Source: Nanobdellota archaeon (lineage in GTDB: Archaea; Nanobdellota; Nanobdellia; Parvarchaeales; Parvarchaeaceae). From it: a stretch of 64,000 bases of DNA. The stretch is from positions 189-64,188 of the forward strand of contig JAJZNV010000016.1 in NCBI GenBank assembly GCA_021852265.1. Reading direction: 5' to 3'. Below are positions 1-64,000 of the stretch, one piece after another. The position numbers and the translations under genes were made by a program. The notes beneath the pieces were generated by a model that ran no database searches, had not been told where the DNA came from, and saw nothing but the letters and a program-made list of their open reading frames with translations. Position 1 is the stretch's first letter; each line of letters begins with the position of its first letter.

Positions 1-381
1 GGAATTGTACAGACCTTATATAGTTTAAGAGTGTATTATTTGAATAATTTTATTCACCACTTTATAATAGAAAGCCTTATATATCAACAGTCTTCTATTC
101 ATTGGTAATAAAAAGGAGGCATACACGTTTTTAATCCATTCCTCGAATGCACTCTCGAGAAGGTTAGAGACGGCTTAAGCAGGCGACATGGTAAGCTGAT
201 AGAAGCCCATGGTCCTTGTGTAGATTATTTGGATGAATGGATTGGGTTAAAAAATTAGCGGAAAAAGTCGAAGTTTCATTTTACAGGATATTGTAAAACT
301 ATGCGTATAAAGGAAATTATGGGAGATAAGTGATATATTACGCAAAAAAAAGATTTATCTTATATATTTGATGAACAGACA

Positions 382-1134
382 GTGCAGCAAGGGGAACATG
401 CCCAGTTTTTTGCTTGTAATGAAGTTTATTCTCCCTCTGTATTATATGCTCTGAAGAAGTATCGTGGCATAAACAAGGCGATAATGTTATGCGGCGACGG
501 CGTACATGTCCTTGGTTTATACCAATACCTAAGAAAAGGCAATAACATTAAAAGAATTGATGTAATAGACAATAACGGAGCACAGTTAAAAGTGTTCATG
601 GATCTTATTGACGAAATAAATGCAGTAGATGACTTTAGGGACAGACGTAAGAAATTGGAAGAAAAGTTGGCTATAGAATGGATGTGTTCGACCAATTTTA
701 GATGCAACTATCGAAACCTACCAAAACCGGAGGACTCTTTGCACAGCGCAAGATTCTATCTGCACCGAGCAGACATAGTTGAATACCTTCAAAGACTTAC
801 GGGAAAAGATGCCGGTAGATACTATGTCTACCTTTCTAACGCACCATTCTCCGCGTGGTTAAATGACTATGACTCTTCTTGGTTACTCTCTTACATTGCC
901 TCGTCTAAAATCTTCAAAGGGGGAACAGTAGTACACATACAATATCATCTCGATAGGCCGCTTTTCTTAGTGAAGAAAAATGGCTTACTAAAAATGAGTC
1001 CTTACGTAAAATCCGTACACGAATCTGTATTAGGTGAAAAATTTGAAATAAAGGAAACAACGGAAGGGGGGTATCATGTATACATGACAGATAAGCCCGC
1101 CGATCCTAAAATATGTCACTCCAGAATTATTTAG
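382..1134 (+). CDS. hypothetical protein (start uncertain: track start is GTG, first in-frame ATG is at 484)
   Basis: 250-codon ORF with no motif I recognise. Antisense ORF 426..707 is judged a shadow. Confidence 0.45.
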   Translation: MQQGEHAQFFACNEVYSPSVLYALKKYRGINKAIMLCGDGVHVLGLYQYLRKGNNIKRIDVIDNNGAQLKVFMDLIDEINAVDDFRDRRKKLEEKLAIEWMCSTNFRCNYRNLPKPEDSLHSARFYLHRADIVEYLQRLTGKDAGRYYVYLSNAPFSAWLNDYDSSWLLSYIASSKIFKGGTVVHIQYHLDRPLFLVKKNGLLKMSPYVKSVHESVLGEKFEIKETTEGGYHVYMTDKPADPKICHSRII

Positions 1135-1188
1135 TGTAGGACGTTTTTAAAGATGAATTAATATACTTGAAACCACCATAGAATAATT

Positions 1189-2889
1189 ATGACAGATTAT
1201 CAAATCGATAATAAATTCAATGACGCCTTCAGACAGCAAGCCTTAGGAATCTCTATCGGGGAGAGAAACCAGCTAGCTGAGTTTTCAAGACTGTTAAGGA
1301 CCGGCGCTAAGATGGTCGAAATTGACCTTGCGAGTCTGTATGGTTATACCGGTGAGGGTACCCCTGCCAACAGGATAACACGCACGGAGCGGGAATCTAT
1401 AGGGAACCTTGCAAAAACAAATGATATGGATCTTAGTGTGCATGCTCCCTGGTCTATAAACTTTTCTGGTATAAACCCCGATCCTCGTAGCCTTAAAAAA
1501 GAGGAAGAGTACCAGGAACAGATGCGCAATGAGATGAAGTCTGCAATAAATTTCGCGGATGACGTAAGCAAGAGGATGGGGAGAGAACACATGCCAATAA
1601 TATTCCACGCCGCATCGGATCATTTGGGTAATCCGGATCCAAATAAACGCCTTTCTGTATACGACAATGAAGAAGAGAAAGCGATGAGCGTCGGCAGAGA
1701 GAGGATAGCAATGGTGCCGGGCGATTTTAAGCGTGTCTATGGTGAAGAAACTTACAATAAGTTAAAATTTGGTATAACTCCCACGGAAGATGGTAAGGGA
1801 ATGACACTTTCACCTTCGGCGGCGCTGGAGTTCTATAAGGATCAGACTAGGATGGACCTAAATCAAAAAAGAGTCAGTCTGGAGGTCAGCAAGCGTAATC
1901 TGGAGATGCAAAAGATGGACTTAGCAAATGAATTAGCGATGGCTTCTGCAAATGGTGAGCTGCAGAAGATTGATGAACTATCAAAGAGAAAGACTACCTT
2001 TGACCAGATGGAGAAGGATTTAAACGTCCAGAGAGAGCTTCTGGACAATGCAATAGGACGAATAGAAACTCGCTTTTCAAGATTTGATGAGAAGGCACCA
2101 ATGTTAGCGGCGGAAGGGATAAAGGACGCTGCACTATTATCGCTGAAGACAAAGACACAGCCGATGATTTTGGTGGAAAATACGATGACTCCAGATATGT
2201 CTCTTAGTAGACCCCGCGATGTTGCAGAGGCGGTCGCAAGAGCTAGGCAGCTTTTCGTAGAAGAAGAAGTAAAGCAGGGGATGCATGAGAGCGATGCCAG
2301 AAAACTAAGCGAGGACATGATAGGCGTAAATCTTGATGTAGGGCACCTAAACATTTTCAAATCATATGGATTAAAGGATACCGATATAACTAAGATGCTA
2401 ACAGAAGGCAATAAAGTAAAGGATGAGCACGGAAACACGATATTCATGCCAAATATATCTGAATTTGTAAAGAGATATCACTTGAATGATAACATGGGAG
2501 ACATAGACGCGCACCTCCCGCTTGGAGAGGGAACTACGCCAGTGAAGGAGATATTTGAGACACTACAAAATGCAGGAGTAGCAGCACCAGCAATCATGGA
2601 AGTGTTCGGCGGTCCTGGCGGAATAGAAGCAGGGATGACCGAATCAATGCAGTATCTCGGGACGCCGATATCAGCAGATATGCCGTACATGAGCCCACCA
2701 GCCTATGCAGGTAAGCCTTATTCATCTCTTATCGGAGATTACTCGTCATCAGCATTTTATTCAAGCTTGGGACTAAGAAACGATCTGTTTCCTAGTTCCG
2801 GCTTTACTGGTCTCGGACCCATACTGGGTGCGGGATACATGGAAAACAATAGAGGAGGTGGCAGCTTCTCTGGAGCACCGTTATTTTAA
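1189..2889 (+). CDS. xylose-isomerase-like TIM-barrel (AP endonuclease 2 / sugar phosphate isomerase family) protein with internal coiled-coil insertion and S/G/Y-rich tail
   Basis: Motifs spaced as in the metal-binding TIM-barrel family: VEIDL, SVHAPWSINF, IIFHAASDH, NLDVGHLNIF, HLNDNMGDIDAHLPLGEGT. A heptad-like charged insertion lies at roughly aa 215-330. The C-terminal 70 aa are low complexity. Confidence 0.5.
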   Translation: MTDYQIDNKFNDAFRQQALGISIGERNQLAEFSRLLRTGAKMVEIDLASLYGYTGEGTPANRITRTERESIGNLAKTNDMDLSVHAPWSINFSGINPDPRSLKKEEEYQEQMRNEMKSAINFADDVSKRMGREHMPIIFHAASDHLGNPDPNKRLSVYDNEEEKAMSVGRERIAMVPGDFKRVYGEETYNKLKFGITPTEDGKGMTLSPSAALEFYKDQTRMDLNQKRVSLEVSKRNLEMQKMDLANELAMASANGELQKIDELSKRKTTFDQMEKDLNVQRELLDNAIGRIETRFSRFDEKAPMLAAEGIKDAALLSLKTKTQPMILVENTMTPDMSLSRPRDVAEAVARARQLFVEEEVKQGMHESDARKLSEDMIGVNLDVGHLNIFKSYGLKDTDITKMLTEGNKVKDEHGNTIFMPNISEFVKRYHLNDNMGDIDAHLPLGEGTTPVKEIFETLQNAGVAAPAIMEVFGGPGGIEAGMTESMQYLGTPISADMPYMSPPAYAGKPYSSLIGDYSSSAFYSSLGLRNDLFPSSGFTGLGPILGAGYMENNRGGGSFSGAPLF

Positions 2890-2891
2890 AT

Positions 2892-3680
2892 ATGGATGAA
2901 AATAAAGAAGTAGGAAAATTAGCAATAAAGGGGTATGATGCGGCATTTAAGTTTGCAAAAGGAATATTTGAGAAATATCCGAAGCTGTTGAAGACGATAG
3001 TGCTGTTTGGTTCTTTCAGCAAAGGTAAGGAGACCGACAAAAGCGATGTCGACATAATGTTAATAATGGACGATGTTATGAATGACCTTAATAATAAGGT
3101 ACTTCTGGGCGGATTTTATTCTGATGTTGATAGTCTACTTGCAGAAGAGAAGTCTATCAAGCTGCACATCAATTTTGTCACACTGACTGCCTTTTGGAAG
3201 GGAGTGCTAGCAGCCGACCCCGTTTCGGTTAACGTGCTTAAGTACGGTTTGCCACTTATAGATACTGGCTACTTTGAACCGCTTAAGGTGCTTCTGGACA
3301 GAGGGGAGATAAAGCCGACTGAAGAATCGATATACGCCTCGCTTTCTCGCAGCCAGTTATATGCGGAGTCTGCAAGATTAAGGATTGGAGGGGCCATAAC
3401 GGATATGTACTGGTCCGCAATAAATTCAGCGCAGGCACTTATAATGCGTCAGGGAGAAGTCCCGCCGTCACCAGAAACGATAGGAGACTTTTTAGCCTCG
3501 CTTGAGAGGATGCACATCGTAAATAATGAGGATATATTAACATTCAACGATATATTCACGCTCGGTAAAAAATTATTGCATGGTGATAAAATAGATGTAA
3601 GCGGCGCGGATCTCGATAAGTTCATAGCAAAGGGAATGCGCTTTAATGAGAAGATGATAAAGCTCGTTGAAAGCAAGTGA
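2892..3680 (+). CDS. nucleotidyltransferase-domain protein (Pol-beta/KNTase-like, with helical C-terminal domain)
   Basis: LFGSFSKGKETDKSDVDIMLIMDD matches the GS-x(n)-DxD minimal nucleotidyltransferase signature. The start codon follows the upstream stop by 2 nt (taaatATG). Confidence 0.7.
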   Translation: MDENKEVGKLAIKGYDAAFKFAKGIFEKYPKLLKTIVLFGSFSKGKETDKSDVDIMLIMDDVMNDLNNKVLLGGFYSDVDSLLAEEKSIKLHINFVTLTAFWKGVLAADPVSVNVLKYGLPLIDTGYFEPLKVLLDRGEIKPTEESIYASLSRSQLYAESARLRIGGAITDMYWSAINSAQALIMRQGEVPPSPETIGDFLASLERMHIVNNEDILTFNDIFTLGKKLLHGDKIDVSGADLDKFIAKGMRFNEKMIKLVESK

Positions 3681-4256
3681 TTAGATAAGATAGCTGACTA
3701 GAAAGCCCACAATTGCACTCAATAATGCGATAGTTGCGCCTATCCCGATGGTTTTGAATCCATTTTTGAGTTTCTCATGTAGATGTTCCTGGTGGTACGC
3801 TCCTATAAAACCTAATATAATTAGAGTCATGGTCAATGAGGTTATACTTGCAGGTTCTATGCCGGCACTTCCCATAAAATAAAATGCAATGTACGGAGCT
3901 AACACTATCAAGCTGCCTACTAATGTGAATACAAAACTTTGGGTAGCGTACCTTATACTTTTCTCCTGTTTGCTTTTTTTTAGTTTAATGGGATTATAAT
4001 CTTTTAGGAAGAGTATTTCCTTATACTCTAGAAGCTGCTGGCCCGTACTGAAGGTTTCCGCATTGTAAGTCGCGAACATGTTAGATAGCGCATTCGTAAG
4101 CCCTCCAAGCAATATCGATGCAAATGTGAGGCTATACGCATGAAAGAAGGAGATACCCAACGAAAGTCCTATACCTACAAATAAACCATCACTTATCCCC
4201 AATATAGTGTATCTGGCCTTAGCCCTTTCCATGAGATGTGACAGTTGCCTCGTCAA
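3681..4256 (-). CDS. VIT1/CCC1-family (DUF125-like) integral membrane protein
   Basis: N-terminal ILGISDGLFVGIGLSLG resembles the VIT-family GxxDGL motif. There are about 5 hydrophobic segments. Overlaps the upstream DUF211 gene by 38 nt. Confidence 0.5.
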   Translation of the reverse strand: MTRQLSHLMERAKARYTILGISDGLFVGIGLSLGISFFHAYSLTFASILLGGLTNALSNMFATYNAETFSTGQQLLEYKEILFLKDYNPIKLKKSKQEKSIRYATQSFVFTLVGSLIVLAPYIAFYFMGSAGIEPASITSLTMTLIILGFIGAYHQEHLHEKLKNGFKTIGIGATIALLSAIVGFLVSYLI

Positions 4257-4485
4257 GGCTATTTATCGCAGCACCGCGTTCTTTCATTGCTTTCTGTACT
4301 CCATGAAAGTCTATTTTAGTGCCCTCAATGGTTATCTTAAGCCCCTCGGTCCTTATGTCGACTTCCTCAACTTTTATAGAAACCGAACCATTTTTAACAT
4401 TTTTGGATATATCAGACGCCAAATCGATTATGTTATATTCACCGACAGGTTTTACCGCATCGATTACTAGTCTGCTTAAACGCAT
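4219..4485 (-). CDS. DUF211-family small protein
   Basis: MRLSRLVIDAVKPVGEYNIIDLA... resembles the archaeal DUF211 N-terminus (RRLVLDVLKPH...), and the 88-aa size fits. A TATA-like ttataaa lies on this strand about 27 nt upstream. Confidence 0.55.
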   Translation of the reverse strand: MRLSRLVIDAVKPVGEYNIIDLASDISKNVKNGSVSIKVEEVDIRTEGLKITIEGTKIDFHGVQKAMKERGAAINSLDEATVTSHGKG

Positions 4486-4537
4486 ATGATTATATCTATA
4501 CCGGTCTACGTTATAAATACATTGGAAAAAACAAACC

Positions 4538-4545
4538 TTTAAATA
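4538..4545 (+). promoter_or_regulatory. TATA box (TTTAAATA) for the leaderless transcript of 4567 gene
   Basis: Ends 22 nt before the ATG at 4567, the same spacing as at many other genes in the window. Confidence 0.5.
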
Positions 4546-4566
4546 CGAAAAAATAGTTTTACTCTT

Positions 4567-4923
4567 ATGGATACATTTAAAAAGGCACAGGGGTTGCCAA
4601 TAAATACCATTATACTCATAGCAATAGGTCTTCTGATTCTAGTCCTTTTTATAACCTTTGTTTTGGGTGGATTCGGCACTCTAGGAAGCGGCACAGGTGG
4701 CGGCAGTCAGGCTTTGGCGGCATTCCAAACCCAGTGTCAGACTTACTGTACCGATGCACAACAAACACTTAGCACTCCAACGCAGTGGTGTAGTGCAACT
4801 GACAGAATATCGAATACTCTTTATAACTGTGCAAATACCACATCTATCGGTGTTTCTTGTAAGATTGGCTCAAAGACATATGGGCCTACAACTGGTACCA
4901 ATGGTTTACCTAAAAATTGTTAA
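4567..4923 (+). CDS. small secreted Cys-rich protein with pilin-like N-terminus
   Basis: MDTFKKAQGLPINTIILIAIGLLILVLFITFVLGG has a short basic N-terminus followed by a long hydrophobic helix, like a class III signal. The mature part has 6 Cys and is T/S/G rich. Confidence 0.45.
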   Translation: MDTFKKAQGLPINTIILIAIGLLILVLFITFVLGGFGTLGSGTGGGSQALAAFQTQCQTYCTDAQQTLSTPTQWCSATDRISNTLYNCANTTSIGVSCKIGSKTYGPTTGTNGLPKNC

Positions 4924-4982
4924 AAAATTTAAAATGGTTCGGTAGAGTGCAGATTTTTATACCTTTATATTAATATTATATT

Positions 4983-5609
4983 ATGACCCCTGCAAGACAG
5001 ACTTCATCCACGATTTTAGGAATTATCCCGATTATAATAATTGTGATAGTTATACTCTACTCATTTAGCCACAATTTTCTCATAATTGATACCTGTCCAG
5101 GAAGTCATGTTCTTATAGTCACAAGCACCGCAAGACAGTGCTTCCCGTCTTTTAATCAGACAGTCATTGTTAATGGCACCCCATATACCTTAAATTCATC
5201 CTTCGCAATTTCAGATGGCAGTGTAATCCCATTGGATTTCAGATTTTTAGGAGAAAATCCACTTCTTTATATCTGGAACCAAAACAAGTCTGAAAACCCT
5301 GGCTCTTATGTCTTCTTGACCATACCGGACACGTTTAAAATGCATATGCAGTATGTCTCAAATGTTTCCACCGAATTTATAATAATGAACAGCTCTCAGT
5401 ATGTTCGCTGGGTAAATTCCAGAGGGACAAATTTCAAATATGTAAGCTCGTACAGCGGAAGAACTATCTCAACATGGTTTAATGAGAGTGCAGGCTGTGC
5501 CGGTTACGTTGCGATAATAAAAGCAGTTTCCAACTCCGCTTTCTTTATAGCACCGAATGAAACGGCGTTATATGACCCCGCCCCGAATGCTACCGGTGCA
5601 TGCGCCTAA
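4983..5609 (+). CDS. membrane-anchored or secreted protein with many N-x-S/T sequons
   Basis: N-terminal hydrophobic segment ILGIIPIIIIVIVILYSF and numerous NxS/T sites. A TATA-like tttttata ends 22 nt upstream of the ATG. Confidence 0.5.
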   Translation: MTPARQTSSTILGIIPIIIIVIVILYSFSHNFLIIDTCPGSHVLIVTSTARQCFPSFNQTVIVNGTPYTLNSSFAISDGSVIPLDFRFLGENPLLYIWNQNKSENPGSYVFLTIPDTFKMHMQYVSNVSTEFIIMNSSQYVRWVNSRGTNFKYVSSYSGRTISTWFNESAGCAGYVAIIKAVSNSAFFIAPNETALYDPAPNATGACA

Positions 5610-5629
5610 AATCGGAAACAAAAGTCAGT

Positions 5630-5637
5630 TTTAAATT
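5630..5637 (+). promoter_or_regulatory. TATA box (TTTAAATT) for the 5659-8142 operon
   Basis: Ends 22 nt upstream of the ATG at 5659. Confidence 0.5.
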
Positions 5638-5658
5638 CTTATAGATACATACAGACAC

Positions 5659-6279
5659 ATGGAAATGAATGTCTTTGACGCCGTAAATGAGATTAAAAAA
5701 TTCTACGACGGTACCGGCTCACTGTCAAATCTCCGAGGGATAATACCTGCCAAAAAACTAGATATAAGTTTAGAGCATTTGGACGGTGCTGTAAAAATAA
5801 AAGTATCACATCCTCTTCGGCTTAAAATTGAAGAAATTTACAAAATCCTTCTTAGACTTTTCATGGTCAGCTCAACTGATTTAACAGTGGAATTTATTAT
5901 GAACGGAAAGCACAAGAGTGTTTCCAAAAAATTTGGGGCAGATGAAAGCATAGCAGAGACAATAAATGACCTCTTGGACTTGCCGCATGAGCAGCTATTG
6001 GATATAATAGTAGAGACCGAGTATTTTAAATTGGTGTCGGTAAAGGATCTTAGTGATACAATTTCTATCATAATGAAGAAAGGCGATCAGAAAACGCTGT
6101 TCAGAAGTCTCATGAATTATCTATTCCCTTTTATTTCGGTATCTGCGGATAAATCTGCAAAGGAAGAAATAATATTTGATCAACAGAGAGACGAATTAGT
6201 AGTTGATGTAGCGCTGAATGTCGATGGTGCATCATTAGGAGTAAAGTCTAAGAAAGTTAGGCTATTAGATAGGGTATGA
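5659..6279 (+). CDS. hypothetical soluble protein, first gene of the KaiC-like/GTPase operon
   Basis: 206-codon ORF whose stop overlaps the next start (ATGA, 6276..6279). No recognisable motif. Confidence 0.5.
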   Translation: MEMNVFDAVNEIKKFYDGTGSLSNLRGIIPAKKLDISLEHLDGAVKIKVSHPLRLKIEEIYKILLRLFMVSSTDLTVEFIMNGKHKSVSKKFGADESIAETINDLLDLPHEQLLDIIVETEYFKLVSVKDLSDTISIIMKKGDQKTLFRSLMNYLFPFISVSADKSAKEEIIFDQQRDELVVDVALNVDGASLGVKSKKVRLLDRV

Positions 6280-6941
6280 ACGGGATGGCAACAGGATTTC
6301 CGTCTTTCGATAATTTGAGCGGCGGATTGGAGCCACGAAAGACGTATCTCTTAAACGGCGATAAGGAAAGCGGCAAGGAATATTTCGCGTATAAGCTGGC
6401 CGTAAATTCACTCGCAGCAAAAACTGGCGTTGTGTACATCACAACAAATAAGTCTTATACGGACCTTATATCTGAGTTCAACTCGAGATCCCTGCCCATA
6501 TCACAGTATCTTGGTTCTACTCTGAAGATATTAGACAGCTTCACAAGGAGTATATCTCCTACTGCCACCGATAACCAGTATACTAAGATATTGAATGGTC
6601 CATTGGATTTAACTGGTTTATCCGTCGCCCTCTCCAATGCGAATGCCGAATTTCTTAAGGATGCACGACCGGTAATAAACGTTTTTGATTCGGTTTCCTC
6701 CCTTCTCTTATACAACAATCCAGCAACATTTTTCAGATTTATGCAGTTTATATGCGGCCGGGCTAAGATGTCTGGAGTAATGACCATTTTTCTATTGGAT
6801 AACCAGATGCATGCAAATGAGGTTAACGAGACTATAAAGTCCTTAACCGACGCGATAATATCACTGAAGGTCCAAGACGGTAAAAGGTATTTTAGGCTTA
6901 CTGGTACCGCAAAAGAGGTCTTAAACTGGGAGGAATTATAA
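6276..6941 (+). CDS. KaiC/RecA-superfamily (FlaH/ArlH-like) protein with degenerate Walker A
   Basis: The layout follows single-domain KaiC-like ATPases: GFPSFDNLSGGLEPRKTYLLNGDKESGKEYFAYKLA, a Walker B-like VINVFDSVSSLL, and MTIFLLDNQ. Walker A reads GDKESGKE, with E where S/T is expected. Confidence 0.65.
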   Translation: MNGMATGFPSFDNLSGGLEPRKTYLLNGDKESGKEYFAYKLAVNSLAAKTGVVYITTNKSYTDLISEFNSRSLPISQYLGSTLKILDSFTRSISPTATDNQYTKILNGPLDLTGLSVALSNANAEFLKDARPVINVFDSVSSLLLYNNPATFFRFMQFICGRAKMSGVMTIFLLDNQMHANEVNETIKSLTDAIISLKVQDGKRYFRLTGTAKEVLNWEEL

Positions 6942-6942
6942 G

Positions 6943-8142
6943 ATGAAAGATCCTCTATTTGGAATAGGAAAACTCGATGATGAGCTGACAGGCATACCAG
7001 ATAAAAAAATAGTGCTTTTGTCGGCGTCTCCGTCCGTCGGAAACGAGGTTTTCGGATACCAGATAATACATAATAATCTGCTACATAAGAATAAAGTCCT
7101 ATTATACCTGAACAGGACCTCACCGCAGTCATACTTGACGGAAATGAAAGACTATGATTTTATAGCGGATGCAAATCTTACAATAATAGATTCATACAGC
7201 AACATGACGGGGATACAGTCAAGCAGCACCTCTAATACTGTAATTGTTGAAAATCCATCCGATGGTGAAGAGATAAAAAAGAAATTAAGCGCTGAATTAG
7301 AAAAGGGTTATGATCTCGTCTTGATAGACTCGTTATCGCTGGTAATAGATGCCTTTGACTTTAATTATGCAATGTCGATAATCGACCTTGTGAAGTCAAA
7401 ACTCGATATTAAGAAGGGCTCATCCGTGCTCTTATTTACCGACTGGGATTATGGGACTAATGAGATAAGCTCCCTCGTCTCAAAGGTAAACGCAGAAGTG
7501 GAGATAAGAGGGATAGAAAAAAGGGTGATATTCGGACAGTATTTTGCCGTGATAAAATGTGATTGGGTCAAAGAGAAAAATTTCTCGTCAGTGCTGTTCA
7601 AATCCGTAAAACCTGGCGGAATAAAAATCTATTTCCCGAAAGTATTAATAACCGGACCAACAGATGCCGGTAAGACATCGTTTATACACAGTGCCTCAAG
7701 GGATGCTGTAAGCGTTGACAGGCTCGGCGGCACCATTGCACTGGACCATGGCAACCTGGATTTTGAAGGCTATAAAGCAGACCTTTTCGGCACTCCTGGC
7801 CAAGAAAGGTTTGATCCACTCCTAAAATTATTGGGAGGAGAAGCGATAGGTGTAATATTAATTGTCGACGCGACAAAACCGGATCAATTCCCGAGAGCGA
7901 TAGAAATGTTAAGAAAAACCGAGAGTTATGGATTGCCAATAGTTGTAGTGGCGAATAAGGCAAATCTCCCGGGTGCACTTTCGGTTGAAGAGCTAAAAGA
8001 TAAGCTTCATCTCGGAAAGGACGCGCCGCTGGTGCAGACCATCGCAGAAGACCTGTCACATATCGACCCGAATGAGCCGACAAAATTAAAAAAGGAGGGA
8101 GTAGAACAAGCGTTGAGAGCGTTGTTTAAGCAATTGACATAA
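6943..8142 (+). CDS. fusion protein: degenerate KaiC/FlaH-like domain + small Ras/MglA/CvnD-like GTPase
   Basis: The N-terminal half is KaiC-like: GIGKLDDELTGIPDKKIVLLSASPSVGNEVFGYQII (P-loop Lys replaced by Asn), YDLVLIDSLSLVI, VLLFTDW. The C-terminal half carries G1 GPTDAGKTSF, G3 DLFGTPGQERF and a G4-like VVANKAN. Confidence 0.7.
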   Translation: MKDPLFGIGKLDDELTGIPDKKIVLLSASPSVGNEVFGYQIIHNNLLHKNKVLLYLNRTSPQSYLTEMKDYDFIADANLTIIDSYSNMTGIQSSSTSNTVIVENPSDGEEIKKKLSAELEKGYDLVLIDSLSLVIDAFDFNYAMSIIDLVKSKLDIKKGSSVLLFTDWDYGTNEISSLVSKVNAEVEIRGIEKRVIFGQYFAVIKCDWVKEKNFSSVLFKSVKPGGIKIYFPKVLITGPTDAGKTSFIHSASRDAVSVDRLGGTIALDHGNLDFEGYKADLFGTPGQERFDPLLKLLGGEAIGVILIVDATKPDQFPRAIEMLRKTESYGLPIVVVANKANLPGALSVEELKDKLHLGKDAPLVQTIAEDLSHIDPNEPTKLKKEGVEQALRALFKQLT

Positions 8143-8144
8143 TG

Positions 8145-8152
8145 CTTAAATT
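8145..8152 (+). promoter_or_regulatory. TATA box (CTTAAATT) for the Roadblock gene
   Basis: Ends 22 nt upstream of the ATG at 8174. Confidence 0.45.
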
Positions 8153-8173
8153 GCGCACGCACAAACAATAGTT

Positions 8174-8548
8174 ATGGCAACAAAATCAGAATCACTGAGA
8201 CTAGTACTAGAGAATCTCGGTAATGTTGGTGGAATAAAAGCTTCTGCAGTTATATCGGTTGACGGACTGCCCATAGTGTCACTTATGCCACAAGATGTCG
8301 ATCCCAATAATTTTGCAGCAATGCTTGCTTCAATGGTCGGTGCCGCCGAAACAGCAATAAAGTCTCTTGGCTCCAAGAATATAATCGATAGCGTAATCGC
8401 AGAATCCAGAGATGTGCGAGTCATAGCTGTAAAAGCGGGTGAAGATGCTATCCTTACCGTAATGGTCGATCCTGCTACCAATTATGGTCTCGTGCGGCTG
8501 GAAGCGAAAAGATCATCGGACCAGATAGCTAAGATAATGAAAGAGTAA
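8174..8548 (+). CDS. Roadblock/LC7 (MglB/CvnB-like) domain protein
   Basis: LENLGNVGGIKASAVISVDGLPIVS is the typical Roadblock/LC7 N-terminal motif. The 124-aa size is typical and the gene is adjacent to a small GTPase. Confidence 0.75.
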   Translation: MATKSESLRLVLENLGNVGGIKASAVISVDGLPIVSLMPQDVDPNNFAAMLASMVGAAETAIKSLGSKNIIDSVIAESRDVRVIAVKAGEDAILTVMVDPATNYGLVRLEAKRSSDQIAKIMKE

Positions 8549-8667
8549 AAAATACATATTTCGAAATATCTACCTTAGTGTATATTAAAACCAATTATTC
8601 TTTTGCATTGCACTATATACAAACTCTGCTAACTGGATATCAAATTTATCCCTAAGAGAACTATAAG

Positions 8668-8925
8668 CTAAGACTTTAACGATTCTAATAGCTCATGCAT
8701 TTTATCAATGTTATCGGCTTTCACGTCTTCCATGAGCGCCAATTTCTCTTTCTTCCTAAGCTTTACCTTTGCGCCGCTCTTCAGAACTTTTATAGATTCT
8801 TTATTTATGTCTGCAGGCTGGGCGCCTTCCCTTCGCTCCTTAAGTTCCTTCTTTGTGTATTTTACATGGTAGCTGCCAAAGTCTACCTCTTTTTTTATGT
8901 TTAAAAACCTGTATGTGCTTTCCAT
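8668..8925 (-). CDS. hypothetical lysine-rich small protein
   Basis: 85-codon ORF with gtttaaaa on its strand 23 nt upstream of the ATG. Confidence 0.5.
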   Translation of the reverse strand: MESTYRFLNIKKEVDFGSYHVKYTKKELKERREGAQPADINKESIKVLKSGAKVKLRKKEKLALMEDVKADNIDKMHELLESLKS

Positions 8926-9031
8926 ATATTACTAATCAAAAAACTTGCTTTTAAACGTTTCGGTTTGAAATAGTTTTACCGTAAATTTTAACTTAAGCTT
9001 TAAATTCTCACCGATAGATAAGATAAAAATT

Positions 9032-9116
9032 GCTGAGGTCGCGTAACCTGGCAGCGCGTAGCCCTGGAAAGGCTATGGGCACTTCGCCCTTGTGAGTTCA
9101 AATCTCACCCTCAGCG
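9032..9116 (+). tRNA. tRNA-Ser (anticodon GGA), class II with long variable arm
   Basis: Manual fold: acceptor GCTGAGG/CCTCAGC, anticodon stem TAGCC/GGCTA, loop CTGGAAA, long variable arm TGGGCACTTCGCCCTTG, T arm GTGAG-TTCAAAT-CTCAC, discriminator G. Confidence 0.85.
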
Positions 9117-9157
9117 TTTTTTTATTTTTTATTCTAATAAGATATCCTTGTAGTGCA

Positions 9158-11065
9158 TCAAATTTGCAATGCCCTTGTCCTTATTTTTTGTTCCAGATCT
9201 TTAATAAAATCTGCTAAATTAACCCCATATCTTGTTTTTCCATCTAATGTCCTTACCGCTATCCTATTTGCAGATTCCTCCTTATCCCCTACAATTAGGA
9301 CATATGGTATTTTCATCAGCTGACTTTCTCTAATCTTGTATTCCAGAGTAGAATTACTCTCGTTAATGTCGACTCTTATGCCTGCTTCAAAAAGTTTATC
9401 ATATACCTTTTTAGCATAAGCGTTGTTTCTTTCCGTTAGAGAAAGTATCCTGACCTGCTTAGGAGAAATCCATAACGGAAGTTCTCCACCTCCGTTGGAC
9501 AGTATTATCCCCATAAATCTGCCTATTGATCCCATCACTGAGCGGTGTACTACTACAGGTACGTGTTCTTTGTTGTCAGATCCTACATATCTCACATCAA
9601 AGCGATTGGCCAAGTTGAAATCTACTTGGAATGTGGATGCTGCATATGCAGATTCCGGTTTTCCAGTGAAATCAAGAACATAAATGTCTATTTTTGGTCC
9701 ATAAAAGGCTCCATCGCCTTCTTTTATAGTATATTCATAGCCGTTTTTCTCCAATGCATTCTTAAGCGCCTTCTCAGCTTTGTCCCAAACTTCGTCTGAT
9801 CCTATCCTTTGTTTGGGTCTAGTGGCTAAGGTCATTATTGGAGTCAACTTAAATAGTGAATAAACCTCCTTCAGCATATCGAAAAGCTTTAATATCTCGC
9901 CTTCTATTTGGTCTTCTGTCACATAAATATGTGCATCATTTTGTTCCAGTATCCTTGTTCGAAGAAGTCCATCGAGAGCCCCTTCGAGTTCATATCTGTG
10001 CAGGAATCCATAATCAGATAGCCGTAATGGCAAATCACGGTAGCTTCTTGTCTTTGATTTGAATACGACAGTTGAAAATGGACAATTCATCGGTTTTAGA
10101 GCATATTCATCTTCTTCAACTGCGAATGGAGAAGCACGGTACATATTCTCACGATATTTTTCGTAGTGTCCACTGATTTTCCAGACTTCTGATTTTGCTA
10201 TTATAGGGGTTATTATCTCTTGATAGCCATATTTTCTGTCCATCTCTTTGGCAAGTTTCAAAAGTTCGTTGTAAATTATAGTGCCATCCGGTAAGAAGAA
10301 AGGGGAGCCAGGCGACCAGCTGGATATTTCGAAAAGCTCAAGTTCTCTGCCTATCTTCTTATGGTCGTGTTTTGAGCGCTCAGCCTCGAATTTGTTATAC
10401 TCATCCAATTCATTTTTTGAGGGGAATGAAACCCCATAAATCCTTGTCAATACTTCCCTTTTGCTGTCGCCTCTCCAGTATGCACCAGCTACTTTTAGTA
10501 GTTTTACAGCCTTGATATATCTCGTAGAAGGTACGTGGGGACCGCGACAGATATCCATGAATTCTCCAGTCTCGTAAACAGTTATTGGCAATTCCGCGTC
10601 TTCAAGTATCTCTGCTTTGAATGTGTTTCCTTTGAAAAGTTCCAAAGCTTCTTTTTTAGATACCTCCTTCCTAAGGAATTTAGAATCTTCGTCAACGATT
10701 TTCTTCATTTCCTTTTCAATTTTAGGTAGATCATTATCACCAATCTTAAGGTTGTAAAAATCATAATAGAATCCTTCATCTATAGCCGGTCCCAGGGTGA
10801 GCAACGCTTCGGGGTAAAGTCTTTTTATAGCGGCAGCCATTATATGGGCACTAGAATGCCAGAAAACTTCCTTTCCTTCCCTAGAATCAAATTTAAGGAA
10901 CTCTATTTTTGTGCTTTTATTTATCTTCCTAGTCAGGTCGATAAGTCCGGTATCTATCTTTGCAACTAAAACGTCTTTTAATTGCACCCCAATTGACTTT
11001 GCTATCTCTATAGGTGATACAGATGAGTCAAATTTTTTCTTCTCGTTGTTATAAGTTATCTCCAT
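9158..11065 (-). CDS. thrS: threonyl-tRNA synthetase (TGS + second additional domain + class II core + anticodon-binding domain)
   Basis: TGS-like N-terminus MEITYNNEKKKF, HSSAHIMAAAIKRLYPE (editing/SAD motif) and class II core motifs. I chose the ATG at 11065 over the track's GTG at 11083 because a TATA-like tttttattata lies about 20 nt upstream of it. Confidence 0.93.
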   Translation of the reverse strand: MEITYNNEKKKFDSSVSPIEIAKSIGVQLKDVLVAKIDTGLIDLTRKINKSTKIEFLKFDSREGKEVFWHSSAHIMAAAIKRLYPEALLTLGPAIDEGFYYDFYNLKIGDNDLPKIEKEMKKIVDEDSKFLRKEVSKKEALELFKGNTFKAEILEDAELPITVYETGEFMDICRGPHVPSTRYIKAVKLLKVAGAYWRGDSKREVLTRIYGVSFPSKNELDEYNKFEAERSKHDHKKIGRELELFEISSWSPGSPFFLPDGTIIYNELLKLAKEMDRKYGYQEIITPIIAKSEVWKISGHYEKYRENMYRASPFAVEEDEYALKPMNCPFSTVVFKSKTRSYRDLPLRLSDYGFLHRYELEGALDGLLRTRILEQNDAHIYVTEDQIEGEILKLFDMLKEVYSLFKLTPIMTLATRPKQRIGSDEVWDKAEKALKNALEKNGYEYTIKEGDGAFYGPKIDIYVLDFTGKPESAYAASTFQVDFNLANRFDVRYVGSDNKEHVPVVVHRSVMGSIGRFMGIILSNGGGELPLWISPKQVRILSLTERNNAYAKKVYDKLFEAGIRVDINESNSTLEYKIRESQLMKIPYVLIVGDKEESANRIAVRTLDGKTRYGVNLADFIKDLEQKIRTRALQI

Positions 11066-11155
11066 AAAAGATAGGGAATTCACTATAATAAAAACTTAAT
11101 GTCTGTGATAATCGGTATAATACTCTTATATTAATTTTCATAAAAAACGTTTTAT

Positions 11156-11860
11156 ATGATGGGTGTCTGTTATACGCTGTGTAATATGTTTGAAAAACGC
11201 CTTTTGCAGAATAGATTAGCGTGCTCTAATGGGCTAAAGTTAGAAGACCTGTTGGTAGGGTGTGTAGAACATGATTCCAGACACAGTGCACTCCTGCCTG
11301 AAGATATAATTGAAGTGCAAGGGGGAGTATACCACGTTGAATTGCCCAAGAGCCTAAACTATATCGCAAGTAGTGCGCTAAGTTATGTTAACGAATATCA
11401 CGGGCCAGACAGGTTGCAAAGATATCTGAAATTTATCCGAAAAAATTTTGTAAAAGATTATACTGAAAAATTTGATTATAAGGCTTATTGTGGGAAAGTT
11501 CTAAATATGGATCGGATGATATCTATGGATTGTATGAATTCCACAGATGCAACGATACTTCTGAGTGCTATCCTGAATTTAGATCCTGAGATAAAAAATG
11601 CTGGATTTAAGAGCTTTTGTGTTGCGGGAGAACGCCTGCAATCTGGCAAACTCTACAGTACACTGGGCATAAAGCTTAAATCTAGCTCAAATACAATATT
11701 AATCCTTCCGTCCACTGGAGAGATTGAGTATGTGATGAAAAAGGTATTGCCTGCTTCTCTCTCGGGAACACATATCAGTGCATATGAGTCCCTTGAGGAT
11801 GGAAGACTTCTGATGATAGCACACGTCAATAAGATATACCGTAAGCGCAGTACAAATTAA
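11156..11860 (+). CDS. hypothetical protein
   Basis: 234-codon ORF with TATA-like ttatatta ending 23 nt upstream. There is a weak resemblance to transglutaminase-like Cys proteases (DCMNSTDATILLSAIL) that I cannot support further. Confidence 0.5.
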   Translation: MMGVCYTLCNMFEKRLLQNRLACSNGLKLEDLLVGCVEHDSRHSALLPEDIIEVQGGVYHVELPKSLNYIASSALSYVNEYHGPDRLQRYLKFIRKNFVKDYTEKFDYKAYCGKVLNMDRMISMDCMNSTDATILLSAILNLDPEIKNAGFKSFCVAGERLQSGKLYSTLGIKLKSSSNTILILPSTGEIEYVMKKVLPASLSGTHISAYESLEDGRLLMIAHVNKIYRKRSTN

Positions 11861-11870
11861 GATAATCATC

Positions 11871-12419
11871 ATGGTTTCTAAAATACCTTACATAACTGGA
11901 AATGAGTTGAAATTCAATGAAGCCAAGGAGATATTGGGCGAAATTATAGAGTGGGTCAAAATTGACCTGCCAGAAATACAGTCCCTGAATTCTAAAGAGG
12001 TACTTGTAGCAAAGGTAAAAGAGGCCTCAAAAAGGAAAGATAATTTTATAGTTGAGGATATCTCCTTTAAGCTTCGTTGTATCAATGGTCTCCCAGGAAC
12101 GTTAATAAAATGGTTCTTGAGTACTCTCGGTGCAAAGGGGATTTATAATTTAGCCAAAAAATACGGTGATTTCAGCGCCGAAGCGACTTGTGCAGTATGC
12201 TACGTAAGAAATAAGAGTGAGATGTTCTTTTTCGAATCTACAGTGCCAGGAAAAATAATTAAGCCGAAAGAAGATTCACTTCACGGTTGGGATAGCTTAT
12301 TTGAAGTGGGCGATTTAAAAAAGTCATTCTCAGAGTTAACCATACAGGAAAAGATCCTAGTTAGCCCCCGAGGAATAGCACTTAAGAAAGTGAAGGCCTT
12401 TTTGGAGTCTAGCTTGTAG
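11871..12419 (+). CDS. non-canonical purine NTP pyrophosphatase (Ham1/RdgB/ITPase family)
   Basis: ITGNELKFNEAKEIL, EDISFKL..INGLPGTLIKWF, HGWDSLF and a C-terminal VSPRGIAL follow the Ham1 motif order. Confidence 0.85.
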   Translation: MVSKIPYITGNELKFNEAKEILGEIIEWVKIDLPEIQSLNSKEVLVAKVKEASKRKDNFIVEDISFKLRCINGLPGTLIKWFLSTLGAKGIYNLAKKYGDFSAEATCAVCYVRNKSEMFFFESTVPGKIIKPKEDSLHGWDSLFEVGDLKKSFSELTIQEKILVSPRGIALKKVKAFLESSL

Positions 12420-13335
12420 TCCTTTCAAAGTTAGTCAGAAGTTCTTTATACTCAGAATACATTTTTTCCGCCGCAGACTCCAAAGCCACACGGTCTTCAT
12501 CCGAAAGCGATTTTTCAATAGAGGGTCCAATTGGGTTTCCAACGACGGTAGGCCTGCTTACATGTATAATTTCATCCTTAACCTTCATCGGCGGTGCAAT
12601 ACTCATTACTTTATGCTCGTTTTTAGCTATGGAGACGATTACATCGCGCATAGTCGTTGCCGGACCCCACGATGTTCCACCGAGCGTGCCTATTATCTGT
12701 GCAGCGATACCCTTCACGTAAGCGGATACTTCCTCACGCGTAAGTCTTCCCTTTGCGATGTCATCAAACGGTCTTCCGTTCACGCTTATGGTGTCCCAAA
12801 ATATCGACAGTCCTTCGCCATGTTCACCGCCTGTGTATCCATTTACTGAATTTACAGGAACACCGAGCTTATCTGCTATAAAAGAACGCAGTCTATTATT
12901 CTCTACTTGCGCTCCAGAACTTATTGTGTATTTACCGGAGTATTTCATAAAAACGGACGCCATCATATCAACAGGATTTGTAACCATTATATAAAGTGCA
13001 TTTGGATTTTTAGATGGCAATATCTTTGCAAACCCGGAAATTATTCTTGCGTTGTCCATGAATAGGTCGACCCTGCTTTGATTTGCCGTCCTTGGTTTAC
13101 CGGCGCTTATTAATATGATGTCTGAATTCTCCACCTTATCTATCAAATTTGTAGCGATAATCCGTGTGTTTATACCTTCTGCAGAGAGGGCATGCATGAG
13201 CTCGTCTTTCATCCTGTCGGGTACATTTGGTACTATATCCATTACTATTGCTTCATCGATTGCCCCAGACATAAGAGTTGCATAGATTATAGTCTGGCCT
13301 ATCCTGCCCGCACCGATAAAAGATACCCTTACCAT
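12409..13335 (-). CDS. mdh: malate/L-lactate dehydrogenase family (likely malate dehydrogenase)
   Basis: FIGAGRIGQT Rossmann motif, ISAGKPRTANQSRVDL and VTNPVDMM. Confidence 0.9.
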   Translation of the reverse strand: MVRVSFIGAGRIGQTIIYATLMSGAIDEAIVMDIVPNVPDRMKDELMHALSAEGINTRIIATNLIDKVENSDIILISAGKPRTANQSRVDLFMDNARIISGFAKILPSKNPNALYIMVTNPVDMMASVFMKYSGKYTISSGAQVENNRLRSFIADKLGVPVNSVNGYTGGEHGEGLSIFWDTISVNGRPFDDIAKGRLTREEVSAYVKGIAAQIIGTLGGTSWGPATTMRDVIVSIAKNEHKVMSIAPPMKVKDEIIHVSRPTVVGNPIGPSIEKSLSDEDRVALESAAEKMYSEYKELLTNFERTTS

Positions 13336-13427
13336 ATATACAATAATCCTTGTCTCGTATTAATAATTTAAGTTGATAAACCAGGCAGACAGAAAGAAAT
13401 AAATTAGATTAAAATTGTAGTTAGAGT

Positions 13428-14420
13428 ATGGAAGAATATGAACTTGGTATAGTTGGTGCAGGTCCAACGGGCTTATTTGCTACCTTTTGTGCAGGACTGC
13501 GGGAAATAAATAGCATAACTCTTGAGGGGCTTGAAAATACCGGCGGACAGGTACTTAAATTTTATCCCATAAAAGATGTTCTTGATATAGAAGGCATCCC
13601 AAAAATAAAAGGAATGGATTTGGCAGCGTCACTTCTTAAGCAGGCTGAGACATTTAACAATAAGATAGTAACCAACTCTAAAGTGACCGATATAAAAAGC
13701 GATGCTGGTAAATTTATTTTAGAGGTTAATGGCAGTGATGCATATAGTGTAAAGGCGATATTATTGTGTACTGGGATAGGATCTTTATTTCCTACAAAAT
13801 TAAACGCCGAGGGCGAGGAAGCATACGCAGGTAAGGGCGTGTATTATTCGGTAAACGCATTAGAACCTTTCAAAAACAAGAAGGTAGCGGTCGTTGGTGG
13901 CGGGGATTCGGGTTTTGATCTCGCCAATCAGATATCCTCTGTAGTCGATAAGATATACATTCTAGAATATGGTACCGCGGTAAAAGCGGCAGAGAGATCC
14001 GTTGCCGATCTCAAGGGCACCGGAAAGGCAGAGATAATGACAGATACAGAAGTGAAGGAAATTTTGGGGGACGGCCAGACGGTAAGAAAGATACAGGTTC
14101 TAAACCGCCAGACGAATTCGGAAACTACGTTGGATATAAGTGCAGTGATAGTCGCCATAGGTCACAAAACAGAAACCAACACCTTCAAATCAATAAAATT
14201 TGATACGTTTGCCAATAAGCTGGAAGTTGATGATAATTACAGCACGAGTATACCGGGAATATATGCTGCTGGCGATGCATGTACATCCGGTAATAGGCCT
14301 AAGATGGGTCTACTTGCTGTAGGCGGTTCGGAGGCATATATGGCAATAAATAGCATTAAGAAATATCTTAACCCGTCTGCCTCAATATACGGCGAACACA
14401 GTACTAACTTGAAACTTTGA
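13428..14420 (+). CDS. thioredoxin-reductase-like FAD/NAD(P) oxidoreductase lacking the CxxC redox pair (ferredoxin-NADP reductase type)
   Basis: GIVGAGPTGLFA (FAD), VAVVGGGDSGFDLA (NADPH) and YAAGDA. There is no CxxC between them. Confidence 0.8.
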   Translation: MEEYELGIVGAGPTGLFATFCAGLREINSITLEGLENTGGQVLKFYPIKDVLDIEGIPKIKGMDLAASLLKQAETFNNKIVTNSKVTDIKSDAGKFILEVNGSDAYSVKAILLCTGIGSLFPTKLNAEGEEAYAGKGVYYSVNALEPFKNKKVAVVGGGDSGFDLANQISSVVDKIYILEYGTAVKAAERSVADLKGTGKAEIMTDTEVKEILGDGQTVRKIQVLNRQTNSETTLDISAVIVAIGHKTETNTFKSIKFDTFANKLEVDDNYSTSIPGIYAAGDACTSGNRPKMGLLAVGGSEAYMAINSIKKYLNPSASIYGEHSTNLKL

Positions 14421-14531
14421 TAGATGGTGTTCGATAGTTTGTAATACTGCTGGTCGTTTAAATAACCGTGATAAACATTGAAAATATTACTACCTGAAAG
14501 TATTTATATAAGTGTATTTCTATAACTTTCT

Positions 14532-14924
14532 ATGGAAAACAAATATTACCTCAAGGGCGTACTTGTGCTTGTAAATAATCACAAAGTCTACATTAATGCG
14601 CTGAACCAAGAGGCATTAGGAAAGGATGATTTGGAAAAGATACTCGAAGATCCCCTCTCCTCAGAAAATTATCCAGAAAGCACTAAACTTAGTTATTTCC
14701 CTCCATTCGCAAATAACCGGCATTGTAGACAGAGTTACGCAGAGTTAACTTACGGACATATGGAGTCTATTGAGGAAAAATGTGAACGAGGTACAGTGAA
14801 AAGAACTGGCACGAAAGCAGTTTTTACAGGCTATCTAGATATAACAAATCCAGAGTTGGAAACTGTAGATAAAGCGTTATTAGGAAGAGCGCTGGCAAAT
14901 TATAACCGGGTAAAACCAAAGTGA
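14532..14924 (+). CDS. hypothetical protein
   Basis: 130-codon ORF with TATA tttatata (14503..14510) ending 22 nt upstream. Confidence 0.5.
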   Translation: MENKYYLKGVLVLVNNHKVYINALNQEALGKDDLEKILEDPLSSENYPESTKLSYFPPFANNRHCRQSYAELTYGHMESIEEKCERGTVKRTGTKAVFTGYLDITNPELETVDKALLGRALANYNRVKPK

Positions 14925-15087
14925 AAAACCAGTCATGCACCGGGTACCGATGAATTCTGTAGTGTGGAAATTCCTTGTTTAGTATGATCTACAAACTACT
15001 TTAAATCGGAGTAATAGCGATATGCAGAATATTTCGTAATGCTCCACGTATTATATCGTTGTATCGTTTATATCACTAAATTATCGG

Positions 15088-15471
15088 TTATCGGATGTAT
15101 GTTATATATGTAATATGCGCCGCTTTCAGAATATTTAGATATTGCGTACTGGACATTTCCCAATTCCATCCTTTATCAATGTAGACAGTCTTTAAATCAC
15201 TGGAAAAACCTATAAATGTGTCACGACGGCCGTCCGTGTAATCTGTCGCAGAGACAAATGTTCCGCCGTCGGCAGTATTTTCGAGATGGGATGACGGCCT
15301 AACTTTTTTACGCTTATCTCCCTACCAGCGTCCATCTGGTGCCGGGTAATAATTGCTACCGTCAAATTCCTCTAAAACTTTTTTTCTTAACGTTCGATTA
15401 AGCTTTTTCTCAAGGCGTATCATAACCCCTCCATGTAAGACTTCATCCAGTGTTACGATAGGCCTCTTCAT
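15088..15471 (-). pseudogene. 127-codon reading frame interrupted by a single in-frame TAG (15322..15324); not in the ORF track
   Basis: My reverse-complement translation gives MKRPIVTLDEVLHGGVMIRLEKKLNRTLRKKVLEEFDGSNYYPAPDGRW*GDKRKKVRPSSHLENTADGGTFVSATDYTDGRRDTFIGFSSDLKTVYIDKGWNWEMSSTQYLNILKAAHITYITYIR, ending at a TAA. It lies in an otherwise ORF-free 650-nt gap beside the 3' end of a tRNA gene. Confidence 0.4.
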
Positions 15472-15577
15472 AGTTTCTAATATGAGAAGAGGGAATATAT
15501 AAATCTTTCTATACTTTAAAATCGTAAATATTAGCTACTGTACACTTTTGGGCAGATACGACTACCCTTACTTTAAA

Positions 15578-15652
15578 TGGGGCAGCTGGGATTTGAACCC
15601 AGGACATCGTGAGCCCTAGTCACGTATCATAACCAAGCTAGATCACCGCCCC
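15578..15652 (-). tRNA. tRNA-Pro with apparent anticodon AGG (A34)
   Basis: Manual fold of the reverse complement: acceptor GGGGCGG/CTGCCCC (one G-U), D arm ATCT-AGCTTGGTTA-TGAT, anticodon stem CGTGA/TCACG, loop CTAGGGC, T arm CTGGG-TTCAAAT-CCCAG, discriminator A. G35, G36, G37 and A73 fit proline identity. Confidence 0.75.
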
Positions 15653-15713
15653 TTACGTAATTTATTAAAGTATAGTTCTATACGCTTAAATATTTCTATT
15701 TCCAATAATTATT

Positions 15714-16106
15714 ATGCCAAAAACAGCAAAAAAACATGCCAATAAGAAAAGGCTTTCTTCGAAAAAGTTATCTGTCTATATGCATACGGCTCATATCAGG
15801 AAGATATCCTCCGAAAAAGAACTTCACCACATGATACGTTTGTTGGGTGTGCTTTTTCCTTTAAAAGAAGACAAGGATATTAAACAGGATCTGGAATACC
15901 TGTCACTTATGGCCCACAAAAAAGGATTTAAAAGTCTTTATGGCCTTTTACAGGGGCTTTTAGCGGAAGAAGTTAGTTCGGCAAGGCTTGAAAAGGCATC
16001 TGATACCGTTTTGAAAATATTCAAAGATGAGTCGGGTGTGGACTTAACCACCAAAAAACCAAAACCAATCGGCACTAAGAAAAAAACTTGGTTTGCTTCA
16101 CTATAA
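15714..16106 (+). CDS. hypothetical protein with very basic N-terminus
   Basis: 130-codon ORF with TATA cttaaata (15685..15692) ending 22 nt upstream. Confidence 0.5.
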   Translation: MPKTAKKHANKKRLSSKKLSVYMHTAHIRKISSEKELHHMIRLLGVLFPLKEDKDIKQDLEYLSLMAHKKGFKSLYGLLQGLLAEEVSSARLEKASDTVLKIFKDESGVDLTTKKPKPIGTKKKTWFASL

Positions 16107-16135
16107 ACTGTTTAACAGCATTCTAATTGAATCCT

Positions 16136-16309
16136 TTAATATGAAGGCACTGTGGCGTTCTTCGTCGCGTTAGTTAATATCCCGATGTTACCAAAGATTC
16201 CCTTATCTATCAAGAATAGTATAACTATCAACAATACTAATGCTATTATAATAAGGATTAAAACTTCGAGTCCTAAGGACATTGCACCCCTTTTTTTAAA
16301 GTTTAACAT
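16136..16309 (-). CDS. small (57 aa) type IV pilin-like protein
   Basis: MLNFKKRGAMSLGLEVLILIIIALVLLIVILF has a basic residue and Gly followed by a long hydrophobic helix, like a class III signal. I chose the ATG at 16309 over 16330 because TATA gtataaat (16332..16339 on this strand) ends 22 nt upstream of it. Confidence 0.5.
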   Translation of the reverse strand: MLNFKKRGAMSLGLEVLILIIIALVLLIVILFLIDKGIFGNIGILTNATKNATVPSY

Positions 16310-16347
16310 ATCCACTTCTAGCTCGTCCATAATTTATACTTTTAGGC

Positions 16348-16836
16348 TTAGGTACACCACTGGTGACTAAAATAGATTATATTAGATGTGCCGGCTTCAG
16401 CGTAACCGGCGTATATTGGCTTGCCGGAGATCGTTACTCCCTCCGTTTTGTTGGAGCACAAAATGGTTCCACTATCATTTATGTCATATATGGTATACGA
16501 AAAATTGCCGTAGGGCATGCTAAAAGTTATGGGAGATGTGACATTTGCAGATGAATTTTGTCCGTTATAGTCTATGTACCATAAATTTTGGTCTCCAGCT
16601 GGAAATGTTTGGCAACCCGTAGTACACATATACGCAGTAAAGGAACTTTCTGCAGTGCCTGAAATACCACCGCCCCCGCTAGTAACCTGCTTTAAAAGGC
16701 TTCCGAAATTATTCAGTCCACCTATAAGGAAATTTCGGGTGGCAGAAGATAAGATGATTAGGACTACAAATGCGATTACCATAAATATCAGAAAAGTCAT
16801 TCCGAGGCTTACAGCACCGTACCTGTTAAACGCCAT
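16348..16836 (-). CDS. type IV pilin-like secreted protein (162 aa)
   Basis: MAFNRYGAVSLGMTFLIFMVIAFVVLIILS shares the G-A-x-S-L-G motif with the downstream small pilin, and the body has 4 Cys. I chose the start at 16836 because a TATA (16858..16865) lies 22 nt upstream. The longer track ORF would overlap the methyltransferase gene. Confidence 0.55.
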   Translation of the reverse strand: MAFNRYGAVSLGMTFLIFMVIAFVVLIILSSATRNFLIGGLNNFGSLLKQVTSGGGGISGTAESSFTAYMCTTGCQTFPAGDQNLWYIDYNGQNSSANVTSPITFSMPYGNFSYTIYDINDSGTILCSNKTEGVTISGKPIYAGYAEAGTSNIIYFSHQWCT

Positions 16837-16870
16837 TAGACTAAGAAGATCTTCAAATATTAAAACACAA

Positions 16871-17455
16871 CTATACCTTATAGAGAATGCACGCAGGTAA
16901 CCGTACCTTGTCTTTTCTGTGGAATGATGCAATGTTGGGTATCCACAGTTCTCCTAATTCGTACACTGACAATTCGTTCTCTCTGGCTATATTCTGTATC
17001 TCCCTATTTAACTTATAGATAAAGAAGAATGGCGTAGCACTATCCTTAAGCTTTGTTATGAATGCTCTTATACGAAAAGTACTTTGGAATCCAAAAGGTG
17101 GATTGGAGATTATAGTATCATATCTGTCCGTAACATCGAAAAAATCTTTCCGATACGCTTTACAATTGGCAATGTTTATCTTCTCTACGTTTGAGTTCGC
17201 GAGTTCTACCATTCTTTTGTCGATGTCGTACATATCGACGGTTCCCGCCCCCAACAATGCTGCGCCTATTCCAAGTATTCCATTTCCGCAGCCAAAGTCA
17301 GCTATTTTTTTACCTTTTAGGCACCCGAAAGAATCGACCACTAATAAGAAATTCACCGCCGTTGATATATCTGTGGAATACTGCTCTAGATGTATCTTGG
17401 GCTCGTTTATAGCCCCGAGTTCTTTCAATTTTATTGAGAGTTCTATCCTATCCAT
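16871..17455 (-). CDS. SAM-dependent N6-adenine-type methyltransferase (METTL5 / predicted RNA methylase family)
   Basis: IADFGCGNGILGIGAALLGA (motif I), DID, and ISNPPFG (NPPF catalytic motif). The start ATG at 17455 overlaps the gatE stop (ATGGATAG). Confidence 0.75.
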   Translation of the reverse strand: MDRIELSIKLKELGAINEPKIHLEQYSTDISTAVNFLLVVDSFGCLKGKKIADFGCGNGILGIGAALLGAGTVDMYDIDKRMVELANSNVEKINIANCKAYRKDFFDVTDRYDTIISNPPFGFQSTFRIRAFITKLKDSATPFFFIYKLNREIQNIARENELSVYELGELWIPNIASFHRKDKVRLPACILYKV

Positions 17456-19289
17456 TTTTAAGCAATTTTGAAGCAATCTCGTAGGCTTCACTGGCGTCAA
17501 ACGAAAATCCGAATTTGTCTCTTAGGTTCGTTATCAGAGTATCATATCGTGAGAATCCGCTGGATATAAGCCTTTTTATTTCTGCTTCAAGCGTTGCCCG
17601 GTCCTTCCTTTGTAGAGAATACCTGTTTATTATCCCCTCTACGCTTTGGCTCTTTTTTAAGGCCAGACCCTCAAAAATAAATCTTGCTGCGTCCTTTGCC
17701 AAGTAACCGCTGGCTATTTTTGCCAGCACATTTTCTTCATCGTGTTCGTTTATATCGAAACCGAATTTCCTCTTGATATAGCGGTAATCCTCGACCATCA
17801 CTGAGATTATCGTATTGAACGGAAGCTTGAGTTTCTCCCTTATCTTTACTGCCTGGCTTAACTTGTTTACGCCTATCAGAAGGTCAAGGAACTCGTCACT
17901 AATCCCATATTTCTCTTTTATCGTTTCCGCATCAAATCCTAGGTATTCAGAAGCCTCCTTGAGCAGTCTTTCATCAACTTCCAGGATGGGCAGGTCTGTT
18001 TCCACATACATCCTGTCCTTGCCGCCAAGTGGTCTAAGAAAGCTTGTCGAATTATCTGAATTGACTACGCGCACTTCTGCGGGCACTGCTGTAAGGAGTT
18101 CTCTTAGCCGTTTTTTTATCACTTCTTCCACTGCGCCCCCCTGTTGTATAGAGCATATAGAAAACAGAAATGCATCGTCTTTCTCACATTCTAATTTTGT
18201 AGCAATCCCAGTTTTTTCTTTATCATCTATCCCATAAGCAGGGAGTTCATCAGAATGTATTACCCCGCAGCCCTCTTTTACTTTCAGGTAATCGCTGATT
18301 TCAGTTCCGAATCTCTTATTCTCAGATAATTCGGTGCCCAATGCGCCCTTGAACCCCCTCAATTTGCCACCGAAAACGGCTTTGCCATCGCGTAATGCGT
18401 TTTTCACCATATTTGAACCGGAGTTGACCAGCATTTCACTCAAATCCTGTAAACGTATGGAATCTACATTGTTTAACAGGTAAGCTTTTTCTTTTTCTAT
18501 TTTTATCAGGGAAGCTTGGCGCTTTCCTTCATTGATTATCGCTTTATCCATCTCCCGTATGTTCTGGAAGCCCTTTAATTCGACACGGCTTCCACCCTCT
18601 ATCGAAAGATTAACATCCTGGCGTATGGTTCCTATCCCCCTGCGTACGTTGAATAACCTGGTAAATCTGCCGAATGCAAGAGCTATGGATTTGGCTTCAT
18701 TTTCATCGGTTTCCATTACATCGGTAGCAATTTCGATTAGAGGCATCCCTAGTCTGTCCAACTTGTAAGTGACGGTCTTCTCTGTCTTTTCGGCTTCCAG
18801 GTTCGGACCCGTTTCTTCCCTAGCCGAATCTTCTTCAAGTGCCACAGATGCGATACCGATAGTACTTTTACCGGCTTTGAATTTCCCGTTTAAACCGATT
18901 ATTGCAGTGCGTTGAAAGCCGCTCGTATTCGACCCATTGACTATCGTCTTTCTCATAAAAATAAGTTTTCTGAAAAGCGATGCATTTAGCGCGTTGGCAA
19001 TCTGAAAAGCGACCTCCTGTGAAGTCTTATCCGGCTCGTGTGGAGGCTCCTCATCTATGTCAACTAAGCAATCAGAATCATTGAATATCTGGTATACTAT
19101 CCGTTTAGCCGTTCCTGTCTCAAACTCTGCGCTCTTGTCTATCTTACCACTCTCTCCAAAAGACGGCCGGAAGACACGTACGATTTCGCTGTCACCTTTC
19201 TTTTCCTCGTGGATCTTGGGAGTACATCTACAGAACAGTTTCCCGCTATTGATCTGTACGTGCCATTCAAATCCGCATCTGACCTTCAT
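17448..19289 (-). CDS. gatE: Glu-tRNA(Gln) amidotransferase subunit E
   Basis: MKVRCGFEWHVQINSGKLFCRC is the GatE/GatB-type N-terminus. The 613-aa length fits, and the start overlaps the upstream gatD stop by 4 nt. Confidence 0.93.
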   Translation of the reverse strand: MKVRCGFEWHVQINSGKLFCRCTPKIHEEKKGDSEIVRVFRPSFGESGKIDKSAEFETGTAKRIVYQIFNDSDCLVDIDEEPPHEPDKTSQEVAFQIANALNASLFRKLIFMRKTIVNGSNTSGFQRTAIIGLNGKFKAGKSTIGIASVALEEDSAREETGPNLEAEKTEKTVTYKLDRLGMPLIEIATDVMETDENEAKSIALAFGRFTRLFNVRRGIGTIRQDVNLSIEGGSRVELKGFQNIREMDKAIINEGKRQASLIKIEKEKAYLLNNVDSIRLQDLSEMLVNSGSNMVKNALRDGKAVFGGKLRGFKGALGTELSENKRFGTEISDYLKVKEGCGVIHSDELPAYGIDDKEKTGIATKLECEKDDAFLFSICSIQQGGAVEEVIKKRLRELLTAVPAEVRVVNSDNSTSFLRPLGGKDRMYVETDLPILEVDERLLKEASEYLGFDAETIKEKYGISDEFLDLLIGVNKLSQAVKIREKLKLPFNTIISVMVEDYRYIKRKFGFDINEHDEENVLAKIASGYLAKDAARFIFEGLALKKSQSVEGIINRYSLQRKDRATLEAEIKRLISSGFSRYDTLITNLRDKFGFSFDASEAYEIASKLLKNG

Positions 19290-20593
19290 ATAAGAAACTC
19301 ACTTAACTCATTCTTATCCCCAATTTCTCCCGCAACTGAACGAAGCATGTTCTCCCTAACCTTCTCTATATCTCTGGTTTGACCCAATACAAATATCAGT
19401 TTTGAAAACGCCGTCTCACTAAGCATATTGCCTACATAAATGACATTTTTGAATTTTGAGAGCTCCCTAAGACGACTATAAACGAAGGTACTAGTTGGCC
19501 CGTAAACAGTCTGGGTCGTTATTATTACCGGCACAGATTTTTTATTTGCATAAGACAGTGCATCACGCATGCTCTTGTCCGATAGCGGTAAGTTACCAAA
19601 ACCAGTACCTTCTATTACTATGCCATGTGCACCCCCGCTTACGGCATCTTGTATAGGTGCACCCTTCATACCAGGATAACTCAACAGCATCACAACTTTA
19701 TCATCAATCTTTGTGTTTAAGACCGTCTCTCCACTTTTAGGCCTATGCGGTGAAAGGTCAATTATATCTCCGTTTAGATGAACTTCTGAGAGAGGCATTG
19801 AATTTATCGGTCTAAACGCATCTCTTCTCTCGGAATGCATCTTTCTGGTGCGGTTTCCTCTAAGGAGGAAATTGTAATTGTCATTTAGGTTTGCATGCAT
19901 ACATATAACTGATTCGCCCCCTTCCCATTTTGATGCTGCAATCGCTGATAGGAGCAGGTTCGTGGATGCGTCTGTTGAGCCTCTATCTAGACTTCTCTGC
20001 GCACCAGTGAACACCACTGGCACGGAAAGGGGATTTAGCATGAATGAGAGCGCGGAGGATATAAAATGCATAGTGTCCGTACCAGTAGTGACTATTATGC
20101 CCTTTGAGCCGCGGTTTATAGCATCATAAGCTGCCTTTGCCATCTTTACCCAGTCAGATGGCGCAATATCCTCTGATAATTTGCTCATAAGCGTATTGAC
20201 TTCGACATTACCATAATCTTTTAAGCCCGGCGCTATCTGGAAGTAATACTCTGGTGGAACGGTAGGTGATACTCCCCCGGTTTTATAATCAATTTTTGAG
20301 GAGATAGTTCCTCCTGTAGTTATCAGGGTCAAATCAGAATTTTCTATTGAGAAAGCAGGTGTCTCTTTACCGTGATTCAGCTTTGTAATAGGAGCTCTGC
20401 TTATCAGCTTCATTGAGGAAACATTCTCTTCCCCCATTGCGACATCATATCCAGATTTTAACTTTAGTATAACCAATTTTTTTTCAGCGTCACGTCTTAT
20501 AAATTCGCCATGGAAGATTCTTTTGTTGAACATCACTTCTATTGAGTCTCCCAACTTTAGCGATTTTAGAAGCTGCGCTATACTTGCTTTCAT
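19286..20593 (-). CDS. gatD: Glu-tRNA(Gln) amidotransferase subunit D (asparaginase-like)
   Basis: The asparaginase motifs TTGGTISS and TTGTDTM are present, and the gene is coupled to gatE. Confidence 0.93.
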   Translation of the reverse strand: MKASIAQLLKSLKLGDSIEVMFNKRIFHGEFIRRDAEKKLVILKLKSGYDVAMGEENVSSMKLISRAPITKLNHGKETPAFSIENSDLTLITTGGTISSKIDYKTGGVSPTVPPEYYFQIAPGLKDYGNVEVNTLMSKLSEDIAPSDWVKMAKAAYDAINRGSKGIIVTTGTDTMHFISSALSFMLNPLSVPVVFTGAQRSLDRGSTDASTNLLLSAIAASKWEGGESVICMHANLNDNYNFLLRGNRTRKMHSERRDAFRPINSMPLSEVHLNGDIIDLSPHRPKSGETVLNTKIDDKVVMLLSYPGMKGAPIQDAVSGGAHGIVIEGTGFGNLPLSDKSMRDALSYANKKSVPVIITTQTVYGPTSTFVYSRLRELSKFKNVIYVGNMLSETAFSKLIFVLGQTRDIEKVRENMLRSVAGEIGDKNELSEFLI

Positions 20594-20899
20594 ACATAGA
20601 ATTATAAGTTATACATATTTTAACTTTTTTTATGGCAGTGTAAAAATCTACGTGTCAGTCTGTTGCATTACGTCGGTTTTATCATTAAACTACAGTTCAA
20701 TAATCTTTTTAAATACAAGAAGAGTAAAATTATTATAAATAAAATTTAAAATTTGAATGTTTTGGGGAAAACATCCAAATTTTTAATCGTTAGTTTGTAA
20801 GTATTTGGGAACACTTACTTTTCTTTATAAAAATATAAGACAAGATGGGAATATAAAGCTTTTGGTTTTAGATTTTCATCTGTCTAAAGGAGGGAAAAA

Positions 20900-21982
20900 A
20901 TGGTAATGGATCTGTTAGTGGAGAGCGCGCTCAAAGCTAGCAAAGAAAATGTAAACGAACCATTGTTTAACCAGGCCCTTATAAAGGTTTTAGGGGTTGG
21001 CGGCGGTGGAAATAACATGGCCAGTTGGCTTTATAAGAAGGGCGTAAAAGGCGCCGAGGTCGTAATAGCCAATACAGACCAGGTTCAGTTGAACGCAAGG
21101 CATGCAGACAAAAAAATCCTTATAGGAAAGGAACTTACCCGTGGACTTGGTGCTGGCGGTTTTCCTGCAAAGGGAAAAGCTGCAGCAGAAGAATCTGCGA
21201 GAGAGCTTAAAGACTCGCTCAGGGGAGCTGATTTAGTATTCGTTTGCGCCGGTTTGGGCGGCGGGACAGGTACTGGTGCGGCACCTGTTGTAGCAAAGCT
21301 TGCTAAGGAATCGGGGGCAATAGTAATAAGCACTGTAACAATGCCTTTTAAGACGGAACGAAAACGTGTTGAGAATGCAGAAACCGGTCTGGCCGAATTA
21401 AGGACTAATTCAGATACGGTAATTGTAATCGACAACAACAGACTCGTAAGCATGGCTGGTAACCTTCCGGTAGACCAGGCATTTAATGTAGCGAATGAAG
21501 TGGTAGCCACGATGATAAAAGGTATCGTAGAGACGATATCAGATGCGGCAGCCTTAGTACACCTCGACTTCGCGGACATTAAGGCGATAATGAACCAAGG
21601 TGGTGTATCCGTTATTGGAATAGGCGAAACCGATGCATCTGATTCAAGGGTAAACGAGGTCGTAAGGAGAGCCCTTAACAACCCATTACTTGATGTCAGC
21701 TACAAAGGAGCCAAAGGTGCACTGATACACATAACGGGCGGTCCCGACCTTACTTTATCTGAAGTAAACCAGATAGGTGAGTTAGCGACTCAGTCTCTGG
21801 ACCCTGACGCAGTAGTCATATGGGGTGCCAGGGTAGATGAAGGACTAACTGGTAAACTGAGGGTAATGACCATAATAACTGGCGTAAGTTCGCCGTACTT
21901 GTTGGGTCAGGAGGAGCTAACGACTCTTTCAAAAACAACAGGAGCAATAAACCAGGAACTCGGTATCGAGGTACTGAGGTAG
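20900..21982 (+). CDS. ftsZ: cell division GTPase FtsZ (paralog 1)
   Basis: GVGGGGNNM, the tubulin signature [15 protein letters not shown], and NTD. A GGAGGG Shine-Dalgarno lies at 20889..20894. Confidence 0.95.
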   Translation: MVMDLLVESALKASKENVNEPLFNQALIKVLGVGGGGNNMASWLYKKGVKGAEVVIANTDQVQLNARHADKKILIGKELTRGLGAGGFPAKGKAAAEESARELKDSLRGADLVFVCAGLGGGTGTGAAPVVAKLAKESGAIVISTVTMPFKTERKRVENAETGLAELRTNSDTVIVIDNNRLVSMAGNLPVDQAFNVANEVVATMIKGIVETISDAAALVHLDFADIKAIMNQGGVSVIGIGETDASDSRVNEVVRRALNNPLLDVSYKGAKGALIHITGGPDLTLSEVNQIGELATQSLDPDAVVIWGARVDEGLTGKLRVMTIITGVSSPYLLGQEELTTLSKTTGAINQELGIEVLR

Positions 21983-21990
21983 GGTTTATA

Positions 21991-22021
21991 GAGGATACTG
22001 GGCCAGTAGGGCCCAGACCTC
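21991..22021 (+). terminator. hairpin just after the ftsZ stop
   Basis: ctgggcc (21998..22004) pairs with ggcccag (22010..22016), extended by gagg/cctc. Confidence 0.4.
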
Positions 22022-22065
22022 TAACTCTATAAACATCTCGTTCTTCAACAAATTTTCCTCCACTC

Positions 22066-22100
22066 TAATGGGGGCTTCTAATGCCCCCATTATTTATTTT
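22066..22100 (+). terminator. 10-bp perfect hairpin followed by a T-rich tract
   Basis: taatgggggc (22066..22075) pairs with gcccccatta (22083..22092) around a 7-nt loop, then tttatttt. Confidence 0.5.
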
Positions 22101-22182
22101 AATTGTCTGCGGTGCTAGCAAAGATTGCATTTATGGAGGGTTTATATCCCTTGAAACACTATAATTACAATCGAAGGCGTAA

Positions 22183-25100
22183 ATGGCACCAGCCAATAAA
22201 CTGTTTTTGAAATATGCGCCCATTTTTTTTAGCCTGATTGCGGCGTTGGTATCACTTACTTTTGTGTTATCTATTGGACTAGTCGGATCTGCGGGAAATC
22301 ATCCAATTTCAGCACAAATTGTTTTAAATAGCGTGGTCACACCGTTCGCAAAGACGGATTCGTGCACGGTGACGCTTTATCTAAACGGTCAAGTAAGCAA
22401 CTCATCTATAGCATATGGTATGGCTTCGAACTACACCGCAGTATTTACAGCGACATCATCGGGTTCGACTGCGCCTCCAATAACTTACATGCTTTTTGTC
22501 AATGGTAAAAAGGTGAATAACTTTACAACTAGCCAAGGTCCGACTGGCAACTTTACTCTAGGGCGCATAAAATTAAGATCTGCAGGAAATTACAGCGTAG
22601 TTGCCAATTCCAGCGGGGCGACGACAAATTGCAGACAAGCGCTTAAACAAACGGTTTCTAAGGCTTTACCGACGCTTTCTCTGTCATCAAGTTCTTCGAA
22701 TTTCACATATAATGGATCTGCATTAAGCTTTACCGGGTCAGTTGTGTCCCCTGCTGCGGGATTGGCCGGTAATCTCTATATAAACGGTAAACTATCGATA
22801 AATCCGTATAGTAACAGGTCAGCGGGAACCTATGCCGCAGTGTTTAATACCAGCGGCAATCAGAACTATTCCGCCGCATCCCTTCTTTTAATACGAAAAA
22901 TATATACTGCAATGCCAGTTCTATCCCTAGGTGCAAAATTGGCGAATTATACATATAATACTACTCAGGAGAATTTTACGGTGCATGTTTCTTCAGTCAA
23001 TAACCAAGTCTCCGGGAATTTTTATAAAAACGGTGTAAAGCTGGCATTATCGGTTAATAACACACTTTACTACCTAAACGGTACAGCCGGCGTTTATTCA
23101 CTCATACTCAATAATAGTGCAAGCCAAAACTATTCCTCTGCAACTTACTCATTAGCCAGACAGATAAGCAAGGCACACCCTGCGATTTTGTTAAATGCAT
23201 CCCTTGGAAATTTCACATACAACGGGACGGCCGAAAAGTTTAGCGTTTACTCAAGCACACCCTCCATAACAACAAAACTGTACATAAATGGAAAAAATGC
23301 GACTAGCCCGTATTTAAACGGCACGGCGGGGAGTCTATATGCTGTGTACAACAGTTCTGGAAACGTAAACTATACTCCTGCTTCTGTCACTTCAGCAAGG
23401 GCTATAACAAGGGCGGTGCCGGCACTTGCACTAAGTTCAAAACCAGAAATAAATTATACCGAAAACGGCACAAATCTTAAGTTTATAGCAAATATCTCAT
23501 CGATCGGAAACCAGCTTATTGGAGAGTTGGTGGTCAATGACCTTATAGGAACGCTATCATTAAACAAATCATTTAATTCGGGTTATATTATGAACTTAGG
23601 CCAGACGGACGGGATTTGGCAGGCTAATTTCAGCACGTCAGGGGATACAAATTATACACAATATTCAACCTCTTTAACAAGACAGCTTTCCGAGTCGACT
23701 ACAAATCTTTTTGATTTGTTTCTAGACGGCATTGAAGGAATAAATGTATCCGCCGTTTACGGCACGCAATCAAATTTTACCGCAACCGCTCCATCAAGTT
23801 ATGAATGGGTCAGTCTTTACATAAACGGCACAAAAATTGCAGGTCCTTCAAAAAATAAAATAATCTACCTTTCAAACCTAAGTACCGGTGTATACAATGT
23901 TTCAGCCATAACAAATGAGAGTGGGCTAAGAATTATAACCAACTATTATACGATTCTAAAGCGTTCTCCGGATATACAAATATCTCCTTCAATATATGGA
24001 AATTTTAGCTATAACGGCTCGATAGACAGCGTAGCATTTAATATAAATTCGGTAGACAATCAAATACCCCTAAACGTCAGTCTAAATGGCACATTAATAA
24101 ACATTACCCGCTCCCGGTTTGTTTATAATATAAGCTTACCGGGAATTTACAATTTCACAGTGCACACTCCAGGAGACGAAAATTATACTTCATTAGTATT
24201 AACCAAGATAATAAGCATCTTAACAAGCAAGGCTCCGGTCTCAATCATTACTACCAATACGGAGCAGGGCATGCACCTTATAGTGCCGGTTCATCTCCTT
24301 AACGATACAAATAGCGGTATACTGGTCGATATGTATAAATTGAACAATTCATTTTTGCAATTCAGGCTCAATATGTTCCTGCCTAGCAATAATATAACCA
24401 TCCCCTTACCAACAAGCTTACTGCCAATAACTAAGATCGTTTTCGCATCGTCGTCCTCCCTTATAGCCCCGGAATTAAGGATAAGTGCTCCGGTTAAAAC
24501 CACATGTGGGAGTACAGCCCTGCCAAACGCAATCAAATTTTTCAACATAACTGCCTTTTTTTCTGAACGACCCGTATTAAAGAACATTTCGTATGGGTTT
24601 TCACTTAGTAAAAGGATGTTTGTGGACATCCCATGGGCTACTGTTAACAATGTCGCTCTGTACAGGTGTGACCGCAACAGCTCAACATGGCAGATTTTAC
24701 CAACGCGGCTCCTATCCGGAAATTATACTTACGCTAATTATCTCGGTACATCAAACGGCACTTCTCTTTATGCCATCGGACTGATAAATCAATCTGCGAG
24801 CCATATACTGGTGCAGACCAGAGTAAATACTTCAGGTTTACCATATGGTTACTCATACCGCATAAAATACATCAATTCTACCTTATCTGCAGTTACTCCA
24901 TCAGCGATTATATTTAACTCTAGCGCAGGTAATTACCCTCTTTCAGCCGACGTGCTGTCAAATAGCTCTTTCGCTTGGCCAAATCTGTGCACAACGACAT
25001 ATTCGCCTGTCGATGCAGCAGTATATCCTATCATAGTACCCGCAGGTTCTTCTTTAACAATAATGTATTCAGCCCCATCAACATCCTGTGTTAATGTAGT

Positions 25101-25644
25101 GGCGCCATTATACGGTTCAGGTTTTACCATCCCCTTGACAGTCGGCGCATTAGTGGCATTATTCCTATCTTTGTTGTTTCTTATAATACTGAAAAATAGA
25201 CATACAAAGCACAATGCACACGCAGTCCTCCGGCCCAGACTGACATGGGCATCTTTTCTTTTATTCGCACTGGGACTCTTCTGGCTTGCACTTGCCTTTA
25301 TAGGCATGGACTTGTCCAGAACACTTGTGAATGTCCCTGCTCAGGCAATTGTAGCACAGGTGCTCTCAGTTTTCGCGATAGTGTTGTCCCTATTTTATAT
25401 ATTTGCTGCGTCCCAGATAAGAAACCGTAAAAAATATGGAGGTATCCTCGGAATAATAGCCATTGCACTTGCGCTACCCGTAAATATTTTGCTTTTATAT
25501 GTAGGTGCAGGTTATATTCCCAGCGTTTTACTTTTTTCATCTATACCGTCTCTCGAATTCGCAGTTGTAGGGCTTGCGGGTTTGGTTATAGACTTCTTGA
25601 TAGGGGTCCTTATAGCGTTCGAGTGGAAATCTTTTAGACGATAA
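22183..25644 (+). CDS. large surface glycoprotein-like protein: N-terminal signal/anchor, tandem Ig-like repeats, C-terminal polytopic membrane domain
   Basis: The N-terminal hydrophobic segment is IFFSLIAALVSLTFVLSIGLV. There are at least 6 repeats of about 85-90 aa ending in ...NYxxA(S/T)...(K/R)AxPxL, very many NxS/T sequons, and about 6 hydrophobic helices in the last 200 aa or so. Confidence 0.6.
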   Translation: MAPANKLFLKYAPIFFSLIAALVSLTFVLSIGLVGSAGNHPISAQIVLNSVVTPFAKTDSCTVTLYLNGQVSNSSIAYGMASNYTAVFTATSSGSTAPPITYMLFVNGKKVNNFTTSQGPTGNFTLGRIKLRSAGNYSVVANSSGATTNCRQALKQTVSKALPTLSLSSSSSNFTYNGSALSFTGSVVSPAAGLAGNLYINGKLSINPYSNRSAGTYAAVFNTSGNQNYSAASLLLIRKIYTAMPVLSLGAKLANYTYNTTQENFTVHVSSVNNQVSGNFYKNGVKLALSVNNTLYYLNGTAGVYSLILNNSASQNYSSATYSLARQISKAHPAILLNASLGNFTYNGTAEKFSVYSSTPSITTKLYINGKNATSPYLNGTAGSLYAVYNSSGNVNYTPASVTSARAITRAVPALALSSKPEINYTENGTNLKFIANISSIGNQLIGELVVNDLIGTLSLNKSFNSGYIMNLGQTDGIWQANFSTSGDTNYTQYSTSLTRQLSESTTNLFDLFLDGIEGINVSAVYGTQSNFTATAPSSYEWVSLYINGTKIAGPSKNKIIYLSNLSTGVYNVSAITNESGLRIITNYYTILKRSPDIQISPSIYGNFSYNGSIDSVAFNINSVDNQIPLNVSLNGTLINITRSRFVYNISLPGIYNFTVHTPGDENYTSLVLTKIISILTSKAPVSIITTNTEQGMHLIVPVHLLNDTNSGILVDMYKLNNSFLQFRLNMFLPSNNITIPLPTSLLPITKIVFASSSSLIAPELRISAPVKTTCGSTALPNAIKFFNITAFFSERPVLKNISYGFSLSKRMFVDIPWATVNNVALYRCDRNSSTWQILPTRLLSGNYTYANYLGTSNGTSLYAIGLINQSASHILVQTRVNTSGLPYGYSYRIKYINSTLSAVTPSAIIFNSSAGNYPLSADVLSNSSFAWPNLCTTTYSPVDAAVYPIIVPAGSSLTIMYSAPSTSCVNVVAPLYGSGFTIPLTVGALVALFLSLLFLIILKNRHTKHNAHAVLRPRLTWASFLLFALGLFWLALAFIGMDLSRTLVNVPAQAIVAQVLSVFAIVLSLFYIFAASQIRNRKKYGGILGIIAIALALPVNILLLYVGAGYIPSVLLFSSIPSLEFAVVGLAGLVIDFLIGVLIAFEWKSFRR
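22330..24240 (+). repeat. tandem coding repeats (about 255-270 nt, Ig-like modules) inside the 22183 gene
   Basis: Recurrent protein pattern: (A/S)xPxLxL...NFTYNG...LYINGK...GTYAAVFNTSGNQNYSAAS and variants. Confidence 0.6.
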
Positions 25645-25695
25645 GAATAAGAAAATAATGTTGTCGTCCCAAAATTAGACCAAAAATCGCAAAGA

Positions 25696-25953
25696 TTATT
25701 TATTTTTTCTGTGTGGACACCCGGTCCAACAACAAGGTCTTCGCATTCCTTCTTTCAACTCAGAAACAACTCGCACCACATGCTCGTCTCTCGTTTGTTG
25801 CCGCTTTGGAGAAATCATCCAGCAAATCCACTCGTTTCTTGCTAATGGCGTAATATCTTCCCATCTTTCAAATGCTTTCTTGTCTGTCAATAGTGCCTTT
25901 TTCAAGTCAGTTGGTAGTCTATGCACCGTTCCAAAAGATATTTTTTGTGCCAT
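25696..25953 (-). CDS. YdeI/OmpD-associated-family-like small protein
   Basis: LPTDLKKALLTDKKAFERWEDITPLARNEWICWMISPKRQQTRDEHVVRVVSELKEG follows the YdeI pattern (LPxDLxxAL..F..L....R.E.I.WI...K..ETR..R). The tail RRPCCWTGCPH also fits. Start taken at MAQK. Confidence 0.55.
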   Translation of the reverse strand: MAQKISFGTVHRLPTDLKKALLTDKKAFERWEDITPLARNEWICWMISPKRQQTRDEHVVRVVSELKEGMRRPCCWTGCPHRKNK

Positions 25954-26014
25954 GGTCGATAAAATCAAGATAAATTTATAAAATTTTCTATTTTAGAATT
26001 ATGCCCAATAAGAA

Positions 26015-26087
26015 TGAGCCCAGAGAGATTCGGACTCCCGGCTTTCTCCGTGTAAGGGAGACGTCATAACCACTAGACCATGGGCTC
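26015..26087 (-). tRNA. tRNA-Val (anticodon UAC)
   Basis: Manual fold: acceptor GAGCCCA/TGGGCTC, D arm GTCT-AGTGGTTA-TGAC, anticodon stem TCTCC/GGAGA, loop CTTACAC, T arm GGGAG-TCCGAAT-CTCTC, discriminator A. The T loop reads U54-C55, which is unusual. Confidence 0.75.
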
Positions 26088-26269
26088 TTAATCAGTTACT
26101 AAGTTGCACAAGATTTTAATACTTTATAATAAATCAAGTCTAAGCCGCAGATGATATTAAAAAGAAATAGTATAATATGATGTGATGCAGTTCTGTAAAA
26201 CAATAGGTTCAACTGAACAAAATCGTTTAAATAAACTAAAACCTATATTATTATACGCAGGTTAAAATT

Positions 26270-26345
26270 GGGCTCGTCGCTTAACCAGGTCAGAGCAGCT
26301 GGCTCTTAACCAGCCCTATTACGGGTTCAAATCCCGTCGGGCCCA
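26270..26345 (+). tRNA. tRNA-Lys (anticodon CUU)
   Basis: Manual fold: acceptor GGGCTCG/CGGGCCC, D arm GCTT-AACCAGGTCA-GAGC, anticodon stem GCTGG/CCAGC, loop CTCTTAA, T arm ACGGG-TTCAAAT-CCCGT, discriminator A. The variable region appears to be 6 nt. Confidence 0.8.
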
Positions 26346-26840
26346 TTTTATTCAAGGGATAGTGGTATCTTCTGAAAAGTGTACGCTCAGTTACTCTTGT
26401 AGGAATAAGGTAAAAGTTCTATGTATTTATAGGCTAAAATAAATAAGCGATATACTGGTATATTAAAAATCGCTTTTAGATTTCTAAATAGTATCGAAGG
26501 TTGGGCAGATAAAGCTGCCAGAGAATCAACTCCTAAATCCCCGCTTGAAAGTAATAGAAATAATAAAAGATAGCTGAGATATGTTAATAAATACGTGGGA
26601 GGAGAATTATTTCAGGGTTTAGAGATAATTTGGTTTAAGGAAATTTTGATCTAGTCAATGTCTTATAGAGTTTTTGGGTAAAATACTGAAAGCAAGTTTG
26701 GATATTGCATAAAAACCGGAGTATTTCTGGATAACTGCTTTTACACCGGTATAACATTTCTGTCTCTGTTTTATAGAATCCTCCAATTAGTACATATAGT
26801 AGTTGATATCAATGCATAAATATGTGGATTTACTAATCTA

Positions 26841-26861
26841 TTTGTAGAGATTTTCTACAAA
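26841..26861 (+). promoter_or_regulatory. inverted repeat TTTGTAGA-N5-TCTACAAA between promoter region and the gdhA Shine-Dalgarno
   Basis: Perfect 8-bp arms, 22 nt upstream of the ATG at 26883. GGAGG lies at 26869..26873. Confidence 0.3.
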
Positions 26862-26882
26862 CGATTTTGGAGGCGATATCCT

Positions 26883-28145
26883 ATGGAAGAATTAAACCCG
26901 TTTAAAATAGCACAAGAACAACTTGATAATGCAGCTAAGATAATGGGACTGGATGCGCAGGTACAAAAACTGCTTCGCGAGCCGATGCAAACTGTTGTAG
27001 TGAATTTTCCGGTAAAATTAGATAATGGAAAAACAGAGACGTTTACCGGTTTTAGAGTCTTATATAATAATGCGCGAGGTCCTGGAAAGGGCGGTATCCG
27101 TTTTCATCCAGGAGAAACCTTGGATACCGTAAAAGCGCTCTCTTCTTGGATGACTTGGAAATGTGCATTGTCCGGAATACCTTTCGGAGGAGCTAAAGGA
27201 GGGGTTATCTGTGATCCTAAAAACTTGTCTGTGTCAGAATTGGAGAGGCTTTCCAGGGCATATATACGTGCAATCGGAAAGTTCATAGGCCCGAAGGTAG
27301 ATGTGCCTGCACCGGATGTGTATACAACCCCGCAGATAATGGCGTGGATGATGGATGAATACAGTAAACTTGCCGGCCAGAACGAATTCGGAGTGATAAC
27401 AGGAAAACCTCTGGAGATTTGGGGATCCGAGGGTAGGTTTAATTCAACGGCAATGGGTGCGATGTATGTATTAAGGGAAGCTGCTAAGCGCGCCGGCATA
27501 GACCTAAAAAAAGCGAGAGTTGCGATACAGGGTTTTGGAAATGCTGGTAAATTTGCGTTTGATTTGGTGACAAAACTATTCGGTTCTAAGGTTGTCGCCA
27601 TAAGCGATTCTGAAGGCGGTGTATACTCCGAGGACGGACTCGACTATAATGAGTTATCTAACATAAAAGAAAAGACGGGTAGTGTAGAGAATTATACTAA
27701 AGGCAAGAAAATAACCAATGAGGAGCTTATAGAATCCAAGGTGGATATTCTTATACCCGCAGCTATCGAGAATCAGATAACTGGTGCAAACGCACAGAAA
27801 GTAAGCGCCAAGATTGTACTGGAACTAGCTAATGGACCTGTAACTCCGGATGCCGATAAGATATTATTCAAAAATGGGGTGATCGACCTGCCGGACTTTC
27901 TGGTGAACGCGGGAGGAGTGATAGTCTCCTACTTCGAATGGGCGCAGAATGCTCAGAATTATTACTGGACGCAGGAAGAGGTTTATGAGCGCCTTGACGG
28001 GTTAATAACGAAATCTTTTAATGATGTAATGAAAACTCAGCAGGATTACAAGTCAAAAGGCACAAAAATAACACTTAGGGATGCAGCTTATATCATAGCA
28101 TTACAGAGAGTCGCAGACGCCATGAAAACCAGAGGCTGGTACTGA
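26883..28145 (+). CDS. gdhA: glutamate dehydrogenase
   Basis: GPGKGGIRFHPG, GGAKGG, the Rossmann motif IQGFGNAGKF and VSYFEW. Confidence 0.95.
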   Translation: MEELNPFKIAQEQLDNAAKIMGLDAQVQKLLREPMQTVVVNFPVKLDNGKTETFTGFRVLYNNARGPGKGGIRFHPGETLDTVKALSSWMTWKCALSGIPFGGAKGGVICDPKNLSVSELERLSRAYIRAIGKFIGPKVDVPAPDVYTTPQIMAWMMDEYSKLAGQNEFGVITGKPLEIWGSEGRFNSTAMGAMYVLREAAKRAGIDLKKARVAIQGFGNAGKFAFDLVTKLFGSKVVAISDSEGGVYSEDGLDYNELSNIKEKTGSVENYTKGKKITNEELIESKVDILIPAAIENQITGANAQKVSAKIVLELANGPVTPDADKILFKNGVIDLPDFLVNAGGVIVSYFEWAQNAQNYYWTQEEVYERLDGLITKSFNDVMKTQQDYKSKGTKITLRDAAYIIALQRVADAMKTRGWY

Positions 28146-28147
28146 GC

Positions 28148-28708
28148 TCAATATAGCTTCCTTAATTTGACGATGCGTACTTTACCGTTATCAATCACGA
28201 CATAACCTCTGTCATTGTATACCCCTCTTAGATTACTGATGGTGCCACAGCAAACTGTCCTTATAGACTTAAAATTCTTTAAGCCATGTGAATGCCCAAG
28301 GAAGAGATACTCACCATGCAGGTGCAATCTTCTTCTGGCATAAAATGCGAACAAAAATAGCGGAACAGAACTCCCGAATATTTTAAACAGCCTCGCGATG
28401 TTTGCCGTGACATTATCCGATTTTATATTGAATTGGTGCCCATGTATAAACACCAGCCGAGCATCACCCATACGCAATCTGAGCACGTCATAATCACCCT
28501 TAACTTTATCTTCGTCACCGTTTATGAAATATGTATTTCTACGTAATCTTTTTGGTATCAACCTAAAGAACCGTCTAAGAAGCCCTGCTCTCGCTATTAT
28601 ATCCCCATCAAGAATGATCTTGGAAGGTTTCTCCTTTGAGATAATCCGCAGTATCTCGCGTTCATCTGAAAATGGATAATGTATATCCGATAACACCAAT
28701 ATTCTCAT
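28148..28708 (-). CDS. metallophosphoesterase (calcineurin-like, MJ0936/YfcE type)
   Basis: LVLSDIHYP, DGDII, INGDED and GHSHG. Confidence 0.8.
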   Translation of the reverse strand: MRILVLSDIHYPFSDEREILRIISKEKPSKIILDGDIIARAGLLRRFFRLIPKRLRRNTYFINGDEDKVKGDYDVLRLRMGDARLVFIHGHQFNIKSDNVTANIARLFKIFGSSVPLFLFAFYARRRLHLHGEYLFLGHSHGLKNFKSIRTVCCGTISNLRGVYNDRGYVVIDNGKVRIVKLRKLY

Positions 28709-28751
28709 ATAACCCTATCTTTTATATTATGCAGGCTTTAATTATAATTAT

Positions 28752-29279
28752 ATGAAATTAAAGCAGGGACAGTTTTTATTTCTACCGGATTGGCTCAGAC
28801 CTGCTTTAGCGCAGCCATTCGGCACCACAATGTCCGAGGAGGAGACAGTAAAGAAGCTTGAAAAGAGAGATACTTACATAATTACGGTGGGAGATGAGAC
28901 TACGAAGACTCTTATACGATATGGTATTGAGCCCAATCTCGCCATTTTTGACCTTAAGACTAAAAGAAGAGAAACGCAGGATTCGGAGCTGCAGAAACAT
29001 TATGTTACACGGGAACGTATTAAGAATCCGCAAAAACAGATAACTTTCGACCTTTGGCACGCAATAGAGAAAAGCCTAAAAAGGAAAAAAGCGGCGATAC
29101 AGGTAAACGGCGAGGAAGATCTCGCAGCTTTGCCGTGTGCTTATATGGCAAAAGATGGCTCCGTGATGCTGTATGGTATACCAAATGTAGGCATAAGTTT
29201 TGTTTTAATAGACAATGGTGTGAAGGCGAAAGTAAAAAACCTTATAGACCAAATGGAAGTAAAGTCAGCTAAGTCCTGA
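28752..29279 (+). CDS. DUF359 protein = archaeal GTP-dependent dephospho-CoA kinase family
   Basis: LRPALAQPFG...YIITVGDETTKTLIRYGIEPNLAIFDLKTKRRE follows the DUF359 core pattern (VGDxV...G..P...I.D.KT.R). Confidence 0.7.
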   Translation: MKLKQGQFLFLPDWLRPALAQPFGTTMSEEETVKKLEKRDTYIITVGDETTKTLIRYGIEPNLAIFDLKTKRRETQDSELQKHYVTRERIKNPQKQITFDLWHAIEKSLKRKKAAIQVNGEEDLAALPCAYMAKDGSVMLYGIPNVGISFVLIDNGVKAKVKNLIDQMEVKSAKS

Positions 29280-29760
29280 ATCGATCTATAAATGTTTGCA
29301 CAGTTTTTTCTGGCAGGTACTTTTTTACCAATTCCTTCCACCCTGTATTCCCAACAAGCCCCTTTACGAGGCTTGAGCTAATCTCTGTCAATTCACGGGG
29401 AGGCATGAGAAAAACCGTTAATATCTCCGGTCTTATGTCAGAATTTATGTGCATCACTCCTCGTTCAAACTCATAGTCGCCATTGGAGCGTATACCGCGC
29501 AGGATGTAATCAGCATTTATAGATTTAGCATATTCAACAAGAAAATCGCCTTCGAAACTTGCAATCTTGACATTTAAATATTCCTTTGTGCACTTCCTAA
29601 GCATTTCTAATCTCTCTTGTAAAGAAAACGTGGTTCTCTTATTCGGGTTTATACCGACAGCTACAACCAGCTCATCAAATAGTTTCGAACCATTTTGTAT
29701 CATCCACAGGTGACCATTTGTTATCGGATCAAAGCTTCCTGCATAGATTGCTCTTCTCAT
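29269..29760 (-). CDS. coaD: phosphopantetheine adenylyltransferase, bacterial CoaD type
   Basis: MRRAIYAGSFDPITNGHLWMI (the T/HxGH nucleotidyltransferase motif as in bacterial CoaD), ISSSLVK, and a 163-aa length. Confidence 0.88.
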   Translation of the reverse strand: MRRAIYAGSFDPITNGHLWMIQNGSKLFDELVVAVGINPNKRTTFSLQERLEMLRKCTKEYLNVKIASFEGDFLVEYAKSINADYILRGIRSNGDYEFERGVMHINSDIRPEILTVFLMPPRELTEISSSLVKGLVGNTGWKELVKKYLPEKTVQTFIDRFRT

Positions 29761-29814
29761 ATAATTTATAAACTAATCTTAATTATAAATGTTATATCTT
29801 GCTTAAGGAAAAAT

Positions 29815-30732
29815 ATGATAGTCGCACTATTATCATCAAAAGAGCTGAGTGAAAATGTTATTCATGGTGTAATATCCAAAAAATTGGATATAATAAATAA
29901 TTTACAGATGGCCGCCGGCAAACATGAAGAAACTATAGTTTATGCTGTGGACTACCCCTCCTCAATAGTGTCTCTGCTGCGTGCAATATCCATAGCAGAC
30001 ACATGTATTATAATAGTAAATCAGGAGGTGTCTAGCCTGGACGCAGAGCTGGTTTTGGCAGTAGAATATTCAGGTATATCAGAGGGAATTATCGTATACG
30101 ATGAATATTCGGATACGGCATCCTTTTCAAAGTTCTTCTCTGCATACAAAGCCGGCAAATTTAGGATGATTAGCGCTGGAGAGGAATATAGATTTGAAAG
30201 TGCATCCGCGGGAAAAAATCCTGGATTAAAATATATCTCCATAGACAAGCACTTTATAGTCAAGGGCATAGGAAATGTCATACTCGGTTTCACTCTAAAT
30301 GGGAGCGTGAATAAGGGAGACCGGATGGTTTTATTACCCTCTTTAAAGGAAGTGGCAATCAAAAGCATCCAGGTTATGGACAAAGACGTCTCATCCGCGG
30401 AATCGGGTCTTCATGTGGGGCTTGCCCTGAATAATGTAAATGAAAATGATCTTGATCTGAACTATAGCGTCTCTTCTTCTAAGGAGATAAGTAATACTTA
30501 CAAATGCAAACTAGTTAAATCCGCCCTTTTTAAGGGAGATCCTTTTGCATCAAAGGGATTATGTTGCTCAATACTCGGTAAAAACTTGACTGTGGCATTG
30601 GCAACAGGGGAAAACAGTCAAAGCATCCTGTTTAATAAACCGATTATCAGGGCTAATGGGAAACACGTTCTTGCCGATGCCAGTTTATCTGTTGGTAAAA
30701 ATAGGATAGTCGGCAGCTTTGAACTTGATTAA
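29815..30732 (+). CDS. EF-Tu/SelB-like protein with degenerate G domain and intact domain-II-like beta-barrel
   Basis: FIVKGIGNVILGFTLNGSVNKGDRMVLLPSLKEVAIKSIQVMDKDVSSAESGLHVGLAL resembles translation-factor domain II. The N-terminal region has no GxxxxGK(S/T), DxxG or NKxD. Start moved to the ATG at 29815 because the track start overlaps coaD. Confidence 0.4.
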   Translation: MIVALLSSKELSENVIHGVISKKLDIINNLQMAAGKHEETIVYAVDYPSSIVSLLRAISIADTCIIIVNQEVSSLDAELVLAVEYSGISEGIIVYDEYSDTASFSKFFSAYKAGKFRMISAGEEYRFESASAGKNPGLKYISIDKHFIVKGIGNVILGFTLNGSVNKGDRMVLLPSLKEVAIKSIQVMDKDVSSAESGLHVGLALNNVNENDLDLNYSVSSSKEISNTYKCKLVKSALFKGDPFASKGLCCSILGKNLTVALATGENSQSILFNKPIIRANGKHVLADASLSVGKNRIVGSFELD

Positions 30733-30775
30733 CACCGCTATTTAGTATTAAATAAGTCGATGCTTTAATCTTGTT

Positions 30776-31822
30776 ATGCATTTTGGAGTAACATTTGACT
30801 CAAAGGACAGGGCTAGTCTTGATGTAGTAACTGGCATATGTAAATTTTTAAGAGAATCAAAGCATGATGTTTTTCTAGAAGAAAAGATAAAGAACTCACC
30901 AAAAAACACCAAAGTGTCTTCAATAAAGTCTATGGAGGTGGATATTCTAATCTCCGTAGGTAACAGCTTTAACGTACTAAGGACATTCAGGGAGCTTGGA
31001 CACACAAAAATACCAGTGCTGAGTGTTTCAACTTCTCCGACAAATTTTTTACCTGAGATAACTCCAGATCAATTTCCAAACGCACTGGAGAAGATTCAGA
31101 AAAAAGATTATGTGATTGAGGAGCATTCACGGCTCGAAATAAAAAATGGAAACGGCGAGATGCCGATGGCCTTAAATGATATAGTGATAACCTCAAAGAA
31201 AAGTGCGACAATAGTTTCCTACAGTGTTATTATAGATGGCAAACTAGCATTTAAAGATATAGGAGATGGTGTAATTATTTCGACACCGACGGGTTCTACT
31301 GGATATTCTGCTTCTGCAGGTGGTCCGGTAATTTTTCCAGAGGCAGAAGTATTGGTTATAACTCCGGTATCTTCTCTAAACCAGAACAAGCCGGTAATAA
31401 TCAATGATTCTAGCATAATACAGATAAAATCTATATATGGCAGCGTAGGCGCGGAGATTGTCATTGATGGACGACAGAGGACAAATATAACCGGAAATGA
31501 AGTTATAATAAAGAACGCCCTCGCACCCGCGGAATTCATAAAGTTTAAAGAATTCGATAAGAACCCTCTGGAAAAATTGAAGAAGAGGATGGAATCTGGT
31601 AATCAAATAGCGATAACCGCACCGCCCTCCGCAAAATTTATATTCAAGGTCCTTCAGTATGAGGGCGCATTGACTCAAAAAGAGCTTATTAGCATGACTG
31701 CCATGCCTGCAAGGACCGTCAGGTCCGGTTTAAATTATCTATTTAAAGTAGGGCTGGTGGATGAACAAAAAGTACTCAGAGATGCACGTTATAGCGTCTA
31801 TTATATAAAAAATAAACAATAA
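30776..31822 (+). CDS. NAD-kinase-like protein with degenerate GGDG motif fused to a C-terminal winged-helix DNA-binding domain
   Basis: NADK motifs ALNDIVI and GDGVIISTPTGSTGYSASAGGPVI are present, but the GGDG position reads GNSF (30959..30970). The C-terminal 75 aa or so (FKVLQYEGALTQKELISMTAMPARTVRSGLNYLFKVGLVDE) look like a MarR/ArsR-like wHTH. Confidence 0.7.
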   Translation: MHFGVTFDSKDRASLDVVTGICKFLRESKHDVFLEEKIKNSPKNTKVSSIKSMEVDILISVGNSFNVLRTFRELGHTKIPVLSVSTSPTNFLPEITPDQFPNALEKIQKKDYVIEEHSRLEIKNGNGEMPMALNDIVITSKKSATIVSYSVIIDGKLAFKDIGDGVIISTPTGSTGYSASAGGPVIFPEAEVLVITPVSSLNQNKPVIINDSSIIQIKSIYGSVGAEIVIDGRQRTNITGNEVIIKNALAPAEFIKFKEFDKNPLEKLKKRMESGNQIAITAPPSAKFIFKVLQYEGALTQKELISMTAMPARTVRSGLNYLFKVGLVDEQKVLRDARYSVYYIKNKQ

Positions 31823-31858
31823 AATTTATACACAATGCGATCAGAACGCTTCGCAAGA

Positions 31859-33298
31859 TTATTTTTGTATGGTTCTCTCTATGCTTTTAGCCTCTTCTAT
31901 GAGATCCTGTTTTAGCTTGGACAATCTATCGCTTAATTTTACGGGATAAGTTTCCGCTCCCGATATCTTTTTGTACCTATCAGGAATTAGTGCCAATTCA
32001 GCTCCGCAACGTCGTTTTATTTCGTCTAATTTAGGGAAGTCATATACAATCTTTCCATTTGAAATGACTGGAACCAATAGTGGCTTGGCCCCTTGTGGTG
32101 GCAGCTCCTCCCACATGGAAATCTCATCGTGTGAGTATGTGCCACTTTCTGCAATGCGATATACCTGTTTTTTCCCAGGAAGTGTAGTTTTTTCGATATC
32201 CTCGCTTATTTTTATCTTTGGTATGACCTTCCCTTCCTTTTTTATTTCGACTAGTTTGTAAACTCCGCCAAGGGCGGACACTTCTCCCTCTTTAGTTAGA
32301 GAGTTATAATTAGCGCCGGTTATGAGTCTTGTACCAACACCAAATCCGTCTATGGGGGACCCTTTCTCCACAAGTTCATTCACTTTGTACTCATCAAGGT
32401 CGCTGCTGACCATAATCTTTGTGTCTTTGAATCCTTCAAAATCGAGAATCTCCCTTACCTTTTTGCTCAGCATAAATAAGTCCCCGCTATCTAGCCTGAC
32501 TCCTTTCAAATCATAACCCTTCGCCTTTAACTCTTTGCCAATAGTGCACGCATTTCTGGCTCCTTGGAGGGTATCATAAGTGTCTATAAGCAGAACGGCA
32601 TTGTGCGGAAAAGATTCCGCGTATTCTCTAAAAGCACTAATCTCAGAATCTCTTTCCTGTACAAACTTGTGTGGCATAGTACCAACATAAGGGATACCAA
32701 ATTTTTTACCCGCTAGTACGAGTGCGCTTCCAACAGAACCGCCTATATAAGCGGCTCTTGCACCAAGCACTGCAGCGTCTCTACCTTGTGCACGTCTAGC
32801 ACCGAATTCTAGTACCGTCCTACCTTTTGCAGCGTTTACGACCCTAGACGCCTTAGTAGCTACGAGAGTCTGGAAATTCATTACGTTCAATATGTATGTC
32901 TCAAATAATTGAACATCTATTGATGGCCCAGTTATGCTTAGTATAGGCTCATTCGGGAAAACGGGTGTCCCTTCAGGTATAGCATACACGTCACCTTTGA
33001 ACTTGAAATTTTCAAGGTATGCCAGGAAGTCTTTATTAAAATCTTTGCCAGAAGTTTTTTTAAGCCATCCGCCATCCTTCTTACTCAAGCGATAGTTCAT
33101 TATGAAGGAGATTACCTGTTCCAATCCTGCAGCTATCATATAAGAACCAAGGTGCTTTGGCACTTTCCTAAAGAAAAATGTCTCCGTTATAATATCTCTA
33201 TTTTTATGATCAAAATCTGCTTTTCCGCCGGTCAATTCATAGTAATCCAGAAACAGCGCGAGCTCGTCTTGCTCTATTAAAGAATTGTTAAGCTTCAT
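31859..33298 (-). CDS. pncB: nicotinate phosphoribosyltransferase
   Basis: The 479-aa length and the motifs LEFGARRAQG and GTMPH/HKFV are typical of NAPRTase. Confidence 0.88.
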   Translation of the reverse strand: MKLNNSLIEQDELALFLDYYELTGGKADFDHKNRDIITETFFFRKVPKHLGSYMIAAGLEQVISFIMNYRLSKKDGGWLKKTSGKDFNKDFLAYLENFKFKGDVYAIPEGTPVFPNEPILSITGPSIDVQLFETYILNVMNFQTLVATKASRVVNAAKGRTVLEFGARRAQGRDAAVLGARAAYIGGSVGSALVLAGKKFGIPYVGTMPHKFVQERDSEISAFREYAESFPHNAVLLIDTYDTLQGARNACTIGKELKAKGYDLKGVRLDSGDLFMLSKKVREILDFEGFKDTKIMVSSDLDEYKVNELVEKGSPIDGFGVGTRLITGANYNSLTKEGEVSALGGVYKLVEIKKEGKVIPKIKISEDIEKTTLPGKKQVYRIAESGTYSHDEISMWEELPPQGAKPLLVPVISNGKIVYDFPKLDEIKRRCGAELALIPDRYKKISGAETYPVKLSDRLSKLKQDLIEEAKSIERTIQK

Positions 33299-33480
33299 AT
33301 CGTTATAATCTAGATACTCCTTGTCATAATTTATTCTTAATACCTAAGGCAATTTTTTCACATTGCCTAATTCAATTACAAGATTTACCGCTAGTTTACA
33401 CTATTAATTTGATTGCAGCTATATACTCTTCGTGCACGGACAAGCTTGAATCAAGAGTCCGTAAACTGGAGGAATGAATT

Positions 33481-34116
33481 ATGTCTAAAAAAGCATTGTT
33501 GGTTGTGGATATGGTGAATGATTTTCTAAATAAGGATGTTAATCCAAGTGTGAGTTGTCCAAGAGGTTTATCGATATTACCGAACGTTACGAAACTCGCA
33601 CGTTTTGCCCTTGAAAGTGGCATAACGCTCATCTATTGTAGCGATGCGCACCTTCCATCAGATTATGAGCTGAAAGTGTGGGGACCGCACTCAATGCAGG
33701 GGACAAAGGGAAGTGAGATCGTACCTTGGTTGCCTACTGATAATCTATATACTATAAAGAGAGGAGAAACTCTGAATAAAGTGCTTGCTATTAAAACTAA
33801 TGGACCATTTAATGTTGAGAAGGGGACTTATAGTGGGTTTAGGGACAATGGTGGTATAGATACTGCACTGGACAATCTGCTAAAACTAAAAAAGATAGAC
33901 ACATTGTATATTACCGGGCTAACCACCGGGATATGTGACAGGCATACCTCTGCAGAGGCATTCTTCAGAGGATATAATATAGTCCTAGTTGAAGATGCTG
34001 TAGAGGGCTTCACAGCGGAAGAGAATGAGCAGGGAAAAGCATACATAAAAGCAAATTACGGTGCACGCGTATTAGGCACAGAAGAGGCTCTTACAGAATT
34101 CAAAAATGGGGCATGA
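33481..34116 (+). CDS. pncA: isochorismatase-family hydrolase, likely nicotinamidase
   Basis: KKALLVVDMVNDF, YITGLTTGICDRHT (catalytic Cys context), and its position between pncB and nadE. Confidence 0.75.
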   Translation: MSKKALLVVDMVNDFLNKDVNPSVSCPRGLSILPNVTKLARFALESGITLIYCSDAHLPSDYELKVWGPHSMQGTKGSEIVPWLPTDNLYTIKRGETLNKVLAIKTNGPFNVEKGTYSGFRDNGGIDTALDNLLKLKKIDTLYITGLTTGICDRHTSAEAFFRGYNIVLVEDAVEGFTAEENEQGKAYIKANYGARVLGTEEALTEFKNGA

Positions 34117-34976
34117 GGTTTGTATTTATGAATGTTCCACACGAGCTAGAAATTGATCCGAAAAAAGCGATTGATTATGGAATCAGCTGGGTAAGAGATT
34201 ACTTTAGCAAATCTGGATTTAAGACTGCTGTCATAGGTATCTCCGGCGGAAGTGATTCAGCTTTTACAGCGTATATTACATCAAAAGCAATCGGCAAAAG
34301 CAATGTTGTTGGAGTGATGTTACCCGAGGATAGAGTTACACCCGAAATTGACACCATACATGCCAAAGAGCTAATAAAATCGCTTGGGATAAACTCACTC
34401 GAGATAAACTTAACCGATATTGTGCGAGTAATGTCGAAACTAGATCCGGAACTTCTCAAAATAAAGAATAGGATAGCATATGCTAACGTAAAAGCCAGAC
34501 TAAGGATGGTATTGCTCTACAAAGAAGCAAATAAGCGCAATGCACTTGTAGTCGGCACGGATGACCGAAGCGAGCACATACTTGGTTATTACACAAAATA
34601 TGGGGACGGCGGTGTCGATATAAATGTACCAGAATACCTGTACAAAACACAGCTGAGGGGCATTCTGGAATATATAGCTTTGAAGGAAAAGACAAAGGTG
34701 ATGAAAGAGATAGCCGATAAAAAGCCTTCGCCACAGCTTTGGGAAGGGCAAACTGCCGAGGGCGAATTAGACGCAGACTACCAGACGATGGATAGAATAT
34801 TTTATTATCTTAAGGATTATAAGACAAAGCTCTCTGCGCAACAGGTGGCTGAGAAATTACACGTTGACAAAAAACTGGTTCTTAAGCTGATTAGCATGGA
34901 AGAGAAAAATAAGCACAAAGATAATGCTCCGGCAGCACCTCCGATAAATTATTCTTTTAATTTGTATGGTGCATAA
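34113..34976 (+). CDS. nadE: NH3-dependent NAD+ synthetase
   Basis: The PP-loop GISGGSDSA, GTDDRSEHILGYYTKYGDG, and a 4-nt overlap with pncA. Confidence 0.9.
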   Translation: MRFVFMNVPHELEIDPKKAIDYGISWVRDYFSKSGFKTAVIGISGGSDSAFTAYITSKAIGKSNVVGVMLPEDRVTPEIDTIHAKELIKSLGINSLEINLTDIVRVMSKLDPELLKIKNRIAYANVKARLRMVLLYKEANKRNALVVGTDDRSEHILGYYTKYGDGGVDINVPEYLYKTQLRGILEYIALKEKTKVMKEIADKKPSPQLWEGQTAEGELDADYQTMDRIFYYLKDYKTKLSAQQVAEKLHVDKKLVLKLISMEEKNKHKDNAPAAPPINYSFNLYGA

Positions 34977-35889
34977 TAATTTTATGGACAACATTGTCGT
35001 TGTGCGTGGAACCGCTTCAAACGGAATAGCTGAAGAAATATCCGCTATTCTTAATGTACCAATGATAGGCGCAGAATATCACATACTCGCGGATGGAGAG
35101 TCTTATGTGCGCATACCCGAAAAAGTTTCCGGCAAAATCGTTATACTAGTACAATCTACTTATCCTCCACAGGATAAGCATCTAATAGAACTTTTCCTGC
35201 TTATGGATGCTATAAAGAGCTATAATCCAAAAAAGATAATCCTAATCGTGCCATATCTGGCATATCTAAGACAGAACAAAAGATTCAAAGAAGGCGAGCC
35301 GATAAGCGCCGACATCATGCTAAAGATGATAAAGAACGCAGGAGCAGATGCATTGGTAACGATAGAGCCGCACAGGCCAGAGTCTTTGGTGGTTTTCGGC
35401 GGAAAGTCAATGATCGCAGACCCTCTTCCAGCTTATGTCGCTGCCGTTCCAAAAGGACTTAAAAAGGCAGTTGTACTGTCGCCAGACAACGGCGGATTAC
35501 AGAGAGCGGAACGCTTTGCAAAACTCTTGGGCACGCCTTTCACATCTATAGATAAGGAGAGGGACAAAACTACCGGTAAAATCTACATAAAATCAGAAAG
35601 CACCTTTGATTTTAAGAACCGGGATGTCATCATCATTGATGATGTGATAAGCACTGGTGGTACAGTGGCACAAGCCGCCAAATTTGTAAAATCCGAAGGC
35701 GCGAATAAAGTGCTTGTCATAGCAGCGCACCTTATTATGGTTGGTAATTGCGGGAAGAAAATAAAGAATGCTGGCGTATCCAGTATAACTGGTCTCAATA
35801 CTGTACCGAGCAAAGGAACGAGGGTAGTAGACGCTTCCCGTATCTTGACAGAATCCATAGAAGGTATCTTAAGGCTAAATGAATATTAA
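34966..35889 (+). CDS. prs: ribose-phosphate pyrophosphokinase (PRPP synthetase)
   Basis: The PRPP-binding loop VIIIDDVISTGGT, LVTIEPH and VVLSPDNGG. Confidence 0.9.
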   Translation: MVHNNFMDNIVVVRGTASNGIAEEISAILNVPMIGAEYHILADGESYVRIPEKVSGKIVILVQSTYPPQDKHLIELFLLMDAIKSYNPKKIILIVPYLAYLRQNKRFKEGEPISADIMLKMIKNAGADALVTIEPHRPESLVVFGGKSMIADPLPAYVAAVPKGLKKAVVLSPDNGGLQRAERFAKLLGTPFTSIDKERDKTTGKIYIKSESTFDFKNRDVIIIDDVISTGGTVAQAAKFVKSEGANKVLVIAAHLIMVGNCGKKIKNAGVSSITGLNTVPSKGTRVVDASRILTESIEGILRLNEY

Positions 35890-35904
35890 GTATGGACCTC
35901 TAAT

Positions 35905-36687
35905 ATGGTTATGAAAGTTAAACTGGTAAGCAAGCAGCAGTATCCACAGCTTAAGAAATTATATAAAGAATTTGATGTTGGGGAAGAAGGAGACATCTGC
36001 ATTGCCGTTGGCGGCGACGGCACTTTTATTAAGGCGGCAAGGGAATTCGACGGACCCATCTTGCCAGTGCGCAGTGAGGAGGTCGGAAGCACGGGTTATT
36101 ATTCAGATATTGGTTTATCAAAGATAGACATTATAATAGAACGAATAAAACACAAAAAATATCGTGTAGAAGACTTAAGCAGGAAACTGGAAATACGTTA
36201 TAAGGATAAGGTCTATTATGCCATAAATGAGGCACTTCTAAGAAATAAGTCAAAGGAGATTTACTTCAACGTATACACGGTAGAGAACGGTAGAAAACGC
36301 CTGCTATACCCTTATACGGTAAGCGGTGACGGTCTTCTTATAACTGGAAAGGTAGGTTCTACTGCGTATAATAGGACTGCAGGCGGACCGATTATATTAA
36401 GTCAGGATATAATTTGTGTGAACTTTCTTTATCCAGAAAGCCTGTTTACAAATCCGTTAGTCATAAGCGGGGATTCTGATATATATATAGAGCTTGCAAA
36501 GAGCGCCGGGACTCTCATGACAGATAGCATAGAAATCGCAGACTTAAGCGTGAAGGAGTCTTTTTACGTTAGACAGTCAAAGAAAACCGTTAAAATCATA
36601 CGCCTAGACGGATTTAAGGAAGAATTTTCTGAAAAACTTGCACGTATGATACAGAGCAAGATGGTCGACGGTCTGTCCAGTAGTTAG
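35905..36687 (+). CDS. ppnK: NAD kinase (intact GGDG motif)
   Basis: ICIAVGGDGTFIKAA, AINEALL and GDGLLITGKVGSTAYNRTAGGPIIL. Confidence 0.85.
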   Translation: MVMKVKLVSKQQYPQLKKLYKEFDVGEEGDICIAVGGDGTFIKAAREFDGPILPVRSEEVGSTGYYSDIGLSKIDIIIERIKHKKYRVEDLSRKLEIRYKDKVYYAINEALLRNKSKEIYFNVYTVENGRKRLLYPYTVSGDGLLITGKVGSTAYNRTAGGPIILSQDIICVNFLYPESLFTNPLVISGDSDIYIELAKSAGTLMTDSIEIADLSVKESFYVRQSKKTVKIIRLDGFKEEFSEKLARMIQSKMVDGLSSS

Positions 36688-36722
36688 TGCCATATAGAAA
36701 ACGTATTTTTATATACAAGATA

Positions 36723-36730
36723 TTTATATC
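36723..36730 (+). promoter_or_regulatory. TATA box (TTTATATC) of giant pilin-like gene 1
   Basis: Ends 23 nt upstream of the ATG at 36753. Confidence 0.5.
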
Positions 36731-36752
36731 TATAGACTAAAATGTAAACTAT

Positions 36753-39700
36753 ATGTCATTAAATAAATTTACACAAATTAGAAAGTCATTTGGTAAGCGC
36801 TCTCAGTCTGCTCTTGAATACATGATGACCTATGGATGGGCAATAGCAATAATCGTCATAGTTGCTGCGGTACTCTATACTTTCGGAGTGTTCACACCGT
36901 CATCTTCAGCTCAACAAAATACTATAACCGGATTTGGGAATGGTGTAAAGGTTGTTTCGGTGTCTGCAAACGCATCAGACATGGAGTTTTTTATTTTGAA
37001 TGAATATGGTTACGCAATAAATCTTACCCAGGTAAGTGTCTTAAGCGGAAGTAGTGTATCTTCTAGCTTTACATGCATAAACACGTTCTTGCAGGCAAGT
37101 CAGTCCTCCAAGTGTATAGTCAAGGGTTTATCTCTCCAAAATCCGACTACTGCGAAGGTGACTATAACTTTTTCCGTTACACAGGGGTCATTTACACAGG
37201 TGATCTCCTCACAAGGAACGGTCTCGCTTCAGCTTACATCGATTTCAATACCGAGCACGACTTTTACAGAGTCCGGGCTTCCCACAGGTACGAACTGGAG
37301 CGTCAGCTACATAGGATCAAAAGCATATTCGACATCGTCCTCGATTTCCTTTACCTCATTTAGTGGAACGTACTCATTCACCGTCGCATCCTTTTCATCG
37401 ATATCTGCTGGCTGCACAGCCGAATATAATCCATCGCCCGCATCCGGTTCCTTAATCGCCGGCAGTTCGGAAGCCATAGTTTTTACTGCAGTTGCGCCTT
37501 CATGTGTAACTACCTTTACAGAATCTGGGCTTACTTCTGGTGCTCAATGGACAGTTGTGTATGGGGGTTCTTCGAATACTTCTACATCAACAAGCTTAAC
37601 TATAACGACTGGAAGTGGCAATTTTTCATTTTCCGCATCAGCATCTTCATCGCCGTCGCCATCAAGTGGATGCGCGGCACAAAATGCACTTCTCCCCACA
37701 TCAGGATATTTAACTGCAGGGTTGTCAAAATCAGAAACATTTACATCCACAACCCTCTGTACGACCACTTTTGTCGAATCTGGTTTGCCTATTGGTACTA
37801 AGTGGACTGCAGTCTTTAATGGCTCAAGTAACTCATCAACCACAACTACCATAAAGGTTACTACATTCAGCGGCAGTGCGGATTTTACCCCATCACAGCC
37901 GGCAAACTCCTCAAATACTATGACTTCGATTTATACCTCGAATGATACATCAGGCGTGCCGGTGGCTGCAGGTTCTTCTGTTTCGACGGTTTATTATCCT
38001 GCTCTATACTCAAAAAATATATACGTGAGCAGCTTTACTCAACAGGGTGTGCAGGCTATAAACGGAACATCCGGTTCGATATATTTCACGACGGGAATCG
38101 CAAGTGGATGGCCCTATTCTAAATTCCCCGGAGGTGTATCAATCTCCCCGGATGGCAACTACCTTTACGTTATAACACAAAACAGTGCGACCTCTCGTTC
38201 GCAGTGCGAAAACGGTCTTTTTACAATTTCCGCATCAACTGGAACAATCTTAGGATTTGCATGTACACGTGCTATAATAAATTCAGAAAGTGCCCTTTAT
38301 CCATTCACCGCTCCTCCTGCAATGACCCCCAATGGGGAATACGCCATAATCCCTGAATATTCTAACAACTCTGTTTCCATGGTAAATGTATCCTATCATA
38401 ATAGCACTATGTGGGTGCATAGTCTTTTAGGGTTTGCTGGGCCAGTGTACGCTGTCACATCCTTAAATGGGCAGTATGCGTATATCACTAACTTCGGATC
38501 AGATTACGTTTCTGTGATAAGCATGTCCACCTTTAGTCGCATTAAAAACATAACTACTGGAAGCTCACCTGAAGCAATAGCAATAAACCCGAACGGCAAG
38601 TTTGCATACGTTACAGAAGACGGCAGCCATGAGATAGCAGTTATAAACCTCACCTCTAATACTGACATAGCAAATATAAGCATAGGCATGACATCTGGTC
38701 CTATTGCAGTGACTCCAGATGGGAAATTCGCGTATGTAGGTGGTCAAAGCCTCTATATAATTGCGGTCATAAACCTTAGTTCGAATTCGGATATGACAAA
38801 TATAAGTGTGCCGAGTCCATCACGCATGCTAGCGATAACTCCGAATGGCAAGTATGTATATTCTACAGATTCTAACGTTAATACCGCAGTAGCCATAAGT
38901 ACAGCATCAAACTCGGTTTCTGCGACAATAACCATTGGGAATAATCCGGATGGTTTGGCCATTACTCCAGACAGCAAATACGTTTATATCGCAAACTATG
39001 GCAATGCATCCTTATCTGTAATAAATACATCCTCTAACGTCGTTTTTAAGACTATGTTTGGTATGGGTATTACTCCCAGAGTATTGACAGCCACAAACGC
39101 TGGGGCTTATGTAGCCAGCTTTTATAACTCTTATATCTCATACATAAGCGCCAATACCTTCTCTGCAACAGACGCAATGTCGGTAGGAACCTCGAATAAT
39201 CTTAATAATTACGCTTCTATGTATAATCCGAGCAATAACATGGTAAGCTTGCCGAACAATAAATTCCTATACTTGTTAAGCAACCCTATGAGTGCAATAT
39301 ACGCCTACAACTTGACGACAAATAAATTTTTGTATGCGATGGACACCCCGGGAAATCCCGCGTGGGTTAGCACCTCAGTGGACAGCAAATATATGTATTC
39401 CATTAGTTCTAACTTTGGAGGGCCATTCTATATAGATAATTCGACAAGCGGGGCTTTTGTAAAAGCAATATCCGGATTTAATACGCCCTCTTCGATAGCA
39501 GTTGCGAATTCAAGTAAATATATTTTGTTATCTAGTCCCGGTGGACTATTTTTGATAAATGGTTCCACAACGCTTCCGACATATAAGGGAGAACTTCCGA
39601 TAATCGGAGAGGATAGCCTGCTTTCTCCAGATCATAAAGTATTATACACCTTCTCCGGATATGGTTTTGGGACTTATCAAGCTCTATCAGTGATAAATGT

Positions 39701-41306
39701 TTCGTCTGGACAGCAACTGAGTTACTTCAATCTCGCAAATCTGAGCAGCCCCTCTTATTATAATACCCCTGCGTATCCATCGCTATCTTCAGATGGAAAA
39801 GAACTTTGTATACCTGAGACGACCTCAAATGCACTTACTCTAATAAACACCTCAAACTTTAATTCACTGCGTTTGATCGCATCTATTGCATTAAGTGAGA
39901 GTAACCCAGTTTCATGTGTGTTTACTCCAAATAACAAATATGTGCTAGTTTCAGATGTTGGCTCAAACTTTATGACGGTCATAAATCTGTCCGGCGGAAG
40001 CATAACTACAAAGACTCTACCTTTGGGAGTAGGCGGCGAAGGTGGGGTTGCAGTGTCACCAGTTGGAAATTATGCATTTGTAGAAGGCTATGGTGATCAT
40101 AATTTAACAGTAATAAACACAACTACTATGCAAGAAATCAAGAATATAAGCACTGGACAAAGCTGGAATCTTGGTTACTTGCCACAGCAAATAATAGTGT
40201 CCCCAAACGGAAGGTATGTTTATGTCGCGGCTTTCTCTAATCCTTATATAACTGAGTTCAATGTATCCTCTCTATCTTATGTTACAAATATTTATACCGG
40301 CGCGGGTAACAATGTGCCAGCTATGATAATGTCAAATAATGGTAAGTATATCTATGCCTCTGACAATAATTATTATTTCCAGGGGACAAGGGAGGATCTG
40401 GCTGCGATAAATATCTCAAATGGTGCATTCACTATACTTGGTAGGACATATACCACAGTTATAAATGGTTACCCTTCAGTCGCACTGTCTGAATCAAATG
40501 ATAGCAAGTATCTCTATGCAGATTACCAGAGCAGTGCAAATGGGTCTATCTCAATCATAAACGTGTCATCCGTAATTCCGACGACAGTCAAAAATCTAGT
40601 AGATGCAGGTAATTTCTCCCAGATGGCTAATGCTGTCTGGAAAACAGCATACGTCACTGGATATTCAGGAAATGTTCTTGATACAATTAATACGACGGGG
40701 GCAACTTTATCATCGTTTTACGGGATAGGTATAAATCCTAAAAACGTCATTTTTTCGAACAATAATAAATATGCCTATGTTGTAAGCGGGAGTGGCGGAT
40801 TTAACACCCTTGCTATAGTAAACATGACAAAACTGGTGAATAATCTTTCGGTTCCATTCTCTGCCATTATTAAGGGTATACCAATAGGCGGAATCGGTAA
40901 TCCCGTAGAAACACTTACTCCAGACGGCCGCTACTTAATAATTTCGGCCGGCAAATACGTCCTTATAATGGATACTGCGACAGATTCAATAGTAAAGAAC
41001 ATAAGCGCTTCTGGTCTATTCCTAAACTATCAGATGTACGCTACTAACAAATTTGCTTATTTAGCGCCATCTTCTGGCTCGGTTATACCTGTAGTAAACC
41101 TTACGTCTCTAAGTATCTATAAGAACATAACTGATAATGGCGGACCATATTATCTGGCAATGTCTCCGGATAATAATCTGTTATATGCGGTTAATTCTGC
41201 TTCTAATAATACTCTATTGATAATAAATACTACTACAAATGAGGTAGTGGGAAACGTATATGGTTATTTCTCTCCGAACCAGGTCTCAAATTTAGTGCAC
41301 ATCTGA
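36753..41306 (+). CDS. giant (1517 aa) class III signal peptide / pilin-module protein with ESGLP..W repeats and multiple YVTN-type beta-propellers
   Basis: The N-terminus KRSQSALEYMMTYGWAIAIIVIVAAVLY matches the archaeal class III signal motif (Q-x-S/A-x-E...L). The pilin-size module carries C-x12-C-x-V. Three modules of about 85 aa start (T)TF(T/V)ESGL. About 1,100 aa of 40-residue blades follow (e.g. SPEAIAINPNGKFAYVTEDGSHEIAVINLTSNT). Confidence 0.7.
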   Translation: MSLNKFTQIRKSFGKRSQSALEYMMTYGWAIAIIVIVAAVLYTFGVFTPSSSAQQNTITGFGNGVKVVSVSANASDMEFFILNEYGYAINLTQVSVLSGSSVSSSFTCINTFLQASQSSKCIVKGLSLQNPTTAKVTITFSVTQGSFTQVISSQGTVSLQLTSISIPSTTFTESGLPTGTNWSVSYIGSKAYSTSSSISFTSFSGTYSFTVASFSSISAGCTAEYNPSPASGSLIAGSSEAIVFTAVAPSCVTTFTESGLTSGAQWTVVYGGSSNTSTSTSLTITTGSGNFSFSASASSSPSPSSGCAAQNALLPTSGYLTAGLSKSETFTSTTLCTTTFVESGLPIGTKWTAVFNGSSNSSTTTTIKVTTFSGSADFTPSQPANSSNTMTSIYTSNDTSGVPVAAGSSVSTVYYPALYSKNIYVSSFTQQGVQAINGTSGSIYFTTGIASGWPYSKFPGGVSISPDGNYLYVITQNSATSRSQCENGLFTISASTGTILGFACTRAIINSESALYPFTAPPAMTPNGEYAIIPEYSNNSVSMVNVSYHNSTMWVHSLLGFAGPVYAVTSLNGQYAYITNFGSDYVSVISMSTFSRIKNITTGSSPEAIAINPNGKFAYVTEDGSHEIAVINLTSNTDIANISIGMTSGPIAVTPDGKFAYVGGQSLYIIAVINLSSNSDMTNISVPSPSRMLAITPNGKYVYSTDSNVNTAVAISTASNSVSATITIGNNPDGLAITPDSKYVYIANYGNASLSVINTSSNVVFKTMFGMGITPRVLTATNAGAYVASFYNSYISYISANTFSATDAMSVGTSNNLNNYASMYNPSNNMVSLPNNKFLYLLSNPMSAIYAYNLTTNKFLYAMDTPGNPAWVSTSVDSKYMYSISSNFGGPFYIDNSTSGAFVKAISGFNTPSSIAVANSSKYILLSSPGGLFLINGSTTLPTYKGELPIIGEDSLLSPDHKVLYTFSGYGFGTYQALSVINVSSGQQLSYFNLANLSSPSYYNTPAYPSLSSDGKELCIPETTSNALTLINTSNFNSLRLIASIALSESNPVSCVFTPNNKYVLVSDVGSNFMTVINLSGGSITTKTLPLGVGGEGGVAVSPVGNYAFVEGYGDHNLTVINTTTMQEIKNISTGQSWNLGYLPQQIIVSPNGRYVYVAAFSNPYITEFNVSSLSYVTNIYTGAGNNVPAMIMSNNGKYIYASDNNYYFQGTREDLAAINISNGAFTILGRTYTTVINGYPSVALSESNDSKYLYADYQSSANGSISIINVSSVIPTTVKNLVDAGNFSQMANAVWKTAYVTGYSGNVLDTINTTGATLSSFYGIGINPKNVIFSNNNKYAYVVSGSGGFNTLAIVNMTKLVNNLSVPFSAIIKGIPIGGIGNPVETLTPDGRYLIISAGKYVLIMDTATDSIVKNISASGLFLNYQMYATNKFAYLAPSSGSVIPVVNLTSLSIYKNITDNGGPYYLAMSPDNNLLYAVNSASNNTLLIINTTTNEVVGNVYGYFSPNQVSNLVHI
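37255..38000 (+). repeat. three tandem ~85-aa ESGL(P/T)xGxxW modules (coding repeat)
   Basis: TTFTESGLPTGTNWSVSY..., TTFTESGLTSGAQWTVVY..., TTFVESGLPIGTKWTAVF... Confidence 0.65.
38010..41290 (+). repeat. array of ~40-aa YVTN-type beta-propeller blades (coding repeat)
   Basis: Recurrent pattern (I/V)(A/T)(I/V)(T/S)P(D/N)GK(Y/F)(A/V)Y(V/I)...(S/N)x(I/V)(S/A)VI(N/S). Confidence 0.65.
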
Positions 41307-41430
41307 GTTTTTTTAATAAGTAGATATTCTGGCGTACTGACAATTAGGCTAAAAATCGGAGCCAGAAAGCTTTATATATAAGTGAGTTTCTTATTACTAT
41401 TAAGTAAGTAGTTTTAACGGAGGATTAAAA

Positions 41431-42321
41431 ATGGAAAAATCAGCACAAGCGAAATATCCTGCAGGTAAGCAGGGAACACAACAAGCAGCCAGTACTCCTG
41501 TCGCGAAAAGTTCGAAAGCCTCATTAGATCATCTATTAAGTTCTACCAATTTTCCGGTCTATCAGCGAGCAGCAGCAGTGATAAAGAATTATCAGCAGAT
41601 TATGAATACTTCCGATTTTAACCCGAATGCACTTGGAAAGGTGCTGTACAGTGCTTTGGGAGAAATGGTCGCAGAAGCTCCAAATAAGGACGAGCGGCAA
41701 GACATAACAATTTTGATGGATGCATTACAGAGAAATTTACAGAATAATTCTCTTACAAAAGAAGCTTTTGAGGCGACTGTTGAGCATGCGAGATCATTTA
41801 TGACTCCCTACGCACAGAAAGTAAAGGATTCATTAGAGGAAAGCCATTACAAAAATATGGCCTTGGGCATTCTCCAAAATAAGAAAATGTTTGGGGATTT
41901 ATACTCTAAGTTGTCCATGCACCCTAGTGCAGCAAGAGCAAATCAATTCGGAATAATGTTAACAGATATAGAGGGTTCTATCAAGAAAAACGACCTTTCT
42001 AATATATCTTCATATTACATGAAATTAGTCTCCCCGACTGCAGTAGCGGATTATGTTAAGACTGGAAAGACAAAGGAGGAAGCAACAAAAATCGTTGAAA
42101 CAGGTAAAAAAGCTTACCAGGCGTTGCTATCTTCCCTTAGTGATAGTATGAAAGCAGAACACCAGGCGTTTCTGCACAAGCTAATTGGACAGAGCTATTA
42201 TCAGGCTGCCCAGAAGATAGACGTGGGTTATATAAAGAATGTAATGAGCTCTGCAGATTCAGCGGATATATTAGCACTCATACCGCAGGAAAGGCAAGGA
42301 ATGGGGTATCAGTCAGAATAG
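41431..42321 (+). CDS. hypothetical alpha-helical protein
   Basis: 296-codon ORF with a GGAGG Shine-Dalgarno 8 nt upstream. No recognisable motif or hydrophobic segment. Confidence 0.5.
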   Translation: MEKSAQAKYPAGKQGTQQAASTPVAKSSKASLDHLLSSTNFPVYQRAAAVIKNYQQIMNTSDFNPNALGKVLYSALGEMVAEAPNKDERQDITILMDALQRNLQNNSLTKEAFEATVEHARSFMTPYAQKVKDSLEESHYKNMALGILQNKKMFGDLYSKLSMHPSAARANQFGIMLTDIEGSIKKNDLSNISSYYMKLVSPTAVADYVKTGKTKEEATKIVETGKKAYQALLSSLSDSMKAEHQAFLHKLIGQSYYQAAQKIDVGYIKNVMSSADSADILALIPQERQGMGYQSE

Positions 42322-42343
42322 AATGGCGTTCAATAACTCCCTC

Positions 42344-42384
42344 CTCCCCAATGTAAATTTTAGATTTTTGCTTACATTGGGGAG
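42344..42384 (+). terminator. 13-bp perfect hairpin after the 41431 gene
   Basis: ctccccaatgtaa (42344..42356) pairs with ttacattggggag (42372..42384) around a 15-nt loop. Confidence 0.5.
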
Positions 42385-42487
42385 ATTTTAATTTATAGTT
42401 ACCCGTATACTATTCAGGTGTGGACCTGCGTATTTTTAGAAACTGGGAAAAAACTTTATAAGTGCGCATCCACTTGAGTGTAGTATA

Positions 42488-43294
42488 ATGAAATTTATCG
42501 ATGTGCACACTCATCCATGTTTCAACATCTCTTCATTAAGAGAAACTGCTAATAGGAATGGGATAAATTTCAGTGCGGAAGGATTCTTAACTGAAATGGA
42601 TTCGGTCGGCATCGAATATGCAGTAGCGATAGGCGTTGATACAGAATCTAATAACTTGATACGTGACATCAGTAAAAAGATAGATAGAATAATCCCGGTT
42701 CTAGGTGTAAACCTTGAGAAAAAGAGCAATTTTTCCACTTATTTTGAATTTGCAAAGAAAGCGCTTAGCAAAAAAGAATTCAGAGGAATAAAGATATATC
42801 TTGGGTATGATCACGTTGCAGCTAACTCAAAGTTTTTGGAACCACTTTATCGGCTTGCTGAAAAGTATAACATTCCCGTGATATTCCACACGGGCGATAC
42901 ATTTAAGCCGATGCGCAAGTCTCAGTTTCTGAAATACTGTCATCCTCTTATTATAGATGAAGTAGCAGTAACTCATCCAGGGATAAAATTCGTTATCGCA
43001 CACTCGGGGAATCCCTGGACCGAGGATGCAGCAGAGGTAGTATACAAGAATGATAATTGTTATGCGGATATCTCTGGATGGTTTTTGCAAACTATAGACC
43101 AGAAGAGTATGAAGTTCATGCGAGAAAAATTGGAAAAGATGGTGGCATTTGCAGGCAACGAAAAAATAATGTTTGGTAGTGACTGGCCTCTTCTGAAGAT
43201 GAAACCATACACTAATTTCATTATGAGCTCCTTGCGAATGGATGACCTACAAAAAATAGCATATAAGAATGCCAAGAAGTTCTGGAGCATCTGA
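42488..43294 (+). CDS. metal-dependent amidohydrolase (TIM-barrel, amidohydrolase-2-like)
   Basis: FIDVHTHP, IFHTGD, IAHSGNPW and MFGSDWP. Confidence 0.8.
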   Translation: MKFIDVHTHPCFNISSLRETANRNGINFSAEGFLTEMDSVGIEYAVAIGVDTESNNLIRDISKKIDRIIPVLGVNLEKKSNFSTYFEFAKKALSKKEFRGIKIYLGYDHVAANSKFLEPLYRLAEKYNIPVIFHTGDTFKPMRKSQFLKYCHPLIIDEVAVTHPGIKFVIAHSGNPWTEDAAEVVYKNDNCYADISGWFLQTIDQKSMKFMREKLEKMVAFAGNEKIMFGSDWPLLKMKPYTNFIMSSLRMDDLQKIAYKNAKKFWSI

Positions 43295-43365
43295 CACAGT
43301 ATTTAGTTGCAGAAGAGCCGAATTTTGAACAAAGATTTAAATATTCGAGTCTCATTCAATAACGA

Positions 43366-43638
43366 ATGGAAAATGACACCATCTTCGTAGGCAAAAAACC
43401 TATAATGGCTTACGTAGTTGCTGTGTTGACCCATGTTAATTCGGGTCATGATTTCGTTTTACTGAAGGCCAGAGGATCTATGATAAGTAAAGCTGTTGAT
43501 ATATCTCAGATAATCAAAAGAAAGTTTTCAAAAGATCTCAAGGTGGGTAACATCGAGATAGGTACTGAGGAAATAATCAGCGAAGGCGATGTTAAAAAGA
43601 GGAATGTATCTTATATATCAATAGAGATGAAAAGATAA
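43366..43638 (+). CDS. albA: Alba DNA/RNA-binding protein
   Basis: IFVGKKPIMAYVVAVLT...LKARGSMISKAVDISQIIKRKF is the typical Alba pattern. TATA tttaaata (43336..43343) lies with 22 nt between it and the ATG. Confidence 0.9.
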   Translation: MENDTIFVGKKPIMAYVVAVLTHVNSGHDFVLLKARGSMISKAVDISQIIKRKFSKDLKVGNIEIGTEEIISEGDVKKRNVSYISIEMKR

Positions 43639-43640
43639 CT

Positions 43641-44288
43641 ATGATAAACGAGAAAGATTTCGTGCTTATAAATTTTGTGGGGAGAGTCAAGTCCTCTGGA
43701 AAGGTATTTGACCTCACAAGAAAGGATGTTGCAGAAGCGGAGGATATACACCAGGAGAACTTTACGTTTGCACCCGTACTTGTAATACCCGAATCAAATT
43801 ACGTTTTGAAGACTGTCGGGGAGTCATTGGTAAATAAAAACGTTGGAGATAAATACACTTTAGAAGTCCCTGCTGAAAAAGCATTCGGAAAATTTGATCC
43901 AAAGTTGGTAAAAACATTCGGGATGAGCGCATTTAGGGAGAACAATGTAAACCCTTCAGTAGGAGATGTTTTAATGCTGGACAATAAGCTGGCCACTATC
44001 CTTTCAGTCAGCGGTGGGAGAGTGATGGTGAGTTTTAATAATCCTCTTGCAGGAAAGGATCTCGTGTACGAAATTGAAATTATGAAGGTAATCGAGGATG
44101 TGAGAGAGAAATGCGAGGCAATATTTGAGCACTATGCCGGCAAAAAACCACAGTCTACGGAGATAAGCGAAAATAATGTGAAGATAGCTTATAACGAGGA
44201 GGTAAAACAATATACCGTAGATGCGATAAAATCCGATGTAGCTAAATATGTAAACAAGGACTTATCCGTTGAGATTGTGAGGTCTTAA
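43641..44288 (+). CDS. FKBP-type peptidyl-prolyl cis-trans isomerase (SlyD/archaeal short FKBP type)
   Basis: DFVLINFVGRVKSSGKVFDLT, EKAFGKFDP and NNPLAGKDLVYEIEI. Confidence 0.85.
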   Translation: MINEKDFVLINFVGRVKSSGKVFDLTRKDVAEAEDIHQENFTFAPVLVIPESNYVLKTVGESLVNKNVGDKYTLEVPAEKAFGKFDPKLVKTFGMSAFRENNVNPSVGDVLMLDNKLATILSVSGGRVMVSFNNPLAGKDLVYEIEIMKVIEDVREKCEAIFEHYAGKKPQSTEISENNVKIAYNEEVKQYTVDAIKSDVAKYVNKDLSVEIVRS

Positions 44289-44332
44289 GGCCGAGATAAA
44301 TATTTTAATAATGACAAAAACAACTATAGACT

Positions 44333-45469
44333 ATGGTAAATATAGAAAACTTTCAGAACAGTAGCTTCTCGGGACAGGGCGTGAAGAATTTGAATTTCGA
44401 TGCAAGCAGGACGAAAGAGTTCGATAAGTCTCTTGAGGAAATGATAGCCTCAAAAAGAACAAGTATAAAAGTCGTTGGCGTCGGAGGTTCTGGAAATAAT
44501 ACTATCCGAAGGATGTTTGAAATCGGCATAAAAGGGGCCGAGCTGATAGCGATAAACACAGACGCAGCCGATCTTCTTACAACACCCGCCGATAAAAAGA
44601 TACTTATTGGAAGGGAGCTTACAAATGGTCTTGGGGCAGGTGCGGATCCCTCCGTTGGTGAAGCAGCAGCTAGAGAACAGGAGCAAGAGATAAAAGAAGT
44701 TCTGCAGGGTGCGGATATGGTGTTTATATGCAGTGGAATGGGCGGTGGGACAGGTACTGGTGCCGCGCCAGTAGTCGCGCAGGTCGCCAAAAAACTGAAT
44801 GCGCTTACAATCGCAGTTGTCACCGTGCCATTCAAAGCGGAAGGCAGACGAAGGATGAATCAGGCTTTAGGCGGACTCGATAAGCTCCGTATGGCAGTAG
44901 ATACCGCAATCACAATACCAAATGAAAAGCTTCTTGCTATAGCTCCGGGTCTTCCTATTGCGATTGCACTCAAGATAGCGGATGATGTCTTAACGAACGC
45001 AGTTAAGGGTATAACTGAGTTGATAACCAAACCAGGCCTGATAAATGTTGATTTTGCAGATGTAAAGAGGATAATGGCAAACGGCGGCATAGCGCTGATA
45101 GGCAGCGGCGAAAGTGATGCAAAGGATAAAAAATTAGAGACAGTAGTTGAAAAGATTCTAAACAATCCGCTCATAGACGTGGATGTCTCTACCGCAAAGG
45201 GCATGCTTATAGATGTAAGTGGCGGCCCATCACTGACCTTAGAAGAGGCTAACAAGGTAGTTGATTTGATAAATCAGAAACTTCCAGATGATATAAATAT
45301 AATTTGGGGAGCGCACATTTTCCCAGATCTTAAAAATACTATGAAGGTCCTAGCGATAATAACCGGCGTTACTTCTCGGCAGATAACTGGTAAGTCTATA
45401 GCGGAAGAGAAAGAGCTTAAAGATAAGAAGGAAGTTGAAGAGGAACTCGGTATAACATTCTTGAGTTAA
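44333..45469 (+). CDS. ftsZ: cell division GTPase FtsZ (paralog 2)
   Basis: [24 protein letters not shown] and NTD. TATA ttttaata (44304..44311) lies 22 nt upstream. Confidence 0.95.
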
Positions 45470-45482
45470 TAGCAGGTTTCTT

Positions 45483-45923
45483 ATGGAAGAACGAAAAAGT
45501 CTCGCTGATGCAAACGTGCAAGGTTCAGATAAAACCAACTCTGATAATAAAGGTGCCGTTGAGCACCCTCTCCCTGCGGAAGATTCTCGGGAAAACACCG
45601 TTAATGAAATAAAAACTGAGACTAACTTAGAAAAAAAGCAGGATGGGACGCATCACGAGATTAAAAAATTACCGGAGGAGCATGTCTCACGAAGAAGCAG
45701 TAGCCATAACTTCAGGAAACTGGTCAATAGCCTTAAGGCATTGAGCCTACAGAATATAAAAAGTAAATTAGGGCATTACTGGTTCGAATACAGTAGGGTG
45801 ATACATTTAACTAGGAGACCAACAAGATCAGAATACCGAGAACTTGCAATAATGGTACTTGTCGGCACTGCAATAATCGGCGGGATAGGTTTCATTGTGC
45901 AGCTCGCATTACAGTTTGTATAA
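45483..45923 (+). CDS. secE: preprotein translocase SecE / Sec61-gamma with about 85-aa charged N-terminal extension
   Basis: The C-terminal 60 aa (WFEYSRVIHLTRRPTRSEYRELAIMVLVGTAIIGGIGFIVQL) fit the SecE pattern with a single TM helix. The gene sits directly after ftsZ, a position I recall as common in archaea. Confidence 0.7.
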   Translation: MEERKSLADANVQGSDKTNSDNKGAVEHPLPAEDSRENTVNEIKTETNLEKKQDGTHHEIKKLPEEHVSRRSSSHNFRKLVNSLKALSLQNIKSKLGHYWFEYSRVIHLTRRPTRSEYRELAIMVLVGTAIIGGIGFIVQLALQFV

Positions 45924-45957
45924 AAATTTCTTATAACCCTAAAGAGAGTTAAGTGGT

Positions 45958-46461
45958 TTAGTCTAGTATTATTTTTCCTTTATAATCATAGTCGCCGATT
46001 TTTAGGAATTCTGACACAGGGCGGCAATCCAAGTCGGTGATTGTATTTTGTTTGTAATCTAGATTCAAATTACAGAGGTTACCGTTTACTTTTATAAGTT
46101 CCCCATTTTTGAATCTAACCGCAGAGTCGTACTTGAAATATTTTATTCCGGCATGCCAGTCTTTTTTCGGACCTATTAGACCACACTTTCTTAGAAAGCT
46201 GCTTAATACGCCCGGATTTTCCATGCTGTTGTAAAGTACCCTTCCCTTTGCATCCACTTTGATATATGCATTAAATGTCTCTTCTTCGGGGGCAGCTTCT
46301 ATAGATGATGGAAAGTCAGAAAAAACGGCGTCAGAAAAGTTAATTATAAATTTGTCGAGTTTGCTGGTTTTTCTTATGGCACCGCCAGAGAAAATTACAT
46401 CCCCCTCGTTAATTTCGCCAACCTCTGATATTAATTTTTGCAGACGGGATTCTTCACCCAT
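45958..46461 (-). CDS. hypothetical protein
   Basis: 167-codon ORF with no recognisable motif. Confidence 0.45.
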   Translation of the reverse strand: MGEESRLQKLISEVGEINEGDVIFSGGAIRKTSKLDKFIINFSDAVFSDFPSSIEAAPEEETFNAYIKVDAKGRVLYNSMENPGVLSSFLRKCGLIGPKKDWHAGIKYFKYDSAVRFKNGELIKVNGNLCNLNLDYKQNTITDLDCRPVSEFLKIGDYDYKGKIILD

Positions 46462-46573
46462 ATGAATATTCTAAAGATTATATCTTATTTATATATCTTT
46501 TTAAAGTTTAAGGCAAGATGCTTATTTAGGGGCATTCAATATGTTTTAAATATTTTAGATAGCATAACTACAT

Positions 46574-47056
46574 ATGAACAAAGACAAGATAAGTATAACA
46601 CTTAATGATACACTTATGAGGTTTATAGACTTGGCTAGGGGAGACGTACCCAGAAGCAAGTTTATAGAGAACTATCTAAAGGACAGCCTTGGTTTGTTTG
46701 AGGCAGTATGGATTTTTCTCGATGAGCTCAGTAAAGTAAAAAAGTCCGAACTGGCATATGCACATGTTCCGTTGAGTACTCCCTTGCACAGGCATGAGGG
46801 GCTGATAGATGTGCAAAAGGATGGGCTCGATTTCTACGATAAAGACTTAAACAAGCTTTTTTCAATAAACAAAGGTGAAATAAGGCAGCTATCTGTAAAG
46901 TACGATAAGGACTTTAAAAGATTTGTACACTCCAATGTTGCTAATCCACCAATGCGCATCGCATCCAAGGATAAAAAAGTGTATCTTTTTACACGTCAGA
47001 TAGGCGCATCCATTTTCAAGGGAGAAAACAACGTGATACGGCAGACTCTACTATAA
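46574..47056 (+). CDS. hypothetical protein with possible N-terminal ribbon-helix-helix
   Basis: KISITLNDTLMRFIDLARGDVPRSKFIENYLKDSL has a beta-strand/helix/helix pattern like CopG/Arc. A TATA (46545..46552) lies about 22 nt upstream. Confidence 0.45.
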   Translation: MNKDKISITLNDTLMRFIDLARGDVPRSKFIENYLKDSLGLFEAVWIFLDELSKVKKSELAYAHVPLSTPLHRHEGLIDVQKDGLDFYDKDLNKLFSINKGEIRQLSVKYDKDFKRFVHSNVANPPMRIASKDKKVYLFTRQIGASIFKGENNVIRQTLL

Positions 47057-47100
47057 AAATAAGACCCCCATCACTGCAGGGCATCTCTGCATTCCGAAGA

Positions 47101-47787
47101 TCACTTTAGCAGATATGGTTCTAAATCCTCTGCGTTTATTACCGGCTTTTCGATCTTATCCATATCGTCTATTGCTATACGCTGGCATGCGGTGTTGATG
47201 AAAACATCTATGTCTATAAATTCATTAAGACGATTATAATTTATCTCGTCCCCAACAACAGAATACACTTTTTTACCTTCATCCTTTAATGCCTTTTTGA
47301 GAAGTTTTACGCCATAAGTCTGTCCGGACTTCGTCGATTCTATAAACATTACCCTATTTGCTTTTAATGCCAGTCCGATGCCCTGTAATATCCTTTTGTG
47401 GTATACCTCTGCGACCTTTGCAGGGATGACCTCTATGGTTTCGTTCTCTGGATCCACGTTTATCACTTCTTTTCCATATTTTACAGGAATCCCTAATATA
47501 TGGAAAACTCCCTGAGTAAACGCAAGTGTAGCATCACAATCCGGACAGTCGGCTGCATAAACATCACAGCCTAGAATCTGACCGGGATACCTCGCACGGT
47601 ATTTTGACTGCTTTAAAACGAATTCCTTTGAGGAAGTCTTCAACTTGAAATCATTCATCTGATCTATATATTGTATTGCGGCAACCAGGTTTATTTTTTT
47701 GAATGGTTCTATCGTTTTTTGTATTCTTTTTATGAAGTCATCACTAAGAATCTTCTTATACCTAGCTTCTACAAATAGCATTTCCAT
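47101..47787 (-). CDS. dph2: diphthamide synthesis protein Dph2 (radical-SAM-type ACP transferase), N-terminally short form
   Basis: YPGQILGCDV and VFINTACQRIAIDD match conserved Dph2 Cys contexts. At 228 aa it is shorter than the roughly 330-340 aa I recall for archaeal Dph2. Confidence 0.7.
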   Translation of the reverse strand: MEMLFVEARYKKILSDDFIKRIQKTIEPFKKINLVAAIQYIDQMNDFKLKTSSKEFVLKQSKYRARYPGQILGCDVYAADCPDCDATLAFTQGVFHILGIPVKYGKEVINVDPENETIEVIPAKVAEVYHKRILQGIGLALKANRVMFIESTKSGQTYGVKLLKKALKDEGKKVYSVVGDEINYNRLNEFIDIDVFINTACQRIAIDDMDKIEKPVINAEDLEPYLLK

Positions 47788-47841
47788 GTTAAGCTATAAT
47801 TGAAACATAATGTATAAATACTCAATGTTTTTAATTAGTCT

Positions 47842-48225
47842 ATGGAAATGAAAATAGTCATAAGCGACCCGAAGACGGGCAAATCCTACGGTAAAACGCT
47901 CTCTGCAGAGGAAGCACTCTCATTATCTACTAAGAGACTGGGTGAAGAGATAGACCTTTCAGTGATAGGCTTAGATGGCTATTCTGCAAGCATAACCGGC
48001 GGCAGTTACCAGACAGGTACTCCGATGAGAAAAGAAATAGACGGCATAGGGTTGAAAAAGATAATGCTGGAAAAAGGGATAGGAAATAGGCAAGGGATAA
48101 GACGCAGAAAGAGTGTTGCCGGGAATACGGTCAGTCAGTTCACTTCGCAGATAAATCTACAGATAACCAAATACGGTCAGAAGACTTTGGACGAAATTTT
48201 TACGGCGAAGAAGGAAAATGGTTGA
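47842..48225 (+). CDS. rps6e: 30S ribosomal protein S6e
   Basis: MKIVISDPKTGKSY...GLDGYSASITGGSYQTGTPMR. A TATA (47813..47820) lies 22 nt upstream. Confidence 0.9.
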   Translation: MEMKIVISDPKTGKSYGKTLSAEEALSLSTKRLGEEIDLSVIGLDGYSASITGGSYQTGTPMRKEIDGIGLKKIMLEKGIGNRQGIRRRKSVAGNTVSQFTSQINLQITKYGQKTLDEIFTAKKENG

Positions 48226-49411
48226 GGATATAATAATAGATGTCGTTGGTAGTTTCGCCGATGGCAAAACAACTCTAGTGAGGGCTTTAACCAGCGAGTC
48301 AACGCTTCGGCACAGTGAGGAACAGAAGCGGGGGATTACAATCCGCCTGGGCTACGCTCATTTCTTAGTATATAAATGTGAAAAATGCAGCGCCTTTAGT
48401 CGGTACGAAAAGTGCGAAGCATGCGGCAGCAAAGGCAGCCTTTACCGGAGAATATCAATAATAGATTCACCGGGCCATAAGACGCTAATGACGATAATGC
48501 TGAGTGGAGCGCCACTTGTCAGCGGAGCGGTTTTGGTGATAGCAGCAAATCAAAAATGCCCTCAGCCACAGACTGAAGAGCATCTTGAGGCGCTAAAAAT
48601 AATAGGCGTAAAAAATCTGGTCGTCGCGCAGACTAAAGTAGATATAGTCGGTGCCGAGCGCGCAAAGCAAAGCTTTGCCGAGATAAAAACATTCCTATCA
48701 AAAAATGGATTTGACGGCGTGAAAGTCATACCAGTATTCTCTATACAAGATATAAACATAACTGAATTGATTCAAGAAATAGGAAATTTCTCACGGGCAG
48801 CCGCAAAGACGACCGAGAATACGGAGATGTTGATAGTGCGTAGTTTTGATGTAAACAAGCCCGGCACGGAAATAGAAAAATTAAGTGGCGGTGTTTTGGG
48901 AGGCGGACTTAAATCGGGACATTTGAAAGTTGGAGACAAAATGACGATTTATCCAGGGATATTTATAAAAAATGCATGGAAACCGATAAACACTGAGGTG
49001 GTACGCATACAGAGTGAATTCGGGCAGGAGAAAGAAGCCGGCACCGGGCTTACTATCGGTATAATGACAAAAATAGACCCCGCCCTTGCCAGACGGGACA
49101 GTCTTGCTGGCAGTCTCGTAACAGCTCAAGATAAACCGCCAAGTTTTAGAAACAGGATATCACTAACCTATTCATCACTGGCTGAAAAAGAGAAAAGCGT
49201 TTTCAAAAGACCTCTGCAAAAAAATGAGACGGTTCTCGTAAACGTACTTGCGTCAAAAATACTTGGTGCAGTGAATTCGATTGCAAACGACAAAGTGACC
49301 ATTGTATTCAATAACTCCAACCTTGCATATTACCCAGGTGATAAAGTGATACTGTCTAGAAAAGTAGAAAATGTCTGGGTCCTTGCGGGCTCAGGAACAA
49401 TATATGATTAG
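48218..49411 (+). CDS. eif2g: translation initiation factor aIF2 gamma subunit
   Basis: GSFADGKTTL (G1), RGITIRLGYA, the zinc knuckle CEKCSAFSRYEKCEACGS, DSPGH and TKVD. Overlaps the S6e gene by 8 nt. Confidence 0.93.
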   Translation: MVEDIIIDVVGSFADGKTTLVRALTSESTLRHSEEQKRGITIRLGYAHFLVYKCEKCSAFSRYEKCEACGSKGSLYRRISIIDSPGHKTLMTIMLSGAPLVSGAVLVIAANQKCPQPQTEEHLEALKIIGVKNLVVAQTKVDIVGAERAKQSFAEIKTFLSKNGFDGVKVIPVFSIQDINITELIQEIGNFSRAAAKTTENTEMLIVRSFDVNKPGTEIEKLSGGVLGGGLKSGHLKVGDKMTIYPGIFIKNAWKPINTEVVRIQSEFGQEKEAGTGLTIGIMTKIDPALARRDSLAGSLVTAQDKPPSFRNRISLTYSSLAEKEKSVFKRPLQKNETVLVNVLASKILGAVNSIANDKVTIVFNNSNLAYYPGDKVILSRKVENVWVLAGSGTIYD

Positions 49412-49763
49412 AGTACTCCTTGACACAAATGCAATGGTATATTTTTTCGATAAAAAAACTGACATTAGGGCAATGCTGGACAGGGGTTTGAACACCGCTT
49501 ATGAACTTTATTATGCGGATGTTTCGATTAGTGAACTTAAGCGGATAAAAAGAAACGATGTCGTACGCTGGCTTCCAAGCGTATCCGTAAAAAAGGTATC
49601 TCCTGTAGAAGCGAAAGGACCTGTCGATGACGTCCTAATGGATATATCCAGAGCAAACGAGATGCACCTTCTAACCTTTGATAAGGTACTGGCACAGCGG
49701 GCATTATCGGCGGCCATACCAATAATTCGCATAAGTGGCCAGAATGCAAACATCGAAAAATAG
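49404..49763 (+). CDS. PIN-domain protein (Fcf1/Utp24-like)
   Basis: MIRVLLDTNAMVYFF (N-terminal acidic residue) and LLTFDKVL. A PIN gene after aIF2-gamma is, as I recall, a common archaeal arrangement. Start taken at the ATG 49404, overlapping eif2g by 8 nt. Confidence 0.7.
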   Translation: MIRVLLDTNAMVYFFDKKTDIRAMLDRGLNTAYELYYADVSISELKRIKRNDVVRWLPSVSVKKVSPVEAKGPVDDVLMDISRANEMHLLTFDKVLAQRALSAAIPIIRISGQNANIEK

Positions 49764-49777
49764 ATTTTAAAATAAGG

Positions 49778-49785
49778 TTTAAATT
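49778..49785 (+). promoter_or_regulatory. TATA box (TTTAAATT) of giant pilin-like gene 2
   Basis: Ends 22 nt upstream of the ATG at 49807. Confidence 0.5.
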
Positions 49786-49806
49786 ACATTAAGGTATTGG
49801 TATTAA

Positions 49807-52800
49807 ATGGTTAGGCGCGGCAATGTGCATCCAAAACACAGAAATCAAGCTGCCGTTGATTTTCTTATAAGCTGGGGCTGGGTTATCGCTATTGTGGTCG
49901 TAGCAATGCTTGTATTATTCGACTTAGGCGTATTTAATACTCCTCAGCAGGCTACACTGATAAATGGTTTTCAAAGCGTGCAGGTGGAAGACGCTGGAGT
50001 AAACGGCTCCCTGGCAGTGTTTCAGCTTAATAATCAATTTGGTAGAGACATCAATATAGACAGCATAATGATAACTTCGAATGGAAATGTATTCTCTCCG
50101 TCGACAGTCCAGTGTACCGTCTCACAGTTAACTGCGGGACAATCTGCAGTGTGCAGGGTGCCCTTGTCCCTAAACACGTCAAATTATGAGATCTCAGTCG
50201 CGATAAGATATTCACCATCAACATCAAATACGATATTCTTCTCCAATGGCACAGTCTCTGGCAGATTATCAAATGGTGTTATAAACTTAAACAACGCAAA
50301 TTATTATTTTAGGGAATTAGCTCTGCCAGACGGAGCCACATGGTCAGTCACTCTTGGAGGACTGACTAAAAATGCCACCGTCTCATCCAGTACCGGCGAC
50401 GTAATCTCATTCTCAGCGGCATTCGGGGCTTATAATTATAACGTCAGTAATGTCACATTTAGCGGATGTTCCTCAATTTACCCTTATCCTCTCAATGGTA
50501 TTATAACAGGGGGCGTCACTAAAGATATAGCGTATAATGGCACTTGTCCCACTACATTTACAGAAACAGGATTGGGTCAGTACATTTATGCAACGAACCG
50601 TTATAATAATACTATAGAGGTTATTGATACTGCCACCGACTCAGTTGTACGCAACATAACCTCACAGTCACAACCTGCCGAATTAGCATTAAGCGCAGAT
50701 GACCAATATCTTTATGCTACTAATCTAGACAATGGCAGCGTACAAAAATTCTCAGTGTCTACCGGTGCACTCGTTTCAACGTTTAGTGGTATTAAATCTC
50801 CGTTTATGCTTTCAATCGGCTCAAATGGAGATCTGTATACAATGAATTACTTTGGAAAGTTAGATGTGGTAAATTCGACAACCGGGACAATAATTGTAGC
50901 GAATATGTCCATTGGTGGTATTGGCGCAAATGTTGCAGCGGTACCCAGCAAGGACATCGTGTATGCCACTAATGCAACTTATAACCTTGTATTGTTCGGG
51001 CATAGTTATTGTACTGGTGATGTAGTATATGCCCTAAATAGCACGACTAATACAATAATAACCTCTATTCCTGTTGGAACATGCCCATATGGGGTAGCTG
51101 TTGCACCGAATGGTACATATGCATACGTCGCAAATTTTGTCAGTAATACGACCTCAGTAATAAGCACCGCTACAAACACAGTCGTCGCTACAATAAACGT
51201 TGGTAAGAATCCAAGTGCAGTTGCAGTATCTCCAAATTCCAAATATGTTTATGTCGGAAACCAAGCCAGTAACACAGTCTCAGTAATAAGCACTGCTACG
51301 AATACTGTCATTGCTACGATAAATCTTGGTTCGGGGAAGTCTCCATCTATAGGGGCGTCAATAACAGTAACTCCCGATGGGAGATATGTTTATGTGGCAG
51401 ATCAGCCGGTTGGAAACAATGGTGCAAGTATATCGATAATATCAACTGCGACAAATTCAGTGATTGCCAATTCTAGCCAACAAGACTTTAGTATTATTTC
51501 CGCAGCAACCATAAGTTCTAACCCCTATACATGGAACTGGAGTGTAACTTATGGGGGAAAAACAAAGTCATCTACAAATCAGAGTATAACCTTTAATAGT
51601 AATCTTGGGAATAAGTCTTATTCCGCTATTTCTTCTAAATATATATCGACTTCCTCTATAGATTGTGATGTCTTATACTCACCGAATGTGACTGCGGGAG
51701 AATTTTTGGCAGGATCATCACTGCTAGTCGGTTTTAATTCATCTACTTCATGTACGACGACATTTGTATCCCCCGGGCGCAATTACAACTCTTCACTATA
51801 TGGAACTTCATGGTGGGTTAAATATGGTACTACGAACATTTCTAACTATGTGGGAAAGAATTTTACTTTTACTTCCGCTCAAGGGGGACAAACCATTTAT
51901 GGTAGAATGATTCCATACGTCATACAGGCTACGGGAGGGTATGGCATGAATAACTGTGTGATGGTGCCACCTCTTTATCAAACTGCAGGTTTTACATTCA
52001 ATTCCACATGGTCATGTGACACCTCCTTTTATGAGGATAATCTGCCATCCGACTATAATTGGTCCGTTAGGTATGCTGGCACGGTCCAATGGTCAAAGAC
52101 ACGCTATATAAACTTTACCACCGGCACCGGTGTTTACAATAGAATTTACACGGTTATGTCGAATTCTTCAATCAACGCCTCTGGATTCCATTGTACGACT
52201 GTATATGAGCCGTCTCCAAATTCATCCGGACCACTGACAGCCGGTGACTTTCATCCGCCCGGTGCATCTTACGGAGGTCCCGTCGTAGACTATGTTAGTT
52301 CGACTTCATGCGATACAGCAATAACGACGTTTAATGAAATAGGGATGTTTTCAGGGGCTTCATGGTCAGTATATTATAATGGCACTTTAAACAGCTCTTC
52401 TGCACCGAATAGTATAACATTCTCAAGGGCAGCAGGTAATGTATATTCCTTTTCAGTCCCGGCTCCATCAAACTCGTCTGCAGGGTGTATTACATCTTAC
52501 TCTGCGAACGTTACTTCGGGTAGCCTTACGAGCGGTTCCACTAAGACCATAGGGTTTACTCATTCCACTTCATGTACAACGAAATTTATAGTGGCAGGCC
52601 TGCCACCCAATACTGTATGGCCAGTTACGTTTGACGGAGTAACGAAATATCCCATCGGTTCGTCAGTTACTTTCACTACAACCTCTGGATCGTATTCTTA
52701 TACAGAGGGACCTGTCTATTATCCTCCCGATTGCGTTTACTCACCCGACCTTTCTTCCGGAACGTTAACAGCAGGATCTAATTATTCTGTAACTTACTCT

Positions 52801-54096
52801 GCACCTTCAGGACCAAATTGTCTAATATTTGTTGCAAATTATGGTAGTAACAGTGTATCTGAGATAGACACGGCGACTAATTCATTAGTAGCTACAATGG
52901 GCACGGGTGAGAGTCCTGTGGATATGGCCCTGAATATGGTAAATGATACAATAAATATTGCAGATTACGGACCCTCCGGTGGAACTTGTTTTGTAGGCAA
53001 CTCTGAGGTCTGTTTGATAAACGTAACCACGCGGAAGATAATCACAGGAATCTCCACACCGGGGGTGCGGCAACAGTTCGGAGGAGGACCCACGATTGCA
53101 CTATCCCCTAATGAACAATACACGTACGTTATTGGGCAAGGCCTGAGCTCGCCATTCTATGGATACTTATATATCATAAACAATAAGAATGACCAGCTCG
53201 TTTCAACAATTAATCTAGGTGACAATCCGCTGCCGAGTGGCATAGTGGTTACGCCGAATGGAGAATATGTGTACGTTGTAAATAGCTATGCCCAGTCATT
53301 AATAAAGATAGATACTATAACAAATTCAATAGTTTCTACATTAAATGGAGATTGTGGTACTGGTGGAACAGTGTTGTGTGATCCAAGTGGCATGGCAATG
53401 TCACCTAACGGCAAGTATATCTATATCGCCAATGCCGGAGACAATCATATTACTGTTATAGATACTTCTTCAGGCAGGGACATAAAGAATATTAGTTTGG
53501 GAGCGGGAGTTATACACACTGCTACTGGAATAGCGCTATCGCCAAATGGTTTACTCTATACATCTAATTACTGGGGCAATACGACTGAGATTATAAATGC
53601 AACCTCATATTCAGTAGTTTCTACTGTTAATCTAGGATACGGTACGGAACCAATGGGTATAACAGCACCGACCGCAATCAATGGACAACTCTATGTTTAT
53701 GTTGCATTGTCTAAAGTAGGGAAAGTGGCGGTTTTATCTGCATCCACAAATAGCGTAATAGAGAACATAACCGTAGGCGCTAACCCAGAAGGAATCTACA
53801 GCGTTCCTGAGTTTACAACCTCCTTTGTTGAATCTGGACTCGCATCTGGACTAACATGGTCAGTAACGTATGATAATATAAAATCTAGCTCTGCAAGTGC
53901 AGCTATTGGCATAACGGTTCCAGAGGGAACGTACTACTTTAGTATACCGAATGTGCAGGGTAATTTGGTATGTAATCACCAGCTAGGAGTAGGGACTCAG
54001 TACTATTACGCCCCTTCTCCCGCCTCTGGAAGTGCAGTTGGAGGCAGCACCGAGAACGTCACATTTACAATATACTCTAAAACAGTAAGTTGCTGA
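49807..54096 (+). CDS. giant (1429 aa) class III signal / pilin-module protein with ESGL-type modules and two YVTN beta-propeller regions
   Basis: The N-terminus is HRNQAAVDFLISWGWVIAIVVVAMLVLF. The pilin module carries CTVSQLTAGQSAVCRV. Canonical YVTN blades are present (PYGVAVAPNGTYAYVANFVSNTTSVISTATNTVVATINVGKNPSAVAVSPNSKYVYVGNQASNTVSVISTATNTVIATINLG). The final module is TTSFVESGLASGLTWSVTY. Confidence 0.7.
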   Translation: MVRRGNVHPKHRNQAAVDFLISWGWVIAIVVVAMLVLFDLGVFNTPQQATLINGFQSVQVEDAGVNGSLAVFQLNNQFGRDINIDSIMITSNGNVFSPSTVQCTVSQLTAGQSAVCRVPLSLNTSNYEISVAIRYSPSTSNTIFFSNGTVSGRLSNGVINLNNANYYFRELALPDGATWSVTLGGLTKNATVSSSTGDVISFSAAFGAYNYNVSNVTFSGCSSIYPYPLNGIITGGVTKDIAYNGTCPTTFTETGLGQYIYATNRYNNTIEVIDTATDSVVRNITSQSQPAELALSADDQYLYATNLDNGSVQKFSVSTGALVSTFSGIKSPFMLSIGSNGDLYTMNYFGKLDVVNSTTGTIIVANMSIGGIGANVAAVPSKDIVYATNATYNLVLFGHSYCTGDVVYALNSTTNTIITSIPVGTCPYGVAVAPNGTYAYVANFVSNTTSVISTATNTVVATINVGKNPSAVAVSPNSKYVYVGNQASNTVSVISTATNTVIATINLGSGKSPSIGASITVTPDGRYVYVADQPVGNNGASISIISTATNSVIANSSQQDFSIISAATISSNPYTWNWSVTYGGKTKSSTNQSITFNSNLGNKSYSAISSKYISTSSIDCDVLYSPNVTAGEFLAGSSLLVGFNSSTSCTTTFVSPGRNYNSSLYGTSWWVKYGTTNISNYVGKNFTFTSAQGGQTIYGRMIPYVIQATGGYGMNNCVMVPPLYQTAGFTFNSTWSCDTSFYEDNLPSDYNWSVRYAGTVQWSKTRYINFTTGTGVYNRIYTVMSNSSINASGFHCTTVYEPSPNSSGPLTAGDFHPPGASYGGPVVDYVSSTSCDTAITTFNEIGMFSGASWSVYYNGTLNSSSAPNSITFSRAAGNVYSFSVPAPSNSSAGCITSYSANVTSGSLTSGSTKTIGFTHSTSCTTKFIVAGLPPNTVWPVTFDGVTKYPIGSSVTFTTTSGSYSYTEGPVYYPPDCVYSPDLSSGTLTAGSNYSVTYSAPSGPNCLIFVANYGSNSVSEIDTATNSLVATMGTGESPVDMALNMVNDTINIADYGPSGGTCFVGNSEVCLINVTTRKIITGISTPGVRQQFGGGPTIALSPNEQYTYVIGQGLSSPFYGYLYIINNKNDQLVSTINLGDNPLPSGIVVTPNGEYVYVVNSYAQSLIKIDTITNSIVSTLNGDCGTGGTVLCDPSGMAMSPNGKYIYIANAGDNHITVIDTSSGRDIKNISLGAGVIHTATGIALSPNGLLYTSNYWGNTTEIINATSYSVVSTVNLGYGTEPMGITAPTAINGQLYVYVALSKVGKVAVLSASTNSVIENITVGANPEGIYSVPEFTTSFVESGLASGLTWSVTYDNIKSSSASAAIGITVPEGTYYFSIPNVQGNLVCNHQLGVGTQYYYAPSPASGSAVGGSTENVTFTIYSKTVSC
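50575..51475 (+). repeat. YVTN-type propeller blade array 1 of gene 49807
   Basis: Tandem units of about 120 nt, with near-identical stretches such as tcagtaataagcac(c/t)gctac(a/g)aa(c/t)ac. Confidence 0.65.
51520..52820 (+). repeat. block of ESGL-related ~85-100-aa modules in gene 49807
   Basis: NWSVTYGGKTKSS..., SWWVKYGTTN..., NWSVRYAGTV..., ASWSVYYNGTLNSS..., VWPVTFDGVTKYP..., each ending in a Cys-containing ...S(T/S)SC(T/D)T motif. Confidence 0.55.
52822..53800 (+). repeat. YVTN-type propeller blade array 2 of gene 49807
   Basis: LIFVANYGSNSVSEIDTATNSLVATMGTGESP ... PSGIVVTPNGEYVYVVNSYAQSLIKIDTITNSIVSTL ... PSGMAMSPNGKYIYIANAGDNHITVIDTSSG. Confidence 0.65.
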
Positions 54097-54120
54097 AATA
54101 CATATCTTTTTGCGATTTGA

Positions 54121-54128
54121 TTTAAATG
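54121..54128 (+). promoter_or_regulatory. TATA box (TTTAAATG) of giant pilin-like gene 3
   Basis: Ends 22 nt upstream of the ATG at 54150. Confidence 0.5.
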
Positions 54129-54149
54129 CCTATTAAAGTATAAAAACGA

Positions 54150-57100
54150 ATGTCGGTTATAATTGCTATGTATCCAAATGGACAGTTGGGAATAAATATC
54201 GTTCTATGGGCGGCAGTTATAGTCTTCATAATAGTCGCACTGTTTTTTTTGGGAATAATACCCTTTCCTCCTTCTGCGGCATCGCATCAACAGAGTGCTA
54301 CCAATATCATCCAATTAGGTGCCGCAAAGGCAAATGCACAAACTCTGCAGTTCTCGCTTCAGAATATGAAAGCATTATCGGTTACTCCTCTTCATTTTAT
54401 AATATCGATAGATGGTCAGAACTATTCAAATGTAGCGTGTCAAAAGGCGACAATAGCACCGTTAGGGACTACTCAATGTCAAGTAAGCGGCAATTTTTCG
54501 GGCAAAACTTCTATCTCAGTATTCCTCAAAGTTTTCTTTACAATCAATTCGACTGGCAGCACATATAATTCAACTGCATCATTGATCGTTCCAGTACAGC
54601 AGAGTTCTATCCAGTCACTACAGAATAATACCAGTACGGTTTTTACAGCATTCATGGAATCTGGGTTGCCTGCCAGCACTCAGTGGACAATGGTTTTTAA
54701 TGGACAGTTTAATACTTCCTTAGGTAACCAAATTAATTTTATTTCGTCCCCAGGTAACTACACATTTAATATATCAAGCATACAGGTTGGGAACTGCGTA
54801 TACTACGCTTCCCTTTCCTCTGGTAAGATAGCTGCCGGATTAGTAAATTATGTATCATTTTCATCACAATGCTCCTCCTCTGGCAGTGGAAATACAACCG
54901 TTACGACCGCATTTACTGAATCCGGTCTGCCTTCTGGCTTGAGCTGGAGAGTAACATTTGCATCGGTGATAAATTCTTCAAAAACCAATGCAATAACATT
55001 TTCTACTTCAGCAGGTTTATACCAATATTCAGTAAGTCCATCCAGCAATAGCACTCTTAATTGTACTACCACGTATTCGCCTTCCCCGTCCGGCGGAAAT
55101 ATAAACGCTGGTACGACCAATTCAATAACATTCAGCGCGAGCAATGCGTGTAATCTGGTGATTACTACCTTTGTAGAATCTGGCTTAGCCTCAAATGCGA
55201 AGTGGACAGTTACCTATGATAATATTAATAATGACACCTACACGTCTACCTCAAACAAAATAACGTTCTCGACGATAAAGGGAACATTTGCATATTCGGT
55301 TCCGTCGGTATCAAATTCTTCCGCGTCCTGTACAACAACGTATACACCATTGCCGGCATCTGGGAACTTACAAGCAGGTTTGACCCAAACAGTCGCATTT
55401 ACTTCTTCAACGTTATGTTCTGGAGTTTATGGTATAGTTTATAGCGTTCCTATAACCGTCGCAAATCTGCAGGATAGCCCTACACCTTCGCCTTTCCAGG
55501 TGAATGTAACGATAGACAGTGCAGCATACAGCTCATATGAGGCATCAAATCTCCAGAATATAGAATTTTTCTATTCAAATGGTACAATAATACCTTCCTG
55601 GTTAGAATCTGGGAACTCAAATACTGCAACTAAAACGATTTATTGGTTAAGAATCAATGGTGGGATACCGGCGAATACTGCAATCGCGGTTTACATTGGG
55701 TTCGGTTCTTTGACTACGAACTTCTTAAGTACCAGGGCAACGGGAGAAGCGCCACAATTATCTTCTGTATACGGGGAATATGATAATGGTGCAAACGTCT
55801 TTAATTTCTATGATAATTTCGCTGGAACCGCCATAAATACGAATAAGTGGACATCGACAGGTTCGATAACAAATACCGCAATCTCAACTATAAAAGTTAC
55901 CTATGCTCCACAGGATATCACATACGATTCAATGAATGGAAATGTCTATGTTTCTAATTCTTATCCGTATAGTGTGAATCCTCTGTTTGACATTGTTAGC
56001 GTAATAAATTCCTCTTCCAATAACGTGATAAAGAACATAAGTGTAAACGGTGAGCCATTTGGAATAGCCTATAATCCAGTGAACCACTGTATATATGTCG
56101 GACTAGCATCTGATTCACCCTCTGTAAGCGTTATATCTACCATTACAAACACTATAATAAAAAATATAACAGGTATAGGGCTTCAGCCTTCTGGAATTGC
56201 ATATGATCCCGCAAATGGAGATATGTATGTTGTAAAAGGACTTTCGAACAACGTCGCTATCATTGACTCCTCTACTAATACGGTTATAAAAACTATCAAC
56301 GTCTCAAACGGTCCTTCCGGAGTAGCTTATAATCCTGCAAATAATGATATCTATGTAGCAGATTCTGCCGCAAATACCATAAGTGTTATCTCTTCCTCAT
56401 CCAATACAGTAATAAAGAACATAACTGCGGTAAGCGAACCTAAGGAATTAACATATGATCCTGTAAATAAAGATATGTATGTTTCCAATGCATACACAAA
56501 TACCGTCGGTGTAATAAACTCTTCTAACAGGGTAATAAAGAATATAACACTCGGGACGTTTAAGGCAGGCTCCTTGTTGGGGATAACTTATGATTCAGCG
56601 AATGGTGCAGTTTACGTTGCAAATACGTATGCGAATACTACAATGATAATAAATACGACCTCCAACTTACTAGTAAGCTCTGTAAAGGTTGGTGTCGAAC
56701 CTTCAGGTGTAGCATACAATAATGTCAGTGGTAACGTGTATGTGGCAAATACGGGCTCCAATACGGTAAGCGTTATACCCTCCTCACAGATACACGTGAA
56801 TAATGGACTAACAGTCCTGCCTGCAGGTATAGGAACCAACGTTCCGCCGATATACAGTAATAGTGTCTTTGCAAATGGCATTATAGACTTTTATGGTAAA
56901 ATCCCCGCTGGTGCATGCGGTTCCCTCGGAAATCCGGGTTGCCCATTAAAGAAATACATCTACGCGTTTGCGGGGGTCGCTTCACCTTCGAATCCGAATT
57001 CGAATATGTCCGGGATAGGTGAATTTTCTGGAGTTTACGGCATAAGAATCTCTAATCTTTCAAAGAAGTTTGGGGACCAGGCTATAGCGATACCTGGCTT

Positions 57101-58610
57101 TGTTCCCGGGACAAATCAGGTGTACTCCATGGATCTTCCTTACACCTCTTATCCTTCTTTACCCGGTATATCTGTCCAGGTAAATTATGGTAGTGTACTT
57201 ATGAATTCGACTCTCGGTCGTTTGCCCACTTTACCACAACCTATTATGATAACTAATCAAAATAGTACTAATATAAGCATTGGTCCGATAGACTGGATAA
57301 GATTTAGGGCATACCCTCCGAACGGTATAGCACCCATCATTGTCGTTGGGGCAATAAAGACAGCAGCAGTGACGACGTTTGTGGAATCCGGCTTGCCACA
57401 GCAGTTAATTTCAGGTTTGAACAGTACATCACTGAATTGGTCAATAACCTACGACGGAGTTACTAAATTACCCCTGCGTTATAATGTGTGTTTCGGTGGA
57501 CACTGTTCTGTATGGTATACGGAAAAAATCAATTTCTCTACGCTTTCTGGAGCATTTAGCTATTCCGCGTCCATACCTTACAATTCCTCAAATGGCTGCA
57601 CTACATTTTATTCTCCGAATCCGTCTTCTGGATCAGCGGCTACCGGCAACGTACAGACAATAACTTTTTCAGGAGTCACATCCTGCAATCAGGTATTTGT
57701 AACCTACTCTAACGGCGTTAGCATAATAAATGGCTCTTCAAACAAAGTGATTAGAAATATAACGGCATTGCCGAAGTCTCTCGGTTATCTCGCGGTGACT
57801 CCCAACGGGAAGGAGTTGTACGTCGGCAGTTCAGCTGCCTCATCAGTTTCTGTAATAAACCTTTCATCTTACAAGGTAATAAAAAATATCTCCGCAGCTT
57901 TAAACGTGCAGGGGTTAGCAGTGACCCCGAATGGTAAATATGTATACATAGTTAATAGCAACAATGATTCTGTTCAGATTATAAGTACCTCTACAAATTC
58001 CGTTGTCGCGGCTATAAGTGTACCATGTTCACCACAGAATATTGCAATAACACCTAATGGGCGATATGCATATGTGATTAACTGTATAGGTTCGGACGGC
58101 TCCAATGTCTCAATTATAGACACGGCATCAAATACCATAATAAAGAGCACGGGTAATCTATCCGCTCTAGTCGGAGAACCCTTTTATCCAACTGGAATAA
58201 CGATGACCCCTAACGGAAAATATGCTTATATCAGCACGGAAAGCCAATACATCCCAATTTTGAATGCATCCTCAGGTGCATTTTTAGGCTACATAAATAC
58301 TAGCATTGGCAATTTCGGAACATGCGATGCAAACAGCATGGTGATAACCCCAGATAGCCGGTATGGTTACGTTACCTGTGGCCCCGAGACCGTGGCCAAG
58401 ATTAATTTATCCACGGGCACATTTATTAAAAATATAACTGTCGGCGACCCTCAAGGACCTATGGCTATATCACAAAACGGTAAATATATTTATGTCACTA
58501 GCTACTCTCCCAATTTAATCTCTGTTATAGCCACTTCAACTGATTCGGTAGTGTCAACTATAAATCTGGGAGCCGCACCTGAGTATATCGCCGCTGGATT
58601 TCGGCCCTAA
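54150..58610 (+). CDS. giant (1486 aa) pilin-module protein with ESGLP modules, DUF2341-like + ConA/LamG-like region and two YVTN propellers
   Basis: The N-terminus PNGQLGINIVLWAAVIVFIIVALFFLG is a divergent class III-like signal. The pilin module carries CQKATIAPLGTTQCQV. ESGL modules include FMESGLPASTQWTMVF, AFTESGLPSGLSWRVTF and TFVESGLASNAKWTVTY. A DUF2341-like segment reads ...IEFFYSNGTIIPSWLESGNSNTATKTIYWLRINGGIPANTAIAVYIGFG...FYDNFAGTAINTNKWT. Propeller blades include PSGIAYDPANGDMYVV, PSGVAYNPANNDIYVADSAANTISVISS and, later, LAVTPNGKYVYIVNSNNDSVQIISTSTNSVVAAI. Confidence 0.65.
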   Translation: MSVIIAMYPNGQLGINIVLWAAVIVFIIVALFFLGIIPFPPSAASHQQSATNIIQLGAAKANAQTLQFSLQNMKALSVTPLHFIISIDGQNYSNVACQKATIAPLGTTQCQVSGNFSGKTSISVFLKVFFTINSTGSTYNSTASLIVPVQQSSIQSLQNNTSTVFTAFMESGLPASTQWTMVFNGQFNTSLGNQINFISSPGNYTFNISSIQVGNCVYYASLSSGKIAAGLVNYVSFSSQCSSSGSGNTTVTTAFTESGLPSGLSWRVTFASVINSSKTNAITFSTSAGLYQYSVSPSSNSTLNCTTTYSPSPSGGNINAGTTNSITFSASNACNLVITTFVESGLASNAKWTVTYDNINNDTYTSTSNKITFSTIKGTFAYSVPSVSNSSASCTTTYTPLPASGNLQAGLTQTVAFTSSTLCSGVYGIVYSVPITVANLQDSPTPSPFQVNVTIDSAAYSSYEASNLQNIEFFYSNGTIIPSWLESGNSNTATKTIYWLRINGGIPANTAIAVYIGFGSLTTNFLSTRATGEAPQLSSVYGEYDNGANVFNFYDNFAGTAINTNKWTSTGSITNTAISTIKVTYAPQDITYDSMNGNVYVSNSYPYSVNPLFDIVSVINSSSNNVIKNISVNGEPFGIAYNPVNHCIYVGLASDSPSVSVISTITNTIIKNITGIGLQPSGIAYDPANGDMYVVKGLSNNVAIIDSSTNTVIKTINVSNGPSGVAYNPANNDIYVADSAANTISVISSSSNTVIKNITAVSEPKELTYDPVNKDMYVSNAYTNTVGVINSSNRVIKNITLGTFKAGSLLGITYDSANGAVYVANTYANTTMIINTTSNLLVSSVKVGVEPSGVAYNNVSGNVYVANTGSNTVSVIPSSQIHVNNGLTVLPAGIGTNVPPIYSNSVFANGIIDFYGKIPAGACGSLGNPGCPLKKYIYAFAGVASPSNPNSNMSGIGEFSGVYGIRISNLSKKFGDQAIAIPGFVPGTNQVYSMDLPYTSYPSLPGISVQVNYGSVLMNSTLGRLPTLPQPIMITNQNSTNISIGPIDWIRFRAYPPNGIAPIIVVGAIKTAAVTTFVESGLPQQLISGLNSTSLNWSITYDGVTKLPLRYNVCFGGHCSVWYTEKINFSTLSGAFSYSASIPYNSSNGCTTFYSPNPSSGSAATGNVQTITFSGVTSCNQVFVTYSNGVSIINGSSNKVIRNITALPKSLGYLAVTPNGKELYVGSSAASSVSVINLSSYKVIKNISAALNVQGLAVTPNGKYVYIVNSNNDSVQIISTSTNSVVAAISVPCSPQNIAITPNGRYAYVINCIGSDGSNVSIIDTASNTIIKSTGNLSALVGEPFYPTGITMTPNGKYAYISTESQYIPILNASSGAFLGYINTSIGNFGTCDANSMVITPDSRYGYVTCGPETVAKINLSTGTFIKNITVGDPQGPMAISQNGKYIYVTSYSPNLISVIATSTDSVVSTINLGAAPEYIAAGFRP
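54640..55420 (+). repeat. three tandem ESGLP..W modules in gene 54150
   Basis: See the motifs listed for the CDS. Each module ends with a Cys-containing (S/T)(S/N)xC. Confidence 0.6.
55890..56790 (+). repeat. YVTN-type propeller array 1 of gene 54150
   Basis: Six or more blades with the pattern P(S/F)G(I/V)(A/T)Y(D/N)(P/S)xNGxxYV(A/S/V)(N/D)...N(T/N)V(S/A/G)VI(N/S/D)(S/T)(S/T)(S/T)N. Confidence 0.6.
57690..58600 (+). repeat. YVTN-type propeller array 2 of gene 54150
   Basis: LAVTPNGKELYVGSSAASSVSVINLSSYKVIKNI, LAVTPNGKYVYIVNSNNDSVQIISTSTNSVVAAI, IAITPNGRYAYVINC..., ITMTPNGKYAYIST..., MVITPDSRYGYVTC..., MAISQNGKYIYVTSYSPNLISVIATSTDSVVSTI. Confidence 0.6.
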
Positions 58611-58796
58611 GTTTTAAAGGTTGTTTATAGTGCGCTTATGCACAGTCTATAAAATGGATATTATCTGCGCACCCCCCCTCCAGTTATTGAACATTTAAAT
58701 TCGTTCATGAGCATTATACTCCTTCCAAAGAAGAATAAGACTCGGCATAGCAGATATTTTATCTATAAGTTAAGAATAAAGTGCGGCTTTTTCTAC

Positions 58797-58814
58797 ATTA
58801 GGAAATTTCCTAAT
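58797..58814. promoter_or_regulatory. 18-bp perfect palindrome ATTAGGAAATTTCCTAAT just upstream of a TATA box
   Basis: The sequence reads identically on both strands. It ends 12 nt before TATA tttatatc (58827..58834), which in turn ends 22 nt before the ATG at 58856. Confidence 0.45.
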
Positions 58815-58855
58815 AAAAACATAAGGTTTATATCATTCTTCAATCTAATAACTGT

Positions 58856-60172
58856 ATGAATAATTTGATTATTATAGGAATTTTGGTTATAATAGCAATG
58901 ACTGCAGTAGGGGGGATATTTTTATTTAAGTTGACAGGCCCGGTCAGACACGTAACGGAAGTTGTACAACCGGGTAATCTTTCAGACACTAATACTAGTG
59001 CAGTTCCTGCCCTCCTCCCCGGTAGCGTGTACTCAGTTATAACTCCTCTCTCAAACACAGGTTTTACTGTATACAATGTGTCTGGATACAAAGATTATGT
59101 GATATCTCCAGGCAATGTCGGCTCGCTTACATTAAATGTAACAAGAGCTATTGCCGGCGGAACTTCAACAAACTATACAAATCCCTTACCAATGAATATC
59201 ACCGATACCGGTGGCTTCGGATTTTATTCTTCGGCCAATCAGACCTTCCCCGAAGAAGGGAGTTATGCAACTTTTATACCGTACGCTAACATTACAAATT
59301 CTACGGCAAACTATTATTGTTCTGGAAATTCCTGTCAACCGGCCATTGAGATGATAATTTTCGGGTTTCAAGGATTTGTGCCTTCCCCTTCTGTTACGGG
59401 TATTACATGCGGCGTAAATAAATTAAACATAAGTTTATTTAACGATCTCGGTTACTCTGCGCTCGTAAAAGGTGCTACTGCTTATATTTACGTCACCGAG
59501 AACAATGGCACTCTTAAGCGTTCAAACATGACTTTATCGGCTTTAGCGAACAATTCTATTATTAGTGGCGCAGGGGAGCTATTCTCATTTACAGGGAGTG
59601 CTTGCGGAACTGACGCGAAGAATTATTCTTTTTACGCGTCAATAAATTATAGCCAGTTCGGGTCTAATCTTACACAGCTCTCGAAGGGCGAAGTAAAAGG
59701 AAACGCTCCGCAGCCCGTTCCAAAGAACGGGTTTGAAGTAAAACTGTATGTACCCCTTCTTTCTAATAACAAAGGTGCACCGGTTCTAAAGAATTTCAGC
59801 GGCGGCACACCAAACAATGTATCTGCTTTTTTTACGTCAGAGACTCTTGCTGATTTTTTTATGAGTGGTGTCAGTGTTTCAAACAATTCTGGAATTATAA
59901 ATGCGACGTTTACGGCTAATGTGCCGATCTATATGGTTCACCCCGGCATAAGCGTATCTGCTAATCCATTGTTTAGGGTGTTGTCTGTAAATCAATCCGG
60001 TTCTTTTGATTCGACTTTCAACATCGCTTCAAATGCTACTAAAGGAACTTATTGGATGTATTCAAAGGTTTCTGGCCAGTCAGGTCTGTTTTCTTATGCC
60101 CCTTATTATCTTCTTACAATCGGGAACACGCCGTATAACGGAAGCCTACCTTCCCCACCCGTATATTCTTAA
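58856..60172 (+). CDS. membrane-anchored or secreted N-x-S/T-rich surface protein
   Basis: N-terminal hydrophobic segment LIIIGILVIIAMTAVGGIFLF and many sequons. No recognised domain. Confidence 0.5.
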   Translation: MNNLIIIGILVIIAMTAVGGIFLFKLTGPVRHVTEVVQPGNLSDTNTSAVPALLPGSVYSVITPLSNTGFTVYNVSGYKDYVISPGNVGSLTLNVTRAIAGGTSTNYTNPLPMNITDTGGFGFYSSANQTFPEEGSYATFIPYANITNSTANYYCSGNSCQPAIEMIIFGFQGFVPSPSVTGITCGVNKLNISLFNDLGYSALVKGATAYIYVTENNGTLKRSNMTLSALANNSIISGAGELFSFTGSACGTDAKNYSFYASINYSQFGSNLTQLSKGEVKGNAPQPVPKNGFEVKLYVPLLSNNKGAPVLKNFSGGTPNNVSAFFTSETLADFFMSGVSVSNNSGIINATFTANVPIYMVHPGISVSANPLFRVLSVNQSGSFDSTFNIASNATKGTYWMYSKVSGQSGLFSYAPYYLLTIGNTPYNGSLPSPPVYS

Positions 60173-60194
60173 TATTAGTAAACACGCCCAAACT

Positions 60195-60716
60195 ATGGAG
60201 GCAAATATAAACTTAAATGAAAGCGACTTAAAGGCGTTATCCAGTTCCCAGCGTCTTAGGATAATGAAATCCATATCATATAAGCCAAAGACTCCTTCAG
60301 ACATAGCTGAAGAACTTGAGAAAAAGACGCCGACCATAATAGAGCACTTAAATCTATTGATAGCAAATGGGTTTGTAGTGAAACTGTCCACGAATAACAG
60401 GAAATATGTTTTTTATACTTTATCAGAAAAAGGGAAATCTCTGGTCAATTCCTCAAAAAAGATAACTATTATTTTACCGATAGCGCTAATCTTCATATCT
60501 TTGGCTAGTTTACTAATAATAATTAATTTTGCAACTTCGCAACAAGTAGTTGCACAAGTAGTCGTAGCGAGTGCTAGTTCTACAGGTGGGCCACAACCGT
60601 CTCAGAACGTGATTACTTCTCTTAGTTTTTTGTTCTCATTTGGTATTTTATTTGCTGGGACAGGTATATTGTTCGCGTATTTTTTACTTAATAGACGACT
60701 GCTGGCGACGATGTGA
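60195..60716 (+). CDS. membrane-anchored ArsR-type winged-helix transcription regulator (two C-terminal TM helices)
   Basis: LKALSSSQRLRIMKSISYKPKTPSDIAEELEKKTPTIIEHLNLLIANGFVVK is an ArsR/SmtB-like HTH. The hydrophobic helices are ITIILPIALIFISLASLLIIINF and LSFLFSFGILFAGTGILFAYFLL. The track ORF's longer N-terminus (from 60006) overlaps the previous gene and was rejected. Confidence 0.7.
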   Translation: MEANINLNESDLKALSSSQRLRIMKSISYKPKTPSDIAEELEKKTPTIIEHLNLLIANGFVVKLSTNNRKYVFYTLSEKGKSLVNSSKKITIILPIALIFISLASLLIIINFATSQQVVAQVVVASASSTGGPQPSQNVITSLSFLFSFGILFAGTGILFAYFLLNRRLLATM

Positions 60717-60735
60717 GTTTTCCCCATTCTTTATG

Positions 60736-60743
60736 TTTAAATT
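60736..60743 (+). promoter_or_regulatory. TATA box (TTTAAATT) of the pilin-LamG gene
   Basis: Ends 23 nt upstream of the ATG at 60766, which supports that start over the track start at 60640. Confidence 0.5.
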
Positions 60744-60765
60744 CATAAACTTGCATAACATCCTT

Positions 60766-62031
60766 ATGTTTATGTCCAAGAAAAGCAATGCGAATAAATC
60801 TTCCTATATATCTAAATACACAACTAAACTGACGACTCTTTCTTCGAGGCATTCTCAGTCAGCCCTAGAGTACATGATGACGTATGGCTGGGCCATATTA
60901 ATCATCGTGATAGTAGCGGCAGGATTATACAGTCTCGGGATATTTTCACCAACAAATTCAGCGTCAACTTCGATAACAGGATTCACCGGGTTGGAAACTC
61001 TTACCGCGGTCTGCTATTCTAATCTTACTGGCTCAGGGTATTCACAGAATATCGGACTAGTGTTGACGTTTGGTAATGGCATTGGAAGTACAATAAATAT
61101 AACCTACATAAATGTAACGAACTCCGGCGTATCAAAATCTTTCAGCATAAAAAGCAATGATATAGTCTCTCCTAATGGAAATGCTGGCATCTTCGAAGTT
61201 CCAAATGTATGTCCACAGAGTACGGGGTCAAGATATTCTGCAATAGTTACGATAACATATACCGAACCCGGACAGACCTTTAGTGGACCATACTATTCTT
61301 CGGGAACAGTTTCTGGCACAACTCTTGCAGGTTCTGGTTTTCCCAGTACAATAGGATTAGTAGCATTTTGGCCGTTTCAGGAAGGAAGCGGAACAATTGT
61401 TCATGATTTGAGTGGCAATGGATATAACGGTAACATTCTTGGCACCGCTACATGGACATTTAATCCGAGATTCGGTTATGTTTTTGATTTTAATGGGGGA
61501 ACAGACATTAATACGACTTATGCTCAGACGGCAGTTACCCAATACACAGTTTTTGCATGGGTTAACATGAGTGGTAGTAGCGGTGTAATCACACAAGATC
61601 GTGGTTCAGGCACTGGTCACAGTCTAACTTTATTCACAAGTAGCGCAGGTTGTGGTAACGCAGACGGCGAATCAGCCTTTGTGGATGATTCAAATGGTAT
61701 ATGTACTGGAGTACTCGACGGGGGCGGTTCATTAATAAAACAGTGGTATTCTCTAGCCGGGGTATTTAATGCTCCTGCAGGAAGCACAGTTAATGCAAAT
61801 CAGTTTCCGCAAGAGTTCTCAGTCTTTGTAAATGGAACACCCGTTTCAGCAGGTACAAGTGGTGCAGGCTCGGATACTTCTCCTCTGACCGGACTCGGTG
61901 GTCTAGTAATCGGATACAGCATAGCATGGAACTCTTTTTTTGTGGGGCAGATGACAAACATCCATATTTACAATCGCACTTTAACTCAGAATGAAATAAG
62001 AGAAATGACTCTTTATAATACATTAATCTGA
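60766..62031 (+). CDS. modular pilin: class III signal + pilin module + LamG/ConA-like lectin domain
   Basis: SRHSQSALEYMMTYGWAILIIVIVAAGLY is nearly identical to the gene 36753 signal. The C-terminal half (LVAFWPFQEGSGTIVHDLSGNGYNGNILGTATWT...YTVFAWVN...WYSLAGVF...VFVNG...IGYS...FFVGQMTNIHIYNRTLTQNEI) follows the Laminin-G-3/ConA-like pattern. Confidence 0.7.
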   Translation: MFMSKKSNANKSSYISKYTTKLTTLSSRHSQSALEYMMTYGWAILIIVIVAAGLYSLGIFSPTNSASTSITGFTGLETLTAVCYSNLTGSGYSQNIGLVLTFGNGIGSTINITYINVTNSGVSKSFSIKSNDIVSPNGNAGIFEVPNVCPQSTGSRYSAIVTITYTEPGQTFSGPYYSSGTVSGTTLAGSGFPSTIGLVAFWPFQEGSGTIVHDLSGNGYNGNILGTATWTFNPRFGYVFDFNGGTDINTTYAQTAVTQYTVFAWVNMSGSSGVITQDRGSGTGHSLTLFTSSAGCGNADGESAFVDDSNGICTGVLDGGGSLIKQWYSLAGVFNAPAGSTVNANQFPQEFSVFVNGTPVSAGTSGAGSDTSPLTGLGGLVIGYSIAWNSFFVGQMTNIHIYNRTLTQNEIREMTLYNTLI

Positions 62032-62036
62032 AGTTA

Positions 62037-62044
62037 TTTATAAT
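62037..62044 (+). promoter_or_regulatory. TATA box (TTTATAAT) upstream of the micropeptide ORF
   Basis: Ends 21 nt upstream of the ATG at 62065. Confidence 0.4.
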
Positions 62045-62064
62045 AGTACCTGTCTAAAATATCA

Positions 62065-62157
62065 ATGGTAAACAATAGAAAAAAGAAAGTTGAACCAAAT
62101 TCCACGGAAAATGAATCCGGAGGATGCGGCTGCGGTGGAAACTGCGGATGTAATTAA
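62065..62157 (+). CDS. 30-aa Gly/Cys-rich micropeptide (not in ORF track): MVNNRKKKVEPNSTENESGGCGCGGNCGCN
   Basis: The ORF has an ATG and a TAA stop, and a TATA at the window's typical leaderless spacing. The region is locally GC-rich (ggatgcggctgcggtggaaactgcggatgt) within an AT-rich spacer. Confidence 0.35.
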   Translation: MVNNRKKKVEPNSTENESGGCGCGGNCGCN

Positions 62158-62215
62158 GTCCTAAATATACATAAAACGGTGAGTATAAGTTAGGGATAGT
62201 GAGTATTTTAAGCGT

Positions 62216-62575
62216 ATGGTAAAAAACAAAGAACAGCTTGTGAACAAATTGGTAGATATCCTATATAATCCTGAAGCAGACAAGTTATTACCCGAGTCTG
62301 AAATAAAACTCATTGCCAATGATATTTATGATGTACTTAAAAAAACTCGTGTTGAAAAGCTTTTGTTGTTTTACTCTCAAAGAAAAAATGAAATAGATGG
62401 CCTCATCCGCAGCTATATTTATTCTCATCCCGGACTAGTTTTAAAGATAGTTTTAGGCGGCACGGGCGCTGCAAGAAAACTTCTTTATAGTACCATGATT
62501 TCAGCAGAGGAGAAACTATACCGGGCAGATTATAAAATCAAAGATTTGAATGAACTGTTAAACTCAGATATATAA
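62216..62575 (+). CDS. hypothetical protein
   Basis: 119-codon ORF with no motif. Confidence 0.45.
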   Translation: MVKNKEQLVNKLVDILYNPEADKLLPESEIKLIANDIYDVLKKTRVEKLLLFYSQRKNEIDGLIRSYIYSHPGLVLKIVLGGTGAARKLLYSTMISAEEKLYRADYKIKDLNELLNSDI

Positions 62576-62828
62576 AAATCTTACTAAGAATATTTATCCT
62601 ACTTATCCTACTTTTAGATAACGCACTCAAAATATAAATTTTATATTATATAACTACATATAATGGTAATAAATAAATTGATATAATATTATTATAATTA
62701 GAAATTTATTTGTGAAGTTTATATCATTATACTAATAAATATAGATAATTATATATCGATAAAATATCATTTATTATATTATAAAATAAAGCAATAAAGT
62801 TTTAAATATAATCAGCGCATATACTTAT

Positions 62829-63320
62829 TTGGTGAATAAAATGGATGTATATTCAGAGGAAGGGGAAAGTTCAGATTGTCAGTCATTAGAAGCAAAGATC
62901 GAATTAAAAAAGCAATCAGCTAAAGATAAAGGCATATACCGTAAGGCTTATGAGATACTTTTGAAATATGGATCTAATATCGGCGGACACACCTCTATGT
63001 ACGAAGAAAGGGAAATAACAGGTAAAAAGTTTCTTGGTTTGTTAACTACAAGCAGGTGTAAATTTGCTATAACATATGACGAATACACAGATGCTATATG
63101 TGATATCCATACACGTTATCTTAGCATCTTTAAGGAGGACAGGGTCGTCTTTCATACATCTGCTAGAGACTGGATCCCGACAGTGTTTGGTAGGAATGAA
63201 CCTGTAATCGATATATATACGGATAATGCTGATTGGGAAAGCCATTTGGATGAACTTTTTTTGCATGGGCCGAGACATAAACAAAAACAGGAAGAATTGC
63301 GCAAGAATTTTAATTTGTAA
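62829..63320 (+). CDS. hypothetical protein (start ambiguous: TTG 62829, GTG 62832 or ATG 62841)
   Basis: ORF follows TATA tttaaata (62801..62808). The TTG and GTG codons lie at the leaderless spacing and the ATG is 33 nt downstream. Confidence 0.45.
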   Translation: MVNKMDVYSEEGESSDCQSLEAKIELKKQSAKDKGIYRKAYEILLKYGSNIGGHTSMYEEREITGKKFLGLLTTSRCKFAITYDEYTDAICDIHTRYLSIFKEDRVVFHTSARDWIPTVFGRNEPVIDIYTDNADWESHLDELFLHGPRHKQKQEELRKNFNL

Positions 63321-63404
63321 TAAATGTGCAGGAAGTATACTTGTAACATAAACGTAATTATATCGCAGAAAAGTTATAAATACTATAATTAGCTATATCT
63401 AACT

Positions 63405-64000
63405 ATGGTAACAACTATACAGATAAGCAAAGATATAAGAGATAGACTCGAAAAATTTAAAATGCATAAACGGCAGTCAGTAAATGAGGTTATAGAAGGC
63501 CTTATAAACAATGTTTTGCTATTAGACAGCGAAATGCAACTCGTTAGGGATAATAAGCAAAATAAACTTTCTAAAGAGGATCTCTTAAATAGTGCTTTAC
63601 GTGCTTCTGGCTTTTTAGCAAAACCTGGAGAACGGGTATTCCATATGCGCACAAAATATGTAAAAAATAAGCTGAAAGGGCTTAAATGGACGCCTGAAAA
63701 TGTAAATTATATAGGGGGTTTGATGTTTATAGAAGATGCGATTAAGACACACCCTAGGGAGACTAGAAGAAGGATAGAGATAGATCTTGCTCAGGCTGCC
63801 GGGGAGGATCAGTATGGTGAATATCTATCAGAAGCAGAATCAACTGAGTATAAGAAAGAGATTATTGATAAAAATGAAAAACTCAAAGAACATGCAAGAG
63901 ATGAGGTTGAAATTTACAAAGAACTGGTTCCACAGGATAAACAGCCAATTGAGCCATGCGGGCTTACAGAAGATGAGCGCAGGGAATTAGAATGGCTTAG
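63405..64000 (+). CDS. ribbon-helix-helix (CopG/Arc-like) N-terminal domain protein, 3' end beyond the window (partial; not in ORF track)
   Basis: My translation is open from the ATG at 63405 to the window end (198 codons): MVTTIQISKDIRDRLEKFKMHKRQSVNEVIEGLINNVLLLD... TATA tataaata (63375..63382) ends 23 nt upstream. The listed antisense ORF 63389..63652 is therefore probably a shadow. Confidence 0.55.
   Translation, partial: MVTTIQISKDIRDRLEKFKMHKRQSVNEVIEGLINNVLLLDSEMQLVRDNKQNKLSKEDLLNSALRASGFLAKPGERVFHMRTKYVKNKLKGLKWTPENVNYIGGLMFIEDAIKTHPRETRRRIEIDLAQAAGEDQYGEYLSEAESTEYKKEIIDKNEKLKEHARDEVEIYKELVPQDKQPIEPCGLTEDERRELEWL

Follow-up and report, generated by a model that had tools for sequence, protein, structure and literature searches.

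A predicted modular type IV pilin carrying a LamG-like domain in a Parvarchaeales archaeon

The gene at 60766..62031 (+) of the window, by which we mean the whole 64,000-nucleotide stretch of DNA analysed here, encodes a protein in which a pilin module is connected by a short flexible linker to a LamG/concanavalin-A (ConA)-like jelly-roll domain. The pilin module accounts for the N-terminal ~155 aa after a leader of 28-30 aa and consists of a hydrophobic alpha-1 helix and an Ig-like beta-sandwich head. We consider it probable that this protein is a modular type IV pilin of the archaeal kind, displayed on a filament, with the LamG domain serving as an adhesin.

Architecture of the pilin-LamG protein

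The open reading frame spans 60640..62031 (+), and its ATG at 60766 yields a protein of 421 aa plus stop in the ORF list. Since close homologues start with MSKKS, the ATG at 60772, which would give 419 aa with exactly this N-terminus, may be the real start. A called protein on an ENA contig (P0001) is 99% identical. Direct reading of the sequence reveals a putative TATA-like box, GTTTAAAT, at 60735..60742 (+), and its position ~25-30 nt 5' of both candidate ATGs suggests that the mRNA is leaderless or has a very short leader. The upstream neighbour, at 60201..60716 (+), encodes an ArsR-type winged-helix regulator with a C-terminal membrane segment (Pfam HTH_5, E=1.9e-9), and the same order of regulator and pilin-LamG gene is found on the related contig L081. 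Judging from this position, it is possible that the regulator controls the pilin gene. The other neighbours are a gene for a 438-aa surface protein and small unknown ORFs, with no transporter gene adjacent. Three surface proteins encoded nearby (genes 54150, 58856, and 22183) carry plain N-terminal membrane helices.

The protein begins with a basic, hydrophilic leader peptide, MFMSKKSNANKSSYISKYTTKLTTLSSRHS (aa 1-30, 60766..60855, +), which is conserved in frame in the homologues P0004-P0013, where it follows the pattern TTKLTT..S[KR]HS/QSALEY (the slash marks the predicted cut). In the query, this charged leader (MFMSKK...SRHS, 28-30 aa) ends in a small residue and is directly followed by QSALEYMMTYGWAILIIVIVAAGLY, the predicted mature N-terminus and hydrophobic alpha-1 helix (aa 31-55, 60856..60930, +). 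Based on the family alignment, in which we located the class III site by eye, a prepilin peptidase would cut after Ser30 and before Gln31. The family consensus reads [KR]-[AGS]/Q-[SG]-A-[LM]-E-Y, followed by ~22 hydrophobic residues; relatives without any cargo domain share its [KR]-[AGS]/Q core, and throughout the family a charged residue is found ahead of the cut. The query site, R-H-S/Q-S-A-L-E-Y, has the Glu at +5; its His at -2 and Ser at -1, like the exceptional length of the leader, depart from the classical archaeal [KR]-[GA] site. The alpha-1 columns are invariant or nearly so in alignments of 56 and 120 sequences, as are the Q, the E, and a YGWA motif across the family alignments, and AlphaFold2 places a helix at aa 33-56.

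The helix leads into the pilin head, an eight-strand beta-sandwich of ~130 aa (aa 56-186, 60931..61323, +) with two invariant cysteines, Cys83 and Cys149, and the signature YTEPGQ.F.GPY...GTVSGT. In the full-length AlphaFold2 model (pLDDT 65.9) the head reaches a pLDDT of ~85, and a model of the module alone (mean pLDDT 74.7) returns the same helix and eight-strand sandwich. When helix and head were compared with the PDB by Foldseek, the two best matches were archaeal type IV pilus subunits (6w8u, E=1.9e-4; 8fk7, E=3.4e-4) and the fifth was 8q30, the Sulfolobus AAP subunit, with TM-scores against the pilins that are modest (0.40-0.47). In a sequence-profile search of the PDB with the pilin module, 8fk7 ranked first (E=0.014). 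No curated model matched the module, either in Pfam (even at E<=1) or in NCBIfam.

Conservation in the family alignment stops at the Gly/Ser-rich linker of the query, TLAGSGFPSTIGL (aa 187-199, 61324..61362, +), a stretch modelled at low confidence (pLDDT <50 for aa 192-208), and it is precisely where this linker starts that the cargo-less pilins terminate, at GT.SG. The remainder of the protein (aa 200-421, 61363..62028, +) is the jelly-roll cargo. Its assignment agrees between Pfam, PDB profile comparison, and Foldseek: Laminin_G_3 (PF13385) matches aa 245-411 with E=2.7e-12 over profile positions 4-150 of 151, scoring 47.5 bits against a curated gathering cut-off of 27.6; the family profile finds PDB chains of the ConA, LamG, and pentraxin types, among them AbnA domain 4 (5e-9) and tetanus toxin Hc (4e-8); and Foldseek with the AlphaFold2 model, whose LamG part is of mediocre to moderate confidence, retrieves trans-sialidase lectin domains, AbnA domain 4, clostridial toxin Hc, and the Streptococcus sanguinis pilin PilC, with E-values of ~1e-6 to 1e-4. 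A loop between Cys296 and Cys313 within this domain is specific to a subgroup. N-glycosylation sequons are not enriched in the query, with 8 observed and 7.4 expected from composition. An earlier sequence-only reading of this DNA had proposed the fusion of a pilin-like module to a LamG/ConA-like domain, and had let the proposal hinge on a ConA-like match of the C-terminal part and on a predicted class III processing site. The sequence strings that it cited all occur in the protein. The match above the Pfam cut-off, seconded by the PDB profile and Foldseek comparisons, and the resemblance of helix and head to archaeal pilus subunits bear out the fusion, and the predicted site, with Glu at +5 and the family consensus around it, holds as well, its His at -2 and Ser at -1 being atypical.

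A family of pilin modules and its pilus loci

Parvarchaeales and other DPANN lineages contain a large family of paralogues, of which this gene is a member. A search with the module retrieved 2094 representative clusters at E<=1e-3, with the pilin module at the N-terminus in every match listed, and paralogues are numerous within genomes. The closest relatives of the query are Parvarchaeota. LamG is the cargo in 84 of the 119 closest relatives, and DUF2341 in 10; the pilin-LamG architecture is thus not rare but the dominant form in this large DPANN family. In the loci retrieved, the module occurs in 97 complete ORFs, of which 24 are cargo-less, 35 are 350-450 aa long, and 11 exceed 600 aa. Taken together, one scaffold appears with interchangeable cargo: LamG variants, DUF2341, and YVTN beta-propeller arrays of up to ~1500 aa.

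Two such propeller proteins are encoded in the window itself. The first, a giant of 1517 aa (gene 36753..41306), contains a complete copy of the module at aa 15-167 (36795..37253, +; module HMM E=5e-32, HMM positions 1-154), and the rest of the protein gives YVTN/lactonase-type propeller matches. The second (1429 aa, gene 49807..54096), whose N-terminus reads NQAAVDFLISWGWVIAIVVVAML, contains a diverged copy at aa 11-156 (49837..50274, +; E=2.9e-18, HMM positions 1-150). The presence of the ~155-aa module in both marks these giants as predicted modular pilins too. The N-terminal likeness between the query and the 36753 protein had been pointed out before as a matter of a shared signal peptide. 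The likeness itself stands and lies far above chance (BLASTP, 33/47 residues identical or 70%, aa 28-73 against aa 15-61, E=2e-10), but its restriction to the signal peptide does not, because the module HMM covers the entire helix and head in 36753 and 49807. Pairwise BLASTP between the query and 36753 picks up the first 47 aa only.

The question had further been raised whether recombination homogenised the signal-peptide region of this pair. The DNA speaks against it: the two regions agree in 72% of their nucleotides, different synonymous codons encode 18 of the 29 identical residues, and the longest common run is 11 nt, so that we reject recombination or recent gene conversion between 60766 and 36753. 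Since the N-terminus is nearly invariant in 120 relatives, its near-verbatim recurrence points to a family-wide constraint and not to a peculiarity of this pair. In other genomes, some pairs of paralogues combine pilin modules that are ~90% identical with unrelated cargo, and the conservation of the helix among paralogues is very strong (80-93% nucleotide identity within genomes). Co-assembly in a single filament core would be expected to leave such a pattern.

A link to pilus machinery is provided by the short members of the family. In three loci of related DPANN archaea (L060, L057, and L054), cargo-less module pilins of ~150 aa lie directly 3' of a T2SSE ATPase gene (PF00437, E=4e-38 to 1e-31); two T2SSF platform genes confirmed by Pfam lie between ATPase and short pilin in L060 and L057, and two ORFs of matching size take this place in L054. 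A Walker-A/T2SSE motif scan of the window and 87 loci caught only L060 and was evidently too strict, since Pfam confirmed the ATPases of L057 and L054. Several neighbours of similar size in Parvarchaeota loci are SecD/SecF or tRNA synthetases according to Pfam. Among the ORFs scanned in the 64-kb window, none codes for a peptidase, ATPase, or platform protein of a pilus system; no Peptidase_A24 gene turned up in the window or the three pilus loci, and five homologues with LamG or DUF2341 cargo have no pilus machinery within 10 kb.

Known display systems and alternative readings

Modular pilins have been described in bacteria, namely PilB and PilC (PMC8179133, Raynaud 2021; PMC9934059, Shahin 2023), and the sequence-only reading had drawn a parallel to this concept, which proves apt: S. 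sanguinis PilC is among the Foldseek matches of the query (7oa8, E=1.2e-5; 7oa7, E=3.1e-5). PilC and the query share a class III signal, a pilin moiety, a linker, and a ConA-like lectin module, and the common logic, that of bacterial modular pilins generally, is a pilin used as carrier for the display of a functional module. The query fits this layout with its pilin part at aa 31-186, a short low-confidence linker at aa 187-199, and a LamG domain at aa 200-421, a domain type that is not pilus specific. Unlike that of PilC, however, the pilin moiety of the query is of archaeal type: its Ig-like beta-sandwich head finds its best matches in pilins of Pyrobaculum and Sulfolobus. PilC also carries an additional Ig-like module that the query lacks, and it is encoded within the pil locus, whereas the query gene stands alone; glycan binding of PilC has been shown experimentally, whereas the query is known from sequence and models. 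Scanned against NCBIfam at E<=0.1, the full protein gave nothing but a spurious match to dctM; the bacterial prepilin cleavage/methylation motif (IPR012902), whose model TIGR02532 we take to be contained in NCBIfam, did not appear. As judged by its layout, the query would thus work like a modular pilin yet lie outside the bacterial set defined by IPR012902 (Raynaud 2021).

Among archaea, the bindosome provides examples of proteins with a class III signal and a functional C-terminal domain whose genes lie at a distance from those of the machinery, and such binding proteins have been proposed to functionalise type IV filament machineries (bioRxiv 10.64898/2026.04.22.720090). The Sulfolobales bindosome proteins GlcS, AraS, and TreS resemble the query in having a class III signal, a hydrophobic helix, and then a functional or binding domain, and in being encoded away from the assembly machinery. 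By analogy, the class III signal and pilin module of the query could serve only to process the LamG domain and anchor it at the surface, in the membrane or on a short pseudopilus-like stub, with no long pilus involved. We think this rather unlikely, even though several observations agree with it: the genes are single and scattered among housekeeping genes, distant from pilus machinery, as are those of the bindosome binding proteins (bioRxiv 10.64898/2026.04.22.720090); each genome has numerous paralogues; and cargo of up to ~1500 aa would be hard to accommodate in the body of a filament. However, bindosome cargo is an ABC-transporter substrate-binding domain encoded beside ABC transporter genes, whereas the query carries LamG and has no adjacent transporter. 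Moreover, the functional domain of bindosome proteins comes straight after the helix (bioRxiv 10.64898/2026.04.22.720090), whereas members of the query family retain a complete globular pilin head and share this head with the short pilins from the pilus operons. The 80-93% nucleotide identity of the helix among paralogues also speaks against this reading and fits assembly into a filament.

A second alternative, namely that the protein is an ordinary secreted or membrane-anchored surface lectin with a normal Sec signal or signal anchor and that its pilin likeness is superficial, appears highly doubtful to us. The failure of curated pilin models to match, the atypical His at -2 and Ser at -1 of the predicted class III site, and the plain membrane helices of the surface proteins 54150, 58856, and 22183 would all be in line with it, but they are outweighed by the conserved Q-S-A-L-E-Y with Glu at +5, the charged residue before the cut site across the family, the ranking of archaeal pilus subunits as best structural matches, and the location of short module members in ATPase/platform operons. 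Least probable of all, and rejected here, is that the ConA-like domain is a glucanase-type (GH16-like) hydrolase that digests host or matrix polysaccharide at the surface: glycoside hydrolases do exist in the ConA-like lectin/glucanase superfamily and an arabinanase domain is among the best PDB matches, but the matched part is the non-catalytic carbohydrate-binding domain 4 of that enzyme (5hon), the GH16-type E-x-D-x-x-E motif is absent from the query, and Pfam gives Laminin_G_3 and no hydrolase family.

For the modular pilin that we favour, two further precedents come from archaeal pilus biology. Large DUF2341 proteins encoded in archaeal clade 1 (Epd-like) type IV pilus loci have been predicted to be tip adhesins (Makarova 2016, PMC4858521). 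Like the query, they are adhesin-like surface proteins associated with an archaeal pilus system, one that comprises a single ATPase and two TadC-like platform genes; for the query this association runs through the short pilins of its family, whose loci L060 and L057 have that operon layout, and DUF2341 is itself the cargo on the query's module family in the 10 of 119 relatives mentioned above. The query differs in that its adhesin domain is LamG, not DUF2341, and is covalently fused to a complete pilin module, whereas the clade 1 DUF2341 protein is a separate accessory protein. The second precedent is the expansion of LamG-like jelly-roll proteins in Mia14 and other DPANN archaea, some of them linked to type IV pili loci, for which a role in host-cell interaction was proposed (Golyshina 2017, PMC5498576). 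The parts of that report available to us mention neither a pilin fusion nor a class III signal for these proteins, and Mia14 is a member of the Micrarchaeota, whereas the closest relatives of the query are Parvarchaeota. With regard to novelty, which the sequence-only reading had raised for archaeal pili, our literature search found no paper joining an archaeal pilin with LamG, lectin, or concanavalin; the dominance of the architecture in its DPANN family and the LamG expansion already noted (PMC5498576) qualify the claim.

Proposed role in attachment

As a mechanism, we propose that a class III signal peptidase of the PibD/FlaK or EppA type would cut between Ser30 and Gln31, and that the exposed helix would allow the pilus machinery to insert the protein into a filament made mainly of short pilins. 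The bulky LamG domain would then be displayed by a subunit of low abundance, probably located at the tip, where it would act as an adhesin, with glycans of a host archaeon or of the matrix as its most plausible ligands.

Most of the ultra-small DPANN archaea live in attachment to another archaeon, and pilus-like connections of these organisms have been imaged. To our knowledge, it is largely unclear how they recognise and hold their hosts, and we know of no identified adhesive part of the imaged connections. A pilin scaffold with exchangeable lectin-like or propeller domains offers a concrete set of candidate attachment molecules. It is tempting to speculate, and we do so tentatively, that in Parvarchaeales and related DPANN archaea one conserved pilin scaffold has become the display platform for fast-diversifying adhesin cargo, with recombination at the level of modules reshuffling cargo and scaffold, and that the resulting repertoire sets which hosts can be attached via pilus-like connections in acid-mine biofilms; the reshuffling is suggested by those paralogue pairs of the same genome in which ~90% identical modules carry unrelated cargo. 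If the proposal is true, the modular pilin principle, documented so far for bacteria, would extend to archaeal pili, and many database entries labelled "LamG domain-containing" or "hypothetical" would gain an interpretation.

The LamG pilin gene and its surroundings

The LamG pilin gene occupies window positions 60766..62031 (+), inside an ORF at 60640..62031 on the + strand, and its ATG at 60766 opens a 421-aa product. A second ATG, at 60772, yields a protein beginning MSKKS, and because the closest homologues begin in the same way, the true start may lie there, six bases further downstream. A TATA-like element, GTTTAAAT, was read from the sequence at 60735-60742. All strings quoted in the sequence-only reading that had pointed to this gene were found in the sequence, and the feature is real and correctly located.

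Upstream in the window lies a membrane-anchored ArsR-type regulator, and this regulator–pilin gene order is kept on the related contig L081. Gene 58856 (window 58856-60172) is also kept upstream of the LamG pilin there; it encodes a 438-aa protein with an ordinary N-terminal membrane helix and abundant N-glycosylation sequons (5.25 per 100 aa), and weakly matches the beta-sandwich head of the pilin module (E=1.8e-5, module HMM). On the other side, 35 nt 3' of the pilin gene, we observed a 27-aa Cys/Gly-rich ORF (MVNNRKKKVEPNSTENESGGCGCGGNCGCN; 62066-62149, +), and at the matching position on L081 (4091-4183) a 30-aa gene is called. The GC content falls right after the pilin gene, to 0.327 in window 62001-64000, and downstream on L081 (4000-14057) there are AAA_15/21 ATPases, a type II restriction-modification fusion enzyme and a toxin-antitoxin pair of the nucleotidyltransferase/HepT kind. 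The pilin gene thus borders a variable or defence island.

The N-terminal module as a type IV pilin

Alignments of the protein with 55, and later 119, database relatives both split it in two, with strong conservation over the N-terminal ~155 aa and weak conservation in the C-terminal region. Since no Pfam or NCBIfam model matches the conserved module, its assignment depends on sequence pattern, fold and gene context, three independent lines that support its reading as a type IV pilin. In sequence, the family shares the site [KR]-[AGS]/Q-[SG]-A-[LM]-E-Y (slash, site position) followed by ~22 hydrophobic residues, with Glu at +5, which reads as a class III-type signal. The subgroup of our protein differs in having [KR]-H-S/Q and a conserved, unusually long leader, and in the family alignment the leader ends in S/QSALEYMMTYGWAILIIVIVA..LYSLGIF.P. 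The head contains invariant Cys83 and Cys149, and the conserved region closes with the signature YTEPGQ.F.GPY.S.G..SGT.

As to the fold, the AlphaFold2 model of the full protein (pLDDT 65.9) places a helix at aa 33-56 and, with good support (pLDDT about 85), a beta-sandwich at aa 69-185; aa 192-208 form a disordered linker to a beta-rich C-terminal domain of lower confidence, and a model of the N-terminal 170 aa alone (pLDDT 74.7) contains the helix plus eight strands. Foldseek searches of the PDB with the module returned archaeal type IV pilus subunits of Pyrobaculum arsenaticum (6w8u, E=1.9e-4) and P. calidifontis (8fk7, E=3.4e-4) as the two best matches, with the Sulfolobus acidocaldarius AAP pilus subunit (8q30) at rank 5. 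A profile of family members lacking cargo again had 8fk7 as its best PDB match, at a marginal E=0.014.

The gene context comes from an HMM built from the module and scanned against all ORFs of 87 fetched loci, which revealed 113 module-bearing ORFs. Nearly a quarter of the complete ones (24/97) carry no cargo, measuring only 144-173 aa from the module start, and these short pilins stop at a conserved GT.SG. strand, exactly where the linker of our protein starts. At three loci (L060, L057 and L054) a T2SSE-family ATPase (PF00437, E=4e-38 to 1e-31) is encoded immediately upstream of them. In L060 and L057, the two loci whose intervening genes were scanned with Pfam, both genes that separate the ATPase from the pilin are T2SSF platform genes, and L054 has two ORFs of matching size there. 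Makarova et al. (PMC4858521) describe clade 1 and clade 2 archaeal pili as having a single ATPase and two TadC-like genes, an arrangement that the L060 and L057 operons resemble. The pilin fold of the module family and its association with pilin operons are thereby established.

Other short pilins, in Parvarchaeota-type loci (L055, L039, L048, L083/L084), lie a few kb from SecD/SecF with no adjoining pilus ATPase. The L057 operon is preceded by a >833-aa protein with a von Willebrand factor A domain (1-2499), reminiscent of the vWA cargo found in S. sanguinis PilB and in PilY1. In the window itself, a four-gene cluster at 4983-8548 encodes a 208-aa protein with a pilin-like N-terminus (ARQTSSTILGIIPIIIIVIVILYSF), a KaiC-like ATPase (6276), a fusion of a KaiC-like domain with a small Ras/Arf-type GTPase (6943) and a Roadblock/LC7 protein (8174). 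The pilin-module HMM gives no match in this cluster, which may be a regulatory module.

The LamG domain, the giants and interchangeable cargo

A LamG/ConA-like C-terminus had been proposed from the sequence, and its identity is now established: Pfam Laminin_G_3 (PF13385) matches aa 245-411 with E=2.7e-12 and 47.5 bits, against a curated cut-off of 27.6 bits. A family profile also matched ConA/LamG/pentraxin-type chains in the PDB, for example AbnA domain 4 (5hon, 5e-9), tetanus toxin Hc (about 4e-8), pentraxins and sialidase lectin modules. With the full model, Foldseek recovered trans-sialidase lectin domains (1e-6), AbnA and clostridial toxin Hc domains. Two structures of the S. sanguinis modular pilin PilC also appear, 7oa8 at rank 10 (1.2e-5) and 7oa7 at rank 19 (3.1e-5), which supports the suggested parallel with bacterial modular pilins. 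The absence of a GH16-type catalytic motif argues against reading the domain as an enzyme. A subgroup-specific Cys-Cys loop (GCGNADGESAFVDDSNGIC; window 61651-61704, aa 296-313), kept in relatives P0002 and P0003 and modelled with low confidence, is a candidate ligand- or metal-binding loop. Most paralogues (alignments A2 and A3; e.g., P0007, P0008, P0058, P0065) have L..WWPLNGT..DYSGNGNNG at their extreme C-terminus, behind the LamG core; in our subgroup the equivalent strand motif, FWPFQEGSGTIVHDLSGNGYNG, lies ahead of the core (window 61363-61440). This placement resembles a circular permutation or what is left of a second LamG repeat.

The sequence-only reading also held that the signal peptide is shared almost verbatim with the first giant gene, 36753. 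The N-termini are indeed alike (BLASTP, 33/47 identical residues, aa 28-73 vs aa 15-61, E=2e-10), but the sharing extends beyond the signal peptide, as the module HMM matches gene 36753 over the full module length (aa 15-167, E=5e-32). The same holds for gene 49807 (aa 11-156, E=2.9e-18). Both giants are ~1,450 aa long with a YVTN/lactonase-type beta-propeller as cargo, and with helix and head complete at their N-termini they are giant modular pilins themselves. Comparable members of 989-1452 aa occur at L024, L044 and L058. The third giant (window 54150-58610) combines DUF2341 with YVTN/NHL repeats and lacks the pilin module; its different N-terminus, YPNGQLGINIVLWAAVIVFIIVALFFLGIIPFPP, bears a loose resemblance to a degenerate class III signal.

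Homogenisation of the shared region by recombination, raised as a possibility, is not what the DNA shows: it is 72% identical, different synonymous codons encode 18 of 29 identical residues, and exact matches reach 11 nt at most. The similarity thus reflects selection on the protein rather than recent gene conversion. Other genomes differ in this respect: among paralogues from the same metagenome bin, nucleotide identity is 80-93% in the helix region and stays at the ~50% baseline in head and cargo. In a few pairs (e.g., L010 vs L011 and L006 vs L011, from one Parvarchaeota bin), whole modules are ~90% identical and the cargo is unalignable, which points to module and cargo being shuffled, or to the helix evolving in concert, in the family.

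Distribution and mode of display

A word-indexed search returned 609 relatives, few of them with source names ("LamG domain-containing protein" or "hypothetical protein", Candidatus Parvarchaeota). Among the 119 closest, the cargo is PF13385 in 84, DUF2341 in 10 and Laminin_G_2 in 3. The domain architecture and the interchangeability of its cargo are established. An exhaustive phmmer search from the 170-aa module yielded 2094 representative clusters at E<=1e-3 (188 at E<=1e-10), and among the matches listed the module is N-terminal in proteins of ~145 to 1109 aa. Genome scanning found at least 553 loci, with genomes encoding many paralogues each, in Parvarchaeota (including ARMAN-4 and ARMAN-5), "Nanoarchaeota"-labelled bins, Micrarchaeota, Woesearchaeota and Aenigmatarchaeota.

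We propose that a class III peptidase would cut after Ser30 and the helix would insert into a filament made of short pilins, where the LamG domain, at the tip or in low abundance, may adhere to host or matrix glycans. The main alternative is bindosome-like surface anchoring without a long pilus; in the Sulfolobales bindosome, archaeal class III signals stand on functional proteins, and a 2026 preprint (10.64898/2026.04.22.720090), whose text makes no mention of LamG, lectins or beta-propellers, widens them to many substrate-binding proteins. Scattered gene positions favour such anchoring (in the five contexts inspected, LamG- or DUF2341-bearing members are solo genes among housekeeping, toxin-antitoxin and restriction genes), as does the very large cargo of some paralogues, but the helix is extremely conserved and the pilin head is kept whole, which argues against it. 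The description that best fits the feature is that of an archaeal modular pilin carrying LamG as its cargo.

Modular pilins are well documented in bacteria (PMC8179133, PMC9934059), where the survey (PMC8179133) took the bacterial IPR012902 motif as its key and reported bacterial species only. For archaea, DUF2341 proteins have been predicted as tip adhesins (Makarova 2016, PMC4858521), and LamG has been noted as expanded in DPANN, some of the genes being linked to pilus loci (Golyshina 2017, PMC5498576). As the sequence-only reading had supposed, no description of an archaeal pilin-LamG fusion was found in the literature searched; the archaeal LamG modular pilin is abundant in sequence databases and essentially uncharacterised. 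The more interesting result is the family-level pattern, in which one scaffold carries many adhesin cargos, the neighbouring giants included.
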